Below, piece after piece: positions 1 to 64,000 of a DNA stretch of 64,000 nucleotides. A program made the position numbers and the translations under genes. How positions within the stretch are numbered: the first letter of the stretch is position 1; every line of letters begins with the position of its first letter. The notes beneath the pieces were generated by a model that ran no database searches, was not told where the DNA came from, and saw only the letters and a list, made by a program, of their open reading frames with translations. This DNA comes from Candidatus Marinacidobacterales bacterium (GTDB lineage Bacteria; Acidobacteriota; Vicinamibacteria; Marinacidobacterales; SMYC01). Where the stretch lies: NCBI GenBank assembly GCA_965224085.1, contig CBDCYI010000004.1, positions 1,248,001 through 1,312,000 on the forward strand. The letters run 5' to 3'.

Positions 1-858
1 TTCGACGCGAATGGCGGCCTGTTCGAGACCGTTCTCTCGGAAGAGGATGCCATCATCAGCGACGCTCTCAACCACGCGAGCATCATCGATGGTATCCGTT
101 TGTGTAAGGCCCAGCGGCTCCGCTATCACAACAGGGACATGAAGGACCTCGAGTCGAAGCTCGAGGAGGCCTCGGGTGCGCGCCGCCGGATGATTGCCAC
201 CGATGGCGTCTTCAGCATGGACGGGACCTATGCGCCCCTTTCAGAAATCTGCGATCTCGCGGAGCGCCATAACGCGATGGTTATGGTCGACGATTCCCAC
301 GCAACGGGTTTCGTGGGCGAAACGGGACGTGGCACGCCGGAGCTTTGCGGCGTTCGTGAGCGTGTCGATGTCGTGACGTCGACGCTCGGGAAGGCGCTCG
401 GGGGTGCGGCGGGAGGCTTTACGTCTGGCCGGCAGGAAATCATCGACCTCTTGCGGCAGCGCTCGCGTCCCTATTTGTTCTCGAACTCACTCGCACCGGT
501 CATCGTGTCCGCGGCGAATAAAGCTCTGGAGATTCTGGAGACGAGCTCTGAGCATCGCCGGCGGCTCATGGACAACACCGCTCACTTCCGCAAAGCGATG
601 AACGAGCGCGGCTTCGACGTGGTGGAGGGAACCCACCCGATCGTCCCCATAATGCTCGGAGATGCCCGCCTCGCACAAGAGATGGCAAAACACATTCTGG
701 CGGAAGGCATTTACGTCATCGGCTTCAGCTTCCCCGTAGTACCCAAAGGCCAAGCGAGAATCCGCGTCCAACTTTCCGCCGCCCACACCAAAGAACACGT
801 CGCCCAAGCCATCGATGCCTTCACAAAAGTAGGAAAAACGCACAACGTCATCACCTGA
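1..858 (+). CDS. kbl: Glycine C-acetyltransferase (2-amino-3-ketobutyrate CoA ligase), 5' end outside window
   Basis: Frame open from base 1 (FDANGGLFE...[12 protein letters not shown]); motifs [24 protein letters not shown] (PLP lysine), [11 protein letters not shown]. Confidence 0.92.
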
Positions 859-972
859 TGACTGGTAGCTTGGAAAAAGCTCCCCAAGCCCCGGCGAGCG
901 GGGCGAACTTGCGGTGCGATGACTATCGAGGATCGAGGAACGGAACTCTTCCTCTCCTGTGCCAGAGTTTGG

Positions 973-1050
973 TTGATCTCTTTAAACTTCCTACTAAAAT
1001 ACTTAGTATAACAGTAAATACATGATATTGTATTACTAACGTTATTAATT
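973..1050 (+). promoter_or_regulatory. AT-rich promoter/operator region of the toxin-antitoxin pair
   Basis: Sharp AT-rich island; TTGATC (973) 16 bp from TAAAAT (995); inverted repeats TACTAA/TTAGTA and AGTAAATACA/TGTATTACT. Confidence 0.5.
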
Positions 1051-1073
1051 TGGTTTCTTGAAAGGAGAAAGAG

Positions 1074-1574
1074 ATCACCGTCGACGAGAAAACTGGGCGA
1101 CAGACGAGGGTTGCCGACGAGGTATGGATTGCCACCGCGCTCTTGCACCGAGAGCATCCCGAGCGTAAGGACTTTACCATTCAAGAGATACGGAAGCGGG
1201 CGGAGCGAGAAGCGATGACGGGAACACTTCGTCCTGGCGTCTACGTGCACATCGTTCAGCATTGTGTCGCGAACCGGTCACCCAATCCCGGACGCTACCG
1301 CATGCTGTTTGCCACCGCCCCCAAGACGCGGAGGCTCTTCCGGGATGGCGATACGTATGACCCGGAGCGCGCGGGATCGAAAACGCGGCCCGACCGAAAC
1401 AACGTACCGGACCAGTATCGCGAGCTCATCGATTGGTATGAGCGGGACTTTCGAGGGTGGCGTGACTCGGACAACGAAGATCCCATATTGAAGCTGCGCG
1501 GACTGGGCGGTGAGCTTTGGCGGGGCATCGACCCCGACGACTATGTGCGTAGGTTGCGTGAGGGATGGGAGTGA
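1074..1574 (+). CDS. Putative antitoxin: uncharacterised N-terminal domain plus VapB-like C-terminal tail; start codon uncertain (ATC)
   Basis: Frame open from 1062; AGGAG at 1063-1067 precedes ATC at 1074; C-terminus DPILKLRGLGGELWRGIDPDDYVRRLREGWE; stop overlaps the PIN gene start (GTGA). Confidence 0.7.
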   Translation: MTVDEKTGRQTRVADEVWIATALLHREHPERKDFTIQEIRKRAEREAMTGTLRPGVYVHIVQHCVANRSPNPGRYRMLFATAPKTRRLFRDGDTYDPERAGSKTRPDRNNVPDQYRELIDWYERDFRGWRDSDNEDPILKLRGLGGELWRGIDPDDYVRRLREGWE

Positions 1575-1993
1575 GTCGTATTTTCTGGGACACGAACCTG
1601 TTCGTCTATCTCATCGAGGACTACGGGGATTTATCGGAGCGTGTCGTTAAGATCCGTGAGCGCATGCTGAGGCGCAGAGACGGGCTCTACACTTCCGCTT
1701 TGACTTTGGGCGAGATCCTCGTGAAACCGCTAGACGAGAATAGAGAGGACCTCGCCGCGGACTATGAGCTCGCTCTGACGAGCGCAGCGGTCGTCATCCC
1801 CTTCGACAAAACGACCGCTCGAAGGTTCGCAGCCATACGGCGGGACCGAAGCGTGAAGCCACCCGACGCGATCCAGCTCGCCTGCGCGTCGCAGGTGAGC
1901 ACGGATCTGTTCATTACGAACGACGACCGCCTGAGCAAAAAGGTCATTGCCGGAGTGCAGTTCATCACTTCTCTCGCGGACGCTGTGATCTGA
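1571..1993 (+). CDS. vapC: PIN-domain VapC-type toxin
   Basis: IFWDTNLF, TSALTLGEIL, PPDAIQLACA, FITNDDRL carry the PIN acidic residues. Confidence 0.9.
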   Translation: MSRIFWDTNLFVYLIEDYGDLSERVVKIRERMLRRRDGLYTSALTLGEILVKPLDENREDLAADYELALTSAAVVIPFDKTTARRFAAIRRDRSVKPPDAIQLACASQVSTDLFITNDDRLSKKVIAGVQFITSLADAVI

Positions 1994-2047
1994 GGCCGAG
2001 TGACCAGCGTCAACAACCGCCCTGTTCCCAGAAACCGTAACCGCGTC

Positions 2048-2078
2048 AAAAAAACCCCTCACCGTCGTGGTGAGCGGC
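2048..2078 (-). terminator. Rho-independent terminator downstream of dnaK
   Basis: Minus strand CTCACC-acgac-GGTGAG hairpin followed by a T7 run. Confidence 0.65.
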
Positions 2079-2102
2079 CTTCGTCTGACTAGTGAATGCT
2101 GA

Positions 2103-2995
2103 TCAGGTTACTTCTGTAAACTCCGCGTCGACGACGTCTTCGTCGGCGCTCGGCGCCGAGCCGTCGTTAGCCGGTTCGCCGCTTGATGGCTCGGCTTCCT
2201 TTTTCGCGTAGAGTCTTTCGGCCATAGCGTGCGCCGCCTTGGTGAGGCGTTCCTCGGCCGCCTGAATGGCCTCGAGGTCGCCGCTATCGAGCTTGGCCTT
2301 GGCCTCCTCGAGAGCGCTTTCGACTTCCTGAACGATCGACGGTTCGAGGTCGTTCTTGTTCTCATCGAGGCTTTGCTGGGACGCGAAGATCGCAGTGTCG
2401 AGACGATTCCGTGCCTCCACCTCTTGACGAATCTTCTCATCCGCCTCACGGTGGGTCTCGGAATCCTTGACCATGCGCTCGATTTCCTCTTTGCTGAGGC
2501 CACTCGAGCTTTCGAGCGTGATGCTCTGCGCTTTGCCTGTGGTGACATCCTTGGCACTGACGTTGACGATGCCGTTGGCGTCGATGTCAAACGAGACTTC
2601 GATTTGGGGCACGCCCCGGGGAGCGGGCGGGAGACCGACGAGCTGGAATTCTCCCAACGTTCGGTTGTCCTTGGCCATCTCGCGCTCGCCCTGTAGCACG
2701 TGCACGCCCACGCTCGGCTGGCTGTCCACCGCGGTCGAGAAAATTTCGCTCTTCTCGACCGGGATCGTGGTGTTGCGGTCGATGAGCTTCGTGAAGACGC
2801 CGCCCAGGGTCTCGATGCCGAGCGAAAGAGGCGTGACGTCGAGCAGTAGCATGTCCTTGACGTCACCTTGCATAACGCCACCTTGAATGGCGGCGCCGAT
2901 GGAGACGATCTCGTCCGGGTTGACGCCCTTGTGGGGGTCCTTCCCGAAGAGTTCTTTCACCATTTCTTGGACTTTGGGGATTCGCGTCGAGCCGC
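2103..2995 (-). pseudogene. dnaK: DnaK 3' half only, cut by an IS903-group element
   Basis: [49 protein letters not shown] and the C-terminal DVVDAEF; homology stops at the IS end (2996). Confidence 0.93.
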
Positions 2996-4082
2996 TGCCT
3001 TGGTGCACAACTCGCGATCTCGGTCCACAATTGTCCTTTACTCACGGATTCGAGGTTCCCCATGAGCATTTTCAAACGCACTCAGCGGAAGTATGTGAAG
3101 AAGGCCTATCGCGTGAGGAATTGGCGTGAATATGAGGCGGGTCTACGCAACCGTGGGAGCCTGACCGTCTGGATCTCGCTCACCGCCGGCAAGCTTGTGA
3201 ACTGGGACGCGCCCCGGCCGAGGAGGAGGAAACCGGGCCGTCAACGCAAGTACTCGAACCACGCCATCGAGACGGCTGTCACCCTGGGCATGGTGTTTCA
3301 TCTGTCATCTAGGCAGAGCGAGGGATTGCTGCGGTCGTTGTTCGCTCTGATGAAGCTAGACAATGATGTGCCCGATCACACCACGATCTCGAGGCGCAAG
3401 GCGAAGCTGGGTAAGGTCCCCTTCTACCAAGACAAGCAGAAGACGCCGTTGCACATCTTGTTCGACAGCAGCGGTCTCGCTGTCCACGCCGGCCAGCTGC
3501 GCAGAGCACCAAATAGCAGGGACTATCGCAAGCTCCATCTGTGTGTCGACGAGCAGAGTGGCGAAGTCGTCGCCGGCGAGCTGACGAGCAAAAGAGCCCG
3601 CGATTCATCGCGGGTTGCATCGCTTGTCGGACAGAGCGACAGTCCCATCTCATCGGCCAGAGCTGACACCGCATACGACGCCAGCGGCGTCTATGAGGCA
3701 ATCGAGAATCACAGCGCTCATCGCTCGCCGAGGGTGCTGATACCGCCGCGCAAAGGCGCCCAGCTCGCATCGGGGCCGGCGAGCAGCCGACAGCGCAATC
3801 GCAACATTGCAGCACAAGCTCGGCTCGGCAAACGAAAGTGGCACACAGAATCGGGCTACAGCAAACGGAGCAAAGTCGAGACAACGTTCCATCGCTACAA
3901 GGCTATCGTGGGCTCAGCGATGCGAGCGAGAGGGTTGGCGGCACAGAGAGTCGAGGCAAGGATCGGGTGCAAGATTCTCAACACCATGACGGCGCTCGGG
4001 ATGCCTGATAGCGAGATGATCGGATGATGGGAGTCGGGGCCAAGCGAGCTCTCGGCCTCTATCGGAGTTGTGCACCAAGGCA
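2996..4082 (+). mobile_element. IS5-family, IS903-group insertion sequence, copy 1 (1087 bp)
   Basis: Perfect 18-bp terminal IRs TGCCTTGGTGCACAACTC (2996-3013) and GAGTTGTGCACCAAGGCA (4065-4082); near-identical copies at 30405 and 60571; no target duplication. Confidence 0.93.
3062..4027 (+). CDS. IS903-group DDE transposase
   Basis: NWREYEAGLRNRGSLTVW, PDHTTISRR, DSSG, RKLHLCVD, DTAYD, GYSKRSKVETTF. Confidence 0.92.
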   Translation: MSIFKRTQRKYVKKAYRVRNWREYEAGLRNRGSLTVWISLTAGKLVNWDAPRPRRRKPGRQRKYSNHAIETAVTLGMVFHLSSRQSEGLLRSLFALMKLDNDVPDHTTISRRKAKLGKVPFYQDKQKTPLHILFDSSGLAVHAGQLRRAPNSRDYRKLHLCVDEQSGEVVAGELTSKRARDSSRVASLVGQSDSPISSARADTAYDASGVYEAIENHSAHRSPRVLIPPRKGAQLASGPASSRQRNRNIAAQARLGKRKWHTESGYSKRSKVETTFHRYKAIVGSAMRARGLAAQRVEARIGCKILNTMTALGMPDSEMIG

Positions 4083-5024
4083 GCCTGGCGGTGGTGCGCT
4101 CGCGCAAGCAGGGCTATCTCGTCGGGCTGCAAAGACGACGGCGCGAGGAGGTCTATCGTTACATCGAGCGCGCCAGCGGAGAGTGGATCGACTGCCCTGG
4201 TGGCATCACGGTGAGCGAAAAAGCCGAGCCACCTAAGACTCGTGTGCAAGAAGTCCGCTCCGAGCAGTCTGGCGTGCGCATCTTCGTCGTTCACAGCGAC
4301 GAAAGGCTCGCCTACGAGCGCGGGCAGAGGCTGCGGGCCATGGGACGTGCCCGTGCGGCATTCGAGGCCCTCGAGCGCCGCGTGCGCGAGGGACGATTGA
4401 AAGCCCCCGAGAAAATCGGTGCCGCCGCCGCGCGCATACAGGCACGCCACCACGGTCACCGTTACTACGACTGGGAGTACAAAAACGCTCGCTTCCGCTT
4501 CTTCGAGCACCCGGACAACCTCAAGCGCGAGCAAGCCTACGAGGGTAAGTACGTTATTCAAACCGAGGAGCAAAACCTCTCTCCGGTCGACGCCGTGCGC
4601 CTTTACAAGGACCTAAACGAGGTCGAGCGAGCCTTCTCATGCCTTAAGGATGTCATTGAGATGCATCCCGTTTACCACCAGACCGATGAGCGTGTGGAGG
4701 CACATCTTTTCGTAGCTACGCTGGCCTTCCTTGTGCATCGGGCTCTTGAGAAAAAGCTCAAGGTCGCCGAACTCGACCTGTCCGCAACCGAGGCACTACA
4801 AGCGCTACGCTCGGTCCGGCTCGTCGACTTACAGCTGGGTTCTGGGCGGACCAAGCGCGTCGTCACGCGCGGCACCGCTCGCGCCAACTCGATCCTGACT
4901 GCACTCGGAATCGTTGAACGCGACCCGCCAGCCTTCTCCGAGGAGGTGCTGTCAGCGTAGAGACAAACCGCGGATCTCAGTCCTTTGTTTATGATGACTT
5001 AGAGACCTAAAAGGGAAACATGGG
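4083..5024 (+). mobile_element. IS1634-family element, 3' remnant (transposase C-terminus to 4960 plus right end)
   Basis: EGKYVIQT, YKDLNEVERAF..LK, PVYHQTDERVEAHLFVATLA; right end ...GGGAAACATGGG followed by CTAG (5025-5028); same sequence recurs at 43805-44168. Confidence 0.88.
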
Positions 5025-5160
5025 CTAGCGCTCGCTCACCTTGCAGATCTGCACGCGAAGCGATTCGAGCAAAAAACGCCTGCAAGCGGTGCTTGGTGCT
5101 CCAAAACGCCGGTCGGTTCGAGTAGAATCGCCGCACCACCGATTCGAGGAGGTATTCGAA

Positions 5161-7212
5161 ATGTCAGCTTTCTTGAAGGCCCTTGCAAGCTTCGCCGTGT
5201 TCGTGACTCTGTGCCTCGCGACGGTCGCGGACGCTCGAGCCGCGAAACGACACCTGACGCTCGCGGACTACTTGAACTTCGAGCGCGTCGCGGACCCCCA
5301 AGTATCCGCCGACGGAAACCGCATTCTCTACACCCGCCGCTGGGTGGACAACGTTAACGACCGATGGAGCTCCGCGATTTGGATCATGGATGCAGACGGC
5401 GGCCGCAACCGTTTCCTCGTCGAGGGGCAATCGCCCATCTGGTCGCCCGACGGGACTCGCATCGCTTTCATCCGAGAAGGCGAGCCCAAAGGCCCGCAGA
5501 TTTTCGTCCGGTGGATGGACGCGGAAGGCGCGGTGACGCAAATTACCCGGCTCGATAGAACTCCGCGGCACATCGCCTGGTCTCCGGACAGCGCGTCGCT
5601 TGCTTTCGTGAGTCTCGTTCCCAAAGAAACTCCATGGAAGATCGATCTTCCGAAACCTGGCGATGGAGGCAAATGGACCGAGACGCCGCGGATCATTCAG
5701 AGCCTCGACTACCGCCAGGATCGCATCGGATTTACCGAGGAAGGCTATTTCCATGTCTTCGTCGTTCCCGCGAGCGGGGGGACGGCGCGCTCTCTCACGA
5801 GCGGCGACTACAATCACGGCAGCAACCGCCAACCCATCTCATGGACGCCCGATGGTAGCGAGATCTTGTTCTCCAGCTTGCGTGAGCCCGAGTGGGAATA
5901 TGCGTGGCGCGAGTCTGAGATCTATGCGGTGAACACTTTGGACAAGTCGATACGGAAGCTCACCGATCGCAAGGGTCCGGACCAGAACCCCGTCGTTTCT
6001 CCGGACGGCAAGCTCGTCGCTTATACCGGCAACGACTGGACCAACGACACCTACATCGCCTCCAAGCTCTACGTCATGGGGATCGACGGATCGAGCCCGA
6101 CGGAAATCGCCACCGACCTCGATCGCTCGCCCCGCGGGGTCACGTGGTCGGCGGATAGCTCGGGTGTGTTCTTCAACGTTCGCGATCGTGGAACGTCCAA
6201 CCTCTATTTCGCTTCGCGGGACGACGGGGTTCGTGCCGCGACCGAGGGCACGCATATGCTCGACGTCACCCATGTCGGAGGAAACGGGCGCGCCGTGGGG
6301 ACGCTCACGAGCTTCCATCAGCCGGGCGATATCGCTCTTGTCGATCTCGAAAGCGGGTCCATCGAGCAGCTGACTTTCGTGAATGACGACGTTCTCGCCG
6401 ACATCGAGCTCGGAAGCGTCGATGAGATCTGGTACGATTCCCTCGACGACTATCGCATCCAGGGCTGGGTCGTGACGCCCCCCGATTACGATCCGGCGCG
6501 CAAGTACCCGATGATGCTCGCCATTCACGGTGGACCGCACGGGATGTACCACACCGGGTTCAACTTCGGCTGGCAGGAGCATGCGGCGAACGGCTACGTC
6601 GTGCTCTACACGAATCCTCGCGGCTCCTCCGGGTACGGGAGCGCTTTCGGCAACGCCATCAAAAACGCCTACCCGAGCAAGGATTTCGACGATCTCATGA
6701 AAGGCGTCGATGAAGTGCTCGCGAAGGGCTTCGTCGACGATCGGAACCTGTTCGTCTATGGCTGCAGTGGGGGCGGTGTTCTCACCGCCTGGGTCGTGGG
6801 ACACACGGACCGCTTTGCTGCGGCCTCGTCGAACTGCCCGGTGACGAATTGGCTGTCTTTCGTCGGCACGACGGACGGCCCGAACTGGTATCGAAATTTC
6901 GCGAAAATGTTCTGGGAGGATCCGAGCGAGCACCTCGAGCGCTCGCCGCTGATGTATGTCGGAAACGTAACGACGCCCACCATGCTCATGACGGGCGTCA
7001 AAGACCTTCGCACGCCCATCACTCAGACAGAGGAGTACTATCAGGCGCTCAAGATGCGGAAAGTGCCGACAGCGATGGTGCGCTTCAACGAAGAGTTCCA
7101 CGGGACGTCGTCCAAGCCTTCGAACTTCATGCGGACCCAGCTCTACTTGCGTCATTGGTTCGAGAAACACGGAAGCATGGGCGAGACGAGACCGCCAACG
7201 GAGAACCCTTGA
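5161..7212 (+). CDS. Secreted S9 family peptidase (acylaminoacyl/dipeptidyl peptidase-like)
   Basis: RBS GAGGAGG; signal peptide; PD40-like propeller repeats (WSPDG); IHGGPH, NPRGSSGYG, nucleophile GCSGGG, DLRTP, EEFHG. Confidence 0.92.
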   Translation: MSAFLKALASFAVFVTLCLATVADARAAKRHLTLADYLNFERVADPQVSADGNRILYTRRWVDNVNDRWSSAIWIMDADGGRNRFLVEGQSPIWSPDGTRIAFIREGEPKGPQIFVRWMDAEGAVTQITRLDRTPRHIAWSPDSASLAFVSLVPKETPWKIDLPKPGDGGKWTETPRIIQSLDYRQDRIGFTEEGYFHVFVVPASGGTARSLTSGDYNHGSNRQPISWTPDGSEILFSSLREPEWEYAWRESEIYAVNTLDKSIRKLTDRKGPDQNPVVSPDGKLVAYTGNDWTNDTYIASKLYVMGIDGSSPTEIATDLDRSPRGVTWSADSSGVFFNVRDRGTSNLYFASRDDGVRAATEGTHMLDVTHVGGNGRAVGTLTSFHQPGDIALVDLESGSIEQLTFVNDDVLADIELGSVDEIWYDSLDDYRIQGWVVTPPDYDPARKYPMMLAIHGGPHGMYHTGFNFGWQEHAANGYVVLYTNPRGSSGYGSAFGNAIKNAYPSKDFDDLMKGVDEVLAKGFVDDRNLFVYGCSGGGVLTAWVVGHTDRFAAASSNCPVTNWLSFVGTTDGPNWYRNFAKMFWEDPSEHLERSPLMYVGNVTTPTMLMTGVKDLRTPITQTEEYYQALKMRKVPTAMVRFNEEFHGTSSKPSNFMRTQLYLRHWFEKHGSMGETRPPTENP

Positions 7213-7241
7213 GCCTTGAGCCTTGAGCCTTGAGCCTTGAG
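7207..7241. repeat. Heptamer tandem repeat (CCTTGAG)x5
   Basis: Five perfect units overlapping the peptidase stop codon, between convergent genes. Confidence 0.9.
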
Positions 7242-7285
7242 GATGTTCAAAGGCGTCACGGAGCGCGGCGTTAGCCGCTGACTTT

Positions 7286-8311
7286 TCAGCGGGCCGACTG
7301 ATTCGCGAGCTGGCCGCAGGCAGCTAGGACATCGTCTCCGCGGCTCCGGCGCAAGCTCACCGTCAGCCCGGCATCGATGAGGATGTCGTTGAAGCGCTCC
7401 GTCGCCTGGCGCGAGGAGCCTTTGTGCGGCGCGCCCGGCCAAGGGTTGTACGTGATCAAGTTCACTTTGGCCTTCACGCCTTCGAGAAGCTTGGCCAACC
7501 TCTTGGCATCTTCCACATGATCGTTCTCACCACCGAGAAGCACATATTCGAACGTGATGCGGCGGCGCTTCGGGAGTGGCAAGTTTCGGGCGGCGGTAAT
7601 GAGCGTCTCGAGTGCATGCTTTTTGTTGATCGGCATGATGCGGTCGCGAGCGTTATTTGTCGTCGCGTGCAAGCTGATAGCGAGTCCCACCGTCGGGGCT
7701 TTTTCGGCAAAGCGCTCGAGCTCGTCGACGACTCCCGCGGTCGAGACCGTGATACGGCGCGGCGAGACCGCGAAAGCATCGTCATCCATGAAAATTTCGA
7801 GCGAAGCCAAAACGCCTTCGGCGTTCAAAAGCGGCTCCCCCATCCCCATGAAGACGATGTTGCTCCGAGCCGGCAACTCGGGTAGCGCGCGCCGCGCAAG
7901 AAGAAACTGCCCGAGGATCTCGCCCGGCTCGAGATTGCGCTCGAAGCGGATCGTGCCGGAAAAGCAGAACGTGCATTTGAGAGGACAGCCGACCTGCGTC
8001 GACAAACAAAACGTATGGCGATCACCGTCCGGGATGTAGACGGTCTCGACTCGCCGGCCGTCGTGAAGCGCGAGCTGGAACTTAATCGTGCCGTCACTCG
8101 AGACGTGCCGGCTCGCAATCTCGGGACGGCGGATCGCGTGCTCGCGGGCGAGGCTCTCGCGAAAACCTCGCGCCAAATCCGTCATTTCGTCGAACGTGTC
8201 GACACCGCGCGCGTAGATCGAGCGATAGATCTGACGGCCCCGAAACGCAGGGAGTCCCGCTGAAGTGGCCACTTCCTCGAGCGCTGCGCGCGACAGTCCG
8301 AACAAGTTCAT
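7286..8311 (-). CDS. rlmN: Dual-specificity RNA methyltransferase RlmN (radical SAM)
   Basis: CLSTQVGCPLKCTFC, VFMGMGEP, ITVSTAG, ISLHA, ITFEY, AACGQL. Confidence 0.93.
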   Translation of the reverse strand: MNLFGLSRAALEEVATSAGLPAFRGRQIYRSIYARGVDTFDEMTDLARGFRESLAREHAIRRPEIASRHVSSDGTIKFQLALHDGRRVETVYIPDGDRHTFCLSTQVGCPLKCTFCFSGTIRFERNLEPGEILGQFLLARRALPELPARSNIVFMGMGEPLLNAEGVLASLEIFMDDDAFAVSPRRITVSTAGVVDELERFAEKAPTVGLAISLHATTNNARDRIMPINKKHALETLITAARNLPLPKRRRITFEYVLLGGENDHVEDAKRLAKLLEGVKAKVNLITYNPWPGAPHKGSSRQATERFNDILIDAGLTVSLRRSRGDDVLAACGQLANQSAR

Positions 8312-8382
8312 CGCAGATATACTAGAGCCAAAACACCGTTTTTGCCCCCCCGAGGCGGGTGTGATAGATTTCACCTTCTCCG

Positions 8383-9639
8383 ATGTTCCGAAAACACGTT
8401 TTGGACAACGGACTTACCATTCTCACCGAACGCATGCCACATGTGCGCTCGGTGGCGCTTGGAGTCTGGCTGAGGCGGGGCAGCCGCCACGAAAAGGCTT
8501 CCGAGAGCGGCCTTGCGCACTTCATCGAGCACATGGTGTTCAAAGGAACCGAGCGGCGGAGCCAAGCCCAAATCGCGCAGGAGCTCGACGAGATTGGCGG
8601 CCAGTCCGACGCGTTTACCTCCCAGGAATATGCGGGCTTTCACGCCAAAGTGCTCGGCGAGCACGTGCCCCGCGCCATCGACTTGCTCTCGGACATCGTG
8701 CTCGCGCCTAGCTTCGACGCGGAAGAGCTCGAGCGTGAGCGGATGGTGATCTTCGAAGAAATCAAGAGCGTCGAGGACGCGCCGGAAGATCGCGTGCACG
8801 ACTTGTTCGTCGAGTTTTTCTGGCCGAACCACCCGTTGGGCCGTCCGATCCTCGGCACACCCGAGACTGTGGGAAGCTTCGAGCGCGACGATCTGGTGCG
8901 CTTTTTTCGCAAGAATTACGCGCCGAGCAACATCATCGTCGCGGCCGCGGGCGATGTCGAGCACGACGCTCTTTTGGAGCTCACCTCGTCTCACTTCGCG
9001 TCTTTGAACACCCCTCCGGACGGCGCCATCGAGAGCCCGCCGACGGTGCGTCCGACGATCCGCCTGCAGCCAAAAGACCTAGAACAAACGCATCTGGTCC
9101 TCGGGACGGTAGCGCCCCCACACGCCTCGCCCGACCGCTACGTCACCTATGTCTTGAACGCGATACTCGGCGGCGATTTGAGCTCGCGTCTTTTCCAAGT
9201 CATTCGCGAAGAGCGCGGCCTCGCCTATTCCGTGTACTCGGGCTTGAACTGCTTCCGCGACGCCGGCCAGTTCTCGATCTACGCCGGAACCGATCCGAAA
9301 CACGTCGCCGAAGTCGTCAACCTCACGCTCGAAGAGATCCGTCGCATCAAGTCCGAAGCCGTCACCGCCGCCGAGCTCGATCGTGCAAAGAGCCACATGC
9401 GCGGCAGTATTTTGATGAGCCTCGAGTCGACGAGCTCGCGCATGTCGCAGATCGCCCGCCTAGAAATGACCGAGGGCCGTCACGTGACGCCCGAAGAGAC
9501 CATCGCGAGCCTCGAGGTAGTAAGCTCGGAAGACGTTCTCCGCCTCGCGACAGAAATATTCGACGGGCGCTCGCTCGCCATGACCGTGCTCGGAAGGCTC
9601 GAGCACTTCGATCCAGTACCGGAGAGCTTGGTTGCCTGA
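8383..9639 (+). CDS. M16 family zinc peptidase
   Basis: GLAHFIEHMVFKGT (HxxEH), HPLGRPILG, SSRLFQVIREERGLAYSV. Confidence 0.93.
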   Translation: MFRKHVLDNGLTILTERMPHVRSVALGVWLRRGSRHEKASESGLAHFIEHMVFKGTERRSQAQIAQELDEIGGQSDAFTSQEYAGFHAKVLGEHVPRAIDLLSDIVLAPSFDAEELERERMVIFEEIKSVEDAPEDRVHDLFVEFFWPNHPLGRPILGTPETVGSFERDDLVRFFRKNYAPSNIIVAAAGDVEHDALLELTSSHFASLNTPPDGAIESPPTVRPTIRLQPKDLEQTHLVLGTVAPPHASPDRYVTYVLNAILGGDLSSRLFQVIREERGLAYSVYSGLNCFRDAGQFSIYAGTDPKHVAEVVNLTLEEIRRIKSEAVTAAELDRAKSHMRGSILMSLESTSSRMSQIARLEMTEGRHVTPEETIASLEVVSSEDVLRLATEIFDGRSLAMTVLGRLEHFDPVPESLVA

Positions 9640-10465
9640 GCTCCATATTTCCGTCCTCGGCAGCGGCAGCTCCGGCAACGTCACCTTCGTCTCCGATGGA
9701 TCGGCCCGGCTCCTCCTCGATGCCGGCCTCGCCTGCCGCGAGATCGAAAGACGCCTGAGGACCCTCGGCGTCGCCCCCCGCCACATCGACGGCGTTCTCA
9801 TCTCGCACGAGCACAGTGACCACGCGCGCGGCGCCTGGCGCTTTTGCGCAAAACACAACGCTACTCTCTATGCGACAGAAGGGACCTATCGGTGCCTCAA
9901 ACCGCTTCCGGACAAAGCGGTGGACTGGGTGCGCATCCGCTCCGGCTCGAGCAAGAAGCTCGGGCGGATGATTGTAGACTTCTTTCCGACGCCTCACGAC
10001 GCCGCAGACCCAATCGGATTCCGCATCCGGCGCGGGCGCCTCTCGTTCGGACACGTCACCGATATCGGCCACATTTCCGAGGCCGTGGTCGATGGGCTCC
10101 GCGGATGCTCGGCTATCCTCATCGAAGCGAACCACGACGTCGAGATGTTGCGCGAGAGCGACTATCCCGCATCGCTGCGCAGTCGCGTCGGGAGCCGCTT
10201 CGGACATCTTTCGAACGACGCGCTCGCGCGCTATCTCGAAGGCCGGCTACCAAACGCCGTGCGACACTTGTTCCTCGCGCACCTCTCGAAGCAGAACAAC
10301 CACGAGAAGATCGCTTTAGACTGCTGCATCGAAGCGCTCGCGCGCCGGGGCGGCCGCAAACCCAAAGTCCATCTCACCTTCGCCGACCGGCCGACGCCGC
10401 TACTTCGGTTGACGCAAAGCCGTGAGCTCTTCGAAGATGCCAAACAAGGGGTCCTAGCGTTCTAA
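9632..10465 (+). CDS. MBL-fold metallo-hydrolase (YycJ/WalJ-like)
   Basis: LGSGSSGN, SHEHSDH, TPHDA, IEANHD, GHLSN, LAHLS. Confidence 0.88.
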   Translation: MPELHISVLGSGSSGNVTFVSDGSARLLLDAGLACREIERRLRTLGVAPRHIDGVLISHEHSDHARGAWRFCAKHNATLYATEGTYRCLKPLPDKAVDWVRIRSGSSKKLGRMIVDFFPTPHDAADPIGFRIRRGRLSFGHVTDIGHISEAVVDGLRGCSAILIEANHDVEMLRESDYPASLRSRVGSRFGHLSNDALARYLEGRLPNAVRHLFLAHLSKQNNHEKIALDCCIEALARRGGRKPKVHLTFADRPTPLLRLTQSRELFEDAKQGVLAF

Positions 10466-10467
10466 AT

Positions 10468-11763
10468 ATGCTAACCGATCGTTACGTCCACCCAGAGATG
10501 GGCCGCATTTGGAGCGAAGACGCCAAGTTCGACTCTTGGATGGAAGTTGAAGTCGCAGCCGCCGAAGTCATGGCGGAAGCAGGCATCGTCCCCAAAGAGG
10601 CCGCGATCGAGATCCGGCAAAAAGCCGCCTATTCGATCGAGCGCATCGACGCGATCGAAAAAGAAGTGAAGCACGACGTCATTGCCTTCACCCAAGCGCT
10701 CGCCGAGAACGTAGGCGAGGCGGGCCGCTTCATCCATTTCGGCCTGACGAGCTACGACGTCGTGGACACGGCCCTCGGCATCCGACTTCGGGATGCAACG
10801 GATTTGATCATTCAGAATATTGACAAGCTTCTAGGCGTGCTCGAGGCCCGCGCTCGGGACCACAAGCGCACGATCATGGTCGGCCGTACCCACGGCGTCC
10901 ACGCGGAGCCCATGACCTTCGGGATGAAGCTCGCGCTCTGGTACGCCGAGATGAAGCGGAACCACACGCGCCTTTCCGCCGCCCGGGACGCGGTGGCAGT
11001 CGGGAAGCTCTCGGGCGCTGTCGGCACCTTTGCCCACTTGCCTCCCGAAATTGAAGAACGACTCTGTGAGAAGCTAGGCCTCTCCCCGGCGCCCATCTCG
11101 ACTCAAGTGCTGCAGCGCGACCGCCACGCGGAAGCGCTCTCGGCACTCGCCATCCTCGCGAGCACCCTGGACAAGATAGCAGTCGAGGTTCGCAGCCTGC
11201 AGCGAACGGAGATCCGCGAAGTCGAAGAGTTCTTCTCTGAAAAGCAAAAAGGGTCCTCGGCGATGCCGCACAAGAGGAATCCGGTCGCGAGCGAGCAAAT
11301 CTCCGGCCTCGCGCGGGTCGTGCGCGGCAACTTGCAAACCGCGCTCGAGAACGTCCCGCTCTGGAACGAGCGCGACATCTCGCACTCCTCCGCGGAGCGA
11401 ATGATCCTGCCATCGAGCTACATCCTGACGGACCACATCCTGAGGCGCGCGACCACGGTGCTCGATAACTTGATCGTCTATCCTGAGAAGATGCGGGAGA
11501 ACCTCGACTCGATGAAAGGCCTCGTCTTCAGCGGACAAGTGCTGCTCCTGATCACAAAAAAAGGCCTCGCGCGCGAGGACGCCTTTCGCCTCGTGCAGAG
11601 AAACGCGATGGACGTCTGGCAAAACAAAGGCACGTTGCGGGAGCTTCTCGGCGCGGACGAAGACGTCGCGAAGTGGCTATCGGACGAAGAGCTCGACCAG
11701 GCCTTCGATTTGGAGAAACAGATGGAGCACGTCGACGCGATTTACAAGCGGGTGTTCGGATGA
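10468..11763 (+). CDS. purB: Adenylosuccinate lyase
   Basis: HFGLTSYDVVDT, GRTHGVHAEP, GSSAMPHKRNP, ERDISHSS. Confidence 0.96.
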   Translation: MLTDRYVHPEMGRIWSEDAKFDSWMEVEVAAAEVMAEAGIVPKEAAIEIRQKAAYSIERIDAIEKEVKHDVIAFTQALAENVGEAGRFIHFGLTSYDVVDTALGIRLRDATDLIIQNIDKLLGVLEARARDHKRTIMVGRTHGVHAEPMTFGMKLALWYAEMKRNHTRLSAARDAVAVGKLSGAVGTFAHLPPEIEERLCEKLGLSPAPISTQVLQRDRHAEALSALAILASTLDKIAVEVRSLQRTEIREVEEFFSEKQKGSSAMPHKRNPVASEQISGLARVVRGNLQTALENVPLWNERDISHSSAERMILPSSYILTDHILRRATTVLDNLIVYPEKMRENLDSMKGLVFSGQVLLLITKKGLAREDAFRLVQRNAMDVWQNKGTLRELLGADEDVAKWLSDEELDQAFDLEKQMEHVDAIYKRVFG

Positions 11764-11768
11764 CGCGC

Positions 11769-12011
11769 ATGAAAGCGAACGTCGTCGTCAAGCTCAAGAG
11801 CGCTGTCCACGACCCGCAAGGCGAGACCATTCGCCACGCGCTCGAGCAGCTCGAGCTCGGCCAGATCGAGAGCGTCCGCCAGGGAAAGTTCTTCGAGCTC
11901 ACCGTCGACGCGTCGTCGAAAGAAGAGGCCGAAAAAATAGTGACAGAGATCGCTCTGCGCGTCTTGTCCAATCCAGTTCTGGAAGTCTTCCGAGTGGAGG
12001 TCGAGGACTAA
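11769..12011 (+). CDS. purS: FGAM synthase subunit PurS
   Basis: DPQG, VRQGKFFEL, LSNPVLE; lies between purB and purQ. Confidence 0.92.
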   Translation: MKANVVVKLKSAVHDPQGETIRHALEQLELGQIESVRQGKFFELTVDASSKEEAEKIVTEIALRVLSNPVLEVFRVEVED

Positions 12012-12012
12012 C

Positions 12013-12714
12013 TTGCCCCGCTTCGCTGTCTGCGTATTCCCCGGATCCAACTGCGAAGAAGACGTTCAATACGCCCTTCAGAACGTTCTCGGCGAACCTA
12101 CCGATCTCATCTGGCACAAAGACACATCCCTGGTTGGCTACGACGCCGCGATCCTCCCGGGCGGCTTCGCGCACGGCGACTATCTTCGCCCCGGCGCCGT
12201 AGCGCGCTTCTCGCCAATCATGACCGCCGTCCATAAAATGGCGGACGAGGGCAAACCTGTCGTCGGAATCTGTAACGGCTTTCAAATGCTGCAAGAGGCG
12301 GGACTCTTGCCTGGCGCCATGCTCCGAAATCAAACACTGACCTACATCTGCCGCTATCTCCATTTGCGCGCCGAGCAGCTGGACTCGCCGCTCACATTGG
12401 GTCTGAGCGAAGGCGAGCTCCTGCGCATCCCCATAGGCCACGCCGACGGCAACTACTACGCGGACGACGAAACCCTAGAAACACTCGAGCGCTGCGACCA
12501 AGTCGTCTTTCGCTACGTCAACGCGCAAGGAGCGCGCGACGACGGCGCAAATCCGAACGGCGCCGCCAACGCCATCGCCGGCGTGCGAAACGAACGCGGA
12601 AACGTCCTAGGCCTAATGCCCCACCCCGACCGCTGCTACGACAAAGCACTAGGCACCGAAGACGGCCGCAAACTCTTCGAATCCCTGGTAACCTGGACGA
12701 AGGAGCAGAGTTGA
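12013..12714 (+). CDS. purQ: FGAM synthase glutaminase subunit PurQ
   Basis: [32 protein letters not shown]. Confidence 0.95.
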
Positions 12715-14912
12715 TCGCCGAAATTCTGGAGGCGCATAACCTCACGCGCGACGAGTACGACAGAATCGTCCAGAAGCTCGGGCGCGAGCCCAACGAGAAC
12801 GAAATCGGCCTCTTCTCCGCCATGTGGTCCGAGCATTGCAGCTACAAGAGCTCGCGTGTCCACTTGAAGCGGCTTCCTACTCGCGGGCCGCGCGTTCTAC
12901 AAGGCCCAGGAGAGAACGCGGGGGTCGTCGATATTGGCCACGGCCTCGCGGCGGTCTTCAAAGTCGAATCGCACAACCACCCGTCATTTATCGAGCCCTT
13001 TCAAGGCGCTGCGACGGGTGTTGGTGGCATCATCCGCGACATCTTTACGATGGGCGCCCGTCCTGTCGCGCTCATGAACTCGCTCCGCTTCGGGCCACTA
13101 GCCGTCCCTAAGAACCGCTCGCTGCTCTCCGGCTGCGTCGCGGGGATCGCGAGCTACGGCAATAGTATGGGCATCCCGACGGTCGGCGGCGAAGTCGTCT
13201 TCGAGGATTGCTACAACTTGAACGCGCTCGTCAACGCCTTCTGTCTCGGCATCGCATCCAAAGACCGCATCTTTCTCGCGAAAGCCGAAGGCGAAGGCAA
13301 CCCTGTCTTCTACGTCGGCGCCAAGACGGGAAAAGACGGCATCCACGGCGCCACGATGGCCTCAGCGGAGTTCGACGAAGCCGCTCCCGAGAAGCGTCCC
13401 ACCGTTCAAGTCGGCGACCCTTTTCTCGAAAAGCTTCTGCTCGAAGCGTGCCTCGAGCTCATGGCGACCGACGCATTGGTCGCCATCCAGGATATGGGCG
13501 CCGCAGGGCTCACCTGCTCGACCGCCGAGATGGGCGCCCGCGGGGGCCTCGGAATAGAGATCGAGCTGAACCGCGTCCCGCAGCGCGAGGCCGGCATGAC
13601 GCCTTACGAGATCCTGCTCTCGGAATCGCAAGAGCGCATGCTCCTCGTCGCCAAAGCGGGGCGGGAAGCGGAAGTCGAAGCCATTTTCGAGAAATGGGAC
13701 CTCGACGCCGCCGCGATCGGCAAGGTCACGGGCGATGGCTTGCTCCGCGTGCTCGCGGCCGGAAAGACCGTCGCGGAAGTGCCGAACCGAGCACTCGTCG
13801 ATGAAGGTCCCGTCTATGAGCGGCCCATGAAGCGCCCGGTCTATCTCGACGCGATCAAAGCCGTCGACCTTCCCGAGCCGACGGATCTCGAAGAGACCTT
13901 CGTCCGCATGCTCGGAAGCCACACGATCGCGAGCAAGCACTCGATCTTCGAGCAATATGACCACATGGTGCGGAGCAACACGATCGTGATGCCGGGAGGC
14001 GATGCGGGTGTTATCCGCATCAAAGGCACGCCGATGGCGCTCGCGATGTGTCTCGACGGCAACGGCCGCTACACCTATCTCGATCCTTACTTAGGTGGTG
14101 CGGCCGCAGTCGCGGAAGCGTGCCGCAATATCGCCGCAGTCGGCGCGACGCCCGTCGGCGCGACCAATTGCCTCAACTTCGGTAATCCCGAGAAGCCCGA
14201 GATCATGTGGCAGTTCGCCCGGGCCGTGGACGGTATCCGGGATGCTTGCGAGCGCTTCGACGTGCCGATAACCGGCGGCAATGTCAGCTTCTACAACGAG
14301 ACCGAAGGCGAAGGCATCTACCCGACACCCGTCGTCGGTGTTGTCGGGCTTCTCGAAGACGCTAGCCAACGCGTAACGCATCATTTTGAAGCGGGCGGTG
14401 ACATTATTTACTTGATGGGCGACACCAACGAAGAGCTCGGGGCGAGCGAATACTTGAAGCTCGTACACGGGCGAAACGACGGAAGCCCGCCACGGCTCGA
14501 TCTCGACACGGAAGCCGCGCTTCAGAAGTTTACGCTTGATGCGGCTTCGCGCGGGCTTTTGCACTCGGCACACGATTTGAGCGATGGCGGGCTAGGCGTC
14601 GCGATCGCGGAAAGCCTCTTTGGCCCACTCGGGGAGACGATGGGAGCGTCCATCGCTCTCGAGACCCCGCGGCGCGCGGATGGCGTGTTGTTTTCCGAGA
14701 CGCAAAGCCGGATACTCACGAGTGTCCCCCCTGCCTCGGCGGACGCCTTGCTCGCCCTCGCCGAGTTGCACGGTGTACTCGTCAAGCGCATCGGCATGAC
14801 GGGGGGCGACGCGCTCGAGATACGCGTGAACGGCGCGTCCGCCATCTCGAACAAGGTCGACGACTTACGCGACGTCTGGTGGAACGCGATCGAAAAGGGG
14901 CTCGCCTCATGA
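12711..14912 (+). CDS. purL: FGAM synthase subunit PurL
   Basis: [49 protein letters not shown]. Confidence 0.96.
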
Positions 14913-16321
14913 GAACGATGAGTGGTTTCAAAGACGAATGCGCCATTTTCGGGATCTTCGGCCACCCCGACGCCGCACGCGTCACCTATCTCGGCCTCTA
15001 TGCGATGCAGCACCGCGGCCAGGAAGCCGCCGGCATCGTGAGCTCGAGCCCGACCGGCTTTAAAAGCCGCAAACGCCGAGGCTACGTCGCCGACATCTTC
15101 GACGAAGCCTCGCTCGAGAAGCTCGAAGGCACGAGCGCCATCGGACATGCCCGCTACTCGACGTCCGGCGAGAACAACGATTCCAATACACAGCCCATCT
15201 ACATCGAGTGCAAGTTCGGCGAGATCGCCGTCTGCCACAACGGAAATCTCGTCAACGCCCATCTTCTCAGACACGAGCTCGTCGAGCACGGCTCGATCTT
15301 CCGCACGACGAGTGACACCGAAGTCATCCTCCACCTCTACGCCAAATCGATGCAGCGCAATCGTGAGGATGCCATCTTCGACGCGGTTCGCACCGTGTCG
15401 GGCGCTTTCTCGCTGCTGTTCCAAACGCCCGACGCCATCGTCGGCGTACGCGACGCGAGAGGGTTTCGTCCGCTCGTCCTCGGCAAGCTCGGCGAAAGCT
15501 ACGTGCTGTGCTCGGAGACTTGCGCCCTCGACCTCATCGACGCCGAATATGTTCGGGACGTTGCGCCCGGCGAGATGGTCATGATCGACAAAAGCGGCGT
15601 GAGATCTCTCCGACCCTTCAGCGAAGTGCAGCCATCGCAGTGCATCTTCGAGCACGTTTACTTCGCCCGCCCCGACAGTTATGTGTTCGGCCGAGACGTC
15701 CACGCGACGCGTCTCGCGATGGGCCGGCAACTCGCACGCGAAACCCCCGTCGACGCCGACGTGGTGGTGCCCGTTCCCGATTCAGGCGTGGTAGCCGCCG
15801 TCGGCTATTCGCAAGAATCCGGCCTCCCCATGGAGTTTGGCCTCATCCGCAATCACTATGTCGGCCGAACGTTCATCGAGCCCCGTCAATCCATCCGCCA
15901 TTTCGGTGTGAAGGTCAAGCTGAACCCGGTGCGCTCCGTCATCGAAGGCCGCCGCATCATTCTCATCGACGACTCCATCGTGCGCGGCACGACGAGCCGC
16001 AAAATCGTAGGCATGGTAAGAAAAGCCGGCGCCGCCGAGGTGCACTTCCGGGTCTCGTCCCCGCCGACGACGGGCCCCTGCCACTACGGCATCGACACGC
16101 CGAAGCGCGAAGAGCTCATCGCCTCGACCCACAGCATCGAGGAGATCAAGGAATACATCGACGCCAACAGCGTCGGCTACCTCTCGCATGATGGCCTGCT
16201 GGGAGCGGTCGCCGAGGACCGCGACCGCTACTGCTCGGCGTGCTTCTCCGGCAACTACCCGATCGAGCTGCCCACCCAAGGCCGCGACCAGCTCAAGCTT
16301 TTCCAAAAAGTCCGCGATTAA
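14909..16321 (+). CDS. purF: Amidophosphoribosyltransferase
   Basis: Propeptide ending KDE-C; [41 protein letters not shown]. Confidence 0.96.
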
Positions 16322-16422
16322 GGACCCTCCCGCTTGCGTGAGAGCACGGCGGACGATCCGACGCCGCCGAATATCTCGCCCTCCATGGAATCGGCTCGCA
16401 TAAAATGCGTGTGGACTTCGTC

Positions 16423-16503
16423 ATGACCTTACTCTCGGACGTGCGCCACGCGTGGCGTAGCATGCGACGCACGCGCAAGGCCTGCAGGTTCTCCGAACGC
16501 TGA
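16423..16503 (+). pseudogene. Short N-terminal remnant of an ADOP-type ABC permease
   Basis: MTLLSDVRHAWRSMRRT matches the LxxDxRxAxRxxxR start typical of acidobacterial ADOP permeases, then homology is lost. Confidence 0.5.
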
Positions 16504-16713
16504 CAGATGAAATCAATAAGAGTCGCGGCGTGAACTACTCCCTCTCGTGGAGAGTGCTGTCGACGTGGGCAAACCTCCACACCGCGCGCATGGTCGACGC
16601 TTAACTATTACCGAAGAGCACAGCTCGAGGGTGGACGGGATCTCGAAACTCGGGATGACCGTCCGAAGGGCGGAACTCGCGCTCGGCTTTCCGCTTTTGC
16701 GCATCGTGTCCAG

Positions 16714-18603
16714 TCAAGATTTCTTCGGGCCACGCCGCCCACGGGGGGGCTTTTCTGTGAGCTGGCGGTCCGCATAAGCGGCCACTTCGACCATTTGCTC
16801 GAGCGGCTCGGTGAGCCTCGGATCTTGAGTCGAGCGCAGCACGGTTTCTTTCGCGAACAGCATCGCGAGATAGCGGAGCTTCAGCGCTGGCCGGCTCGAG
16901 TTCGCGCGGTAGTCCGGATGGCCCTTATTGACTTGCCAGCGCCCTTCGAGAACCCGTGAGCGCCACTTCGCGCCGGCTTGATCGACGAGCTCCGGCTCCG
17001 GAATGCCCTCGTCCGAGCTCGTCGCGACCTCTTCGACGACTTCGACGGGTACAGCGGCCGAGGCTTCGCTCTCTGTGCTCGCTTGCTTCGCATGCACCGA
17101 GAGGATACCTTCGCTGACCGTTTCGCCCGCGACGAAGACGGCACGTCTCGGAATGTCATCCAGCTCACGAAGGTTACCCACCTGGCCCCACAGCTCCCAC
17201 GTGAGCTCGATGCCGTCGGGAATGGCTCTTCCATCCGCATCGAGTGCTTTGGCGTGCACGGTCGCTTCCTCGTTGATCGCGACGACGAGGCGCTGCGGTG
17301 ACACCGCCACCGACTCGAGAGGACCGGGCGGAAAAAGCGACGGCGCCGTCGCGTTCTCCTCCTCTTTGAAGGGTGCGTCCGCAAGCTCGACGTCCTGGGC
17401 GGGCATGCCCGCAGACACCGCTTTCGGCGCTCCTTCTCCTTTTTTCTCCGTGGGAAGCATCGTGTAGCTCGGCCGCTTCTTGTAAAAGTCGCGAAAGGCA
17501 CGCTGCAGATCGCGAATCACGGTTTTGTCGAGCTGCTCAGCGCGCTCGCGCTCTTTGGTCTCGACGAGGCTCGACAAGACCTGCTCGATTTCGGCGAGCG
17601 CCGTGGCGAAGGCGTGGGCGACTTCGTCGGGGATGACGCCGCGGCGGCTACCGGGCGCGACGCGAAGCTCCGAGAAATCCACCAGCCCGGTCAAGCTCGG
17701 ATCCGTCCACGGCGCATGGTCGAGCTCGAGCGCTGCGAGCTCGACGAAGCTTTCGGCGACCACCGTCCCGGCCGCATAGAGCGCGAGGGGCGCGTGGCGC
17801 CCGTCTTCGCCGTCTTTGCCGGCGAGGTAGATCTCGAACCGAACGGGCGCGTGAGGATAGCCGGGCACGTCCACCGGCCCGAGCCCTTCGAGCCGCTCGC
17901 CGAGAAACCGAGGCGGCCTCACGCGCAAGGATTTCGGCGAACGTCCGCGCGCCATCCGATCTTCGACGACGACTTCGACCTTGCGCGCAAGAAGCTGACC
18001 ACGGAGCTCTCCCGCAAGATAGTCGGTCGCGCGGCGCGCGGACACCGCAGCAGAAGCTTCCTTGGTGAGGTTCACGACGACCACTTTCGTGAAACGCTCG
18101 TCGAAATCGAGACGACCCCGCAGACGTCCGATCGTGAACTGGGGCCGGTCGCGGTGAAACACGAGGCGATGGGGCTCTTGCCCAGGAACGTGCGAGCGGA
18201 TCTCGAGTGTCTCGCCAAGACTCCAGAATCCGAGAAGCCCGATACCGTATTGGCCTTGCGTCATGAGCTCGAACCGCTGCTGTGGGGACAATTCGCGTTT
18301 GCGGCTATGGCCGATATGGGTGGCGATGTAGCGCAGCGCTTCCTTGCGCGGAAGCTCCGGAATGACCCCTTCGCCGTCGTCGAAGATCTTCAGGCAAGGT
18401 ACTTTCTTCTCGCGAACGCGCTTAATACGGATGTGCCTAGCGCCGGCATCGAGGCTATTCTGGACGAGCTCGGCCAAAGCCTTGCGCGGGTCGGGCTGAC
18501 TCAACGCGAGCCAGCGGATGAACTCGAACGCGTCGTGAACCCGCACCCGCCCCTTCTCCACGGCGCTCTCGCGACTCTTTTTCTTGCGCGTCTTCTTCGT
18601 CAT
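16714..18603 (-). CDS. MORC-like GHKL ATPase with transducer domain, Ig-like domain and HSP90/MORC-like C-terminus
   Basis: ALAELVQNSLDA (ExxxNxxD), DDGEG, GQYGIG, T..VV; later PLESVAVSPQ...AKALDADG...LTW (Ig-like) and VNKGHPDY. Confidence 0.8.
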   Translation of the reverse strand: MTKKTRKKKSRESAVEKGRVRVHDAFEFIRWLALSQPDPRKALAELVQNSLDAGARHIRIKRVREKKVPCLKIFDDGEGVIPELPRKEALRYIATHIGHSRKRELSPQQRFELMTQGQYGIGLLGFWSLGETLEIRSHVPGQEPHRLVFHRDRPQFTIGRLRGRLDFDERFTKVVVVNLTKEASAAVSARRATDYLAGELRGQLLARKVEVVVEDRMARGRSPKSLRVRPPRFLGERLEGLGPVDVPGYPHAPVRFEIYLAGKDGEDGRHAPLALYAAGTVVAESFVELAALELDHAPWTDPSLTGLVDFSELRVAPGSRRGVIPDEVAHAFATALAEIEQVLSSLVETKERERAEQLDKTVIRDLQRAFRDFYKKRPSYTMLPTEKKGEGAPKAVSAGMPAQDVELADAPFKEEENATAPSLFPPGPLESVAVSPQRLVVAINEEATVHAKALDADGRAIPDGIELTWELWGQVGNLRELDDIPRRAVFVAGETVSEGILSVHAKQASTESEASAAVPVEVVEEVATSSDEGIPEPELVDQAGAKWRSRVLEGRWQVNKGHPDYRANSSRPALKLRYLAMLFAKETVLRSTQDPRLTEPLEQMVEVAAYADRQLTEKPPRGRRGPKKS

Positions 18604-18742
18604 GCGAGGCTGTCGACAAACGTTTCGATCCTGCCTAGCGCTTCCGCGATCCGGCCCTCGGGCTGAAGCAGCGAGATGCGGACGAAGTGTTTCCACGGGA
18701 GCTCCTCGACGCGCGCAGCGAGCGCTCGTTTGATGGCGTCAC

Positions 18743-19471
18743 TCATGTGGTCCATCCTTGACGTAGCAACTCCTCGCTAAACTTGTCCGCCTCGAAGCGT
18801 TTTCCCGTCGGGTTGCCTCGGGCCAGTGCTAGCAGCACGAACGCGTTAGCGATCGCGTCTGCGTCTTGCCACGCGCGCGCGCTGAGCGGTACCGCCGACT
18901 CTTCATCGTCGGTCATCATCGTCGGCTTGATACGAAGACCCGGCGTGATCGAGTTGACGCTCACCGGCGCTCCTTTGAGATCTGCCGCAAGCGCCCGCGT
19001 CAGTCCTTCGATGCCGAATTTCGAGGCGCAGTAAGCGGTTTCCTTCTCGAATCCGAGAACACCCGCGCGGGACGATACATTAATAATAGAGCCGCCGCCC
19101 GCCTCGAGCAGCGCAGGCAAGAAACCGCGGCAAAGAAGAAACGGCGCCGTGAGGTTGGTCGCGATCGTCTCGTCCCACGCTGCGTCGGTGACCTCGTCAT
19201 ACAAGCTCACCTTCAGGATCGCGGCGTTGTTGACGAGGACGTCGATTGTGCCCGCCTCGGCCAGCACGTCGTTCACGAAACGAGCGCAGGCTTCCCGGTC
19301 TCTCAAGTCCACTTCGAAGCGCCTCGCGGCCTCGAGCGCAGGGTCCTCGATGGGGATGCGGTCGCAGAGAAAAAGCGCGGCCCCTTCACGAGCGTACCCA
19401 CGTGCGACCGCGCGGCCGAGTCCGCGGGCCACGCCCGTGACGACAGCCGTCATTCCCGCGAGCCGTGCCAT
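18743..19471 (-). CDS. SDR family oxidoreductase
   Basis: TGVARGLG, LVNNAA, NVSS, YCASK. Confidence 0.9.
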   Translation of the reverse strand: MARLAGMTAVVTGVARGLGRAVARGYAREGAALFLCDRIPIEDPALEAARRFEVDLRDREACARFVNDVLAEAGTIDVLVNNAAILKVSLYDEVTDAAWDETIATNLTAPFLLCRGFLPALLEAGGGSIINVSSRAGVLGFEKETAYCASKFGIEGLTRALAADLKGAPVSVNSITPGLRIKPTMMTDDEESAVPLSARAWQDADAIANAFVLLALARGNPTGKRFEADKFSEELLRQGWTT

Positions 19472-20521
19472 TAGAGCAGCTGCCGTAGGGGGTAGGCGGT
19501 CGCGAAGCCGAGATAATTCCCAACCCCGTAGCCGAAGATACCGACGATGATCCCAGGCGTGACGAGCTCGTTCCATTTCATGGCCATACCGAGCGCGAGC
19601 GCCGAGCCCGGTCCGCCGATGGCCGCTTGGCTCGCGATCGTCAGCGTCGGCAAGTCGAGCCGCGCGAGAAAGCCAAGGCCGTAGACGAAGAGCGCATGGA
19701 CCGCGAGATGGCGAGCATGTAGACAAAGAGCACCGGACCCGCATTCGCCGCCTCCCGGACATCGGAAACCGCGCCGATAACGATAAAAAAGAGATGCAGC
19801 GCGAAATAGGAGAGGACCGCCGCGCCTCGGAGGCGGTGGACGATGGGAAGCTGCGCCGCTACGAGAGCGAGCGTTGTCAAGCAGAGGACTTGGCCGGGAC
19901 CGCTGGCACCGACACGCTCTGCGATCCATAGGAATGCGAGCGGAAGCGCGGCAAGCCACGCGAGATCGGTGATGCTGAGCTTGGTCTCGGACCAAGCCTT
20001 GGGCGCGTCTTCGCTCTTCGTCTCCGAGCCGCCCGCGTGGCTCGCGCTTCGATAGTATGCGGCGAGGAGCGAAAAGAGCCCGACCTGCGCAAGCATCCAC
20101 GGTACGGTGGACAGGTTGTCCGACACGAACGCCGCGGCAAAGAGGCTCTCGGACATGTCGAGCCCATGCCCCACGGCCGCGAAATTCATGCCGCCACCCC
20201 AAAAGCCCCGGCAAACGTCCCTGCGAGCTTCCAAGTCTCGGGCCCGAGACTCGACGCGAAGGCGAAGCTCGCGACGACGGCGCCCACGAAGGTGCTGGCG
20301 CCCGCGAGCACGATCGCGTACGGGACAGCGTAGGTTGAAACACCTGCAAGGACGGCAGAGTCGTGCGGGATGACGCCGATATTCGCGAGCAGGATGCCGA
20401 GCCGCGTGCAGACAACGGCGGAGCTTACCTTTTGGACGAAGGCGAAACGGCCTTCGAGAAAACGCGCGAACGCCACCAGGAGGAACATAAAGGCGAGAAG
20501 CGCGGTAGGCTCGGTGATCAT
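19471..20521 (-). pseudogene. DUF819 family membrane protein split over three frames
   Basis: LGILLANIGVIP / GGGMNFAAV / ASQAAIGGPGSALALG...PGIIVGIFGYGVGNYLG fall in different frames; shifts near 20200 and 19710. Confidence 0.78.
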
Positions 20522-20523
20522 GG

Positions 20524-21522
20524 TCAACCGATTGATCGTCGTTCCGCATTACCGCAAAAAAGCGTCCAATCTCCTGCCGTTGTGCTCGGATAGGTACGGA
20601 AGCCGAACAAGACACCCGTGCAAGGTGCCTTGAGCTCTTCGACGGTCTCGCCAAACAAATCCGCGAGCGTCAAGAGCACTTCGCCTTCAGTGATGGGTTT
20701 CTTGAGCTTGTTCCGCGGGAGGTCCTGGTTGGGAAGCAGGATGCCGCTTCTCGACGCCATGACCGCAATCTGGCTGCCGCGCCACGCGGTGTCGGCATAG
20801 GTCGCGTCGCCGTCGACCATGTCGTAGTGGCGGCAGACGTTCAGGAGCGCGCGCCCGAGCACGTCGACGTTATGCTTTAGCGCATCGGGCATGAGCGTAG
20901 CGCTTCCGCCGAACTCGACCGTGATGGCGATCTTGCCGCGATCGACCATCGCTGCCATGGGCGATCCCACCGGGTGCGGCGTGTCGAGAATGATCTCCCA
21001 TCCCTCGCCCATCGCGCGCGCCAGCTCGAGGCTCTTGTCGTCGCCGGACTTCGTGAAGATCGTCTCTCCGAGATAACAGATGTTGCCACCCGAGTGGATC
21101 GTCATCTCCATGTCGGCGAGCTTGCCGACTTCTTCGTTGTGAACATGTGCGATACGGTCCGTGAGATAACCCGCGGGCTTTCCCGGATACATCCGGTTCA
21201 TGTCGAACGTGTGCGAGTCGCGCGGGTTACCACGTGACATCGCCTCGAAAGCACCGACATTCATGACAGGGACACCGATGAACGTGCCGCGAAGATTCTT
21301 TGGGTCGAGCTTCTTTGCGACTTCGATGATGGAGAGCGTCCCTTCTTGCTCGTCGCCGTGAATGCCGCCATCCACGAGAAGAACAGGTCCGTCTTTCGCG
21401 CCGTTGACGACGATCACGGGAAAGCCAAGATCGCTGCCGTCGACGCGAGACACAGCCGGAACCATTCCGGAGATTCTCGTCCCGGCTTCACAACGTAGGG
21501 GTCCGATGTTGATGGTGCTCAT
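20524..21522 (-). CDS. Succinylglutamate desuccinylase/aspartoacylase (M14-like) hydrolase
   Basis: GGIHGDE, DMNRMYPG, IHSGG, ITVEFGG, C-terminal biotinyl-like domain. Confidence 0.88.
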   Translation of the reverse strand: MSTINIGPLRCEAGTRISGMVPAVSRVDGSDLGFPVIVVNGAKDGPVLLVDGGIHGDEQEGTLSIIEVAKKLDPKNLRGTFIGVPVMNVGAFEAMSRGNPRDSHTFDMNRMYPGKPAGYLTDRIAHVHNEEVGKLADMEMTIHSGGNICYLGETIFTKSGDDKSLELARAMGEGWEIILDTPHPVGSPMAAMVDRGKIAITVEFGGSATLMPDALKHNVDVLGRALLNVCRHYDMVDGDATYADTAWRGSQIAVMASRSGILLPNQDLPRNKLKKPITEGEVLLTLADLFGETVEELKAPCTGVLFGFRTYPSTTAGDWTLFCGNAERRSIG

Positions 21523-21752
21523 AATGTTTCTGCTTTGCTTTCCACACGGTTCTCCAATGTCTCGCCTCGCGCGAAGCGTGTAATGTTCGCGAGGAGTGGA
21601 TCGATAGGTTCTTTTTGGCCGCCGCCCCGTATGAGGGGCCGGAACGACATCGTCCAGCTTCGTGAGCGTGATACCGAAGCAGGATGTGATAGCGCTCCTC
21701 CAGCAAAGGACGCGATCCTACTACGCAGCCAAGAAGACGTCTATCGTGCTCG

Positions 21753-22478
21753 TTAGAGCGTCGTATCGAAATAGTCGACGGCGAAATCCACCAAGTCCCG
21801 AATTCGGAAGAGCGAGGAGGTCGCCTCACCGACCTTGGCGCGAGCAGCTCTTCCCGACGCGAGGTAGCGCTTTCCGATGATCGGGAAATGGAGGTCGTTG
21901 TCGTCGGCGACGTTGGGCACTTCAATCCATACTGCTTCTCCGTTCTCGATGTTGGGAAAGCGCACTCGGGCGGTTCTGCGTTTCTTCGATAGGGTCTCCG
22001 CGTAATGAAGCGCGGTGCAGCGGTTGAATCCCACACCGAGAAGCAAGATGGCGCTATCGCAGTCGTGTAGTCGCCCAAACGGCGTGCCGGGTCCTTCGGA
22101 GAAAGCCAGCGGGTGTAAGGACGTGACCTCCGCGGCCAACGGACCGCGCGCGCACACGGACTCGAGGGGATGAGTGCTGCGAAGCGTTCCCGGCCACGTG
22201 CGAAACGCTTCTGCGATCGCGCCCATCTTCGTAGGCGTCAACTCCGCGTCGAACACGGTTACAGGTGCCGGCACGGCGCATTGAGGAGTGGCTGCGGGCA
22301 TGGCGAGCGTCCCGTCCTCGCCGAGGGCTTTGATGAGCGCGCGCACCACCGCGCGTGCTCCGCCCTCGACCCACCCGATCGCGCTCAATGAGGAATGGAC
22401 GATGAGCGTGGCGCCCGGCGTGACTCCGAGATCCCTCAAATCGCGCGCCAGCCGTTCCATGCCGCTTGCGGATTTCAT
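21753..22478 (-). CDS. AAC(3)/YokD family N-acetyltransferase
   Basis: VHSSLSAIGWVEGG, GTLAMP, MGAIAEAFR, RSTHP, LLGVGFNRCTALHYAE. Confidence 0.88.
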   Translation of the reverse strand: MKSASGMERLARDLRDLGVTPGATLIVHSSLSAIGWVEGGARAVVRALIKALGEDGTLAMPAATPQCAVPAPVTVFDAELTPTKMGAIAEAFRTWPGTLRSTHPLESVCARGPLAAEVTSLHPLAFSEGPGTPFGRLHDCDSAILLLGVGFNRCTALHYAETLSKKRRTARVRFPNIENGEAVWIEVPNVADDNDLHFPIIGKRYLASGRAARAKVGEATSSLFRIRDLVDFAVDYFDTTL

Positions 22479-22594
22479 GACGTCAATCGAAGGCTGCGGC
22501 CGCCCACAGGCGAACGGGACTTTTGTTGCGGCCACTACTTCCCGGAATTCAGGCTGAGACTGTAGCACGCAGGCGCCCAGAGGCCCCTAAATCT

Positions 22595-22636
22595 TGTGGA
22601 AAACTACGCGCGAGACTGTGGAAACCCTGTGGAAAG
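22595..22636. promoter_or_regulatory. Three DnaA-box-like direct repeats
   Basis: TGTGGAAAA (22595), TGTGGAAAC (22617), TGTGGAAAG (22628) in a divergent intergenic region; the first fits the reverse complement of TTWTNCACA. Confidence 0.45.
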
Positions 22637-22793
22637 CGGGATCCACGTGATGCGTAACGAGCGAAACCAGGATCGGAAGGCATCTTAGCTTGCGGCTCCA
22701 CGCACGAACGGGCGCGCCGTCTTTACCAGCATCAACGACCGCAGTCCTCGCGTTTCCAAATATCGCGCGCGTGATACCGTGTCCGGCATTCTC

Positions 22794-23879
22794 ATGCGTT
22801 TCATTCCCACTTGCGCCGTTGTGCTCGTGCTTCTTTCTTCGCTCGCTGTAAACGGCTCGCAGATTCCCACTACGGGCGAGGGCCTGTACGAAATCGGCTG
22901 CGCCAAATGTCACGGTGAGACGGGTGCAGGTGTTCCGCTCGATCGAGTCGGTTTCGACGTGCCTCTTCCTGATTTCGCCGACTGCAGTTTCGCGACGCGG
23001 GAGCCCGATTTCGATTGGATTGCCGTCTCCCATCAAGGAGGGCCGGTCCGCGGATTCGATTCGAGCATGCCCGCCTTCGGCGAGGCGTTCGACATCGAGC
23101 AGATACAGAAGATCGTGGACTTCGTTCGCACATTCTGCGTCGAAGAAAATTGGCCAAGTGGGGAGCTCAATTTGCCGCGCTCACTGTTTACGGAGAAGGC
23201 CTATCCAGAAGACGAGCTCATTTGGACTGTCGGGGTAGCGACGGAAGGAAAGGGTGAGCTCACGAACGAGCTTCTATACGAGCGTCGCTTTGGTGCGCGT
23301 TACCAATGGGAGCTCGCGATCCCGTTCGGCGCGGCACCGAGCACGAGCGGGGGTCCCTGGGCGGGAGGCGTCGGCGACGTCACGGTTGGCGTCAAGAGCA
23401 CCGTCTATCATCGCCTGGACCGCGGCAATATTCTGAGCTTGAACGCCGAGGTCGCCATCCCGACGGGAAGCGAAGAGAACGGCCAAGGAAAGGGCGTTTT
23501 CGTTTTCGAGCCGTCCGTATCCTTTGGCCAACTGTTGCCAGCCGATACTTTCCTGCATTTGCAAGCTGGCATCGAGCTACCGAGTAATCGTGACCGAGTC
23601 GAGCAAGATATTTTCTGGGCGGCGGTCTTCGGGCGGACGTTCACCGTCAACACCTGGGGACGGAGTTTCTCTCCGATGGTGGCGGTCATTGGTCGAGCCG
23701 AAGATGGCAGCACAGACTGGGATGTCGTCCCCCAACTCCAGATCTCTCTCAACGTGCGCCAACACGTCCTCGCAAACGTGGGGCTACTCGCTCCCGTAAA
23801 CGAAAGCTCCCGGCCGAAGCAAGTTTTCTTCTACATTTTGTGGGAGTGGTTCGACGGTGGACTCCTCGACGGTTGGTGA
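22794..23879 (+). CDS. Exported c-type cytochrome fused to a probable outer-membrane beta-barrel
   Basis: Signal peptide; CAKCH; SMPAFG distal Met; then amphipathic strands (GVGDVTVGVKS, PTGSEENGQGKG) and a Trp-rich C-terminus. Confidence 0.75.
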   Translation: MRFIPTCAVVLVLLSSLAVNGSQIPTTGEGLYEIGCAKCHGETGAGVPLDRVGFDVPLPDFADCSFATREPDFDWIAVSHQGGPVRGFDSSMPAFGEAFDIEQIQKIVDFVRTFCVEENWPSGELNLPRSLFTEKAYPEDELIWTVGVATEGKGELTNELLYERRFGARYQWELAIPFGAAPSTSGGPWAGGVGDVTVGVKSTVYHRLDRGNILSLNAEVAIPTGSEENGQGKGVFVFEPSVSFGQLLPADTFLHLQAGIELPSNRDRVEQDIFWAAVFGRTFTVNTWGRSFSPMVAVIGRAEDGSTDWDVVPQLQISLNVRQHVLANVGLLAPVNESSRPKQVFFYILWEWFDGGLLDGW

Positions 23880-23924
23880 GCAAATTGAAGACCTCGTCGG
23901 CCATAGAATCGTAGCACCTGTGGT

Positions 23925-24746
23925 TTGGTGTATCGTTTCCGGGTGAGCATCAGCTCGGGCCGCCCGGGAGCACTACAGGTCGACCATCTCACGCTTCGCT
24001 TCGGTGGGCTCGCGGCGCTTTCAGACGTTTCGCTCTCCGTCCACCCCGGCGAGCTTCTCGCGGTGATCGGACCAAACGGCGCGGGCAAGACCAGTCTTCT
24101 CAACTGTATCAGCGGCCTTCACCGGCCTCAGTCGGGTGCTATCTGGTTCGCCGATCGCGCGGGCGTTCGCCGCGAGCTCACCCTCATGAAGACACATCAC
24201 ATGGCGGCGCTCGGTATTGCGCGCTCGTTTCAGAATCTCGAGCTCTTCCGGCACATGAGCGTGCTCGACAACCTCATGCTCGGCCGGCACGCCCACATGA
24301 AAGGCGGTGTCTTCGGCTCCGGGTTTTATTGGGGCCTTCAAGAAAAAGAAGAGCTCCGGGAGCGGCAAGTCGTCGAGGAGATCATCGACTTTCTCGAGAT
24401 CGAGCGCATTCGCGACGAGACCGTGGAGTCCCTTCCCTATGGTCTTCAGAAGCGCGTGGAGCTCGGCCGCGCGCTCGCTATGGATCCCACACTTCTTCTT
24501 CTCGACGAGCCGATGGCGGGGATGAATACCGAGGAAAAAGAAGACATGGCGCGCTTCGTCCTCGACGTTCACGAAGAGAAAGGCGTCGCGGTCGTGTTGA
24601 TCGAGCACGATATGGGCGTCGTGATGGATCTTGCGGAGCGGATTCTCGTTCTCGATTTTGGCAGGAAGCTCGCCGAGGGGCCGCCCGAGGCGATTCGCAA
24701 CGATGAGCGCGTCATCCAAGCTTATCTTGGCGAGGCCGCGTCTTGA
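23925..24746 (+). CDS. LivG-like ABC transporter ATPase
   Basis: GPNGAGKT, RSFQN, LPYG, LLLDEP, IEHDM, AYLG; exact start uncertain. Confidence 0.9.
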   Translation: MVYRFRVSISSGRPGALQVDHLTLRFGGLAALSDVSLSVHPGELLAVIGPNGAGKTSLLNCISGLHRPQSGAIWFADRAGVRRELTLMKTHHMAALGIARSFQNLELFRHMSVLDNLMLGRHAHMKGGVFGSGFYWGLQEKEELRERQVVEEIIDFLEIERIRDETVESLPYGLQKRVELGRALAMDPTLLLLDEPMAGMNTEEKEDMARFVLDVHEEKGVAVVLIEHDMGVVMDLAERILVLDFGRKLAEGPPEAIRNDERVIQAYLGEAAS

Positions 24747-25708
24747 TGCTCGCCGTTTTTGCCGTGCTGGCATTTGTTTTGGCGGCTTCTGCCTGTCATT
24801 ACCACTGGTTCGCGTCTCGCCACGAGCGGCATCGATTCCCTCCACCAGGCGAGCTCATCGATGTCGGCGGTTATCGGATGCATCTTCACGTTCTCGGCGA
24901 GGGTAGTCCTACCGTCGTGCTCGATTCGGCGCTCGCGGGCTCGTCGCTGAGCTGGTCGGAGATTCAGCCGGACGTTGCGCGCTTCACCAAAGTCCTTAGC
25001 TATGACCGCGCTGGGTTCGGTTGGAGCGACGCGAGCCCGCACCCGCGCACGCTCCATCACATGACGCGCGAGCTCCACGAGCTTTTGTCGAAGGCGAACG
25101 TCGAAGGGCCTTTCGTTCTTGTCGGACACTCCTATGGCGGATGGATGGCTCAGCTCTTGGCGTCGCGCCACCCGGATCTCGTCGCCGGCCTCGTGCTCGT
25201 GGACACTCCGCATCCCCGCGAGTGGGTCGAGCCCGACCAGGCACAACGCGTACGCGTGGCGCGCGGTGCCCGCACGGCGCGGCTTGCGGCCTTTGGAGCG
25301 CGTTTTGGAGTCATGCGCGCCTTCTTGCACCTCGGCCGCTTCCGCTCTTCCGAGCACGATCGCACCGCTCAGCTCCTCGGCAAAACACCTGCGGCCATCC
25401 GCCCACAACTTCGTTCGTTTTGGGTGCGGCAAAGGACTCTCGAAGCGCTCGCGAGTCAAATCGAGAACGCACCGGAGAGCGCCGCCTCGCTCGCGGCGGA
25501 AACGACTTCGCTCGGCGATATCCCCCTCGTCGTGATCACCGCGGCCGATCCAAGCCCGCAGCGTCTCGAAGATCAGCTCTCGACCGTCGCTCTCAGCCAG
25601 TCGGGGCGTCATGTCATCGCCGAGACAAGCGATCATTGGATCCCACTCGAGGAAGCCGAGCTCGTGGTGCAGGCCATCCGTGACGTCGTCGCTTCGGTGC
25701 GCGCATGA
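24743..25708 (+). CDS. Alpha/beta hydrolase with N-terminal anchor
   Basis: PPGELIDVGG, YDRAGFGWS, GHSYGG, SDHWI. Confidence 0.88.
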   Translation: MMLAVFAVLAFVLAASACHYHWFASRHERHRFPPPGELIDVGGYRMHLHVLGEGSPTVVLDSALAGSSLSWSEIQPDVARFTKVLSYDRAGFGWSDASPHPRTLHHMTRELHELLSKANVEGPFVLVGHSYGGWMAQLLASRHPDLVAGLVLVDTPHPREWVEPDQAQRVRVARGARTARLAAFGARFGVMRAFLHLGRFRSSEHDRTAQLLGKTPAAIRPQLRSFWVRQRTLEALASQIENAPESAASLAAETTSLGDIPLVVITAADPSPQRLEDQLSTVALSQSGRHVIAETSDHWIPLEEAELVVQAIRDVVASVRA

Positions 25709-27549
25709 CCGACACGCTTCCGAAGCTTCTTTGCGAGCGCGCGTCAACTTCGCCGGATGCGCAGGCGCTTCGCGAAAAGCGTTTTGGGATCTGGCGCGCT
25801 ATCACGTGGCGCGGCTATCGCGACCGCGTCGAGGAGCTTTGTCTCGGCCTGCGAGCTCTCGGTATCGGCCGGGGCGACAAAATCGCGATCGTCGGGGACA
25901 ACCGGCCCGAGTGGGTGCTCTCGGAACTCGCGGCGCAAGCGCTGGGCGCGATCCCACTCGGTATCTACCAGGACTCCGTCAGCGAGGAGCTCGTCGTGCT
26001 CGCCGACGCCTCCGAGGCGAAGGCTCTCATTGCCGAAGATCAAGAGCAGGTCGACAAGGTTTTGGAAGTGCGCCACCGCCTTCCCGAACTCAAGCGCGTC
26101 ATCGTGAGCGATCCTCGCGGGATGCGAGGCTACAACGATTCTTGCCTGATGGCGCTTTCAGAGCTCGCTGTTTCTGGACGCGCGTCCCAAAAAGACGACC
26201 CGGGCCGGTTTGATGCGCTCGTCTCGGAGACGTCGCCCGACGATGTCGCGCTTTTTGCCACCACGTCGGGCACGACGGGGACACCCAAGCTCGCGATGCT
26301 GACCCATCGCAATCTCGTCTCGATGGCACGGAGCTTGATGGCGGTCGATCCGCTCGGCCCTCCTGACGAGCTCGTGTCGTTTCTTCCGCTCGCCTGGGTA
26401 GGAGAGCAGATGATGTCGGTGTCTTCCGCGCTCGTGGCCGGCGCGACCGTGAACTTTCCCGAGGAGCCGGAGACGGTCACGCAAGACCTTCGGGAGATTG
26501 CGCCGCACGTCATGTTCTCGCCTCCTCGGATTTGGGAAAGCCTCTTGTCGGAAGTGCAAATGAAGCGTGCTGACGCGACTTGGCTGAAGCGTCGCGTGCT
26601 CGACTGGGCGCTCGACGGGAATCATAGCGGCGTTTCTAAAAGCCTCGCGGATCTCGTCTGCCTGTATTGGATTCGCGACGGACTCGGACTCCGGCGGTTG
26701 AGACACGCCTATACCGGCGGCGCCGCGCTCGGACCCGATACCCTACGGTTTTTTCACGAGCTTGGCGTGAACTTGAAGCAGATCTACGGTCAGACGGAAG
26801 TCTCCGGCATCTCGGTCGTGCATCGTGACGGCGCGGTGAAGCCGGACACCATGGGTGAGCCCCTCCCCGGGACCGAGCTTCGCATTACGGAGGACGGAGA
26901 GATCATCTCGCGGAGCCAAGCGGTCTTCGCCGGCTATTACAAGAACGAGGCCGGTACTCGGGAAGTGCTCCGAGACGGCTGGCTCCATTCGGGCGACGCG
27001 GGCTATGTCGATGCGGATGGGCAGCTCGTCGTGATCGACCGCGTCGAAGACGTCGCTCACCTCACGGATGGCACGCCCTTTAGCCCCCAATTCGTGGAGA
27101 ACAAGCTCAAGTTCAGCCCTTACGTTCGAGAAGCGGTCGTCTTTGGCGGCGATGGCCGTCCCTTCGTCACCGCACTCATCTCGATCGACTTCCAGAATGT
27201 CGGCACGTGGGCGGAGAGGCGGCAAGTGCCGTTCACGACCTTCGTAGACTTGTCCCAACAAGAAGCCGTGCTCGAGCTGCTGACGGCGGAGCTTCGCCGC
27301 GTCAACGAGCGGCTTCCCGAGGCGATGCGAGTGACGCGTTTCCTCCTCCTTCACAAGGAGCTCGACGCAGACGACGCGGAACTCACGCGTACCCGCAAAG
27401 TGCGTCGCCAAACGGTGGCGGAGCGTTATTGCGATCTCGTCACGGCGCTCGATGGGAAGGCGTCCACGGTCGCGCTCGAGACCGAGATTCGTTATCAGGA
27501 CGGCCGTTGTGCGCAGATATCGGTCTACATCCCGATCGTGAGGCTCTGA
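25705..27549 (+). CDS. Long-chain fatty acid-CoA ligase (AMP-binding)
   Basis: TSGTTGTPK, YGQTE, GWLHSGDAG, ELTRTRKVRR. Confidence 0.92.
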   Translation: MTDTLPKLLCERASTSPDAQALREKRFGIWRAITWRGYRDRVEELCLGLRALGIGRGDKIAIVGDNRPEWVLSELAAQALGAIPLGIYQDSVSEELVVLADASEAKALIAEDQEQVDKVLEVRHRLPELKRVIVSDPRGMRGYNDSCLMALSELAVSGRASQKDDPGRFDALVSETSPDDVALFATTSGTTGTPKLAMLTHRNLVSMARSLMAVDPLGPPDELVSFLPLAWVGEQMMSVSSALVAGATVNFPEEPETVTQDLREIAPHVMFSPPRIWESLLSEVQMKRADATWLKRRVLDWALDGNHSGVSKSLADLVCLYWIRDGLGLRRLRHAYTGGAALGPDTLRFFHELGVNLKQIYGQTEVSGISVVHRDGAVKPDTMGEPLPGTELRITEDGEIISRSQAVFAGYYKNEAGTREVLRDGWLHSGDAGYVDADGQLVVIDRVEDVAHLTDGTPFSPQFVENKLKFSPYVREAVVFGGDGRPFVTALISIDFQNVGTWAERRQVPFTTFVDLSQQEAVLELLTAELRRVNERLPEAMRVTRFLLLHKELDADDAELTRTRKVRRQTVAERYCDLVTALDGKASTVALETEIRYQDGRCAQISVYIPIVRL

Positions 27550-27553
27550 GCGG

Positions 27554-28381
27554 ATGGACGTTCTAGCCGAGCTCACCGTGGCGGGCCTCGCCAACGGGAT
27601 GATCTACGCCCTCATCGCGATTGGCTTCATTATTATTTATAAAGCCACCGACGTCATCAATTTCGCGCAAGGACCGCTCCTTCTTCTCGGGGCCTATCTC
27701 GGCTACACCTTCCTTTCGCTTCAGATTCCCGTTTGGCTCGGCATCGGCCTCGCGCTCGGCGTTGCCGCCCTCGTGGGCGTCGCGATGGCCCGCTTCGCGC
27801 TGCGTCCTCTCATCGGCAAGCCGGTCATCTCGATGATCATGGCGACGGTCGCGCTCTCGAGCATCTTGCACGCCTTGATTCAAGGCATTTGGGGCGTGAG
27901 GCCACGAAACTTTCCCTTGGACGTCGATCGGCCGGTCGTCATCGGTGTGGCGGCGGTGTCGCTTGTCGCTCTAGGCTGGTTCTTCCGCCGCAGCCGTGAA
28001 GGCCTCGCGATGCGGGCCGTCGCCGACGATCAGCAAGCCGCGATGAGCGTGGGCGTTAGCCTGCCTCGAACGCTTTCGCTCGCGTGGGCGCTCGCCTCGG
28101 CCGCGGCGGCGCTCGGAGGCATTCTGCTCGCGGGTCTCGTCGGCGTCAGCCAAAACATCACTGCCACCGGTCTTCGCGTGTTCCCGGTCGTGATCCTCGG
28201 CGGACTCGATTCGATTGCCGGCGCGGTGATTGGCGGGGCACTCATAGGTCTCGTGGAGGCTTACGCGGGCGGCTATGTCGGCAAGGGCGTTCAGACGCTC
28301 GTCCCTTTCGCGCTTCTTCTCCTCGTGCTGATGGTGCGGCCGTACGGGCTGTTCGGCAAGCGCCGGATGGAAAGAGTGTAG
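27554..28381 (+). CDS. LivH-like ABC permease
   Basis: INFAQG, GLAMRAVADD, ILGGLDS, RPYGLFG. Confidence 0.88.
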   Translation: MDVLAELTVAGLANGMIYALIAIGFIIIYKATDVINFAQGPLLLLGAYLGYTFLSLQIPVWLGIGLALGVAALVGVAMARFALRPLIGKPVISMIMATVALSSILHALIQGIWGVRPRNFPLDVDRPVVIGVAAVSLVALGWFFRRSREGLAMRAVADDQQAAMSVGVSLPRTLSLAWALASAAAALGGILLAGLVGVSQNITATGLRVFPVVILGGLDSIAGAVIGGALIGLVEAYAGGYVGKGVQTLVPFALLLLVLMVRPYGLFGKRRMERV

Positions 28382-28387
28382 GCCGCT

Positions 28388-29431
28388 TTGCGCTCGGGAC
28401 ATTTCTTCACCAGCTACGCGGCGAACACCGCGCTCTTCCGTACACCGCTCGAGCGGCGGCGAATGGGCCTCTTTGCCGTTTTGGTCATCGTCTTTCCGTT
28501 CGTCGCGACCTCTTACGGCTTGTCGCTCGCGAATCAGATCGCTATTGCCACCGTCGGCGCCATCGGTCTCAATATCCTCGTGGGCTACACGGGACAGATC
28601 TCGCTCGGCCAAGGAGCTTTCATGGCGGTAGGCGCTTACGCGAGCGGGCTCGCCACCATCGAGTGGGGCCTTCCCTTCTGGCTCAGCATCCCGATCGCGA
28701 GTTTTTTCACAGCGGCCGTTGGAGTGTTCTTCGGTCTACCCTCGCTCCGGTTGAAGGGGCTCTATCTCGCTGTCGCGACGCTGGCCGCGCAGCAGATCGT
28801 CGAATGGATCGTCACTCATTGGACGGGCCTTACCGGCGGCACCGAAGCGCTCGTCGTGCCCGCGCCGCGTCTTTTCGGTGCGCGGATGAACACCGATTTC
28901 CGTTTCTATTGGTTCGCGCTGGCCGCGGCGAGCGGGACGGCGCTCTTTGCAGCCAATCTTTTTCGCTCGCGGGTGGGACGTGCCTTTCTCGCGATCCGCG
29001 ACCAGGACATCGCGGCCGAAGCTTCCGGGGTCAACCTGTTCCGCTACAAGCTCACGGCGTTCGCGGTGTCGTCTTTTTTCGTCGGCATGTCGGGAGCGCT
29101 CATCGCGCATTACCGTACGATCGTGACGTGGGAGCGCTTCACGCTCGAGGTGAGCATTCTCTACCTCGCGATGGTCATCGTCGGCGGGCTCGGAAGTATC
29201 GTGGGCTCGTTTCTCGGTGCTTCGGTCCTAACACTCTTGCCCGCGCTCATCGCCACATCCGGCCGCGCGCTTCAGACGAGCTTCCCAGGTGTTGCCGAGA
29301 TCTTGCCCGCGGTGCAAGAAGGTGTCTTCGGGCTCATCGTTTTGCTCGTGCTCATCCTCGAGCCCCGTGGCCTCGCCAAGCTCTGGTCGAACGTGAAGAC
29401 CTATTTTCGGCTATGGCCGTTTTCCTATTAG
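28388..29431 (+). CDS. LivM-like ABC permease
   Basis: GYTGQISLGQ, LRLKGLYLAVATLA, GRAFLAIRD, VGGLGS, EPRGL. Confidence 0.9.
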   Translation: MRSGHFFTSYAANTALFRTPLERRRMGLFAVLVIVFPFVATSYGLSLANQIAIATVGAIGLNILVGYTGQISLGQGAFMAVGAYASGLATIEWGLPFWLSIPIASFFTAAVGVFFGLPSLRLKGLYLAVATLAAQQIVEWIVTHWTGLTGGTEALVVPAPRLFGARMNTDFRFYWFALAAASGTALFAANLFRSRVGRAFLAIRDQDIAAEASGVNLFRYKLTAFAVSSFFVGMSGALIAHYRTIVTWERFTLEVSILYLAMVIVGGLGSIVGSFLGASVLTLLPALIATSGRALQTSFPGVAEILPAVQEGVFGLIVLLVLILEPRGLAKLWSNVKTYFRLWPFSY

Positions 29432-29499
29432 CTTGGCTGGTACCGGCGGACGATATCGCGGCCCCGACTCTGCTTTGGAGAATCGAGAATCCAGCGAGA

Positions 29500-29729
29500 T
29501 CTGGTACTGGTCGGAGTACGGCAGCGGAACGTTGGGGTCGATTTGGGTAGAGCCTCCGCCGCTGGAACCTCGCTCCCGAGCTGGAGACAAGATCATCATG
29601 CGCGCCGAGGTGAATTTGGTTGGCGTGGTGTCGAGCTGTCCCATGGATCTGACGCCGACCGGGTCCGACGGCATTACAGATATCGAGGTGCTGGTGTCGG
29701 ATGATGTAGAGAGCCTTCCAAGGCTGTGA
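29500..29729 (+). pseudogene. C-terminal remnant of a DUF1989 (urea carboxylase-associated) protein
   Basis: SRAGDKIIMRAEVNLVGVVSSCPMD; no N-terminal half; 5' boundary approximate. Confidence 0.65.
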
Positions 29730-29778
29730 GCGGATTGTCGCGGGTCGACTCTCCGATCGGGAGAACGAACAGCAGAAA

Positions 29779-30042
29779 TCAAGTGGAGGGGTCAGCAGGC
29801 GCGAGCTTTTCCTGGAGCCAGAGATTCACGAGTGTCTCTACGGAGACGCCACTTTTCCTGGCTCGTTTTTCGAGCTCGTCGACAAGCTCCTTCTCGATCG
29901 CCACAAAGGTTCTGTGCTCTCCCGATTCGACCTCGAACTGGACAATTTCCGACGGGTAATCTGCAACGCTATGAGTATCCCAGAAGTCCGATGCTCTATC
30001 GATCGTCATCGCGTTCGGGATGGCATCGATCTTATCTGCCAT
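29779..30042 (-). CDS. CopG/BrnA-like antitoxin
   Basis: ASDFWDTHSVADY and a C-terminal RHH-like ARKSGVSVETLVNLWLQEKL; overlaps the toxin gene. Confidence 0.82.
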   Translation of the reverse strand: MADKIDAIPNAMTIDRASDFWDTHSVADYPSEIVQFEVESGEHRTFVAIEKELVDELEKRARKSGVSVETLVNLWLQEKLAPADPST

Positions 30043-30331
30043 ACTGTTTGCGTTCCTTCGAGTCCATGTCTCTCGCAGTGATGATGAGGGCTCGACCACC
30101 CAGCTTTCTGATGAAGACCACCGTCAAGTAGCGACCCGCTTCCGTCTGTCCGTAGGCCCCATAAACATCTTCGCCTTCGACCTTACCTTTTTCCAGTCGA
30201 CGGAATTGAGGCGGCGCCAGGAATACCTCCTCCACTTCATCGAGGCTAACACGGTGCTTCGCTTCGATTTTTTCGACGATATTTCGCAGCCATATGAAGC
30301 CCGAAATCCTCACTTGCTGCAATTCTAGCAT
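30032..30331 (-). CDS. brnT: BrnT family ribonuclease toxin
   Basis: KHRVSLDEVEEVF, GQTEAGRYLTVVF, IITARDMDSKERKQY. Confidence 0.87.
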   Translation of the reverse strand: MLELQQVRISGFIWLRNIVEKIEAKHRVSLDEVEEVFLAPPQFRRLEKGKVEGEDVYGAYGQTEAGRYLTVVFIRKLGGRALIITARDMDSKERKQYGR

Positions 30332-30404
30332 GCTTTCCAGACGAGAAAGCCGAGCTTCGATTTCATGACGTCCTGCACCGTCTGTTTACATCCCGGCTCT
30401 GGCG

Positions 30405-31491
30405 TGCCTTGGTGCACAACTCGCGATCTCGGTCCACAATTGTCCTTTACTCACGGATTCGAGGTTCCCCATGAGCATTTTCAAACGCACTCAGCGGAAG
30501 TATGTGAAGAAGGCCTATCGCGTGAGGAATTGGCGTGAATATGAGGCGGGTCTACGCAACCGTGGGAGCCTGACCGTCTGGATCTCGCTCACCGCCGGCA
30601 AGCTTGTGAACTGGGACGCGCCCCGGCCGAGGAGGAGGAAACCGGGCCGTCAACGCAAGTACTCGAACCACGCCATCGAGACGGCTGTCACCCTGGGCAT
30701 GGTGTTTCATCTGTCATCTAGACAGAGCGAGGGATTGCTGCGATCGTTGTTCGCTCTGATGAAGCTAGACAATGATGTGCCCGATCACACCACGATCTCG
30801 AGGCGCAAGGCGAAGCTGGGTAAGGTCCCCTTCTACCAAGACAAGCAGAAGACGCCGTTGCACATCTTGATCGACAGCAGCGGTCTCGCTGTCCACGCCG
30901 GCCAGCTGCGCAGAGCACCAAATAGCAGGGACTATCGCAAGCTCCATCTGTGTGTAGACGAGCAGACTGGCGAAGTCGTCGCCTGCGAGCTGACGAGCAA
31001 AAGAGCCCGCGATTCATCGCGGGTTGCATCGCTTGTCAGACAGATCGACAGTCCCATCTCATCGGCCAGAGCTGACACCGCATACGACGCCAGCGGCGTC
31101 TATGAGGCAATCGAGAATCACAGCGCTCATCGCTCACCGAGGGTGCTGATACCGCCGCGCAAGGGCGCCCTGCTCGCATCGGGGCCGGCGAGCAGCCGAC
31201 AGCGCAATCGCAACATTGCAGCACAAGCTCGGCTCGGCAAACGAAAGTGGCACACAGAATCGGGCTACAGCAAACGGAGCAAAGTCGAGACAACGTTCCA
31301 TCGCTACAAGGCTATCGTGGGCTCAGCGATGCGAGCGAGAGGGTTGGCGGCACAGAGAGTCGAGGCAAGGATCGGGTGCAAGATTCTCAACACCATGACG
31401 GCGCTCGGGATGCCTGATAGCGAGATGATCGGATGATGGGAGTCGGGGCCAAGCGAGCTCTCGGCCTCTATCGGAGTTGTGCACCAAGGCA
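30405..31491 (+). mobile_element. IS903-group element, copy 2 (1087 bp)
   Basis: Same 18-bp IRs; flanks GCTCTGGCG and GCGGCGCAG differ, so no target duplication. Confidence 0.93.
30471..31436 (+). CDS. IS903-group DDE transposase
   Basis: Near-identical to 3062..4027. Confidence 0.92.
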   Translation: MSIFKRTQRKYVKKAYRVRNWREYEAGLRNRGSLTVWISLTAGKLVNWDAPRPRRRKPGRQRKYSNHAIETAVTLGMVFHLSSRQSEGLLRSLFALMKLDNDVPDHTTISRRKAKLGKVPFYQDKQKTPLHILIDSSGLAVHAGQLRRAPNSRDYRKLHLCVDEQTGEVVACELTSKRARDSSRVASLVRQIDSPISSARADTAYDASGVYEAIENHSAHRSPRVLIPPRKGALLASGPASSRQRNRNIAAQARLGKRKWHTESGYSKRSKVETTFHRYKAIVGSAMRARGLAAQRVEARIGCKILNTMTALGMPDSEMIG

Positions 31492-31883
31492 GCGGCGCAG
31501 CGGCGCTTGTCGCGTCGGGTGGAGTGCTGAACGTTGCCTCGCTGGTGGGTTTTATCACCCTTTTCGGTATCGCCGTCAGAAACGGCATCCTGCTCGTCAG
31601 CCACTATAATCGCCTGATGCTAGAAGGTGAGCCTCGCCGGGAAGCGGTCTTTCGCGGCTCTATCGAACGTCTGAATCCTATCCTCATGACGGCGTTGACG
31701 GCGGCTCTCGCGCTCATGCCACTCGCTATCGGCGGAGGTGAGGCCGGAAAGGAGATCCAGTCCCCGATGGCGGTCGTCGTCCTTGGAGGACTTCTGAGCT
31801 CGACCGCCCTCAACATGATTGTAGTGCCCGCTCTTTTTGTTCGCTACGGGAAGCCGGCGCGCGTCGCGGAAGTCCTTGAATGA
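31492..31883 (+). pseudogene. C-terminal remnant of a CusA/CzcA RND efflux permease
   Basis: [37 protein letters not shown]; begins at the IS end. Confidence 0.88.
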
Positions 31884-32049
31884 AGAAGAGCTCGCTACCC
31901 GTGATGCGAATGTAAAGCGTCGGTTCGACTCGCGACTCGGAAATGACGGCGACCATGCCTGGCCGGGCGTCGGGCTCGTCGACGGCGGCGACCATCATCT
32001 CGCGGACGGTGTCGTCGGCGAGTCGAACCATGTCGCCGAGGAGCGGTGG

Positions 32050-32277
32050 ACAGGCCCAGGACATCTTCTCGCGCTGCCGCGTGAAAGGGTTCGTGTGCGA
32101 CGTGGAAGTGCTCTACCTGGCGCGCCGACTGGGCTACCAGGCCCGGGGATGCCGGCTACCTGGGCTCCCGTCCCCGAAAGCCGAGTCCATCCGATCTCGG
32201 ACTCCATGGGGATGTTGCTGGATGTTACACTCATTCGCCTGTCGCCTGGTTGGGCTTGTAATCGACGTGATCCATGA
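32050..32277 (+). pseudogene. Frameshifted C-terminal remnant of a dolichyl-phosphate glucosyltransferase-like GT2
   Basis: IFSRCRVKGFVCDVEVLYLARRLGY, then in another frame W...ESRVHPISDSMGMLLD. Confidence 0.7.
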
Positions 32278-32304
32278 CCGGCGAGTCGCACCGGCGCCCG
32301 AGCC

Positions 32305-34552
32305 ATGATGCGTTTACGTAGCCTGCTGGTAGCGTTGTTTCTCTATACCCTCCTCCTCTTCGCTTCCTTTTATCCCGAATCCTTCAAGCCGGCGGATACG
32401 ATCGCCTACATCGGCGACGCGCTGGAAAGCGTCTATCTCGTGGCCTGGAACGTTCATCAATTCTTCCGCTCGCCATTCGAGCTCTTCGAGGCGAATTTTC
32501 TCTACCCCAATCCCCGAGCGCTCGCATTCACCGATCACCGGCTCCTCCCCCTCTCTTCTGGTCGCGCCGGTAATCTGGATCTCTCGGAACCCGGTGCTTG
32601 CTTACAATGTCGCGTTGGCGCTCGGCTCGTTGCTGGCCGCTTTTGCCGCACGAAGCTTGGCGCGACAGCTGGGGGCGAACGATCTCGGAGCCTGGACGGC
32701 GGGAGCGCTCTACGCGTTTCACACCTACCAGATACACGAAGCTCCTCGGCTCAATATCATTTTTCATGGATTTCTACCCCTCGCCCTCGGGCAGTTGTTG
32801 CTCCTACTTTCGACGGGGAAACGAAAGCACGCTCTGGGAACGGGCGCGTTCATGCTCTTACAGGGTTTGAGCGCTAACTATCATCTGCTTTATGGGTCCT
32901 TGTTATTGGGCCTTACGTTTGTCGTCTTTCTCATCGCAAGACCGGGCCCGACCCTTCGTCGTCTCCCCAGCTTGTTCCTGGTCGCTTTTTTGGCCGGGAT
33001 GCTTTATTTTCCGTTTGCCTGGCCCTATCTCGAAAACTCCACCGCCCACGACTATCACCGCGAGCTACCGCGGGGCATCGACCTCCAGCACTATGTGACC
33101 ACTCGCCCGACGAATTTCGTGTACGGTCCCATGGGCGCCGAGTTTCGCCTCCAGCAGAGAGGGCCGCACTTCGTCGGGTTTGTTTCGCTCGCTCTGGGAT
33201 TGCTCGCCCTTGGGCTCGTGAGTCGACGTCAAAAAGAAGCATCGTCCGGGCTGTTGCCGGACAAGCTCTGGGTGCCGGCGGCGGCCGGTTTTTTTCTCCT
33301 CTTTCAGACGTTGGCCCTGGGAAGAGATATCGAAGCCTGGGGGATGACGCTCGGACCCGGACCTTATCGTATTTTGTATCACGTGGTGCCCGGCTTTCAG
33401 CTGGTGCGCATTCCCGAGTGGCTGAGCCTCCTCGCCATGCTGTTCCTCGCTCTGCTGGTGGCGGGGGCACTCAGCCGAATCAGCCGGGCCGGCTATCGGT
33501 CGCTCGGCGTGCTGCTCGCGGCCCTGGTTCCCCTCGAGCACCTGTCGACTATGCCGCATATCGATCGAATTCCGATTGGCGAGGATGTCCCAGCCGTCTA
33601 TCGATGGCTCGAGGGCGACCGGGCCCAGGCCATCGCCGAAGTACCGGTTCATGGCCAAGGGTTGGTCCGCAAGGAAACACTCGAGATGTACTTCTCGACC
33701 TATCACTACAAACCGCTCATCCATGGCTACACGGCTTTCCCTCCCGCCTTGTCCGGCTTGCTCCGAAAGATGGGCAAGGATTTCCCGTCCGAAGCCAGTC
33801 TGCAAGTTTTCCAGCGAGTTGGAGTAGATACGATTATTCTACACCGGGGTCGAGACGCGGAGCTCGATCGGCGTGTCCGTGATTGGGTCGAGGCAGGACG
33901 ATTGAGGCAAGAGGCCCGGTTCGCCGGGAGTCGGGCCAGGGTCTACGAGGGAACCGAAGACATCGTCTACCGGCTGGTGCCCGGCCCAGCTGTCGACCCG
34001 GCACCCTTCCCGGGAGGGCGTCGACTGCGAGCGGCGAACTTCCGCTACCGCACGAAAGTCGGCGATCCGGCCCCGGCCGCCGACGGCGATGTGACGACCG
34101 CCTGGGAAGTGCGACGGCCGCTGAACGGCGACGAGTTCTACGAGATCACCTTTGACGAAGCCCGTCCGGTGAGTGGCCTCGTGATGGTACTCGGCCGGAA
34201 CAGCGCTTTTCCCAATCGTTTCAAGATCGCCGGGCGGCAACCGAACGGTGAGTGGCTCTCTCTGCGCTGGTTCGACGCGGCCCATGCGCTACAACTTCTG
34301 GAATCTCTGAGGGCTTCCCCTCCTCGGCTGCGTTTGGGGTTCGATCTCGGAGGCCGGGAGCTCACCGGTTTACGGATCATGATAGAAGAGGGCGGGAAGA
34401 GCTTCTTCGGCTGGTCGATCCCGGAGATTGAGGTCCGGGTCCCGGACGCATCCCAGTCGGCTCTCTTACTCGGTGCCGCTCGGAGTCGGTCCGTCAAGCC
34501 GATAGATGATCCAATCCAGGTTCTCGTAGAGTCGAGGGAGCGGCGCGATTGA
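32305..34552 (+). CDS. YfhO-like (GT-C) polytopic membrane protein with C-terminal discoidin-like domain; one frameshift
   Basis: AWNVHQ, ANFLYP..LAFTDH, VRIPEW, GYTAF, ADGDVTTAW; removing one C from the run at 32546-32550 fuses ORFs 32305 and 32594. Confidence 0.72.
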
Positions 34553-34591
34553 AATTATGTCCTCGCTGGACCCACGGTGAAAGAACCCCGC

Positions 34592-34620
34592 TTGATATAT
34601 ATCTGATCAAGATATATAAT
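34592..34620 (+). promoter_or_regulatory. Sigma70 promoter with overlapping palindromic operator; probably a leaderless mRNA
   Basis: TTGATA-17 bp-TATAAT; perfect IR TATATATCT (34596-34604) / AGATATATA (34610-34618); ATG 6 nt after the -10 box with no SD. Confidence 0.8.
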
Positions 34621-34626
34621 AAATGT

Positions 34627-34854
34627 ATGAAACAGATATCTATTCATGTCGCGGAAGAGGAATACGAGGAGCTCAAGCTATTGGCGGCGACTCGACGCGA
34701 GCCCGTGGCTCAACTCATACGCAAAGCGATGCGAGCCTTTCTCGAGTCTGAGAGAGCGAGCGAATCGATGCGGGGCCTCCGGGCGCACGACAGTGGCAAT
34801 CTGCTCAGGAAATGGAGCCGAGACGAGATATACGACGAGATGCTCGACCGATGA
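34627..34854 (+). CDS. vapB: RHH/CopG antitoxin (VapB-type)
   Basis: MKQISIHV...AQLIRKAM, C-terminal SRDEIYD; ATGA overlap with the PIN gene. Confidence 0.82.
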   Translation: MKQISIHVAEEEYEELKLLAATRREPVAQLIRKAMRAFLESERASESMRGLRAHDSGNLLRKWSRDEIYDEMLDR

Positions 34855-35300
34855 GCCGCGACACGGTCGCGCTCGATACCGATGTGCTCGTTCATTGGTC
34901 CATGAGCGGGTGCGAGCATCATCGCGCCATGCGCCGTTGGGTTGACGCAGGCCTTGAGCGAGGACAACGCCTCGGGCTCACACACCAAGTGCTTTACGAG
35001 TTCATCCACATTGCTACCGATCCACGACGTTTTGAACGTCCCATGGCGATGCAGGCAGCCGTCGATTTCGTACGACGCCTCTGGACCGCGAGGGAGGTTG
35101 CACGACTGATTCCGCTGGTCGCCGTCGTGCCACGAGTTTGCGAGCTGGTCGAAACGTTTCAACTGGGTCGCAAGAGAGTCCTCGATACCGCGCTCGCAGC
35201 GACCATCGACGCGGCCGGTGTCACACGGATCGCAACCTTCAACTCGAGTGACTTTGCGGTCTTCCCTTTCTTGCAAGTCGAAGACCCGTCCACCGATTGA
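34851..35300 (+). CDS. vapC: PIN-domain VapC-type toxin
   Basis: ALDTDVL, QVLYEF, VLDTALAAT, ATFNSSDF. Confidence 0.88.
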   Translation: MSRDTVALDTDVLVHWSMSGCEHHRAMRRWVDAGLERGQRLGLTHQVLYEFIHIATDPRRFERPMAMQAAVDFVRRLWTAREVARLIPLVAVVPRVCELVETFQLGRKRVLDTALAATIDAAGVTRIATFNSSDFAVFPFLQVEDPSTD

Positions 35301-35320
35301 GTCGCTGCAAGTGACTCGGC

Positions 35321-35494
35321 ACTTATCCGCTCGCGGATTTCTTGACGAGAATTTGGGCGCTCAAGGACAATGTTTCAGCCTATGACGGCGCCTACGTGAG
35401 TCTCGCCGAGGCGCTCGGCGCCACTCTGTTGACTGGAGATCACCGACTGACCAAAGCCACGGGCACCCGAGCCGTTATCGAGCTACTCGAATAG
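35321..35494 (+). pseudogene. C-terminal remnant of a second, unrelated PIN/VapC gene
   Basis: Unlisted frame TYPLADFLTRIWALKDNVSAYDGAYVSLAEALGATLLTGDHRL; no start codon. Confidence 0.78.
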
Positions 35495-35737
35495 TCTCGA
35501 CACGTCAGCGTGGATCACCGAATCGGCGAGCGCCGAACGGAACACCCCCGTTCGCGTGAAGGACGTCTATTCGATGAAGAGCTTCACTTCGCCGCTTTCT
35601 TTCAGCGAAATAACCGTTTGGATGCCGGTCTGAATCTCTTCCTGTTTCAAGTGATGGGATGGACTCCTCCGCTGACATAGACGGCATCGATGTGCCAAAG
35701 TCAGTCGAAAGAACGCATCGAAAAAGGAGGAGTCCGA

Positions 35738-36772
35738 ATGAAAGATACGACGATCGCTGTGGGTCTTGCAAAGAACGTCTTCGAGATTGCCATCTCGCGC
35801 GAAGCGGGGAAGGTGTCCAAGCAACTCCGTGTGAGTCGACCCAAGTTGGTGTCGTTTTTTGCGAAACAGAGCGCTGCCACCGTGCTTCTTGAAGCCTGCG
35901 GCTCGGCTCACTTCTGGGCAAGGACGTTGCAACGGTTGGGACACGACGTCGTCCTGCTCCCACCTCACCTCGTAAGGCCGTATCGACGCGGGAGCAAGAA
36001 CGACCGCGCGGACACCAAAGCTTTGCTCGAGGCTTACCGGAACGAGGAGATTCTTTCGGTGCCCATCAAGTCCGTGCGCCAGCACACCCTCGCCGCGCTC
36101 CATCGCCTACGCTCAGGATGGCTCTCCACACGGACCGCACGCATCAATGCCGTACGCGGGATCCTGCGCGAGCTCGGACTCTTCATCCCCAAGGGCGCTC
36201 ACTTCGTCGTGCCCGCCATCTCCGAACTCGTCGAAGACGCTGATTCTGATTTGCCCGACGTGCTCCGTCCGCACCTGCGTGATGCGTGCTCCGAGATTCG
36301 AGAGCTCAAGGACAAGTGCGCTGGCATCGAGCACGAGCTCAAGGCGCTCGCCAAGCAGCTTCCTGAGGTGCAACGACTTCTCACCATTCCCGGCATCGGA
36401 CTTCTGACCGCGACCGCCATCGTCGGCTTCGTTGGGGATCTGCGCCGCTTCCCATCGGGACGCCGCTTCTCGAGTTACCTCGGCCTCGTTCCCAAAGAGA
36501 ACTCCAGTGGTGACATTCGCCGCCTCGGGCGCATCACCAAGCGTGGCGACTCCTACCTCCGTACGCTCCTCACGCAGGGCGGACGCGCCGTGCTCCGAGC
36601 GGCCAACGTCAGCAAGAGCCCGCCCGACAAGCTCCGCGCCTGGGCGCGGAAGGTCCACCGCTCGCGGGGACACAACAAAGCCGCGATTGCTGTCGCCAAC
36701 AAACTCGCCCGGATAGTCTGGGCCGTCTCCACCCGCGAGAGTGAATTCCAGTCGGTGCCCGCGGCCGCATAG
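35738..36772 (+). CDS. IS110/IS1111 recombinase; first DEDD aspartate reads as Gly
   Basis: VGLAK (expected DLAK), LEACG, KNDRAD, IPGIG, SYLGLVPKENSSG, ITKRGDSYLR, AVANKLAR; SD GGAGG. Confidence 0.92.
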   Translation: MKDTTIAVGLAKNVFEIAISREAGKVSKQLRVSRPKLVSFFAKQSAATVLLEACGSAHFWARTLQRLGHDVVLLPPHLVRPYRRGSKNDRADTKALLEAYRNEEILSVPIKSVRQHTLAALHRLRSGWLSTRTARINAVRGILRELGLFIPKGAHFVVPAISELVEDADSDLPDVLRPHLRDACSEIRELKDKCAGIEHELKALAKQLPEVQRLLTIPGIGLLTATAIVGFVGDLRRFPSGRRFSSYLGLVPKENSSGDIRRLGRITKRGDSYLRTLLTQGGRAVLRAANVSKSPPDKLRAWARKVHRSRGHNKAAIAVANKLARIVWAVSTRESEFQSVPAAA

Positions 36773-36829
36773 AGGCTCCACTTTCGTGTTTTCCTTCTTC
36801 CCTTCCAACAGAGGCTGCGACGATACCCA

Positions 36830-37000
36830 TCCAACTGATGGCGTACCGGTCGGACCGGCGCGGGGTCAAGCCGATAGCAACACTGGCCCTCAGAGGTCGC
36901 TCAAAGTGATTGGCTCCTCGCGCGCGGATTTTCCGTCATGGCCCGGAGCACCCAAGACGCTCCTCACTGAGGCCGTAGATATGTTTGCAGTCTGACCCAC
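36830..37000 (+). ncRNA. Predicted bridge/seek RNA of the IS1111-type element (boundaries approximate)
   Basis: Two stem-flanked internal loops: AGCAAC and AAGT match the target; TTCCGTCAT and AGATATGT match the donor junction. Confidence 0.75.
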
Positions 37001-37099
37001 TCGTCACCGATTTGGACGAGCAGCTCTGAGGAAGACTTTTTTGAGAAAGGTGTTGATTGAGGAGTCCAGATATGTTGCTTGATCCGCGGCTTGGCGTCT

Positions 37100-39088
37100 T
37101 CATGGCTCTCCCGTGACTTGATCGCGAGGGAGGGCGAACGCGGTAAGCTTCGCGCCCTCACCGACTCCGTTCGCGATGACGACATATTGCTTGCCCGAAC
37201 GGCTGAGATAGGTCATGGGATTGGCGTTGCCCCGCTGCCCCAAGTCTCCTTCCCAGAGCTCCTCACCCGTCGCCTTGTCGAACGCGTAGAGTGTCGTACC
37301 ACCGCCGGTCAGGAACACCAGCCCGCCGCCGGTCACGATGGGGCCCGGCGCGCCGACGACTCCGAGCCGCTCGGGAAGTTCGATACCCCGAAGCGCTGGA
37401 TGGTTGCGCACTCGCGGCATGTCGCCCACCGGCACCTGCCAGAGGTGCTCTCCCGTGTCAAGATCGATCGCGGTCAATGTGCCGTAAGGCGGCTTGTGGA
37501 TGGGCAGCCCGTTTCGGAAGCTCAGACCCCGGCGTGCTCGGTCGATTTCGTAGTCGCCCTCGGTTCGGGCCGGATTCGCTTCCCTGATCGCGAGAAGGCT
37601 GGGCGTGTTGGAAGCTTTCACGTAAAGCACTCCAGTGTCTGGATCCGCGGCGGCACCACCCCAGTTCGCCCCGCCCACGACTCCCGGCATGATGATCGTG
37701 CCTTCTTGGGACGGCGGAGCGTACAGGGGACCGTAGTGGTAGTTCTTGATGAGCTCCTGCGCTTCGGCCTCGAGCTCGGGTGTAAAGTCGATGAGCTCGT
37801 CCTCGGTAAAACCTTGTCGAGCGAACGCGAGGGGTTTCGTGGGAAACGGCTGCGTCGGGGAGCTCTGCTCCCCAGGCACGTCGCTCTGCAGAACCGGACG
37901 CTCCTCGATCGGCCACACGGGCTTTCCGCTCACGCGGTCGAAGACATAAACGAACCCCATCTTCGAGGGAGCGGCCACAGCGTCGATGGTCCGCCCGTTC
38001 ACTTCGATCGTAAGGAGCGTCGGCGGTGAGCCGAGGTCGTAGTCCCACAGCCCGTGGTGCACTGCCTGAAAGTGCCAGAGGTGCCGGCCGCTGCTCGCGT
38101 CCAGACAAAGGAGGCTTTCGGCGAACAAGTTGTCCCCTTTGCGGTGCCCCCCGTAATAGTCGTTGCTCGGCGTCCCCACGGGGAGATAGAGAAGGCCCCT
38201 AGTCTCGTCCAGCGTGAACGGAGCCCAGACGTTGGTGTGCCCCGTGTAGCGCCACGAGCCGTCCTCCCAGGTCTCGTTGCCGAACTCTCCGTCCTGCGGG
38301 ATGAGATTGAAGCTCCACGCCAGCTCCCCGGTGTGGACGTCGAAAGCCATGACGTTCCCTGGAGGATCCCGGCGGTAGACAAAACCGTCCCACACGCCGT
38401 TTCCGAGGATAACGAGATCTTCGTAAACGACCGGCGGTGACGTCTGTGTGTAGTGGAGGCGGTTGGTGTGCCACGTCGCGTGCTCGGTGAGATCGATTTC
38501 CCCTCGATGACCGAAGCTTCGAATCGGCTCACCGGTCGACGCATCGAGAGCGATCAAGCGCCATCGGCTGTTGAGGAAGATGCGTCGCTCGTTCCCGCGC
38601 GTCCAGGCCGCCACGCCGCGATGGACGAATCCCATTCCGTTCGGCACTCGGCCCCAATCATAGGCCCGCGGATCGTAACTCCAGATTTCTTCCCCGGTAT
38701 CGCTATCGAGTGCCACGACCCGGTTGTAAGGAGTACTGAGATACATCACGTCTTCCAGGACGAGGGGTGTCGCTTCGAAGCCTGCCGGCCGGACGGCCTG
38801 CCCGGGAATCGGCTGCTGGGGCCCAGGAATCGGCTTCTCTCCCGTGTCCCACGTCCAAGCGACTTCGAGACTGCTGACGTTCTCACGGTTGATCTGGGTG
38901 AGAGGAGAGTATTTCTTGCCGCCCGCATCTCCTCCGAAGACGGGCCAATCGCCCTCTTCCACACTGGCGCGCGGCGCGGCGCAGGCCGCGAGCGTGCCGG
39001 TCAGAACCCAGAAGAGCGGTCTTTTTAATCGCGAGCGTAGATTCCAAGTTACGGCGTTCCTCGTTCGGTCTTTGGCATCGACAGACAT
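37100..39088 (-). CDS. PQQ-dependent dehydrogenase (quinoprotein glucose dehydrogenase type), lipoprotein
   Basis: LAAC lipobox; YSPLTQIN, FEATPL, HRGVA, QAVHHGLWDYD, GANWGG, KPPYG, ANPMTY. Confidence 0.92.
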   Translation of the reverse strand: MSVDAKDRTRNAVTWNLRSRLKRPLFWVLTGTLAACAAPRASVEEGDWPVFGGDAGGKKYSPLTQINRENVSSLEVAWTWDTGEKPIPGPQQPIPGQAVRPAGFEATPLVLEDVMYLSTPYNRVVALDSDTGEEIWSYDPRAYDWGRVPNGMGFVHRGVAAWTRGNERRIFLNSRWRLIALDASTGEPIRSFGHRGEIDLTEHATWHTNRLHYTQTSPPVVYEDLVILGNGVWDGFVYRRDPPGNVMAFDVHTGELAWSFNLIPQDGEFGNETWEDGSWRYTGHTNVWAPFTLDETRGLLYLPVGTPSNDYYGGHRKGDNLFAESLLCLDASSGRHLWHFQAVHHGLWDYDLGSPPTLLTIEVNGRTIDAVAAPSKMGFVYVFDRVSGKPVWPIEERPVLQSDVPGEQSSPTQPFPTKPLAFARQGFTEDELIDFTPELEAEAQELIKNYHYGPLYAPPSQEGTIIMPGVVGGANWGGAAADPDTGVLYVKASNTPSLLAIREANPARTEGDYEIDRARRGLSFRNGLPIHKPPYGTLTAIDLDTGEHLWQVPVGDMPRVRNHPALRGIELPERLGVVGAPGPIVTGGGLVFLTGGGTTLYAFDKATGEELWEGDLGQRGNANPMTYLSRSGKQYVVIANGVGEGAKLTAFALPRDQVTGEP

Positions 39089-39089
39089 G

Positions 39090-39583
39090 TTAACGGCCTC
39101 TGAGCCCGGACCGGAGGCGGAGAGCCTGTTTCCTTCCTTCCGCCGCATCCGCTACGGGAGCATCTTCCCATTGGTAGGTTCGCTCGTTGGCGTATTCTTC
39201 GAACCATTCCAGCTCCGCGTTCATCTTGAACAGCTGATGACGTAGCTCCCTCCAGCCGTGCGGCTCCCTTGGCGCGATGTAGAGACGCGTTGGAACCCCG
39301 TTTGCTTTGAGCGCCCGGTACAGCTCCACCGATCGGGGCGACGGGACGCGGACGTCTTTCTCGCCCACCAGGATTAGAATCGGCGTCTTGATCTTCGCGA
39401 CGTCCTTTAACGGGGACTGCTCCCAGTAGAGATCGGTCGGCGCATCTTTCTGCCAAGGAGTACCTCGAAACCAGGGTGTGCGGTAATAGCGCACGTCACT
39501 CTGCGCGTACATGGACACGAAGTTCACGATGCCGGCCCCCGAAGAAGCGGCCTTGAAACGATCGGTCATGGTAAGAGCCGCTC
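39090..39583 (-). pseudogene. C-terminal remnant of an S9 peptidase
   Basis: TDRFKAAS, SPL, GEKDVRVP, PREPHG; the nucleophile GxSxG and everything upstream are missing. Confidence 0.8.
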
Positions 39584-39941
39584 GGTTGAGATCGTACTCC
39601 GTAGGACAGCCGGAAGTCGAGAGCGAGGCGATGCGCTTTTCTCGGGGGGTCCGGGCGATGGTCCTCTCCACTTCCATTTGCGGGCTGGATCGTCATGCTG
39701 AGTAGCGTCGTCCAAACCCAATGGGTGACTGAAGGGGACCACACGTACGTCGAAATCGAGGGGCTAGGAACGGCGGACGCGCGTTTCGTGTGAGGTCGCC
39801 GCCCTCGGTTGTCACGGCGGGCGGTTGGTGGCACAGTTCGAGGCGCCATGGCTATCAAATTTTCCTCCGTCCCGTCGTCGGCTGTGAATCCGAACCCCTA
39901 CCTCGTTTTACTTGCGCTTTTAACCCTAATCGAACAATAAT

Positions 39942-40243
39942 TCATGACGCTAGCGCGAGTTCGATTCTTTCAAAGAGTGTCTGAGTGGAGGAGTTTGTGG
40001 CCATTCGGAGCGCGTTTCGACCACTAACGCGAACGAGGCGGCCGGCTTTGTTGATGATGCGGAAGCGGATGGTGCGGATGGTGTGCAGCAGATGGGTGCA
40101 TGTACGCTTTCGAGAGATGCCTTTCGTTTCGGCGATGGTGTCGAGCTGAAAGCTGCGACACAGGTTGTGTGCGAGCACGTTCAACTGTTGCCAGGCGCTA
40201 TTGGCGGCATAGCTTTTAGTGGGCACGACGTCGAGAGCGAACT
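39942..40243 (-). mobile_element. IS1380-family transposase C-terminal remnant
   Basis: PTKSYAANSAW...LAHNL, TIRFRIINKAGRLVR. Confidence 0.75.
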
Positions 40244-40654
40244 AGTGCGCGTTCGATCTTTGCGATGGATAGGCTCGAGCTCGTGCACAACGGGGAAATC
40301 ATCCGCACCGTCGAGTCGGACGGCGGCAAGACCATCGAGGGAAGCTGGGAGCTCACGGTCGAGTCGAGCGGATGGCTCGCGGTGCGTGTTCTCGGCCCAC
40401 CGCAACACGGAGCGATGGATAGCTACCTCTTCGCCCATACGAACCCGGTATACGTGGTCGCTGACGGCGCGCCGATCCGCTCATCGAGCGACGCCCTCTT
40501 CTTCGTGAATTGGATCGACGACACGATCCGTCAGCTGCAGTCGTTGGATCGATGGGACGACCCAGCGCACAAAGCCGAGGTGTTGGCTACGTTCGAAAAG
40601 GCTCGTGACCTCTATCGCGACCAGGCAGGGACGGAAGCGTCGAACTCCCGTTGA
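40244..40654 (+). pseudogene. C-terminal remnant of a CehA/McbA-like metallohydrolase
   Basis: LELVHNG, SGWLAVR, FAHTNPVYV, DALFFVNWID. Confidence 0.65.
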
Positions 40655-40696
40655 CCCGCGACGGGTGGCCGCCGTCCAACGCGATGGGACAACCAT

Positions 40697-40733
40697 AGAA
40701 AAAACACCGCCGCTGCCGAGGGTCGGTGGCGTG
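40697..40733 (-). terminator. Probable terminator after the amidohydrolase gene
   Basis: Imperfect GC stem followed by a T-run on the minus strand. Confidence 0.45.
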
Positions 40734-40738
40734 CTGCA

Positions 40739-42349
40739 CTACTCGTCCCAGCTTTCTAGCGACATGGGAAAGGCTTCTCCCGTCCGCTCGGCGAACCGAC
40801 GGTTGATCTCATCAGCTTGCCTCGCCAGCTGCTCCTCGTCGAGGCCTGGGATACGCCCGCGTTCCACGACCTTCCTCCCGTCCACGATCACCGTTTCGAT
40901 ATCCCGCTGGCTCGCGAAGTAGACCATGGTTCGGATCGGGTCAAACGTGAGTGCCGTGTGGAGCCCCGTCAAGTCGACGATCACGATGTCGGCCTTGGCG
41001 CCAGGAGCGAGGCGGCCCAGGTCGGGTCTGTCGAGCGCAGCCGCTCCTCCCAAAGTCGAAGCGTTGAAGACGTCGCCCGCGGTGACCGCGGCCCGTTCCC
41101 TCTCCACGGTCTTGCCCATGATAGCTGCGACGCGCATCTCCATGAACATGTCCATGGGAAACGCGTCGGTGCCGATGGCGATGTTCACCCCGGCATCCAT
41201 GAACTTCGCGTAGGAGTGGAGCGGTAGGCCGTATCGTGCCCAGATCGCCGGCGTATGTCCTAGTGTGGTGCCGGTAGCTGCGAGCATCTCCGCGTCCCTA
41301 GGGTCTCGGATGGCGGTGTTAGGGGCGGGAGAGATGGGGTTGAGGCTCGTGTATAGGAGGTGGGTAAGGATCGTCTTTGGCCCGAGAAAGCCGATGTCGT
41401 GGAGGTAGTGCACCGGGGTCTTCCCGTATCGTCTTACGATCTCGTGATACTCGGGAAGGTATTGGGAGGTGTGCATGTGGATCGGAACATCTAGCTCCGA
41501 CGCCTTCTCCTTGGTCTGCCTGAGCAAACGCTCGGAGCAGTGGTCGAAGCGATATGGAAACAACATGGTGCGGATGCGGTCGTCGTCCGTTCCTTCGTAC
41601 TCGTTTACGAACCGAACCGCCTCGTCGAGGGCCCTCAAGCCTGCCTCCTCGTCGAAGTGGTAGCGGTCTCCGCTCTCGTCGGTGTAGCGCTTTGCGTCCA
41701 AGTAGGGATGCGAGAGGTACACCCGCGCTCCCATCTCGACGGCGGTTTCCGCGAGCGCTTCTACTTGTTCCCGTGGCGGCTGCAGCGCGGTGGAGCCGAA
41801 CGCGGTGATCTCGCCAATGGTCGTGGCACCGCCTTTTAGGAGCCCGGCGATCGAGAATCTGGCGCTGGTCCGGATGTCGTCGCCCTCGAAATACGCTCTC
41901 GGATTGGCGATGCCGTCGAGCATTCGGGCGCGGGTAACGGGAGAGGCTCCCGTGCCGAGTCCATCGATGCGAAAGTGGACGATGTCGATATTCGAGACCG
42001 CGTGGATGTTGATGAGCCCGGGAAGGATCAAGCGTCCTTCGGCCTCGATGACCTCGTCGGCGTTCCCGTCGTAGCTCTTCCCGACGTGGACGATCCGGTC
42101 GCCCTCGTAAACGACGACTCCGTCATCGATGAGGCGATGCTCCTGTCCGTCAAATCCAACGACCCAGCGACCGCGGACGAGCGTGCGCTTGGTCCCAGAC
42201 TGTTCGGACGAACTCCGCGGCGCGGACGAACTCCCTTCGCCACCCTCCACGGTGCCGCTACCCTCGTCACGCAGGGGATCCCAGCTCGCGAACATCCCCG
42301 CACCCGCCATGCCGGAGGCCGAGGTGGAAAGGAATCGTCGCCGGTTCAT
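40739..42349 (-). CDS. Tat-exported amidohydrolase (TRZ/ATZ chlorohydrolase/deaminase-like)
   Basis: MNRRRFL Tat motif; PGLINIHA, IHMHTSQ, ILTH, IGTD, GRLAPGAKADIV. Confidence 0.85.
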   Translation of the reverse strand: MNRRRFLSTSASGMAGAGMFASWDPLRDEGSGTVEGGEGSSSAPRSSSEQSGTKRTLVRGRWVVGFDGQEHRLIDDGVVVYEGDRIVHVGKSYDGNADEVIEAEGRLILPGLINIHAVSNIDIVHFRIDGLGTGASPVTRARMLDGIANPRAYFEGDDIRTSARFSIAGLLKGGATTIGEITAFGSTALQPPREQVEALAETAVEMGARVYLSHPYLDAKRYTDESGDRYHFDEEAGLRALDEAVRFVNEYEGTDDDRIRTMLFPYRFDHCSERLLRQTKEKASELDVPIHMHTSQYLPEYHEIVRRYGKTPVHYLHDIGFLGPKTILTHLLYTSLNPISPAPNTAIRDPRDAEMLAATGTTLGHTPAIWARYGLPLHSYAKFMDAGVNIAIGTDAFPMDMFMEMRVAAIMGKTVERERAAVTAGDVFNASTLGGAAALDRPDLGRLAPGAKADIVIVDLTGLHTALTFDPIRTMVYFASQRDIETVIVDGRKVVERGRIPGLDEEQLARQADEINRRFAERTGEAFPMSLESWDE

Positions 42350-42428
42350 CGCAGCTTCTTGGTCTCTCATGACGTTTGCCCCCAGTGAGAAGTGGTCGCG
42401 ATGGCGATACAGCCCTGTGCGCGACTCA

Positions 42429-42713
42429 TCATTCACTATATACGCTCGAAACAACCGTGTTTCCTGAAATCTCGATGGCGCAGTTAGAAGCACCAAGATT
42501 GTAGACACTATCGACATACATGCGCTGTCCTGTGTCCGTTCCCGCAGTTCGGTATCGCAGGTAGTCCCCGGTATCTAGGACTTCCTCGACATGCGCGGCG
42601 TTGTGCCCTGAATGGAAGTTGGAACACAGCACCCTTAGCTCCTTCTCCGCCTCGAACCATGAGAAGGCGAGCCAAACGGCTGATACAGTGGCAACGATGA
42701 TTCCGGCCACCAA
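42429..42713 (-). CDS. Small hypothetical membrane-anchored protein; 5' end uncertain
   Basis: One TM segment plus a two-Cys soluble domain; no family recognised. Confidence 0.4.
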   Translation of the reverse strand: MVAGIIVATVSAVWLAFSWFEAEKELRVLCSNFHSGHNAAHVEEVLDTGDYLRYRTAGTDTGQRMYVDSVYNLGASNCAIEISGNTVVSSVYSE

Positions 42714-42802
42714 CTCAAAGACTCTCGTCGCCGACCTAAGAGTCCGATCTCCGCTGCCGTCGATTCTCCGCTCAACACGGCGCCTAGCGCGAGAAGAGGC
42801 AA

Positions 42803-42920
42803 GTGTTCGGCCCTGACGAAACGATCGGCATCGAGGACGCTCTTCGATCGTACACGTGGAACGGTGCGTACCTCACCTACGAAGAAGATTTCAAAGGAAG
42901 TCTCGAAATTGGCAAGGTGG
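42803..42920 (+). pseudogene. Amidohydrolase-3 (YtcJ-like) fragment C, near the C-terminus
   Basis: DALRSYTWNGAY..EEDFKGSLEIGKVA. Confidence 0.8.
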
Positions 42921-43642
42921 CCGTGCAGCTGGTCGAGCGTTCGGTACCATTGCTTGAGTTGGCGAGACTCCACGCGAACCCGCGGGGAGCGACTCGCTCG
43001 CCGCTCCCCATCATCGCGCCACTGCGGCACCCACCGCCGCCCCTGCCGGTCGCAGACGAAGTCGGTCTCGAGCCAGCGCGCCAGACCGTGCTCGCTTGAC
43101 GGAGCACATAGCCGGTTGGCGACCAGCACCAAAGCTCGCTCGCTTAGCGCCACTCCGTCGCGCTTGCCGCGGCCTCCGAGCCGGTCGAGAATCTGCTCCA
43201 GTCCGAGCTCGCGCCACAGCGTCGCCGTCACCACCATCGGACCCCAATCCCACGCGTCTGCCCCCGCGATCTGCTCGGCTGCTCGCTCGGTGTCGGCCGG
43301 TTCACCGGCCCCAAGCAACCGATTGAGGGAGTCGAGATTGGCAACTAGGAGATCCTTGCGCCCCAAGTTGCACACTACGCGTTGCTTCGGCTTGCCGTGC
43401 TCCCGATACGACTCGACCAGGCGGACATACTCATGTTGAACCCCTTTGCCGCCTGCGGCCCGAACGATGCGGAAGAACATAACCTGTCCTCACGCATACT
43501 ACATATCATTGTCCACGATTACAACGTATTAATGGCGCTCAAAGCACAATATCTGTCTCTACGTTTTGGGCAAATTCAACCCCCGTTCCTTTGAATTCAG
43601 TCACTTACGAGCGTTAGGGTGCCCATAAAGGGTAAACATGGG
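42920..43642 (-). mobile_element. IS1634-family element, left end and transposase N-terminus (ATG at 43480)
   Basis: YVRLVESYREHGKPKQRVVCNLGR, LVANRLCAPSSE, YRTLD; left IR CCCATGTTTACCC matches right IR CCCATGTTTCCC; CTAG adjacent. Confidence 0.88.
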
Positions 43643-43808
43643 CTAGGCTGGGATCTGCACACGCACAACACGGGCGATCAGGCCATGCGTCAGACCGTCG
43701 ACCTCTATAAGGAGCTTCTCGACGAAGCGCGGGCGAGTCGACCAGACGCCGACCTGCGTTGGAGCATCATCCACGCTTACTTTCCCATCGAGCCGAAAAC
43801 GAAGATGC
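43643..43808 (+). pseudogene. Amidohydrolase-3 fragment B (middle)
   Basis: LGWDLHTHNTGDQA...RWSIIHA; begins at the CTAG target. Confidence 0.8.
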
Positions 43809-44168
43809 GTCCCGTTTACCACCAGACCGATGAGCGTGTGGAGGCACATCTTTTCGTAGCTACGCTGGCCTTCCTTGTGCATCGGGCTCTTGAGAAAAAG
43901 CTCAAGGTCGCCGAACTCGACCTGTCCGCAACCGAGGCACTACAAGCGCTACGCTCGGTCCGGCTCGTCGACTTACAGCTGGGTTCTGGGCGGACCAAGC
44001 GCGTCGTCACGCGCGGCACCGCTCGCGCCAACTCGATCCTGACTGCACTCGGAATCGTTGAACGCGACCCGCCAGCCTTCTCCGAGGAGGTGCTGTCAGC
44101 GTAGAGACAAACCGCGGATCTCAGTCCTTTGTTTATGATGACTTAGAGACCTAAAAGGGAAACATGGG
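43805..44168 (+). mobile_element. IS1634-family 3' remnant and right end
   Basis: Essentially identical to 4660-5024; followed by CTAG (44169-44172). Confidence 0.9.
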
Positions 44169-44605
44169 CTAGCTCGAGCGCGGCGCGATACTGTGCCTCG
44201 CGAACATCGTTGTCGGCGACGACGGGGTAGCCGAAATTCCGTTCGCCCTCGAGCTCTTCCCACATCTCGAAGGGCTCGGAGACCCAGGCGCTTCTCGTGC
44301 CGACGCCACCGTCACTGTAGACCTTGATGCCACGCCATCTGAGAAAACGATCGCCGATGTTGTTGATCTTGAGACGGTCCAGATGAGCTCGGATATCGGC
44401 TGGGGAATGCCGATTGAACGTGCCTTCGTAGACGGCGCCTATGCGCAAATCGAGATAGCCTCGGTTCTTCGCTTCCTGATACACCTGAACGTTGTGGCCC
44501 ATTCGGGATGACGGATCGATGATGCTCGTGACGCCCAGCCGCAGCATCTCTTGCACACCGAGTCGAACACTTTCTACATCGTCGTCGAACGAGAGCGACG
44601 GCGGC
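44169..44605 (-). pseudogene. Amidohydrolase-3 fragment A (upstream part), inverted relative to B and C
   Basis: LGVTSIID, GIKVYSDGGVGTRSAW..PF; ends ...AALEL at CTAG and continues in fragment B as LGWDLH. Confidence 0.82.
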
Positions 44606-44611
44606 CGTTTC

Positions 44612-46186
44612 GTGACCAAGCGGCGCATGCTTTGGGTACCGCTCGTCTTGACGCTCGGTCTCGCGATGCTGTCCTTTGCACCTCGGGTGCAGGAGAGCCC
44701 AGTGCTGATCGGATCGTTTTGGGCTGCGGCCATGGTGTTGGTCGCCTGGCAGGCCGCGATGTTTCTGCGACACAAGGGCGAGCCTGCCCGTCGTTTCCTC
44801 CGCGTCGAGTTGCGCTCGCAGCACTATCTTCAGGCGACGGTCCAGCTGGCGGTGTTCGCGTACTGGGGTTACTACTGGCGACCCGTCTATGACTATTTCT
44901 GGCTCCTGGTGGCGCAGCTGTTGTTCGCGTATGCCTTCGACATGCTGCTCAACTGGTCGCGCCGCGAGACCTACGTTTTTGGCTTCGGTCCGTTCCCCAT
45001 CATCTTCAGCACGAACCTCTTTCTGTGGTTCAGGGATGACTGGTTCTACCTCCAGTTCGTGATGATCGCGGTCGGGTTCCTGGGGAAGGAATTCGTTCGC
45101 TGGAACCGCGACGGCCGGCGGGTGCACATCTTCAACCCGTCCGCCTTCTCGCTGGCGTTGTTCTCCCTCGTGTTGGTCGCGACGAACACGACGGACCTCA
45201 CGTGGGGCCGGGAGATCGCAACGACCCTGAGTCTCGCGCCGAATATTTATCTGTTTCTGTTCCTGACCGGCCTGGTCGTCATGTACTTCTGCTCGATCAC
45301 GCTGGTTGCCGCCTCGGCGGCGGTCGTCCTGTTCGGTGCGAGCGGGGTGTACTCGGCGGTGACAGGCGTGCCCTATTTCATCGATTCGGAGATTCCGACT
45401 GCCGTGTTTCTCGGTCTGCATCTGCTCGTTACCGATCCGTCGACCTCGCCGCGAACGCCGCTAGGCAAGCTCGTCTTTGGCGTACTGTACGGGCTTTTTG
45501 TGTTCGTGCTGTATGCGCTCCTCGGAGCGGCGGGAGTCCCCACCTTTTACGACAAGCTTCTCTGTGTGCCGCTCTTGAATTTGAGCGTTCAAGGGATCGA
45601 TCGCCTGGTGAGCGTAGTGCGTCGGACGCCTGCCATTCAGGATACCCCTCGTGGTCGTCTGCGCCTAAACCTAAACGGGAAACCCGCCCGCGCGAACCTT
45701 GCCTACATGGCGATCTGGGCGGCGTTTTTTGGCGTTATGGCGACCGTCGGGGCAACAGATGCGACGCATCGTGGTGACACGATTCCGTTCTGGGAGCAGG
45801 CGTGTAACGACGGTCGTCGGAACGCGTGCGAGCACTTGGTACAGATCGAGTCCTCATATTGCGGGGACAATTCAGGATGGGCGTGTAACGAGCTCGGCCG
45901 TCACTACATGGAAGGGAAGTTCACGGCCGCAGACTCCAGGCTGACGCTGGGCTACTTTTCGCGAGCCTGCGAAGCGCGGTTTTCGGCTGGCTGTTTCAAC
46001 CTGCTGGCTCCGGAGAGCCTCCGCCAGGCAAACCCGCGTGAACTCGACCTCCGGCTGTTGCTGCGTGAGGGCGGCACGAATCTGATGGAGATGCCGGAGC
46101 CGGACCTCTACGCTCGGGCCTGCGACCATGGATGGACGTTCGCGTGTCAAACAGCCCCGGGTGTCGAGTCAGGTGGAGGGTCTTAG
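44612..46186 (+). CDS. RnfD/UnbU-like polytopic membrane protein with C-terminal Cys-rich Sel1-like repeats; start uncertain
   Basis: HIFNPSAF and TDPSTSP motifs; many TM segments; four C-x7-C units (CNDGRRNAC, CGDNSGWAC, CEARFSAGC, CDHGWTFAC). Confidence 0.7.
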   Translation: MTKRRMLWVPLVLTLGLAMLSFAPRVQESPVLIGSFWAAAMVLVAWQAAMFLRHKGEPARRFLRVELRSQHYLQATVQLAVFAYWGYYWRPVYDYFWLLVAQLLFAYAFDMLLNWSRRETYVFGFGPFPIIFSTNLFLWFRDDWFYLQFVMIAVGFLGKEFVRWNRDGRRVHIFNPSAFSLALFSLVLVATNTTDLTWGREIATTLSLAPNIYLFLFLTGLVVMYFCSITLVAASAAVVLFGASGVYSAVTGVPYFIDSEIPTAVFLGLHLLVTDPSTSPRTPLGKLVFGVLYGLFVFVLYALLGAAGVPTFYDKLLCVPLLNLSVQGIDRLVSVVRRTPAIQDTPRGRLRLNLNGKPARANLAYMAIWAAFFGVMATVGATDATHRGDTIPFWEQACNDGRRNACEHLVQIESSYCGDNSGWACNELGRHYMEGKFTAADSRLTLGYFSRACEARFSAGCFNLLAPESLRQANPRELDLRLLLREGGTNLMEMPEPDLYARACDHGWTFACQTAPGVESGGGS

Positions 46187-46187
46187 A

Positions 46188-47136
46188 GTGACCACGGCAA
46201 AAGACCCACCCGAGCCTTCGGCGTCCCCGAGTGACGCCAAAGGGGTTGCGGTTATCGCGGCAATCACCGTTGCGGTGACAGGGTGGATGTATTCCCAGCG
46301 ACCACAGGGCGCGGCTCAGTCGACTCCCATATTCGCATCTGACTTTGCTGCTCTCTCGGGGTTCCGCCCGGACGCCTGGTTCCTCCCCGACGATGATCTT
46401 CTGGGATTCGTCGAGATTCCGGCCGGGCCGTTTCGGATGGGAAGCGACCCAAACATCGATCCACGCGCCGTCGACAACGAGCGATGGTCAGCGTCCAGCG
46501 ACCAGGGTACGGTGGACCTCCCGGTCTACTACATCGGTCGGTACGAGGTCACCGTCGCCCAGTTCCGCACGTTCGTCCAGGCGACAGAATTCAGCGTCGA
46601 TGCCCAGGCGCTCGGAGGGCCACCCGGTCGCCGCCGTGTCGTGGCCGGACGCACTTGCGTATTGCCGATGGCTCGAGACGACGTTGCGGGAATGGCCGCA
46701 CACGCCGCCGCCGCTGAGCCGTTTACTCAGCGATGGCTGGCGCGTGACCCTACCGAGTGAGGCGCAGTGGGAGAAGGCGGCGAGGGGAACAGACGGTCGT
46801 ATCTTTCCCTGGGGCAATGAACCCAGGCCGGACCGCGCAAACTATCGACGCTCGAGTGCGGCGCCCGTCGGCAGCTTCGCGTGCCCGGAGTGTCCCTTCG
46901 AGCTGTCCGATATGAGTGGGAACGTGTGGGAGCTGACACGAAGTCCGAATCGGCCTTACCCGTACGATCCGACGAACAAAATCGACCTCGATACGGATGC
47001 GCTCTGGGTGATGCGCGGTGGGTCATACGCCGATCCCGACCAGAACATCCGCGCCGCCATCCGTGGCGGAGCCGATCCGGGCGCGCGTCGTCCTTTCATC
47101 GGATTCCGTGTCGTCCTCACGCGTATCGTGCCCTGA
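46188..47136 (+). CDS. FGE-sulfatase (SUMF1) domain protein, frameshifted near 46620
   Basis: IPAGPFRMGS and YEVTVAQF in frame 1; PVAAVSWPDA, LPSEAQWEKAARG, DMSGNVWE, RGGS, GFRV in frame 2. Confidence 0.85.
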
Positions 47137-47459
47137 GTTCGATGACGAATCTCGCACGCTGATTTTGGAATGTCGTCTCTAAGTTGCGGAAGCTCGATCG
47201 CTATATCGGGCTCGTCGAGGGTGGCGGCGATCCGGTGGAGGCGTTCGTGACCGTTTATGGCGCGGTCGGGGCGATAGAGCGCAAGCTCGCCGATCACGTC
47301 TAGGCGGTGGTTGTTCACTTACTTTTTGTCCGAAAATAGTGACTCAGTGGCCACGAAGGCGTTCGCGCCTGGAGCAAACGAAGTAGAAGTTACATCTAAC
47401 ATAGTCTAATTAACATATATAATAGGTTGATAACACTAAAATAGGTGTACAGTATTTTC

Positions 47460-47792
47460 ATGGTTCTGGAAACGCTTTTTGGTGGTAGCACCGCCGCCAA
47501 GGTTTTGATGTACCTGCAGAATTACGAGGAGGGGTACGCTAGTGGTATCTCAAAGACCTTCGGCATCCCCCAATCAATGGTGCAAAAGCAGCTCAAGAAG
47601 TTCGAGGCTTCAGATATACTCACGAGTCGTTCAATCGGCAACGCTCGGGTGTTTACGTGGAATTCCCGTAATCCAACCGTAGCTCCCCTGAGAGCTTTGC
47701 TTGCGGACTCTTTCAAGTACGTTCCGCGGGACGACATCGTTCGGTTCTACCGAGAGCGACGTCGGCCACGCCGAGCGAACAAACCTCTGTGA
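47460..47792 (+). CDS. Winged-helix DNA-binding protein (putative antitoxin/regulator)
   Basis: LFGG, HTH-like YASGISKTFGIPQSMVQKQLKKFE, wing GNARVF; AT-rich upstream DNA; GTGA overlap with the next gene. Confidence 0.75.
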   Translation: MVLETLFGGSTAAKVLMYLQNYEEGYASGISKTFGIPQSMVQKQLKKFEASDILTSRSIGNARVFTWNSRNPTVAPLRALLADSFKYVPRDDIVRFYRERRRPRRANKPL

Positions 47793-48358
47793 GTCGAATC
47801 CACAGAGGACTCAGCGTCGCCGAGTTGGCAGCGATGGTATCGGAGGCTCTCAACTCTGCCGGGATAGAAGCTGTGTTGGGCGGTGGCAGCGTTGCCACGA
47901 TCTACGCCGACAGCCAATGGGAATCAAAAGATCTTGACTTCATCGTCGCTCGGGTCGATCGAAAGCGAATCGTTGAAGTCTTAGCGAAGCTTGGCTTTCA
48001 ACAGGAATCGGCCGGCTGGTTTTCTCACGCCGACCATTCGCACTACGTCAATACATCATCTTGGCCAGTAGTGATCGGCGAGGAGCAAGTCGACCATTGG
48101 ATCACCCTGACTACCGAAGTAGGAGAGCTTCAAATTTTCACGCCGACCAAATGTGTGAAGGATCGATTGACGGGGTTCTACCACGATCACGATCGACAAT
48201 CTCTAGATCGCGCCGTCGCGGTATGTATCAAGCAAGACGTGGACCTGAAAGAGATCGAGCGTTGGTCCGAGCATGAGCGAGCACCCGAGAAGCTGAAAGA
48301 GTTTCTGGAAACCGTTCGCCGAGCGAAGGCTGCGCAGAAAAGGGAATCCCGCTCGTAG
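47789..48358 (+). CDS. Pol-beta-fold nucleotidyltransferase (AbiEii/MenT-like putative toxin)
   Basis: VLGGGS...SKDLDFI motif; KDRL...DRQSLD. Confidence 0.7.
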   Translation: MSRIHRGLSVAELAAMVSEALNSAGIEAVLGGGSVATIYADSQWESKDLDFIVARVDRKRIVEVLAKLGFQQESAGWFSHADHSHYVNTSSWPVVIGEEQVDHWITLTTEVGELQIFTPTKCVKDRLTGFYHDHDRQSLDRAVAVCIKQDVDLKEIERWSEHERAPEKLKEFLETVRRAKAAQKRESRS

Positions 48359-48464
48359 TCGTATCGTTCCTGCCCGTCATGGTAGTGGTAGTGTCGATGC
48401 CGGAGATCTCCGGAACACTGCTCAGTCGCAACATCATTAAGGGATCAGGATTAACGGATGGCTC

Positions 48465-49796
48465 TCAATTCTCCGAAATCCGGTACAGGTGACGATAGCC
48501 CCGGAGATACATCTCGTCACCGACGATCGCGGGAGACGCGTCGAAGCCGTCGTCCAGGGAGTTCGTTGCGAGGATCTCGAGCTCGGGGCCATTGTCGAGA
48601 ACGAGTGCGTTGCCGTCGCGGCCGAGGATGTAGACACGGCCGTTCACCCCGACGGGCGACGAGTAGATCTCGTAAATGCCTTCGAGCCGTACCGGACCGT
48701 AATGCGCTTCGCCCGTCTTCGCGTCGCGAGCGGTCAGGATTCCGTTGTTGCTCTTCACGAGATACAGGATGTCCTCGTAAAGAAGAGGAGAGGGGACATA
48801 GGGTGTATCCCGGTCGACTTGCCAGAGAATGGCCGAGGTGTCCGTGATGTCGCCTTTGGCCTCGGATAAACGAGCGGCGAAAGCGGCGTTGCCGCGAAAG
48901 CCGCTCGTAACGTACACGATACCGTCCTTTTCGACGGGCGACGGGATGGCGTTCAAGGTGAGACCCGGTCCGGACCAGACGATCTCGCCGGTCTCCAAGT
49001 CGTAGCTCGTCACGTTCTTCGTTCCTGTGGCGATGACTTGAGAACGGCCGGCGTGATCGACGACGAGGGGCGTGCCCCAAGAGCTGACTTCGTCGCGAGC
49101 TTGGTGCCAAACCTCCTCGCCGCTGTTCTTGTCGAGCGCGGCGATGAAAGACTCGCGTTCGTGGTCCCATTGGACGACGACGACGTCTCCATGAAGCGCC
49201 GGTGACGCGCCTTCGCCGAAGCCGCCCCGCGTGTACAAGTCGCCGAAATCTTTGCTCCACTTCAAGTTGCCTTCCATGTCATAGGCGTAGAGGCCCCAGG
49301 AGTTGAAATAAGCGAGAAGGATCTCGCCGTCGGTCATGGCGGAGGCGGAAGCGTAGCTGTTATTGGCTTGCTTGCCGTCGTGTGGCATGGCTTTCGTCGC
49401 GGTCCGCTCCCAAGCGAGGCTCCCGTCGGCGCGGTTCAGAACGAGAAGCTTGAACTCCTGCTCGATCGATGTGGGCGGCGGCCCGCCGCGGCGACGCCTT
49501 TGCCCTTGCGGCGCGTTCGGGTTCGCGTGCGGCGCCAGCGGAGCGACAGATCCGTCGGTCGGAATCGCCGTCAAGATGTAGAGGTGCTCGCCCCAAATGA
49601 TGGGCGTCGAAGAGCCCTGGCCCGGCAGCGCGACTTTCCACTTTACGTTTTTTTCCTCGCTCCACTCGATGGGTGGGTTGGCGTCCTTCGCGATCCCGTC
49701 CATGCGCGAGCCTCGCCAACGCGTCCAATTGCCGTCCTCTGAAAAAAGCGTCGTCGCCACGAAACAGAGACAGATGCCAATGCCTAGCCTTTTCAT
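48465..49796 (-). CDS. Secreted PQQ-like beta-propeller protein
   Basis: Signal peptide, NWTRWRG, GSSTPIIWG, GEGASP, SWGTP, YVPSPL, YSSPV, ASPAI. Confidence 0.88.
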   Translation of the reverse strand: MKRLGIGICLCFVATTLFSEDGNWTRWRGSRMDGIAKDANPPIEWSEEKNVKWKVALPGQGSSTPIIWGEHLYILTAIPTDGSVAPLAPHANPNAPQGQRRRRGGPPPTSIEQEFKLLVLNRADGSLAWERTATKAMPHDGKQANNSYASASAMTDGEILLAYFNSWGLYAYDMEGNLKWSKDFGDLYTRGGFGEGASPALHGDVVVVQWDHERESFIAALDKNSGEEVWHQARDEVSSWGTPLVVDHAGRSQVIATGTKNVTSYDLETGEIVWSGPGLTLNAIPSPVEKDGIVYVTSGFRGNAAFAARLSEAKGDITDTSAILWQVDRDTPYVPSPLLYEDILYLVKSNNGILTARDAKTGEAHYGPVRLEGIYEIYSSPVGVNGRVYILGRDGNALVLDNGPELEILATNSLDDGFDASPAIVGDEMYLRGYRHLYRISEN

Positions 49797-49909
49797 CCGA
49801 TGGAACCTCCATCGCGAATTGTAGCAAAGTCGATGTAGCTCCCCGGGAGCTCACTTGGAAAATAGCGCGCCCTGTGGGCGGAGCAACGGCGTACGTGTAC
49901 ACACGGCGC

Positions 49910-50638
49910 TCACGACGGCAACAGCCCGAGGTGTTGGCACGCCAGGACGTATTTCGACGACCGGGTTACCCAGGGTTCGAGGGGGTGGAGGAGATCACGG
50001 ATGCGCTCTTCGTGACCAAACGGAGCTTTCCCTTCGAGGATCGTTAAGCCGGGGACACGCGCGGGGAAGCGGCGGCTCGGATACAGCCCGCCCTGTCCCC
50101 AGCAGGTGAGGTCGCGGTCGAGCGTGATGCGGATGGGGCCATCCAATGCTTCGTAGTACGTGCGCTCGTACTCGATCAGGAGCTTGGGCTCCGAGCGGGC
50201 TCGCAGGTGCTCCCGTAGGCGCGCCGGAAGAACGCGCGCGAGTCCGACGACGATCTCGTGAAAGGGCATCGAAGCGAGCGAGGCGCCAGGTACTATCGGC
50301 GCTCTCTCTTTGAAGATCCCGTCATCCTCGCGACGTTTGACTTCGAAAAAGAACCTCTTTTCCGGAAACGGGGTATCGTACCAACGGATGCGGGTCTTCG
50401 TGCGCCGCGACGTTCCGTCGAGGTTGGCGCGGCAAGCGCTCAGGGCCGCGTCGTCGAAATAGATGCTGCACACACGCGACCTCGCGCCTCCGTAGCTTAC
50501 GCGGCGGCAATTGACGTCCAGTATGGAGCGAAACTTCCCGGCGTCCACATTCGGAAGCGAGAACTTTAGCTCACGGCGCCCAGGTGCGGCGGCGCTCGCT
50601 GCCTCGAGAGCAAACGACAACGCGTCAGGGGATCTCAT
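49910..50638 (-). CDS. VTC-domain polyphosphate polymerase (CYTH/TTM fold)
   Basis: RRELKF, SIYFDD, KTRIRWY, FEVKRR, KER, YER, RITLD, ILEGK, SKY. Confidence 0.88.
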   Translation of the reverse strand: MRSPDALSFALEAASAAAPGRRELKFSLPNVDAGKFRSILDVNCRRVSYGGARSRVCSIYFDDAALSACRANLDGTSRRTKTRIRWYDTPFPEKRFFFEVKRREDDGIFKERAPIVPGASLASMPFHEIVVGLARVLPARLREHLRARSEPKLLIEYERTYYEALDGPIRITLDRDLTCWGQGGLYPSRRFPARVPGLTILEGKAPFGHEERIRDLLHPLEPWVTRSSKYVLACQHLGLLPS

Positions 50639-51812
50639 CAGCCTCGACAAACGAGAACTGGAACGCGGGGAGCTTTTTTCGTATGTCTGCGACGAGGCGG
50701 GCCACGCCGCGAGGGCCCGTGACCGTAACCACGGCCGAGAGCTCTACGCGGTCGCCTTCCTGCTCGAGTCTCCGCATCCGGAACTCTTGGACGACGGAAG
50801 GTATCTGCTCGAGAGCACGCTGCTCAAAGAACCGATCGGCATCGCCGGAAACGACGAGAAGGAGCGTCCTGTCTGGCATCCGCGGCCACAGCCGTTGTCG
50901 CACGACCACGAAAAGGGAGACGAGCACGACGACCGCGACCGCCAGAGGGCGTTGGCGCGCCCCGAGGGCCACACCCACGGCGATGCAAAACAACAGATAG
51001 GCGATCTCGTCTGGCGTCTTGATGGCGGTGCGAAAGCGAACGACCGAAAGTGCACCGATGAGCCCGAGCGACAGAGCGAGTGACGACTCCACGACGACGA
51101 TGACCAGAACGGTCGTGAGGGTGAACACGGGAAACAGCTTGCCGAACGCGTGGCGATTCGATGGGACGGGGGCGAAGCCGATATAGAGACCGCGTATAAC
51201 GAGCGCCAAAAAGCCAGCCAGGATGAGATTCGTGGCGAGACTCACGCCTTGGTTGTAGTCGGCTCCACCTTGTTCCAGAAGCCAGGATTCCGCATCGAGC
51301 GTGAGATCGCCCGCCGCTTTCGCGAGCATACGTCCCGGGCTCGAGACGAGCGCGAGCTCCCCCCAGACCGTCCGGACCCGGTCGGCCCACAGAATATCGA
51401 CATTACGATCCTCGGGCGTACGCGTGACGAGCACGAGCACGACCCGCTCTTCCGACCACGCGCTCAAGTCCACAACGCGCGAGTGCCAGCGGTTGGCGTC
51501 GCCGAATCGAAAGACCTCGTTGAAAACCTCGACGGAGTCGTCTTCCGCTTCGACGATGACCCCAAAGGAAACGCGGGCGCGGCGGACGTTCTGCTCGGTG
51601 ACGAGCGCCGGCGAAACACGGAGAAAAGCCGCACTCGGGAGATCCACCTCGAAACGGCGCTCGGCGGGAAAAGGAAGCACCAAGGCATCATGTGCAGCAC
51701 CCGAGAGCTCGAACCGCGCGCGCTCCGCCAGATCGCCGCGCTCGACGAGCGATGTCCGAGGTTCCTCACATCCGGAAAGCGTCAGGACGATGAGGATGAC
51801 TGCCCGATTCAC
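50625..51812 (-). CDS. DUF4956 membrane protein with N-terminal lipoprotein/extracytoplasmic domain
   Basis: GTG start overlapping the CotH stop; LTLSGC lipobox; SSLALSLGLIGALSVVRFRTAIK..EIAYLL..IAVG; C-terminal ACT-like domain. Confidence 0.85.
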   Translation of the reverse strand: MNRAVILIVLTLSGCEEPRTSLVERGDLAERARFELSGAAHDALVLPFPAERRFEVDLPSAAFLRVSPALVTEQNVRRARVSFGVIVEAEDDSVEVFNEVFRFGDANRWHSRVVDLSAWSEERVVLVLVTRTPEDRNVDILWADRVRTVWGELALVSSPGRMLAKAAGDLTLDAESWLLEQGGADYNQGVSLATNLILAGFLALVIRGLYIGFAPVPSNRHAFGKLFPVFTLTTVLVIVVVESSLALSLGLIGALSVVRFRTAIKTPDEIAYLLFCIAVGVALGARQRPLAVAVVVLVSLFVVVRQRLWPRMPDRTLLLVVSGDADRFFEQRALEQIPSVVQEFRMRRLEQEGDRVELSAVVTVTGPRGVARLVADIRKKLPAFQFSFVEADEIP

Positions 51813-53767
51813 GAGGTCTCCGTAATAGCGCGCAATGCGCTCCATTCCATTCCGTCCCGGGCGCGCGTCTTGAGCTTCGTCGTGCCTTCGAGCGCGATGC
51901 TATCACCGCTTCGCAGGCGTTTTGCCTGGCTCGAGACAGCTCCGCCGATCGCGCGAGGGTCGCTACCATCGCGGGTCACATAAATCTCGACGCCTTGGGT
52001 TTGGACCAGCGTAACCGACGATGTGGAAATCCTCGTGGGCTCGGGCGGGTCGATCCGCGGGTAATAGTCCTCTTGTCTCAAGACTTCGATGAAGTGCGAG
52101 ACGTTTCCCGTCATCACTTCTTCGACCCTTCTTACCTGTGGCAAGAAAGTGTCGTTCCGCGTCCTTGTCGGCTCGCCGAGCGCCTTGCGTGCATCGCCCC
52201 AGCGGGCAGATTCCGCGACCACGGCTGACTCGATATAAGCCACAAGTCGCCTCCAACGCGCAATCGAGCGCTCTTCGGTGAGCGCACCATGGAAACAGTG
52301 TTGATAGACTCGATCGGCGAATAGCGTCATGAACTCGCGACTCTGCGCGAGCGCGTGCCAGATCCCGACCATGTCCCCCGATCGCGTGGCCGCGGCCCGG
52401 GTGAAGAGTCCGTGCACCCACGCCATGGGCGTGTCACCCGAGAACAAAGTATATTCCGCATCCCACATGAAGTAGCGGAACGGGCCCGGCGGGTTGTTTC
52501 TATTACCCCCATACCAGTTTCGATCGGGTCCCCAGTCGTAGAGTCTCGAGTACCACGCGAGAATGATGTAGTCGACGAAATGCTCGACGTCCAAAGATTG
52601 CTGAAGTTCCCGATAATTCTGGAGGACCCGCATGTCTTTGTTTTTCAACGGTCCGCGAAGGTAATGCCATCGCCTATCGTCACCGTGCAGTACGCCGTTG
52701 TGATTCACAGCCATCCAGTCCGACTGCTCACCTCCTAAATGTGCCGATGTGAACCATCCGTCCGGACGCTCGGCCGCGTTGTAGAGACCCCAGTAGAAAC
52801 CATTCAGATACAGATGGACGAACGTCCCGTGCGCGCCGAGCTCGGTCATCGCGATCTCCGTATCGCGTGTCCACTGATCCCTCGCGTAGGTCGTCTCGCC
52901 GGCGTCGTGGCCCGCGAAGGAGCGCGTGTGGCCCGAGCGCAATACGAGCCGATCGAACTTGGTCGTGGCCGATTTTCCGTTGAGAGGAGCGTCCTGCATG
53001 AGCTTCGAGCGGAGTTTGCCAACCCCATACTCATTCTTGAAAACGAGTTTGAGCGCTCGTTTGGCGCCGTAGCCTGCATGCGACTCGACGGCGCAATCGA
53101 CCTGGAAACCGCGATCGGGTAGGTGCGGATAGATGAGCTCAACCGATGCGGGGCCCCTCCCGGGCTTCGCTTGGCTCCGGAAATAGACGCCGCTTTCCGA
53201 GCGCTTCAGATTACCATCATCGGAGAACACTTGGCCGAATAGATCTTGCTTGTCCATCACGACGGAAAGCGACGGAATCGCTTTCATAGCGGAGAAGATC
53301 TCGCGACGATAATCCACGTGATCCACGATTGCGGGGTCCATCTCGTAGTCGAATTCAGTCAAACCGCCCATGCCGATCCCGCCTATCGAGGTCGGAAATC
53401 CGCTCGGGTAGCGGGGCTGTCTGACGACGTGCTTCGGAAAAATGTAGGTGTGGGTGTCGACATTACTCGGCGTGAGCCCTCTCTTGTACGCCATCGCGCG
53501 CAGCGTCGTCGTGCTATCGATCCTCACGACAACGGGGTTCTCGTCGCCGAGACCGTGCGTCGGGCTCGGCGCGCTTCCATCGGTAGTGTATCGAACACGG
53601 GCGCCTTCGGTGCCGGACTGGATGACAACTGCAAAACCCGAATCGTAGAAACCGCGCTCCCGGTTGAAACGCGTATCGGCCACGACGTTTTGAGCGGCGG
53701 CGCCAGCGAGTGACGACAGGACGACGGAAACGAAAGCCGCCATCGTCCTAGGAAGAAACGGATGCAT
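51809..53767 (-). CDS. Secreted CotH-family kinase flanked by chitobiase/Fn3-like domains
   Basis: Signal peptide; RYTTDGSAP and YVTRDGSDP; FVHLYLNGFYWGLYNAAERP; DW...NWY...WDAE; AESARWGD. Confidence 0.85.
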   Translation of the reverse strand: MHPFLPRTMAAFVSVVLSSLAGAAAQNVVADTRFNRERGFYDSGFAVVIQSGTEGARVRYTTDGSAPSPTHGLGDENPVVVRIDSTTTLRAMAYKRGLTPSNVDTHTYIFPKHVVRQPRYPSGFPTSIGGIGMGGLTEFDYEMDPAIVDHVDYRREIFSAMKAIPSLSVVMDKQDLFGQVFSDDGNLKRSESGVYFRSQAKPGRGPASVELIYPHLPDRGFQVDCAVESHAGYGAKRALKLVFKNEYGVGKLRSKLMQDAPLNGKSATTKFDRLVLRSGHTRSFAGHDAGETTYARDQWTRDTEIAMTELGAHGTFVHLYLNGFYWGLYNAAERPDGWFTSAHLGGEQSDWMAVNHNGVLHGDDRRWHYLRGPLKNKDMRVLQNYRELQQSLDVEHFVDYIILAWYSRLYDWGPDRNWYGGNRNNPPGPFRYFMWDAEYTLFSGDTPMAWVHGLFTRAAATRSGDMVGIWHALAQSREFMTLFADRVYQHCFHGALTEERSIARWRRLVAYIESAVVAESARWGDARKALGEPTRTRNDTFLPQVRRVEEVMTGNVSHFIEVLRQEDYYPRIDPPEPTRISTSSVTLVQTQGVEIYVTRDGSDPRAIGGAVSSQAKRLRSGDSIALEGTTKLKTRARDGMEWSALRAITETS

Positions 53768-53857
53768 ATCGATCGACCCAGCGAGTTTAGCGGTTGACAT
53801 GGCCGCTGGCCAGCAGGACTGTTTGGAGGAACTCAAGGTGAGATACAATCGCTCGTC

Positions 53858-54529
53858 ATGTGGCCCCAGAATCTAGGACCGGAGCTTACCATGGTCCTCA
53901 ACTGCGCGGTGAACATGCTCATCGGTGGAGCTCTCGCGCTCTACATCCGAGAGCTCTATAAGCGCTTCGGCACCTCCATCTCCAACCGTGACAATTTCTC
54001 CGGTGTGTTCCCGATGCTCACCATGGTGACGGTCGTCATCATCTTCGTCGTGAAGTCCTCGCTGGCACTTTCCTTGGGTTTGGTCGGGGCGCTCTCGATC
54101 GTCCGCTTCCGCGCGGCGATCAAGACATCGGAGGAGCTCGTTTATCTCTTTTTGTGCATCGGGGTCGGGCTCGCGCTCGGCGCCGAGCACCGATTGCTCG
54201 CCGCGGTTGCCGTGGTCATCGTCACGATCTTCGTCGTCGGCCGGCGCGTTCTCGGGTGGAGCGCGTCGCGGCAGAACCTTCTCCTGACCGTCATCGGCGA
54301 TGCCGAGCGCTTTGTCGAAACCGCTGACGAGGCCAGTATTGTCGAAGCTCTCGAGCGATTGACGGGCGGGCTGACGATTCAGAGATTTGATCTCGAGGAT
54401 GGCCAAGTGCAGATTCGAGCCAGAGTCACCCCGGGCGGCCCCAAAGAAACGACCCAGCTGATAACCGAGATCAAGAAGGAGTTCCCCCACCTCCAGGTTT
54501 CCTATGTGAACTTGGACTCGCTCGTGTAA
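53858..54529 (+). CDS. DUF4956 membrane protein (stand-alone)
   Basis: KSSLALSLGLVGALSIVRFRAAIKTSEELVYLF; paralog of 50625..51812. Confidence 0.9.
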   Translation: MWPQNLGPELTMVLNCAVNMLIGGALALYIRELYKRFGTSISNRDNFSGVFPMLTMVTVVIIFVVKSSLALSLGLVGALSIVRFRAAIKTSEELVYLFLCIGVGLALGAEHRLLAAVAVVIVTIFVVGRRVLGWSASRQNLLLTVIGDAERFVETADEASIVEALERLTGGLTIQRFDLEDGQVQIRARVTPGGPKETTQLITEIKKEFPHLQVSYVNLDSLV

Positions 54530-54546
54530 GAAGCGGACGCCACGAT

Positions 54547-55809
54547 CTAACGAATCGTTTCGGCTGAGGAAGCGGCTACGGATTCCCGGTAGCGAGCAAT
54601 CCGCTCCTCCAACACACTCGAAGAGCGCTCAAAGGATTGGCTCAATCGCTGCACGGTGTCTCGTATCGTAGCCTCCGCCGTCGCCCGGTCTGACTCGGGT
54701 GAGCCGTTTCCGTTCGGGAAGAGCTCTAACATTGCCGAAGCCACGTTTTCGCGCGCCATGAAAGGCAACAGCGCGTCGCTCGTTTCCCGAAGGATGTCGT
54801 CGAATATTCGAGGTTTGAGCCGGGTCTCGACGAGGTCCTCGAGCACGTCGACATATAGCGCGTAGCCAACCGGGTCGCCCAGCAGGATGTGGTCCCACTC
54901 CGCTTCGGCGCAGTAGGTGAGCTCGTAGGGGTCGCGAAACGCATATCGACCATCCAAATGGCACACGTTGAAGACGTCGTCTGGGTCCCAGGCGAAGAAC
55001 GTGTAATAGGGTCGGGCGCCGGCCTGCGGAGTCGGGTTGTCCTCCGCGAGCAACCACAGCTCGTCAACGGAATCTCCGTTCTGGAGGAGTGCGTTCGAAG
55101 CGATCCACAACAGATACTGGTCTAGATTCATGCGCTCGCGAAAGCGGGCCACGAGTCGCTCTCCTGAAAGCCCCACGAATTCCTCGAGCGTTTTCTCGTA
55201 ATCAGCTCTCGCTTCCTGCTCACCCGTCCTCGAATATTTCACCTCCACTAGCGTCCTGACGGAAGAGAAGTTACGCCTCAGAAGCGCCCGTAGCCCGCTT
55301 CGCGAGAAGCGGATCCGATCCAATTTCTCAACGAGTAGATACACGCCTCGCGAGCTTCCGTTCAGCGTCAGCTCCACGTAGCGAAGCTGCATTGGAAAGA
55401 GTCCAAGTTGACTCCAGAGCTTGAGCACCGTGTGTTGGCGTACATAGCCGTGATCAAGGCACATGCTCAAAAGATAGAATTCGTCGGTCACCGAGTCGAG
55501 AGAGGCAAAGCGAGGCCGCTTCCCGTACAGGTTGAGCGTGTAGTTTCTTCGTGCGCAGCCAAACGAACCTTTGCCGCGCAGATGTGCCGTGGCTCTCGCC
55601 GCCTCCCAGTGCTCGCCCATCCGCACGGAGAGCGAGAAGTCACTCCGGTTCGATTGCTTGATTCTCCGCCCATACTCCTTCCATTCGGCGTCCGTGAAGA
55701 GAAAGTCCACCCGGTCTCGATTTGGCTCTTCAACAGTGCAAGCAGACTGAATAGCCGTCGCCAGCGTCAATAGCATCCCGGCTATTCGACGCCGTTTTTG
55801 CGCTTTCAC
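54547..55809 (-). CDS. CotH-family kinase, probable lipoprotein
   Basis: Basic N-region then AIQSAC; LRGKGS..RRNYTL, GVYLLVEK, NGD, AWDPDD; start uncertain. Confidence 0.8.
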   Translation of the reverse strand: MKAQKRRRIAGMLLTLATAIQSACTVEEPNRDRVDFLFTDAEWKEYGRRIKQSNRSDFSLSVRMGEHWEAARATAHLRGKGSFGCARRNYTLNLYGKRPRFASLDSVTDEFYLLSMCLDHGYVRQHTVLKLWSQLGLFPMQLRYVELTLNGSSRGVYLLVEKLDRIRFSRSGLRALLRRNFSSVRTLVEVKYSRTGEQEARADYEKTLEEFVGLSGERLVARFRERMNLDQYLLWIASNALLQNGDSVDELWLLAEDNPTPQAGARPYYTFFAWDPDDVFNVCHLDGRYAFRDPYELTYCAEAEWDHILLGDPVGYALYVDVLEDLVETRLKPRIFDDILRETSDALLPFMARENVASAMLELFPNGNGSPESDRATAEATIRDTVQRLSQSFERSSSVLEERIARYRESVAASSAETIR

Positions 55810-56034
55810 TTTGGTTACTTCCGATGGCCCATGTAGTCGGGACCACCGGTTATCGTACTCCACGGCGCGGCCCGACGTCTCGCCCAAGTCGTTTCTATGG
55901 CGATTCGCCGACTCGGCATGAGATTCGGCACGCTTTGCGCCGCCAGCAGCTCGGGGCGCGCTCCGAAGCGTTGGATCACACGCTCTTCTCCTGCCGTTGA
56001 TATCGCAACGAGCGTCCTTCGCCCTTCGTGGCTA

Positions 56035-56170
56035 TACCCATCGAACGACCTACGCGCGCGACCAGTGGGCGCGTGACGGCCTGATCGCGATGACGGGCTC
56101 TGGTTCGCGCAGTCTCTTCGTGCATTGGTACATCAACGGTCTCTATTGGGGCCTCTACAACGCCGTGGCA
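56035..56170 (+). pseudogene. Short internal remnant of a third CotH kinase
   Basis: TTYARDQWARDGLIAM...FVHWYINGLYWGLYNA aligns with TTYARDQWTRDTEIAM...FVHLYLNGFYWGLYNA of the 51809 gene. Confidence 0.8.
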
Positions 56171-56215
56171 AGAGGGACAACAGTGAGTCCTATACTGCGG
56201 TATATTTAGCGCTTC

Positions 56216-57436
56216 GTGTCTTTGAAATTCCTCATCTTGTTCGCGCTTCTCACAGAGCCCCAAGCGGAGCATGCGTTTCTGCGCGACAAGATCCTCGGCA
56301 TGCTCGTCGGCTCCGCGATCGGCGATGCGATGGGCGCGCCGAGCGAGATGTGGACACGCGAGCAGATCCAGGCCGAGTACGGGTTCGTAAAGGACCTTCA
56401 TCCCAGGATGACGAAGCCCTCACCCGAGGGAACGTGGGAGCTCAACGTCCGCGCCGGCACTACCACTGACGACACGCGTTGGAAGGCGCTAGCTATCGAT
56501 TACTTGAGCGGAGCGGGTGACGGCGAGCTCCACGCGAAAGACTTTGCCGCCTATTTGTCCTCGCGCTTCGCGGCCGAGATCGAAGAGCTGCGCCGACTCA
56601 CCATGGACGACCCCGCCCCGGCGCTGATCGAAGGCGTCATGCGCTTGCAGTGGCTCGAGGAGTGGGAACGGGTTGCACGCGCGTATACGGACGGCGATAT
56701 CGACGAGTACTCGAGCGCGCTCAACCGATTCTACGGTGGTGAGATGGTGTGTGCCGGCATCCTGTTCGCGCCGGCTCTGGGCACGTTCTATCCAGGGGAG
56801 CCCGAAGCCGCGTATCGCAACACCTTCGCCGTCGACATCTACGATCTCGGCTACGCGAAGGACGTGAGTGCCATCACTGCGGCGATGATCGCTGCCGCGA
56901 TTCCGGAAGGCTCGACGCCGGAGTCGATCCTCGCCGTGCTATCGGAGGTCGACCCTCAGGGTTTTTTTGAGAGCCGCCTCATCGGGAGGCAGGCGTTCAA
57001 CATTCTCCGCGATGCCCGTGCCATTGCACACAGGGCGCGCGAGGTAGGGCTGACCAAAGATGCGCTGGCGCACGACCCGTGGGTTGACAGCGGGCACGAG
57101 CCTATCGAGCGCGCGCAGCTGAATGAAGCCTATCGGTTGCTCGACGAGCGGCAACAGCGCATGCCGTTTCATGCGGGCGAGATCCATCTCGTGAACTTGA
57201 CCGCACTCCTCTATAGCGATTTCGATTTTCGCGGCGCGCTCGAGTTCGTCGTCAACTATGGGCGCGACAACGACACGACGGCCGCTGTCGCCGGTGCCGT
57301 GGTGGGCGCGTTTTTGGGCGCCGAGCGGCTTCCGGGGAAGTGGGTGTCGACCGTCCTCGAGAGGAATCGCGCCATCGGGATCGACCTCGACGAACTGGCT
57401 GATCGCCTCGTCGCCGCGGTCGAAAACCGCCGATAG
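56216..57436 (+). CDS. ADP-ribosylglycohydrolase family protein with signal peptide
   Basis: GSAIGDAMG, TTDDT, GRDNDTTAAVAG. Confidence 0.88.
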   Translation: MSLKFLILFALLTEPQAEHAFLRDKILGMLVGSAIGDAMGAPSEMWTREQIQAEYGFVKDLHPRMTKPSPEGTWELNVRAGTTTDDTRWKALAIDYLSGAGDGELHAKDFAAYLSSRFAAEIEELRRLTMDDPAPALIEGVMRLQWLEEWERVARAYTDGDIDEYSSALNRFYGGEMVCAGILFAPALGTFYPGEPEAAYRNTFAVDIYDLGYAKDVSAITAAMIAAAIPEGSTPESILAVLSEVDPQGFFESRLIGRQAFNILRDARAIAHRAREVGLTKDALAHDPWVDSGHEPIERAQLNEAYRLLDERQQRMPFHAGEIHLVNLTALLYSDFDFRGALEFVVNYGRDNDTTAAVAGAVVGAFLGAERLPGKWVSTVLERNRAIGIDLDELADRLVAAVENRR

Positions 57437-57465
57437 TGGCCATCTCATTTCGAAAGAGCCACTAC

Positions 57466-57488
57466 TTGTACATATACAATATATACAG
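57466..57488. promoter_or_regulatory. GntR-type operator-like palindrome upstream of the desaturase
   Basis: TTGTA-cata-TACAA plus tandem ATATACA in an AT-rich patch. Confidence 0.45.
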
Positions 57489-57558
57489 TGGTCACGGAGG
57501 GGAGTGAAATCCCGGATGACCGCTTTTCGAAAAGTGACATGGGGATAAGCTAGGCGAT

Positions 57559-58554
57559 ATGGCGACCAGGCGTCTTCTCTCCACAGAAGAAAGAGCCCGC
57601 CGCATCCGGCGCTGGATCCGGCGCGGTGAGGACCGGCTCCTCGAGCGATTCGCGGTCTTGCGACATCAAAACGCGATAGGGGCCACGCTTCTCGTTCTAG
57701 CTGCTTCGGGTATGGTCGTCTCGGGCTGGCTCTATTGGACGGGATGGATCCCCGGCTATGTCTGCATATTGCAGTGCGCGTTCTCAGCGTCGATTCTTCA
57801 CGAGATCGAGCACGATCTGATTCACTACCTCTACTTCCGAAAACGCCCGATCGTTCACAACGCGATGATGTTCTTCGTGTGGGCTTTCCGCGGAAACGTG
57901 CCGCACGGCTGGTACCGTCGGAAGATCCACTTTCATCATCACGGGGCGTCGGGAACGCACACGGATGTCGAAGAGAGGCTAGTGGGGCTCGGCACTCCCT
58001 GGGGCTTCCGTCGCTTCGTCATCTCCGTCGACGGCTTGATGTCGGTCCTTCTGAACGGGCGCGACCTCCGGTGTGAGATCCCGGCCTTTCGTCGCCGGAA
58101 CCTGGCTCTCGCTTGTCTTCCGTTCTATCCCTTGTTCCTTCTCGTGCTACTCAGCTTCACCATCTACCACGCCGCGATCTTGATGGGCATCACCCCTTCG
58201 GCCACGATGCAGCACGTCTATCCGTGGCTGGATTTGCTCGCGATTGCGTGGGTCTTTCCAAACTACTTGCGCCAAGCTGCACTCCAAATTGTCTCCTCCA
58301 ACTGTCACTACTATGACGACATCGGGAACATCACCGAAGAGACACAGGTACTGCGCCCTTTCTACTTGTGGCCGCTCCAGTTATTGTGTTTCAACTTCGG
58401 GACGACACACTGCTTCCATCACTACGTCGTCGAGCAGCCTTTCTATATTCGCCAGCTCATCACTCCTTGGGCCCTGCCCGCGATGAGGAAATACGGCGTC
58501 CGCGAGAACGACACCGGAACCTTCTGGCGCGCCAACCGGTTCCGGACTTCCTAA
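57559..58554 (+). CDS. Fatty acid desaturase family protein
   Basis: His boxes HEIEHDLIH, HFHHH, HCFHH; TM segments. Confidence 0.9.
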   Translation: MATRRLLSTEERARRIRRWIRRGEDRLLERFAVLRHQNAIGATLLVLAASGMVVSGWLYWTGWIPGYVCILQCAFSASILHEIEHDLIHYLYFRKRPIVHNAMMFFVWAFRGNVPHGWYRRKIHFHHHGASGTHTDVEERLVGLGTPWGFRRFVISVDGLMSVLLNGRDLRCEIPAFRRRNLALACLPFYPLFLLVLLSFTIYHAAILMGITPSATMQHVYPWLDLLAIAWVFPNYLRQAALQIVSSNCHYYDDIGNITEETQVLRPFYLWPLQLLCFNFGTTHCFHHYVVEQPFYIRQLITPWALPAMRKYGVRENDTGTFWRANRFRTS

Positions 58555-58660
58555 CGCTTCCGACGTACAGCGTTTGCAGCGCGCGGCCGATCGGACCGCG
58601 CACGTCGTGCAGCACCGTTTCCGTGATACCTATCCCCGTCGGCTCGACATGAGAGCGTCG
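58555..58660 (-). pseudogene. Possible C-terminal remnant of an acyl-CoA thioesterase
   Basis: Minus strand HVEPTGIGITETVLHDVRGPIGRALQTLYV. Confidence 0.4.
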
Positions 58661-58735
58661 GGAAATTTGTAGAAAACCAAGCTCATGCTGGGAGGCTATC
58701 GCGTTTCGTCTTCATGGCATAATCGGCGTCTATTC

Positions 58736-59650
58736 ATGAGCGAAGCCATCGTTCTCGACAACGTGACCAAGTCCTTCGGTTCGAAGGTCGCAGTCGCTTC
58801 GATGGGGCTCGCCATCCCTCGCGGCGGCCTCTATGGATTCATTGGCCCGAACGGCGCGGGCAAAACCACGACGATCCGCCTCGTGATGTCGATTCTCTTT
58901 CCCGATGACGGGCGCGTCTCGGTGCTCGGTGGCTCGGCGCTCGAAGTCAAAGACCGTATCGGCTACCTTCCCGAGGAGCGCGGGCTCTACCGTAAGATGA
59001 AGGTCGGTGCTTTTCTCGCCTACCTGGCGCGGCTCAAAGAAGTCGACGAAGCTGACGTGATGCAGCGGGTGCGCTATTGGCTCGAGCGGGTCGGTCTCGC
59101 GGAAGTCGAGCGCAAGCGTTGCGAGGAGCTATCGAAGGGGATGCAGCAGAAAGTGCAATTCGTCGCGGCCGTCTTGCACGAGCCGGAGCTTCTCATCTTG
59201 GACGAGCCCTTCAGCGGCCTCGACCCTGTCAACATGCGTCTTTTGCGGGAGCTCGTCCTCGAGCAGCACGCGCGCGGCGCGACCATCCTGTTCTCGACGC
59301 ATGTGATGCCCCAGGCCGAGCAGATCTGCGAGCACATCGTGATGATCCATGACGGCGTTGTCGTCCTCGACGAAAGCCTCGACGCCGTCCGCTCCCGCTT
59401 CGATCCGAGAACCATTGAGCTCGATCCCCTCGCGGAGACGCGGGAAGCGGACGAGGTCGCTCTAGGAGCCCTCCCCGGTGTCGCAGCCGTCGAGCGGGAG
59501 GAGCGCGGGTACACGATACGTCTCGACGAGGGCGCCGAGATTTCGCACATCATGGGTCGGGTCGCCGAGCGCGTAGCGCCGCGGCGACTCGAGCTTGCCC
59601 GGCCGACCCTCGAAGAAGTGTTCTTCGAGCTCGTGGGGGCCGAACGTTGA
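58736..59650 (+). CDS. ABC-2 exporter ATPase (NatA/YhaQ-like)
   Basis: GPNGAGKTT, YLPEERGLY, LSKGMQQK, LDEPFSGLDP. Confidence 0.92.
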   Translation: MSEAIVLDNVTKSFGSKVAVASMGLAIPRGGLYGFIGPNGAGKTTTIRLVMSILFPDDGRVSVLGGSALEVKDRIGYLPEERGLYRKMKVGAFLAYLARLKEVDEADVMQRVRYWLERVGLAEVERKRCEELSKGMQQKVQFVAAVLHEPELLILDEPFSGLDPVNMRLLRELVLEQHARGATILFSTHVMPQAEQICEHIVMIHDGVVVLDESLDAVRSRFDPRTIELDPLAETREADEVALGALPGVAAVEREERGYTIRLDEGAEISHIMGRVAERVAPRRLELARPTLEEVFFELVGAER

Positions 59651-60570
59651 GAAAGCTGTTTCACGTTGCGTGGCGCGAGTTCGTCACGACCGTTGCCACC
59701 AAAGGGTTCATCATCGGGGTTCTTCTGACGCCGGTCCTGATGGGCCTTTTCATACTCGTGATGCCCGCGCTCATGAACGAAGCGGCCCCGCCGATCGCGG
59801 GTGAGATTCTCCTTCGCGACCCTACGGGAGTCGTCTTCCCGGTCGTGCGGGACTATCTCGAGCCTGAAGCGATGGCCGAACGGCGTCGGCATCTACTGGA
59901 CACGGCGAGCGAAGTCGCGCCCGACACTGTTTCGGAAACGACGATGCGAGGTCTGATGGGCGAGGTGCCAGAACTCGATGTTCAGCGGCTCGAAGGCGGG
60001 CTCGAGGATGCGAAAGCTTCTCTTCTAGCGGACCCGAATCGGTTGGCGGTGGCGATCGTCGAGCCGAACGCCATCGACGAAGCGGAAGGAAGTTACGAGC
60101 TCTTCGTCCGCGAGAAGCTCGACGACCGCGTGGAGAGCGAGCTCCATGACGCGCTGCGGGAGGCCATTGTCGACGCGCGGATCCGAGCGCGGGGCCTCGA
60201 TCGCGGCGAGATCGACGCGATTACTCAGGTCGCGTATCGGCGCTCGACGACCGTGACGGAAGAAGGGGGAGCGCGAGACGCTCGGGGTCCTGAACATGGT
60301 GATGCCCCTCGCTTTCATGGGCCTCGTGTTGATGTCGGTGATGGTGAGCGGCCAATACCTTCTGACGACGACGATCGAAGAAAAACAGAGCCGTGTCGTC
60401 GAAATGCTGCTCTCCGCCGTCTCACCGATGGAGCTCATGACGGGGAAGATTCTCGGCCAGTTCTGCGTAGGCCTCGTCGTCCTCGTGCTGTATTCCGGGA
60501 TCGGCCTGGCGCTCGTCTCCTTCGCGGTCTCCGGCGTCCTCGACTCGTCGCTGGTTCTCTACCTTTTCGT
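59647..60570 (+). pseudogene. ABC-2 permease (NatB/YhaP-like), frameshifted and truncated by an IS
   Basis: AWREF; EEKQSRVVEMLLS..P.ELMTGK lies in the second frame; one extra G in the run near 60265-60269; ends at the IS. Confidence 0.85.
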
Positions 60571-61657
60571 TGCCTTGGTGCACAACTCCGATAGAGGCCG
60601 AGAGCTCGCTTGGCCCCGACTCCCATCATCCGATCATCTCGCTATCAGGCATCCCGAGCGCCGTCATGGTGTTGAGAATCTTGCACCCGATCCTTGCCTC
60701 GACTCTCTGTGCCGCCAACCCTCTCGCTCGCATCGCTGAGCCCACGATAGCCTTGTAGCGATGGAACGTTGTCTCGACTTTGCTCCGTTTGCTGTAGCCC
60801 GATTCTGTGTGCCACTTTCGTTTGCCGAGCCGAGCTTGTGCTGCAATGTTGCGATTGCGCTGTCGGCTGCTCGCCGGCCCCGATGCGAGCAGGGCGCCCT
60901 TGCGCGGCGGTATCAGCACCCTCGGCGAGCGATGAGCGCTGTGATTCTCGATTGCCTCATAGACGCCGCTGGCGTCGTATGCGGTGTCAGCTCTGGCCGA
61001 TGAGATGGGACTGTCGCTCTGTCCGACAAGCGATGCAACCCGCGATGAATCGCGGGCTCTTTTGCTCGTCAGCTCGCCGGCGACGACTTCGCCACTCTGC
61101 TCGTCGACACACAGATGGAGCTTGCGATAGTCCCTGCTATTTGGTGCTCTGCGCAGCTGGCCGGCGTGGACAGCGAGACCGCTGCTGTCGATCAAGATGT
61201 GCAACGGCGTCTTCTGCTTGTCTTGGTAGAAGGGGACCTTACCCAGCTTCGCCTTGCGCCTCGAGATCGTGGTGTGATCGGGCACATCATTGTCTAGCTT
61301 CATCAGAGCGAACAACGATCGCAGCAATCCCTCGCTCTGCCTAGACGACAGATGAAACACCATGCCCAGGGTGACAGCCGTCTCGATGGCGTGGTTCGAG
61401 TACTTGCGTTGACGGCCCGGTTTCCTCCTCCTTGGCCGGGGCGCGTCCCAGTTCACAAGCTTGCCGGCGGTGAGCGAGATCCAGACGGTCAGGCTCCCAC
61501 GGTTGCGTAGACCCGCCTCATATTCACGCCAATTCCTCACGCGATAGGCCTTCTTCACATACTTCCGCTGAGTGCGTTTGAAAATGCTCATGGGGAACCT
61601 CGTATCCGCGAGTACAGGACAATTGTGGACCGAGATCGCGAGTTGTGCACCAAGGCA
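60571..61657 (-). mobile_element. IS903-group element, copy 3 (1087 bp, inverted)
   Basis: Same 18-bp IRs; flanks CCTTTTCGT and ACGGATCGG, so no target duplication. Confidence 0.93.
60626..61591 (-). CDS. IS903-group DDE transposase
   Basis: Near-identical to the other two copies. Confidence 0.92.
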   Translation of the reverse strand: MSIFKRTQRKYVKKAYRVRNWREYEAGLRNRGSLTVWISLTAGKLVNWDAPRPRRRKPGRQRKYSNHAIETAVTLGMVFHLSSRQSEGLLRSLFALMKLDNDVPDHTTISRRKAKLGKVPFYQDKQKTPLHILIDSSGLAVHAGQLRRAPNSRDYRKLHLCVDEQSGEVVAGELTSKRARDSSRVASLVGQSDSPISSARADTAYDASGVYEAIENHSAHRSPRVLIPPRKGALLASGPASSRQRNRNIAAQARLGKRKWHTESGYSKRSKVETTFHRYKAIVGSAMRARGLAAQRVEARIGCKILNTMTALGMPDSEMIG

Positions 61658-62465
61658 ACGGATCGGTGTATTTCGATGTTTCCTCCCGAGTCATAAAGGG
61701 CCGATCCGCGAGCTCGATGCGGCGGATCCATTTCACGTTGGAGCTCCCTTCATAGCCAGGAAGAAAGAGCCGGGCTGGATACCCTTGCTCGGGTCGAAGC
61801 GCTTCCCCGTTCTGCCCGTAAGCAATCATCGCATCATCCCAAGCTTTGGACATGGGAATGCTACGCGTCATCACCGCCGCATCCATGGCTTCCGCGAGAA
61901 ACCAGGTTGCTTTCGAGCTCGCGCCCACTTCCTCGAAGAGCGTCGCTAACGGTACGCCGGTCCATTCGCTGGTGCTGGTGAGGCCGTCGGCGTGTTGCGG
62001 CGTCATCTCGCGCCGCCTGCTGTCGAGACGGTAGGAGCGCCCACCGTTTCCCGAGCACTCGAGGAAACGGATCATGGATTTCGCAGGAAAGCGCTTCAAG
62101 TTGGCGAGAGTATAGACGGTCGGTCGTTCCACCATGCCGTGGATCAGAAGCGAATAGTTTTCGGGGTCGATCTCCGGTATACCCGCATGATGCCGCTCGA
62201 AGTGAAGGTCGGACGGAGTGATGATGCCCTCGAGATCCTAGAGTGGCGAGTGAGACGACGTGCGGGTCGAGCGGAACGGGATCCGTTGCGGCTGCTCGTG
62301 CGGCGAGCGCTGGCCGATCTCGCTCGCGAGGCGTCCCTGAACTTTGGTCGGATCCGAGGGCGCGGTCGTCTGGGTGTTGGCTTTGCTGGATAAAACAGCC
62401 GTTCCCAAGACGCCAGCGGCCCCCGCCAGGACCTTGCGTCGACTTACTTTTCTTGATTTCGACAT
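61658..62465 (-). pseudogene. soxC: SoxC-type molybdopterin sulfite/sulfane dehydrogenase with an in-frame TAG and 3' truncation by an IS
   Basis: SRRKVL Tat motif; PL*DLEGIITPSDLHFERHH (TAG at 62238-62240); FLECSGNG, SEWTGV, RPEQGYPARL, NVKW, REETSKYTD. Confidence 0.88.
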
Positions 62466-62526
62466 TTCTCCTCCATAGATCGGCAGCGAGTATAACGCGA
62501 TCGCTATGGTTGCGGATCTGGCTGTG

Positions 62527-62865
62527 CTAATCGGAAGCCAGGCGTCCGAAGAGCGCGATCGTGCTCGTTATCACGGCACCAAAAAGCAAGACGGAGCCAA
62601 CGGCGACCCGATGCATAGCCTTCAACGTCGATTTCAGCTCGCGGATGTCCCTATCGTCGAAGTCGACTTCATCGTACAGGTATTTGGTCGACGGCAGATT
62701 GGTACGCGGCTCGTCGTGCACCTCCCTAACGCGATGGGCGCGCCCCTTGTCCTTCAACAGCTGCCACAGCTCGGGGATGCGGACATTGAATCGCCACACC
62801 AGTTTCACGCAGCTGAGGAACAAAGCAGCGTTCAAAACCACCGCAACGATCAGGGCAGCAGTCAT
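62527..62865 (-). CDS. Hypothetical two-TM membrane protein
   Basis: ATG at 62865 just after the upstream gene; two hydrophobic segments. Confidence 0.5.
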   Translation of the reverse strand: MTAALIVAVVLNAALFLSCVKLVWRFNVRIPELWQLLKDKGRAHRVREVHDEPRTNLPSTKYLYDEVDFDDRDIRELKSTLKAMHRVAVGSVLLFGAVITSTIALFGRLASD

Positions 62866-62881
62866 GACGCTTTCATCGTTG

Positions 62882-63760
62882 TCACTCTGCGGCGGCGCGG
62901 CCGAGTAGATCGAGTAGACGCTTCCAAGCCTGCTGGCTCCCGAGCGCGGCCAAGCGAGCGCCTTCCGGGTCCAAGATCCGCCGGTCGCCCATGCCTGCCT
63001 GCACGAAGCCGTGGCCGACGTCCTCGTAGATGACGGGCTCGAAGCGTTTGCCGGCCGCCGCCATGCCCGCCACTGTGTCCTCGAGCGTCGCGTTGATGCG
63101 GAAATCGTTCTCGCCGTAGAAGCCGTAAACGGGCGCCGTGATCTTCGACAAATTCTCGTCTGCCTGAGCATTGCTCCCGTAGAACACGAAGGTGGCTGCG
63201 AGGAAGCGCGCGTGCGACGCAAAGCGGAACGCTTGCGTGCCGCCCCAGCAGAAACCGACGACGCTGACCGTGGTCGTCGTCGACGCGAGTCCGCGCGCGT
63301 AGCGGACCGCCGCTTCGAGGCGGCGCGTAATCTCGTCGGGGTCGAGCTTCCCCATAGCGCGCCGTACATCATCGGCTTCGTCGAAGCGCACCGGAGTGCC
63401 TACGCGGTGCGCAACATTGCTGGCGAAGCTGTCGCTTGCGCCGCCATCGGGTCCGTGGCCGGAAAGAAGATCAGGCACCACAGCGACGTAGCCGTTTGCC
63501 GCGAGCTCGTCCGCGACCGTTCGAATCCACGGCGTCATGGCGAGGCCCGTGTGGATTACGACGACGGAATCCGTCGCGTGGCTTTGCTCAGGGTAGACGA
63601 CGAAAGACGTCACGGAATCGTCGGATTCGTCAGTATTGGCAGGCACGTCAACATATTCCATGTGCCTCGGCGAGCGCGCGAGCTTCTCGCGGCTCGCGGC
63701 CGTTTGTTCATATGGCGGCGTCTGGATCGCCGCGAGAAGAAACATTGCCAGCCACCGCAT
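62882..63760 (-). CDS. Dienelactone hydrolase family protein (secreted)
   Basis: Signal peptide, GFCWGG, YGENDFR, GHGF. Confidence 0.9.
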   Translation of the reverse strand: MRWLAMFLLAAIQTPPYEQTAASREKLARSPRHMEYVDVPANTDESDDSVTSFVVYPEQSHATDSVVVIHTGLAMTPWIRTVADELAANGYVAVVPDLLSGHGPDGGASDSFASNVAHRVGTPVRFDEADDVRRAMGKLDPDEITRRLEAAVRYARGLASTTTTVSVVGFCWGGTQAFRFASHARFLAATFVFYGSNAQADENLSKITAPVYGFYGENDFRINATLEDTVAGMAAAGKRFEPVIYEDVGHGFVQAGMGDRRILDPEGARLAALGSQQAWKRLLDLLGRAAAE

Positions 63761-63795
63761 TTCACACCTCTCGTGCGCGCCAAGTACCGCTTCGC

Positions 63796-64000
63796 TTAGC
63801 GATCCGCTCCGACGGTCATGGCTGCTTCTTTAGATGTCGTCTTCGCAGCTTCCACAGCGGCCTTAGCGGCCTTTTCTGCGGCGCGCGCTCCCTGGAGGAG
63901 ATTGAACATGCTGTGTTGCCTTCGTGACAGGCATACTCGAACATCGGACCGTCCGTCTTTACCATAGGAATCGCCGCAGACCAAGTTCGCTCGAACGACT
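63796..64000 (-). CDS. 3' end of an unidentified gene running off the window
   Basis: Open frame with an Ala/Lys-rich tail; no family recognised. Confidence 0.3.
   Translation of the reverse strand, partial: VVRANLVCGDSYGKDGRSDVRVCLSRRQHSMFNLLQGARAAEKAAKAAVEAAKTTSKEAAMTVGADR

Follow-up and report, generated by a model that had tools for sequence, protein, structure and literature searches.

The bridge RNA mechanism has been published since 2024, and the insertion sequence (IS) described here adds to it one natural IS1111-type system with legible guides. In the account of Siddiquee et al. 2024 (PMC11187229), ISEc11, ISKpn4, ISPa11 and ISPst6 present features that were also found in this element, namely a transposase of 330-350 aa with DEDD and PF02371 domains, subterminal repeats with asymmetric extensions, a long downstream non-coding region, and an RNA whose top-strand match lies 5′ of its bottom-strand match, the two overlapping in the target. 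This guide order is given there for IS1111 seekRNAs, together with a GL-P----S(T)G motif in IS1111-group transposases and with subterminal repeats of 7-17 bp, usually 11-13, extended by 7 bp on the left and 3 bp on the right. Compared with those four ISs, the present element has another target, belongs to a distant clade, shows evident donor-end guides as well, carries a substitution in its catalytic site (D9G) and is known from sequence alone.

The IS621 bridge RNA, as described by Durrant et al. 2024 (PMC11208160) and Hiraizumi et al. 2024 (PMC11208158), has in common with the present system the pairs of target and donor guides, the reading of each half-site on one strand, a 2-nt core and a DEDD plus Ser active site. 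However, the IS621 RNA is placed at the left end, before the gene, whereas here it follows the gene, in the right end; the guides come in the reverse order, the subterminal repeats are long, and the core, which is CT in IS621, is probably TG (YG) here. Similarly, the IS110-family ISPpu9/Ssr9 of Pseudomonas putida (Pares-Guillen et al. 2025, PMC12288879) is reported to encode a small RNA behind its transposase, the gene for which is also present in the genome as additional solo copies, comparable to the tandem RNA-plus-right-end repeats of a related locus (L001) discussed below, although both its host and its target (REP sequences) are different.

The IS occupies approximately 35652-37074 of the window, i.e. 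the whole 64,000-nt stretch of DNA that was analysed, and belongs to the IS110 family, IS1111 group. Its length is about 1421 bp (35652-37072), to which a second core copy (37073-37074) is added in the TG register, and it lies in an intergenic site about 25 bp beyond the stop codon of a gene for a PQQ-dependent dehydrogenase. In the window, ..TTTCAAGTGATGGGA.. is the left junction and ..CCAGATATGTTGCTT.. the right one. With the ends set in the TG register, the element and its flanks comprise:

35645..35651, + strand: left target half (LT) TTTCAAG, part of the flanking DNA when the core is taken as TG; the left target guide AAGTG matches AAG plus TG
35652..35653, + strand: putative left core copy TG, placed by its position relative to the subterminal repeat and by the 7-bp left extension rule
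35654..35659, + strand: left-end extension ATGGGA, the right donor half (RD), which pairs with 36931-36938 of the right donor guide and covaries with that guide across relatives
35660..35669, + strand: left subterminal inverted repeat TGGACTCCTC, complement of 37059-37068, with a motif conserved among relatives
35726..35735, + strand: third, inverted copy of the repeat, GGAGGAGTCC (10 nt, 100% complementary, 55 nt apart)
35738..36772, + strand: transposase gene (344 aa) with DEDD/RuvC-like and Tnp domains (Pfam PF01548, PF02371)
37053..37058, + strand: TTGATT, at the inside edge of the right repeat; 22 of 62 relatives have TTGA[CT] at the corresponding position
37059..37068, + strand: right subterminal inverted repeat GAGGAGTCCA, partner of 35660-35669
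37069..37072, + strand: right-end extension GATA, the left donor half (LD), of a (G/T)ATA type conserved in relatives and copied in the left donor guide
37073..37074, + strand: putative right core copy TG; YG is found here in 50 of 63 relatives
37075..37079, + strand: right target half (RT) TTGCT, flanking DNA, complementary to the right target guide

The subterminal inverted repeat is perfect (10 nt, 100% complementary, 35660-35669 / 37059-37068), and, together with the Pfam matches, it bears out the IS1111-type assignment made in a preliminary description of this DNA. The non-coding part downstream of the transposase gene is long, about 300 nt from the stop codon ending at 36772 to the right end at 37072, with only 86 nt upstream of the ATG. 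The repeat copy at 35726-35735 overlaps the ribosome-binding site and could form, with 35661-35670, a hairpin of putative function. A scan of the linear element for promoters yielded no promoter-like site, and the terminator scan returned only one terminator-like site, within the gene and on the wrong strand; TTGATT (37053-37058) is a possible –35 half of a promoter that circularisation would create at the junction.

There is a single copy of the IS in the window, where the search for further copies or targets gave only near matches at chance level (e.g. at 49261). In a related genome, copies 93% identical to it sit inside the terminal inverted repeat of another, uncharacterised repeated element, a motif that the insertion site in the window only resembles (16/26). 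Homology with three of these copies (L001-L003) begins at 35647 and stops at 37079, and four of them (L001-L004) share the left junction TCAAG-TG and the right junction TG-TTGCT, with flanks that are mutual repeats and thus represent few independent events.

The transposase scored 38.4 bits against PF01548, the N-terminal DEDD domain (cut-off 29), and 90.5 bits, also above the cut-off, against PF02371, the C-terminal Tnp domain, and its residues 249-258, GLVPKENSSG, correspond to the IS1111-group motif. Relatives were found at 40-62% identity in Proteobacteria and others; the clade is a distant one (Acidobacteriota-type host). The DEDD domain is present with an incomplete catalytic tetrad: codon 9 (GGT, 35762-35764) specifies Gly in place of the first catalytic Asp of the relatives, one of which is 99% identical to this protein and has Asp at position 9, while E52, D89 and D92 were invariant across 22 sequences. 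A profile search aligned positions D9, E52, D89 and D92 with the DEDD residues of IS621; the profile was needed for the N-terminus, as single-protein phmmer against PDB aligned the C-terminal domain only. Mutation of D11 is reported to have abolished recombination in IS621 (PMC11208158). Because D9G affects the first DEDD Asp, the copy in the window is probably non-autonomous and would be mobilised only in trans by intact paralogues.

A conserved structured RNA, presumably expressed, is encoded in the non-coding end of the IS. Its domains and guides are as follows:

36814..36992, + strand: bridge/seek RNA domain of about 180 nt, closed by helix P0 (36814-36818 / 36987-36991), from the RNAalifold consensus
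36836..36841, + strand: 5′ strand of helix P5, UGAUGG, pairing with 36933-36938 within the right donor guide
36869..36915, + strand: target-binding arm, with P3 (36869-36875 / 36909-36915) and the P4 hairpin (36884-36888 / 36895-36899), from alignments and RNAalifold
36876..36883, + strand: right target guide (RTG) AGCAACAC, complementary to top strand G-TG-TTGCT
36900..36908, + strand: left target guide (LTG) CUCAAAGUG, whose core-proximal AAGUG (36904-36908) equals AAG plus TG
36931..36939, + strand: right donor guide (RDG) UUCCGUCAU, pairing with A-TG-ATGGGA of the joined ends with two G:U/G:T wobbles
36939..36975, + strand: donor arm, with P6 (36939-36943 / 36971-36975) and P7 (36945-36949 / 36959-36963), from alignments and RNAalifold
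36977..36983, + strand: left donor guide (LDG) AGAUAUG, identical in sense to the right end AGATA followed by core TG

In 14 hand-picked relatives, 91.9% of the cells were paired and 14 of 39 pairs showed compensatory changes, a result as high as in none of 500 shuffles; slid controls were 29-49% paired. A covariance model (R1) returned 90 hits, all on the transposase strand; in 77 of 80 sources it located the RNA behind the transposase gene, and it found nothing in the other three (L004, L043, L050). Its only hit inside the window spans 36829-36996 with 161.1 bits, the window sequence having been in the seed. Among the 90 hits (75 distinct), in an alignment that is fitted to R1, 89.1% were paired and 33 of 39 pairs had compensatory changes; moreover, RNAalifold independently recovered P0 and P2-P6. 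P5 was 93% paired, with compensatory changes in five of its six pairs, one of them being CG in 38 and GC in 35 sequences. As to the folding of this region, proposed earlier as a check, the single-sequence fold was unremarkable (z = –1.06; 15 of 100 shuffles folded as well), whereas the comparative fold was conserved. A scan of 35000-37800 against Rfam 15, with E up to 10, gave chance-level matches and none that was relevant, no model attaining its threshold.

The guide strings pointed out in the preliminary description were all found at the positions given there (AGCAAC at 36876-36881, AAGT at 36904-36907, TTCCGTCAT at 36931-36939 and AGATATGT at 36977-36984), and its stem AGCCGAT/ATTGGCT corresponds to P3. 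The target guides occupy the internal loop between P3 and P4; the LTG ends immediately before the 3′ strand of P3, as in all relatives, and with a 1-nt bulge it matches TCAAGTG. The RTG (36876-83) precedes the LTG (36900-08) and the RDG (36931-39) precedes the LDG (36977-83), so that the two pairs run in the same order, as had been noted, and this is the order published for IS1111 seekRNAs (PMC11187229). The matches to the window target, of 8 nt for the RTG and 5 nt for the LTG, overlap on GTG.

In the window alone, these matches were marginally above chance. In 2000 dinucleotide shuffles of 36773-37030, the mean of the summed longest-match score was 23.8, against an observed score of 29 in both registers (P = 0.0145 for TG and 0.019 for GT). 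Taken individually, the LTG was not significant (4-nt match, P ~0.8), the RTG gave P = 0.0095 (TG) and 0.28 (GT), the LDG 0.082 (TG) and 0.010 (GT), and the RDG 0.31 (TG) and 0.15 (GT). Given these weak shuffle values and the unremarkable single-sequence fold, the window is only suggestive by itself, and the strong evidence comes from the relatives.

For the guide tests, the 90 hits were reduced to 74 with motif anchors (the 16 hits without an anchor were dropped), to 70 with long enough flanks and to 63 non-redundant loci; the motif anchor was used instead of an automatic inverted-repeat finder, which chose the wrong repeats in about 12 loci. The mean run of RTG matches to the right flank of the same element was 5.98, compared with 3.28 ± 0.13 when permuted (maximum 3.75), and that of the LTG to the left flank was 4.44, compared with 2.79 ± 0.12 (maximum 3.19), with 1000 permutations each. 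In the donor-guide test, which comprised 43 distinct combinations of 72, the LDG was identical to the right end at 6.51 of 8 positions (5.20 ± 0.12 permuted) and the RDG paired with the left end at 5.00 of 6 Watson-Crick positions (4.58 ± 0.09), neither being equalled in 2000 permutations; the small effect size of the latter derives from the low diversity of left ends and RDGs. The bridge RNA/seekRNA reading of the downstream RNA is supported because all four guides track the flanks and ends of their own elements, with no permutation reaching the observed values. The covariance model built from homologs and the covariation of guides and targets thus came out in favour of the RNA with target and donor guides that had been suggested from the single sequence.

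The core dinucleotide had been described as GT, with an empty target TTTCAA-GT-TGCTT of 13 nt. The comparison with relatives indicates that it is probably TG (35652-3 / 37073-4), which would most probably give an empty target TTTCAAG-TG-TTGCTT, 2 nt longer than the GT version, and a circle junction ..CCAGATA-TG-ATGGGA.., with guides extending over AGCAACAC (RTG), AAGTG (LTG) and AGATATG (LDG). At the homologous positions, TG was found on the left in 51 of 63 non-redundant relatives and YG on the right in 50 of 63 (CG in 32, TG in 18), and in 62 of 63 the last two bases of the LTG, immediately ahead of P3, were CG or TG. The 7/3 extension rule, counted from the family repeat ATGGAC../..GTCCAT, yields TGATGGG and ATA and fits TG only; counted from the 10-nt repeat of the window copy itself, it yields no shared core. 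Moreover, when the inverted-repeat arm interrupted in L001 was rebuilt in the TG register, it agreed with the partner arm in 23 of 26 positions, with a global alignment score of 19, against 19 of 26 and a score of 12 when rebuilt in the GT register.

An otherwise identical element and mechanism with the core GT (35651-2 / 37074-5), a junction AGATAT-GT-GATGGGA and an uninterrupted site predicted to read ..TTTCAAGTTGCTT.. is improbable. It shares with the TG register the summed match score, GT is common to both junctions, and its LDG matches 8 nt exactly instead of 7, the match that was significant in the shuffles; however, its target guides are reduced to 6 and 4 nt and leave adjoining guide bases unexplained, its core falls one base off its place relative to P3 and the subterminal repeat in the 63 relatives, its end extensions would be 8/4 or 6/6 rather than the published 7/3, and its rebuilt L001 arm needs a 2-nt gap. 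No uninterrupted target in either register was found among the fetched loci, and the tandem partial copies in L001 have junctions that fit neither register cleanly. Two further registers were rejected: an AT core (LF –6 / RF 2, identical in 43 of 59), which falls in conserved IS sequence on both sides and would leave the guides detached from the core, and GA (24 of 59), which misfits the window (A vs T). A 37-aa minus-strand open reading frame interrupted by the IS, another rejected candidate, exists in the GT register only and stops after 11 codons in TG. In 26 of 63 relatives the first core base differs, the left junction having TG and the right one CG, and a simple identical-core model leaves this difference between the junctions unexplained. 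The earlier portrayal of the locus as a readable natural ortholog with a GT core thus holds as regards the legible guides, but not as regards the core, for which TG fits better; in view of D9G, moreover, the copy is no ready-to-use ortholog.

The second guide pair had been placed in a loop, but TTCCGTCAT is largely one strand of the conserved helix P5, so that the RDG is mostly buried in a helix (strand partner 36836-36841) and not in an open loop. The partner strand repeats the sequence of the IS left end; such a pairing of the RDG with an internal left-end mimic was not found described for IS621 in the available text of the two reports (PMC11208160, PMC11208158). In the relatives from Proteobacteria, complementarity of the RDG to the core G is lost (G-G at left-end position 2 in 10 of 31), while P5 is kept by compensatory change (pair 9/219); therefore, part of the guide signal of the RDG could be RNA structure. 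Extending this argument, the P3/P4 arm might constitute a seekRNA for the target only, the protein recognising the IS ends through the subterminal repeats and the donor guides being structural, i.e. a P5 strand and a conserved 3′ tail. This would agree with the true helical nature of P5 and with the part of Siddiquee et al. (PMC11187229) in which purified seekRNAs of 82-96 nt and target matches alone are described and what binds the IS ends is stated as unknown. It is nevertheless very unlikely, as the LDG follows the right-end variants across subfamilies (TACCCG, TACACG, TGTACG, TCTATG and TATACG, each with a matching guide), left-end position 7 still pairs with its guide base although it lies outside P5 (a C in the guide is opposite G in 6 of 7 cases, a U opposite A or G in 19 of 23), and donor loops were predicted in IS1111 right ends by Durrant et al. 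(PMC11208160). Coincidental matches in what would be merely a 3′ untranslated region or terminator, in line with the weak window-only statistics, the single-sequence fold and the absence of an Rfam match, have a negligible probability against compensatory changes in most pairs and guide/flank covariation beyond all permutations.

Overall, the locus is best read, with a probability of about 0.8, as an IS1111-group IS with a downstream RNA guiding target and donor recognition and with a core that is most probably TG. By analogy with IS621 and ISEc11, from which RNA-protein binding and the recombination chemistry are extrapolated, the P3/P4 arm would present the target guides, AGCAACAC pairing with the top strand of the core and right target and AAGUG with the bottom strand of the left target and core. 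The base of the P6/P7 arm would be flanked by the donor guides, UUCCGUCAU pairing with the top strand of the core and left IS end and AGAUAUG with the bottom strand of the right IS end and core, and transposase tetramers loaded with the RNA would recombine the circularised element with a matching target at the 2-nt core. In most relatives the RDG reads T at the first core base and the other three guides read C, which mirrors the TG left and CG right junctions. It is conceivable, if rather unlikely, that the left-end copy within the RNA (36836-36841) masks the RDG until displaced by donor DNA, that the guides encode a fixed asymmetry of the first core base, and that reading of the donor involves a T.G heteroduplex or takes each strand separately, as with a single-stranded circle.

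With regard to annotation, the 1.4-kb insertion beside the PQQ dehydrogenase gene is explained and the copy is flagged as probably non-autonomous. The element also provides a worked example of a core register that is unreadable from a single copy and needs comparison across the family. The covariance model and alignment (R1, A3) recognise this RNA across about 80 diverse elements. Two leads for specialists are P5, as a self-masking helix, and the guide-encoded T/C core asymmetry; if the combined masking and asymmetry reading were true, these elements would show, in a natural system, which of the strands is the first to be exchanged during IS1111-type recombination, with a polarity possibly opposite to that of IS621.

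By every criterion that can be tested in sequence, the compact mobile element at ~35652-37074 of the window belongs to the IS1111 group, with a predicted bridge/seek RNA encoded downstream of its transposase gene. It comprises the following features.

Left end of the element: left extension (T)GATGGGA, 6-7 nt
35660-35669: left repeat TGGACTCCTC, 10 nt
Upstream of the ORF: leader, 86 nt
35738 (ATG, likely start) to 36772 (end of stop codon): transposase ORF, 344 aa, with AGGAGGA preceding the start
Downstream of the ORF: non-coding region, 300 nt, without a convincing ORF
37059-37068: right repeat GAGGAGTCCA, inverted copy of the left repeat
Right end of the element: short right extension GATA

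The transposase scored 90.5 bits against PF02371 and 38.4 bits against PF01548, both IS110-family transposase domains, and presented the GL-P----SG motif, which is ascribed to IS1111-type enzymes in the available text of Siddiquee et al. (PMC11187229). The length of the protein, the subterminal repeats and the long non-coding stretch after the gene are likewise published marks of the group. A third copy of the repeat lies over the ribosome-binding site and could form a perfect 10-nt hairpin (35661-35670 / 35726-35735); in 14 of 62 relatives a strict 8-nt version of it recurs beside the start codon, and a TTGAY motif just inside the right repeat was present in the window and in 22 of 62 relatives. 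The insertion site is intergenic, ~25 bp past the stop of a complete gene for a PQQ-dependent dehydrogenase (37100-39148, opposite strand). The first part of the non-coding region, ahead of the RNA closing helix P0, contains a pyrimidine-rich stretch with repeated CTTCC (36786-36809), a pentamer also found in the target flank 9 nt left of the core. The stretches 34549-35300 and 35342-35494 cover a ribbon-helix-helix gene that overlaps a PIN-domain gene, together a VapB/VapC-like toxin-antitoxin pair according to Pfam, and a 50-aa ORF that follows the pair.

The protein search returned at least 6801 homologues at E <= 1e-20 among 8000 scored. The window protein and 21 of the 120 homologues listed were aligned, and this alignment was then used as the query of a genome contig search that recovered 79 loci. 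Four of these (L001-L004) come from a single assembly of Acidobacteriota type and have copies that share 93% DNA identity with the window element, with homology that begins at 35647 and stops at 37079, while the remaining loci, from Acidobacteriota, Gemmatimonadota, Proteobacteria and others, encode proteins of 40-62% identity. The region 36830-37000 retained 75-77% DNA identity in loci with proteins only ~57% identical. Codon 9 of the window gene (35762-35764) is GGT, encoding Gly, at a position occupied by Asp in the 99% identical cluster representative, in the 93% DNA relatives and in nearly all other relatives; among the 21 other aligned proteins it was D in 19, E in one and G in one, the database protein P0013. 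A profile built from this protein alignment matched the DEDD residues of IS621 to Asp 9, E52, D89 and D92, the N-terminal stretch being weak by itself. Since mutation of D11 abolished recombination by IS621, as stated in the portion of PMC11208158 consulted, the window copy is probably non-autonomous; its ends and RNA look intact.

Each guide and stem string listed in the preliminary description was found where it had been read, but the guide evidence from the window taken singly was thin. The longest matches to the four half-sites summed to 29, a score whose P was 0.0145 for one core register and 0.019 for the other in 2000 dinucleotide shuffles of 36773-37030, and by the same shuffles the left-target guide by itself was at chance level (P ~0.8). 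The minimum-free-energy fold was ordinary (z = -1.06), and a search of Rfam gave no family matching the window RNA. An unoccupied site at 49261-49272, TTCAAGTTGCCT, agrees at 11 of 12 positions with the empty target of the GT register, a chance-level result (0.74 such matches expected).

It was the comparison of relatives that revealed a conserved structure. Seven helices were written down from an alignment of 14 diverse RNA copies, in which 91.9% of cells were paired and double changes were observed in 14 of 39 pairs; on each of four measures all 500 shuffles fell short, and pairing with slid partners was 29-49%. RNAalifold, applied to a longer alignment, independently recovered the same helices plus the closing helix P0 (36814-18 / 36987-91). 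The covariance model gave 90 matches in 80 sources, all downstream of the gene on the transposase strand, with one in the window; by our own count 77 of the 80 sources held a match (none in loci L004, L043 and L050). In these matches, aligned by fitting to the model, 89.1% of cells were paired and 33 of 39 pairs showed compensatory changes. Conserved G:U pairs occurred on the transposase strand only, consistent with an RNA of the same sense as the gene.

For the guide tests, the 90 RNA matches were reduced to 74 anchored on the conserved repeat core, then to the 70 whose flanks were 20 nt or longer, and finally to 63 non-redundant elements. The target arm is closed by P3 (36869-75 / 36909-15), and its internal loop encircles hairpin P4; both loop sides are hypervariable among relatives (window 5′ side AGCAACAC, 3′ side CUCAAAGUG). 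Over the 63 elements, the 5′ side, reverse-complemented, matched the right flank of the same element in exact runs averaging 5.98 nt, against 3.28 +/- 0.13 (maximum 3.75) in 1000 permutations of flanks among elements. Between the 3′ side and the left flank of the same element, runs averaged 4.44 nt, and 2.79 +/- 0.12 (maximum 3.19) after permutation. The donor guides border the base of the P6/P7 arm. The sense guide, of AGAUAYG type, tracked subfamily variants of the right end (6.51 of 8 versus 5.20 +/- 0.12 permuted), and the antisense guide tracked those of the left end (5.00 of 6 Watson-Crick versus 4.58 +/- 0.09); in both tests, with 43 distinct combinations among 72, none of 2000 permutations was as high. 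For example, the left end reads GGGA in the window and GGAA in the 93% relatives, with guides CCGUC and CCAUC, so that a pairing with wobbles in the former is perfect in the latter. In both guide pairs the guide complementary to the top strand comes first, the order given for IS1111 seekRNAs in the available text of PMC11187229. With the structure conserved, the guides tracking their own flanks and ends, and the IS1111 guide order, the central interpretation of the preliminary description, an IS1111-type element whose downstream RNA carries target and donor guides, stands.

Two of its details were revised. The right-donor guide had been placed in an open loop; instead, 36933-36938 within it pair with 36836-36841, UGAUGG, which is the left-end sequence itself, forming helix P5. 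This helix was 93% paired, with compensatory changes in five of six pairs, one of which was split between CG (38) and GC (35); in the swapped-pair subfamily the guide loses complementarity to the core G. Pairing with the left end reaches beyond P5: at left-end position 7, a C in the guide is opposite G in 6 of 7 cases. The helix may have a structural role or may act as a mask freed by donor DNA.

The other detail was the core. Both GT and TG are common to the left (AAG-T-G-ATG) and right (ATA-T-G-TTG) junctions, the two reconstructed empty sites differ by 2 nt, and the registers tie at 29 in the window, which alone is therefore unable to choose between them. The GT core proposed earlier is favoured on a sole point, a left-donor guide match of 8 nt rather than 7. 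Four independent lines favour TG. First, 51 of 63 relatives have TG at the homologous left position (at the right one, 32 have CG and 18 have TG), and in 62 of 63 the last two bases of the left-target guide, immediately ahead of the P3 3′ strand, are CG or TG, as in the window (..AAGUG, then AUUGGCU). Second, TG yields target guides of 8 and 5 nt that overlap on GTG, whereas GT yields 6 and 4 nt and leaves adjoining guide bases unexplained. Third, when the published end rule of 7 bp on the left and 3 bp on the right (PMC11187229, available text) is applied to the family repeat ATGGAC../..GTCCAT, the extensions are TGATGGG and ATA, the TG register. Fourth, L001 contains an inverted-repeat element with one arm split by the IS and its partner arm left whole, and the split arm, once rebuilt, shares 23 of 26 identities with that partner under TG and 19 of 26 under GT (global alignment scores 19 versus 12); the sequence ..TCAA(A)GTGTTGG.., present in two intact arms, includes the left-target guide sequence. 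The core is most probably TG. Left TG and right CG junctions occur together in 26 of 63 relatives, the base before the common G being usually T on the left and C on the right, and the guides copy this asymmetry; the window element has TG throughout.

Several arrangements were observed around the copies. All the 93% identical copies share the same 19-nt left flank, the tip of the inverted-repeat element, which is itself repeated in that genome (L001:192-211 and 2927-2946; L002:1160-1245 and 2884-2912; L004:2900). A 16-nt piece of this tip is tandemly duplicated beside the IS in L002 and L003, and the window insertion site is alike at 16 of 26 positions, including CTTCC at equal distance. At L001:1389-2727, three partial repeats stand in tandem behind a full element. 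Each has the RNA gene and right end, which makes 4 copies of the RNA within 1.3 kb, and they are joined to the intra-element sites ATTGCT (gene 3′ end) and CGTGTTTT (start of the non-coding region). The partial repeats look like self-directed half-matching insertions, comparable with those of a preprint on half matches, as far as its available text goes (10.64898/2026.08.31.748434). Ten loci (L005, L029, L030, L037, L038, L048, L049, L054, L061 and L074) hold two same-orientation RNA copies within 7 kb, often the whole element twice, which suggests frequent insertion beside an existing copy or into clustered repeats.

By analogy with IS621 and ISEc11, from which all the steps are drawn, transposase mRNA and downstream RNA would arise by read-through transcription or from a circle-junction promoter, of which the TTGAY motif may be a part, the four guides of the protein-RNA complex would pair with two half-sites each of target and donor, and strands would be exchanged at the 2-nt core. 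The hairpin of the left and third repeats over the ribosome-binding site could keep transcripts that start outside the element from being translated. In the literature searched, of which parts were available, no mention was met of a P5-type masking helix or of the T/C core asymmetry, and neither is claimed to be unpublished. This mechanism is already in print, and such RNAs were predicted in 93% of catalogued IS1111 elements by Durrant et al. (PMC11208160, available text); the window element is therefore of a known kind and adds one further member to it.

Follow-up and report, generated by a model that had tools for sequence, protein, structure and literature searches.

A VTC-family protein, two DUF4956 membrane proteins and CotH-family kinase-like proteins are encoded side by side in a 64-kb stretch of an acidobacterial genome (hereafter, the window), which raises the question whether they work together and on which side of the cytoplasmic membrane. 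Our best explanation, put forward tentatively and rated somewhat short of probable, is that VTC docked on DUF4956 exports polyphosphate and supplies an exported CotH. DUF4956 would anchor a cytoplasmic, Vtc4-like tunnel enzyme to the inner side of the cytoplasmic membrane. As the eukaryotic VTC complex suggests, this enzyme would most likely make polyphosphate from ATP. The growing chain would be handed to a DUF4956 oligomer (two paralogues in Acidobacteriota, one elsewhere) and reach the periplasmic side. There, an exported CotH encoded in the same operon, dependent on that supply, would target the envelope or glycans.

Gene order and the exported CotH proteins

The six elements noticed in an earlier sequence-only reading, including a CotH remnant, were all found at positions 49910-56173 by ORF calling, Pfam and tblastn searches. 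They are listed below together with a neighboring gene.

48465-49796, minus strand: exported PQQ_2-type beta-propeller with a signal peptide (Pfam PQQ_2, E = 2e-21)
49910-50650, minus strand: stand-alone VTC/TTM protein, putative polyphosphate polymerase (PF09359, E = 3.6e-21)
50625-51845, minus strand: DUF4956-long (Pfam DUF4956, E = 1e-13)
51809-53848 (maximal ORF), minus strand: CotH1, predicted exported CotH-family kinase-like protein, 679 aa
53858-54529, plus strand: DUF4956-short, second paralogue, no N-terminal extension (Pfam DUF4956, E = 8e-16)
54547-55887 (maximal ORF), minus strand: CotH2, shorter exported CotH-family protein (Pfam CotH, E = 1.6e-28)
56015-56173, plus strand: remnant of a third CotH, CotH1-type, 53 codons

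CotH1, DUF4956-long and VTC are translationally coupled in this order, as had been proposed. The TGA stop codon of CotH1 overlaps the GTG of DUF4956-long (GTGA), which matches the start of the homologues and is the probable start codon (GTG 51812), and the last 14 nt of DUF4956-long are shared with VTC, counted from its probable start (ATG 50638). DUF4956-short is divergent from CotH1, and CotH2 is convergent with DUF4956-short across a gap of 17 nt. On the same strand, 113 bp separate VTC from the propeller gene downstream of it. Its family also occurs directly downstream of VTC in three related loci (L060, L062 and L071); the propeller is possibly an accessory member of the module, its membership being uncertain, as the family may merely be a common one, present elsewhere in 8 further loci.

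CotH1 probably starts at ATG 53767 (M28 of the maximal ORF), after which a signal-peptide-like segment follows. Its CotH domain (Pfam, E = 3.8e-16), which keeps the catalytic-loop Asp and the WD motif, is flanked on both sides by CHB_HEX_C_1 (E = 1.5e-15, two stretches) and Fn3_assoc (E = 7e-14) domains. The true start of CotH2 is probably internal to its maximal ORF, ahead of a hydrophobic segment. CotH2 had been read as a lipoprotein: a Cys does follow this segment, but position -3 is Q, giving a non-canonical lipobox, and the Cys is absent from two of three CotH2-type relatives compared (L045 and L064). The remnant represents the middle of a ∼670-aa CotH1-type protein (E = 7.7e-14 with a CotH HMM made in this work) and shares 62-68% identity with 6 CotH1-type proteins (tblastn, E = 1.5e-21 to 9e-16), which detected no CotH similarity beyond it in 55880-56400.

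N-terminal hydrophobic segments are present in 57 of the 60 CotH ORFs of related loci, as well as in 7/7 proteins of the PPDK_N family, which supports the proposed export of the CotH proteins. The Bacillus prototype works within the mother cell, at the surface of the forespore and in the presence of ATP, so that action outside the cytoplasm, which had been taken as established, does not hold for it. Both window proteins match Pfam CotH, and CotH2 also matches B. cereus CotH (PDB 5jd9/5jda; E = 9.5e-5 with 5jd9), its catalytic Asp being aligned and equivalent to B. subtilis D228; the substitutions D228Q and D251A inactivate Bacillus CotH (PMC7821199). This similarity is weak, however, and the window proteins add export signals and extra domains. 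In addition, CotH2 and many CotH proteins of the related loci carry another residue in place of the Asn found in B. cereus CotH five positions beyond the catalytic Asp.

Conserved neighborhood and the DUF4956 proteins

Using a comparison set of 80 related loci, we compared the density of CotH and DUF4956 ORFs within 4 kb of VTC (541,927 bp) with that beyond (561,544 bp). The counts were 68 versus 1 for CotH and 83 versus 2 for DUF4956, a ∼40- to 70-fold higher density near VTC, and the co-location of these families with VTC is far beyond chance, which bears out the co-occurrence cited in the sequence-only reading. In 71/80 loci the gene directly preceding VTC, in the same orientation, encodes DUF4956, and in 3/80 the two are fused; counting L005 and L056 by inspection, DUF4956 is adjacent or fused in 76 loci, and among the four others L003 and L066 have no upstream sequence.

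The in-frame fusions (L006, with both domains confirmed by Pfam, L045 and L008), together with all eight of the longer VTC homologues (PF16316 + PF09359 fusions) and one 398-aa DUF4956-VTC fusion, argue strongly that VTC is docked physically on DUF4956, as had been suggested. One of the eight, a 706-aa protein (P0185), joins a lipoprotein/CBM-like DUF4956 to VTC and so corresponds to two window genes in one chain.

CotH is present in 53/80 loci (in 45 as the next gene after VTC, in the same orientation) and absent from 27 within the locus DNA covered. An exported PPDK_N/ATP-grasp protein takes its place in 7 loci, and unrelated genes follow VTC in at least five (L007, L029, L053, L073 and L080), so the core DUF4956-VTC module does not need CotH. 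The triad envisaged earlier is therefore frequent, but CotH is not an obligatory part of it.

DUF4956-long (AF2 model, pLDDT 83) is predicted to begin with a lipoprotein signal and a CBM-like beta-sandwich in the periplasm; five membrane helices follow, and the protein ends in an alpha/beta domain in the cytoplasm. Its lipobox is canonical (L-S-G-C), the Cys being conserved in most long homologues, and this, combined with an odd helix count, assigns the C-terminal domain to the cytoplasmic side; the fusions put VTC on the same side. In a Foldseek search the N-terminal domain matched carbohydrate-binding modules (E = 2e-5 to 1e-3). Beta-sandwich matches are of a generic kind. The C-terminal domain of DUF4956 is modeled as a regulatory-looking beta-alpha-beta-beta-alpha-beta fold.

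Two deep DUF4956 paralogue clades are retained in 9/9 acidobacterial loci, DUF4956-short branching in the DUF4956 tree with the single-copy proteins of Planctomycetota and Verrucomicrobiota and lying apart from the VTC-adjacent acidobacterial clade. This co-retention recalls the hetero-oligomeric channel of the eukaryotic VTC complex. However, only these nine loci carry two paralogues (a script count over the 80-locus set gave no genuine second DUF4956 beside the VTC-adjacent copy in any non-acidobacterial locus), so the heteromeric channel proposed previously is not general. As in the eukaryotic complex, a multi-helix membrane protein is linked to the enzyme, in this case through gene adjacency and natural fusions, whereas the bacterial fusions have the membrane domain first and the enzyme last, the proposed target compartment is the periplasm and not the vacuole, and the membrane partner, DUF4956, has no detectable sequence or fold similarity in the PDB to the Vtc1/3/4 membrane domains.

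Both DUF4956 proteins weakly resemble MgtC (E = 0.014 and 0.049; 16.2 and 14.4 bits, below the Pfam cut-off of 31.4), a regulator and not a channel. As in MgtC/SapB proteins, a small alpha/beta domain in the cytoplasm comes after several membrane helices, and some source annotations of DUF4956 carry a YhiD-like name; unlike MgtC, DUF4956 is defined by an invariant motif of its own, S-L-G-L-x-G-A-L-S-x-x-R-F-R. The MgtC similarity, the weak MgtC leads in the Atlas and the regulatory-looking domain would fit a membrane-anchored but purely cytoplasmic module, where DUF4956, acting like MgtC as an anchor or regulator, turns VTC on once its ACT-like domain has sensed a metabolite, the polyphosphate or short product stays inside, and the CotH genes are co-regulated neighbors in an envelope or phosphate-stress regulon. 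The loci with the core pair and no CotH agree with this, as do an ECF sigma factor and a Ser/Thr kinase encoded divergently upstream in 11-15 Pirellulaceae-type loci. So does Streptococcus intermedius, for which deletions of DUF4956, CotH and VTC have been published, contrary to the earlier view that functional characterization was lacking: deletion of the VTC homologue left aggregation and Pel unchanged (PMC12345266), a result that speaks against a simple linear pathway and against VTC as an obligate supplier for CotH. We nevertheless consider the cytoplasmic module unlikely, since it leaves unexplained both the exported phosphotransferase-type gene after VTC (CotH in 45/80 loci, PPDK_N in 7/80) and the periplasmic CBM-like domain of DUF4956-long.

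The VTC enzyme

VTC, 242 aa long from its probable start, scores 76 bits against PF09359 (cut-off 23). Its nearest matches in both sequence and structure are Vtc4, Vtc2 and Vtc3, ahead by five orders of magnitude: the PDB profile match to Vtc4 (E = 1.4e-10) aligns the tunnel residues, and in a Foldseek search the AF2 model (pLDDT 88.9) has Vtc4 on top (E = 3e-11), with triphosphatases and cyclases at best E = 1e-6. Six of the nine triphosphate/Mn2+-site residues of Vtc4 (K200, R264, R266, K281, Y359 and R361) align to K29, R87, R89, K105, Y161 and R163 of the window protein, which are at least 96% conserved among 128 family members; all six are required for yeast polyphosphate synthesis (bioRxiv 10.1101/2023.01.27.525886). 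For the C-terminal E426, S457 and K458 of Vtc4 no sequence alignment with the window protein was obtained, and its E206-x-K208 and S232-K233 are matched to them by pattern only. The yeast VTC type suggested earlier was thus upheld: a Vtc4-like catalytic tunnel fold with Vtc4 residues wherever alignable is supported, and on this basis polymerase activity is moderately likely.

Alternatively, VTC may be another tunnel metalloenzyme, e.g. a triphosphatase, a nucleotide cyclase or an enzyme of other phosphoanhydride chemistry, with DUF4956 sensing or transporting its product or substrate. Strand beta1 reads R-x-E-x-K, and E27, by which some of the acidic motif characteristic of hydrolytic TTM enzymes is retained, is conserved in 124/128 sequences, whereas Vtc4 has T there; other TTM enzymes match the model (E = 1e-6 to 1e-4), and Pfam found no SPX sensor domain or other Vtc4 context in the window. 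The closeness of Vtc4, Vtc2 and Vtc3 and the retention of all six alignable triphosphate-binding residues make this quite improbable, as does K233, by pattern the counterpart of Vtc4 K458, a position occupied by I/L in the inactive Vtc2 and Vtc3 according to the same preprint.

Pel accessory genes and possible targets

The triad is already in print as a Gram-positive pel accessory set, and the window holds a version without pel genes. In streptococci, clostridia and bifidobacteria, cotH, polyP-polymerase and DUF4956 genes (with or without DUF4832) directly adjoin pelDEADAFG (Whitfield 2020, PMC7112168), including SIR_1592-1594 of S. intermedius (PMC12345266); there too the three families are adjacent, CotH is secreted with an Fn3-type domain, and the description of DUF4956 combines a membrane domain resembling MgtC with an ACT domain. 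The window differs in its diderm lineage, in having two DUF4956 genes and two CotH genes plus a remnant, in the lipoprotein signal and CBM-like domain of one DUF4956, and in that its 64 kb contain no pel genes, other polysaccharide-synthase genes or DUF4832. The S. intermedius authors report having found no triad synteny outside pel loci; the CotH-bearing loci of our set belong to Planctomycetota, Verrucomicrobiota, Acidobacteriota and other phyla and have no Pel-like family in common.

In S. intermedius, deletions of DUF4956 and CotH altered aggregation and shifted the Pel level in opposite directions (PMC12345266). Such an effect, the pel contiguity, and the CBM-like domain of DUF4956-long with the CHB_HEX_C/Fn3_assoc domains of CotH1 would suit a glycan-modifying machine, where an exopolysaccharide or envelope glycan is phosphorylated by CotH or linked to phosphate or polyphosphate; it overlaps our best explanation and differs in target only. 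We give it little credence, given the lack of pel or polysaccharide-synthase genes in the window, the lack of glycosyltransferase families among gene clusters common to at least 7/80 loci, and the generic nature of the beta-sandwich matches.

Returning to polyphosphate export by DUF4956-docked VTC, the parts of this explanation differ in strength. By analogy with the eukaryotic complex, export of polyphosphate is plausible, and its translocation through DUF4956 itself may be suggested with somewhat less than moderate confidence. CotH may depend on the exported product, the chemistry of this dependence being faintly indicated, and polyphosphate as its phosphoryl donor is speculative. The predicted CBM-like and hexosaminidase-type domains point to a glycan-rich target. 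The gene set is widespread, and it may serve some bacteria as a route for delivering polyphosphate or phosphoryl groups to sites beyond the cytoplasm.

Gene content of the locus and its surroundings

ORF listing combined with Pfam scans bore out the gene set described in the sequence-only reading, with all elements found in place:

49910-50650, minus strand: VTC (a stand-alone Vtc4-like putative polyphosphate polymerase), 246 aa; PF09359, 76.2 bits (cut-off 23) over positions 14-232 of the 235-position profile
50625-51845, minus strand: DUF4956-long; Pfam DUF4956 (PF16316), E 1e-13, residues 237-316
51809-53848 (maximal ORF), minus strand: CotH1; Pfam CotH (PF08757), E 3.8e-16, flanked by CHB_HEX_C_1 (two stretches) and Fn3_assoc
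53858-54529, plus strand: DUF4956-short, divergent from CotH1; Pfam DUF4956, E 8e-16
54547-55887, minus strand: CotH2, convergent with DUF4956-short across a 17-nt gap; Pfam CotH, E 1.6e-28
56015-56173, plus strand: CotH remnant, 53 codons, 62-68% identical to the mid-part of CotH1-type proteins

The translational coupling proposed for CotH1, DUF4956-long and VTC is borne out by overlaps at both junctions. The CotH1 stop codon TGA overlaps a GTG (GTGA) at which homologues of DUF4956-long begin, and the probable VTC start, ATG 50638, agrees with the N-termini of VTC homologues and lies within a 14-nt overlap with the end of the DUF4956 gene. A promoter scan returned no promoters, and terminator-like sites numbered 8 against 6.7 expected. 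Besides the remnant, no CotH similarity was detected in 55880-56400; the ORF at 55976-56401 (minus strand), which overlaps the remnant on the opposite strand and has no Pfam match, was treated as a shadow ORF.

The nearest relatives of the locus proteins belong to Acidobacteriota (Vicinamibacteria, Candidatus Marinacidobacterales), and NCBIfam has no name for any of the five proteins. No pel, polysaccharide-synthase or ppk genes were found in the other 58 kb of the window. Of the 55 non-overlapping window ORFs with 110 aa or more, all but ORF 1-858, which runs off the window start, were scanned with Pfam and revealed no Pel, glycosyltransferase or DUF4832 domains.

An exported PQQ_2-type beta-propeller is encoded 113 bp past VTC on the same strand (48465-49796, minus). 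Such proteins directly follow VTC in three of the related loci retrieved through VTC (L060, L062, L071) and occur elsewhere in eight further loci; they may be accessory members or merely a common family. On the other side of the locus, 43 nt past the CotH remnant, begins a gene for an ADP-ribosylglycohydrolase-family protein (56216-57436, plus; E 1.2e-36), which has a glycine-zipper match and a hydrophobic N-terminus; the related loci gave no sign of a link between it and the system.

The window also carries three DDE_Tnp_1 transposase ORFs of 321 aa each (3062-4027, plus; 30471-31436, plus; 60626-61591, minus) and an IS110-type transposase (35690-36772, plus). Several transposases are adjoined by gene fragments, namely the C-terminal parts of HSP70 (2103-3008, minus) and AcrB (31479-31883, plus) and a piece of Peptidase_S9 (39090-39677, minus). 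These features suggest a genome rich in IS elements in which genes are still decaying, in agreement with the CotH remnant. Two other Marinacidobacterales loci (L006, 9242-18513; L045, 9278-16237) possess a larger cluster, in which a DUF4956-VTC fusion is accompanied by two more DUF4956 genes and by three CotH genes, the middle one of L045 appearing as two ORFs; the cluster in the window resembles a reduced version from which the third CotH has been lost. In the acidobacterial loci L001 (9962-10741) and L074 (9971-10736) the VTC gene is split in two ORFs, which could stem from a frameshift, pseudogenization or misassembly.

Conservation and fusion of the DUF4956-VTC pair

Scanning genome_contigs (one genome per species) with the VTC profile gave 108 matching stretches and 105 relatives, from which 80 loci were kept; they are mostly from Planctomycetota, the rest being from Verrucomicrobiota, Acidobacteriota and a few other phyla. 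The plasmid collection contained zero VTC matches. Genes were assigned with our own HMMs, which started from the window proteins and were refined over the loci by iteration; that for DUF4956 was derived from 69 unfused sequences.

In 71 of the 80 loci the gene just upstream of VTC, in the same orientation, encodes DUF4956, and in three the two are fused in frame. Together with L005 and L056, where the two genes are also adjacent and the VTC ORFs were over-extended by the ORF caller, the total is 76/80; in the other four loci, the sequence of L003 and L066 does not extend upstream of VTC, L009 carries its two DUF4956 genes downstream, and L029 lacks DUF4956. CotH is present in 53 of the 80 loci (29 of the 38 having at least 5 kb on both sides) and immediately follows VTC on the same strand in 45. 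As an internal control, we compared the density of matches near VTC with that in the outer parts of the same loci. The 541,927 bp within 4 kb of VTC contain 68 CotH and 83 DUF4956 ORFs, versus 1 and 2, respectively, in the 561,544 bp beyond that distance. The co-occurrence of the three families expected by the sequence-only reading therefore holds across genomes, and the neighbourhood is real and specific. DUF4956 and VTC make up its strict core, which CotH frequently joins as a third member.

In Pirellulaceae-type loci (L010, 5100-8971, minus strand, and 10-14 similar ones), genes for an ECF sigma factor (11 loci) and a Ser/Thr kinase-TPR protein of ~1000 aa (15 loci) are located upstream of and divergent from DUF4956-VTC-CotH, which suggests control by an extracytoplasmic-function regulon.

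The in-frame fusions (L006, L045 and L008, with both domains confirmed by Pfam in L006) are not the only ones. In a search limited to longer proteins, all eight VTC homologues retrieved contain both PF16316 and PF09359, and the protein P0067 is a further DUF4956-VTC fusion. Domain mapping of 11 fusion-type proteins revealed a complete DUF4956 followed by 25-50 residues and then VTC in nine, and the membrane part alone ahead of VTC in two. One of these nine, the fusion protein P0185 (706 aa), consists of a lipoprotein signal with the DUF4956-long N-terminal domain, then DUF4956, then VTC; judged by this domain order, it is the counterpart of the window's two adjacent genes in one polypeptide. 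Thus, the catalytic domain is coupled to the membrane subunit by gene fusion in relatives, and the window genes are split. The fusions are strong indirect evidence of a VTC-DUF4956 complex, and the docking of VTC on DUF4956, as originally proposed, is very probable for the window proteins by extension from these relatives. A complex prediction for DUF4956-long residues 193-406 with VTC (score 0.00, mark 0.32), made without controls, carries no weight either way.

The fusions also fix the membrane orientation, since the DUF4956 C-terminus must face the ATP side. In the AF2 model of DUF4956-long (pLDDT 83), a signal helix is followed by a beta-sandwich (30-168), then by five membrane helices (195-319), and finally by a C-domain (325-401) of beta-alpha-beta-beta-alpha-beta topology. 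The conserved lipobox Cys argues for a periplasmic N-domain and the five crossings for a cytoplasmic C-domain, with which the model agrees; by the same topology, the invariant R-F-R-x-x-I-K segment would face the cytoplasm.

Features of the VTC and DUF4956 proteins

A profile of 24 VTC family members matched yeast Vtc4 in the PDB (E 1.4e-10). The residue correspondence between Vtc4 and the window protein, counted by hand along the printed alignment, is as follows:

Vtc4 K200: window K29
Vtc4 R264: window R87
Vtc4 R266: window R89
Vtc4 K281: window K105
Vtc4 K294: window K114
Vtc4 Y359: window Y161
Vtc4 R361: window R163
Vtc4 R373: window R174

The available part of the VTC cryo-EM preprint lists K200, R264, R266, K281, R361, K458, S457 and Y359 as triphosphate ligands needed for polyphosphate (polyP) in vivo, E426 as a Mn ligand, and K458 as replaced by I or L in the inactive Vtc2/Vtc3; R264A/R266A/E426N is given as a dead enzyme in the accessible portion of the Nature Communications VTC structure paper. 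The triphosphate-binding K200, R264, R266, K281, Y359 and R361 are all kept in the window protein and are conserved in 123-128 of 128 sequences (at least 96%) in an alignment of the window protein with those 127 of the best 149 representatives that are 215-330 aa long. The C-terminal third of VTC has zero sequence matches in the PDB, and E426, S457 and K458 fall outside the HMMER alignment. Invariant E206-x-K208 and S232-K233-Y234 resemble E426/K428 and S457/K458 by pattern, in a region without sequence alignment, and we infer that E206-x-K208 and S232-K233 are their counterparts. In strand beta1, the R-x-E-x-K motif has Glu in 124 of 128 sequences versus Thr in Vtc4, a difference that may be of consequence.

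The AF2 model of VTC (pLDDT 88.9, pTM 0.86) has a closed beta-barrel tunnel fold. Its top Foldseek matches are the Vtc4 structures 5iiq, 3g3q and 3g3r (E 3e-11 to 5e-11, TM 0.60-0.66), and other TTM proteins (YgiF, archaeal TTMs, class IV cyclases) follow five orders of magnitude behind, with a best E of 1e-6. In the literature searched, we found no paper with a biochemical test of the bacterial stand-alone VTC family; judging from the residues and the modeled fold, polymerase activity of the window protein is probable.

The DUF4956 profile had no meaningful match in the PDB (best E 0.3), with zero VTC chains at E up to 10, and Foldseek returned nothing convincing for the membrane part of the DUF4956-long model, VTC channel subunits being absent among the matches listed. 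Thus DUF4956, if it is a conduit, would be analogous and not homologous to the eukaryotic one. Both window copies fall below the Pfam threshold of the MgtC/SapB family (MgtC, 16.2 and 14.4 bits versus 31.4; E 0.014 and 0.049), and Protein Atlas gave weak MgtC leads (0.75-0.79); the Streptococcus intermedius homologue is described as combining an MgtC with an ACT domain in the consulted part of PMC12345266. The N-domain of DUF4956-long matched carbohydrate-binding modules and the BcsB crown in Foldseek (E 2e-5 to 1e-3), which is a generic beta-sandwich signal in the model, yet suggestive.

The sequence-only reading also assumed a heteromeric DUF4956 channel. In a quick IQ-TREE maximum-likelihood tree of 88 DUF4956 domains, with SH-aLRT as the sole support, the acidobacterial copies form two deep clades. 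The first consists of VTC-adjacent, fused or long acidobacterial copies (11 rows, SH-aLRT 99), and the second includes short second copies, among them that of the window (53858-54529), and the single-copy genes of other phyla (77 rows, SH-aLRT 99). The second paralogue is present in all nine acidobacterial loci; no genuine second copy was counted by our script in loci from other phyla, the copies flagged in L005 and L056 having arisen from over-extended VTC ORFs. A two-subunit assembly is therefore plausible in Acidobacteriota on the paralogue distribution, and is no general requirement.

Exported partners and possible role of the module

Both CotH proteins score well above the Pfam cut-off of 23.8 bits (CotH1, 59.9; CotH2, 100.6). 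The proposal that they are exported is supported by a plain signal peptide in CotH1 and by a hydrophobic N-terminal segment in CotH2, which ends in Cys with a non-canonical lipobox. A hydrophobic N-terminal segment occurs in 57 of 60 CotH ORFs that have 400 aa or more and whose start is not at a locus edge, and the three exceptions look like mis-called starts. CotH2 aligns with Bacillus cereus CotH (5jd9; E 9.5e-5), its Q-N-G-D Asp being matched to D224, which equals B. subtilis D228 through a 4-residue offset derived by hand. D228Q, at this catalytic Asp, and D251A, at the metal-binding Asp, inactivate the Bacillus kinase according to the part of PMC7821199 available. A W-D motif is found in both window proteins, beyond the end of the 5jd9 alignment, CotH1 being placed by multiple alignment only. 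In an alignment of 63 CotH proteins the catalytic-loop Asp is near-universal, with lineage-specific changes around it.

Seven CotH-less loci (L026, L033, L034, L068, L069, L072, L076) encode an exported ATP-grasp protein directly after VTC. The replacing protein (650-810 aa) has a signal peptide, often EF-hands, an unknown N-terminal half and a PPDK_N ATP-grasp domain without other PEP-synthase domains. Some of the remaining loci have unrelated housekeeping genes after VTC. The strongest indirect reason to suppose that the module serves chemistry outside the cytoplasm is that two distinct exported nucleotide-binding phosphotransferase folds occur in one slot.

The PPDK_N protein is followed by a DUF4159 protein in L068 and L072 and by an EF-hand protein in L026. 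Planctomycete CotH proteins (e.g. L010, 10776-12743; L017, 10703-13762) carry N-terminal EF-hand pairs, and a lamin-tail in some, and small EF-hand proteins follow CotH in seven loci; calcium binding beside a polyP enzyme may be meaningful or just typical of the phylum.

The gene set itself is already known from pel loci. According to the available text of Whitfield et al. (PMC7112168), the pelDEADAFG genes of streptococci and clostridia are adjoined by the accessory genes cotH, DUF4956, DUF4832 and one for a poly-phosphate polymerase, and bifidobacteria have a variant of this arrangement. The window locus shares the three adjacent families with this Gram-positive cluster, which adjoins pelDEADAFG and often includes DUF4832, whereas the window has neither Pel nor DUF4832. 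According to the portion of PMC12345266 consulted, in S. intermedius deletion of DUF4956 increases Pel and deletion of cotH decreases it, aggregation is lower in both mutants, no effect is reported there for deletion of the polymerase gene, and the authors did not find the three-gene synteny beyond pel loci. A Clostridium perfringens locus is described, in the accessible part of PMC2879425, with two 'VTC domain' genes, each beside a 222-226-aa membrane protein, and a CotH gene. New here are the extension of the set to diderm phyla without pel, the fusion evidence, the alternative exported partner, and a two-paralogue form with a lipoprotein/CBM-like subunit.

The eukaryotic VTC complex couples polyP synthesis to translocation. 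It contains an SPX sensor and Vtc1-type channel domains; the window proteins have neither by Pfam, PDB and Foldseek searches, and the VTC and DUF4956 proteins carry no Pfam domain beyond these two. As in the eukaryotic complex, the catalytic domain is joined to a membrane subunit, here by fusion in relatives. By this analogy, the module may be rated as eukaryotic VTC logic rebuilt around an unrelated membrane partner, with exported kinases attached.

The sequence-only reading had linked these parts in one pathway, which is supported in part: the neighbourhood is confirmed and the docking is likely. Both the S. intermedius genetics and the existence of loci lacking CotH speak against a strictly linear pathway. 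In the mechanism considered here, DUF4956 and VTC would form a bacterial polyP synthase-translocase, evolved with a membrane partner that has no relation to the eukaryotic one; the pair would deliver polyP through the cytoplasmic membrane, and exported CotH, or ATP-grasp proteins in some lineages, would use the polymer as phosphoryl donor or substrate in an ATP-free compartment. In the literature searched, no paper was found that proposes or tests the synthase-translocase role or polyP as a CotH donor. By analogy, export of polyP by the module is plausible, if tentatively so; the complete scheme of a synthase-translocase feeding the exported enzymes is rather doubtful, and polyP is unlikely to be the kinase donor.

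The manufacture and release of extracellular polyP by bacteria is an open question on which the module bears. The accessible text of a 2026 preprint (10.64898/2026.08.04.742738) reports PPK-independent extracellular polyP without a known synthase in the Bacillus cereus group, in strains said to have no VTC4 homologue. If true, the mechanism would provide a PPK-independent bacterial route to extracellular polyP and a way of running kinases outside the cell. If polyP is exported, the module would be a second, independently assembled coupling of synthesis and translocation beside eukaryotic VTC, and would account for how exported kinase folds can work where ATP is scarce; if it is not, the near-obligate DUF4956-VTC pair still gives a concrete, testable function for two families. 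The bacterial stand-alone VTC family is large, with 11,819 representative clusters at E<=0.001 (5,543 at E<=1e-10) in a profile search.
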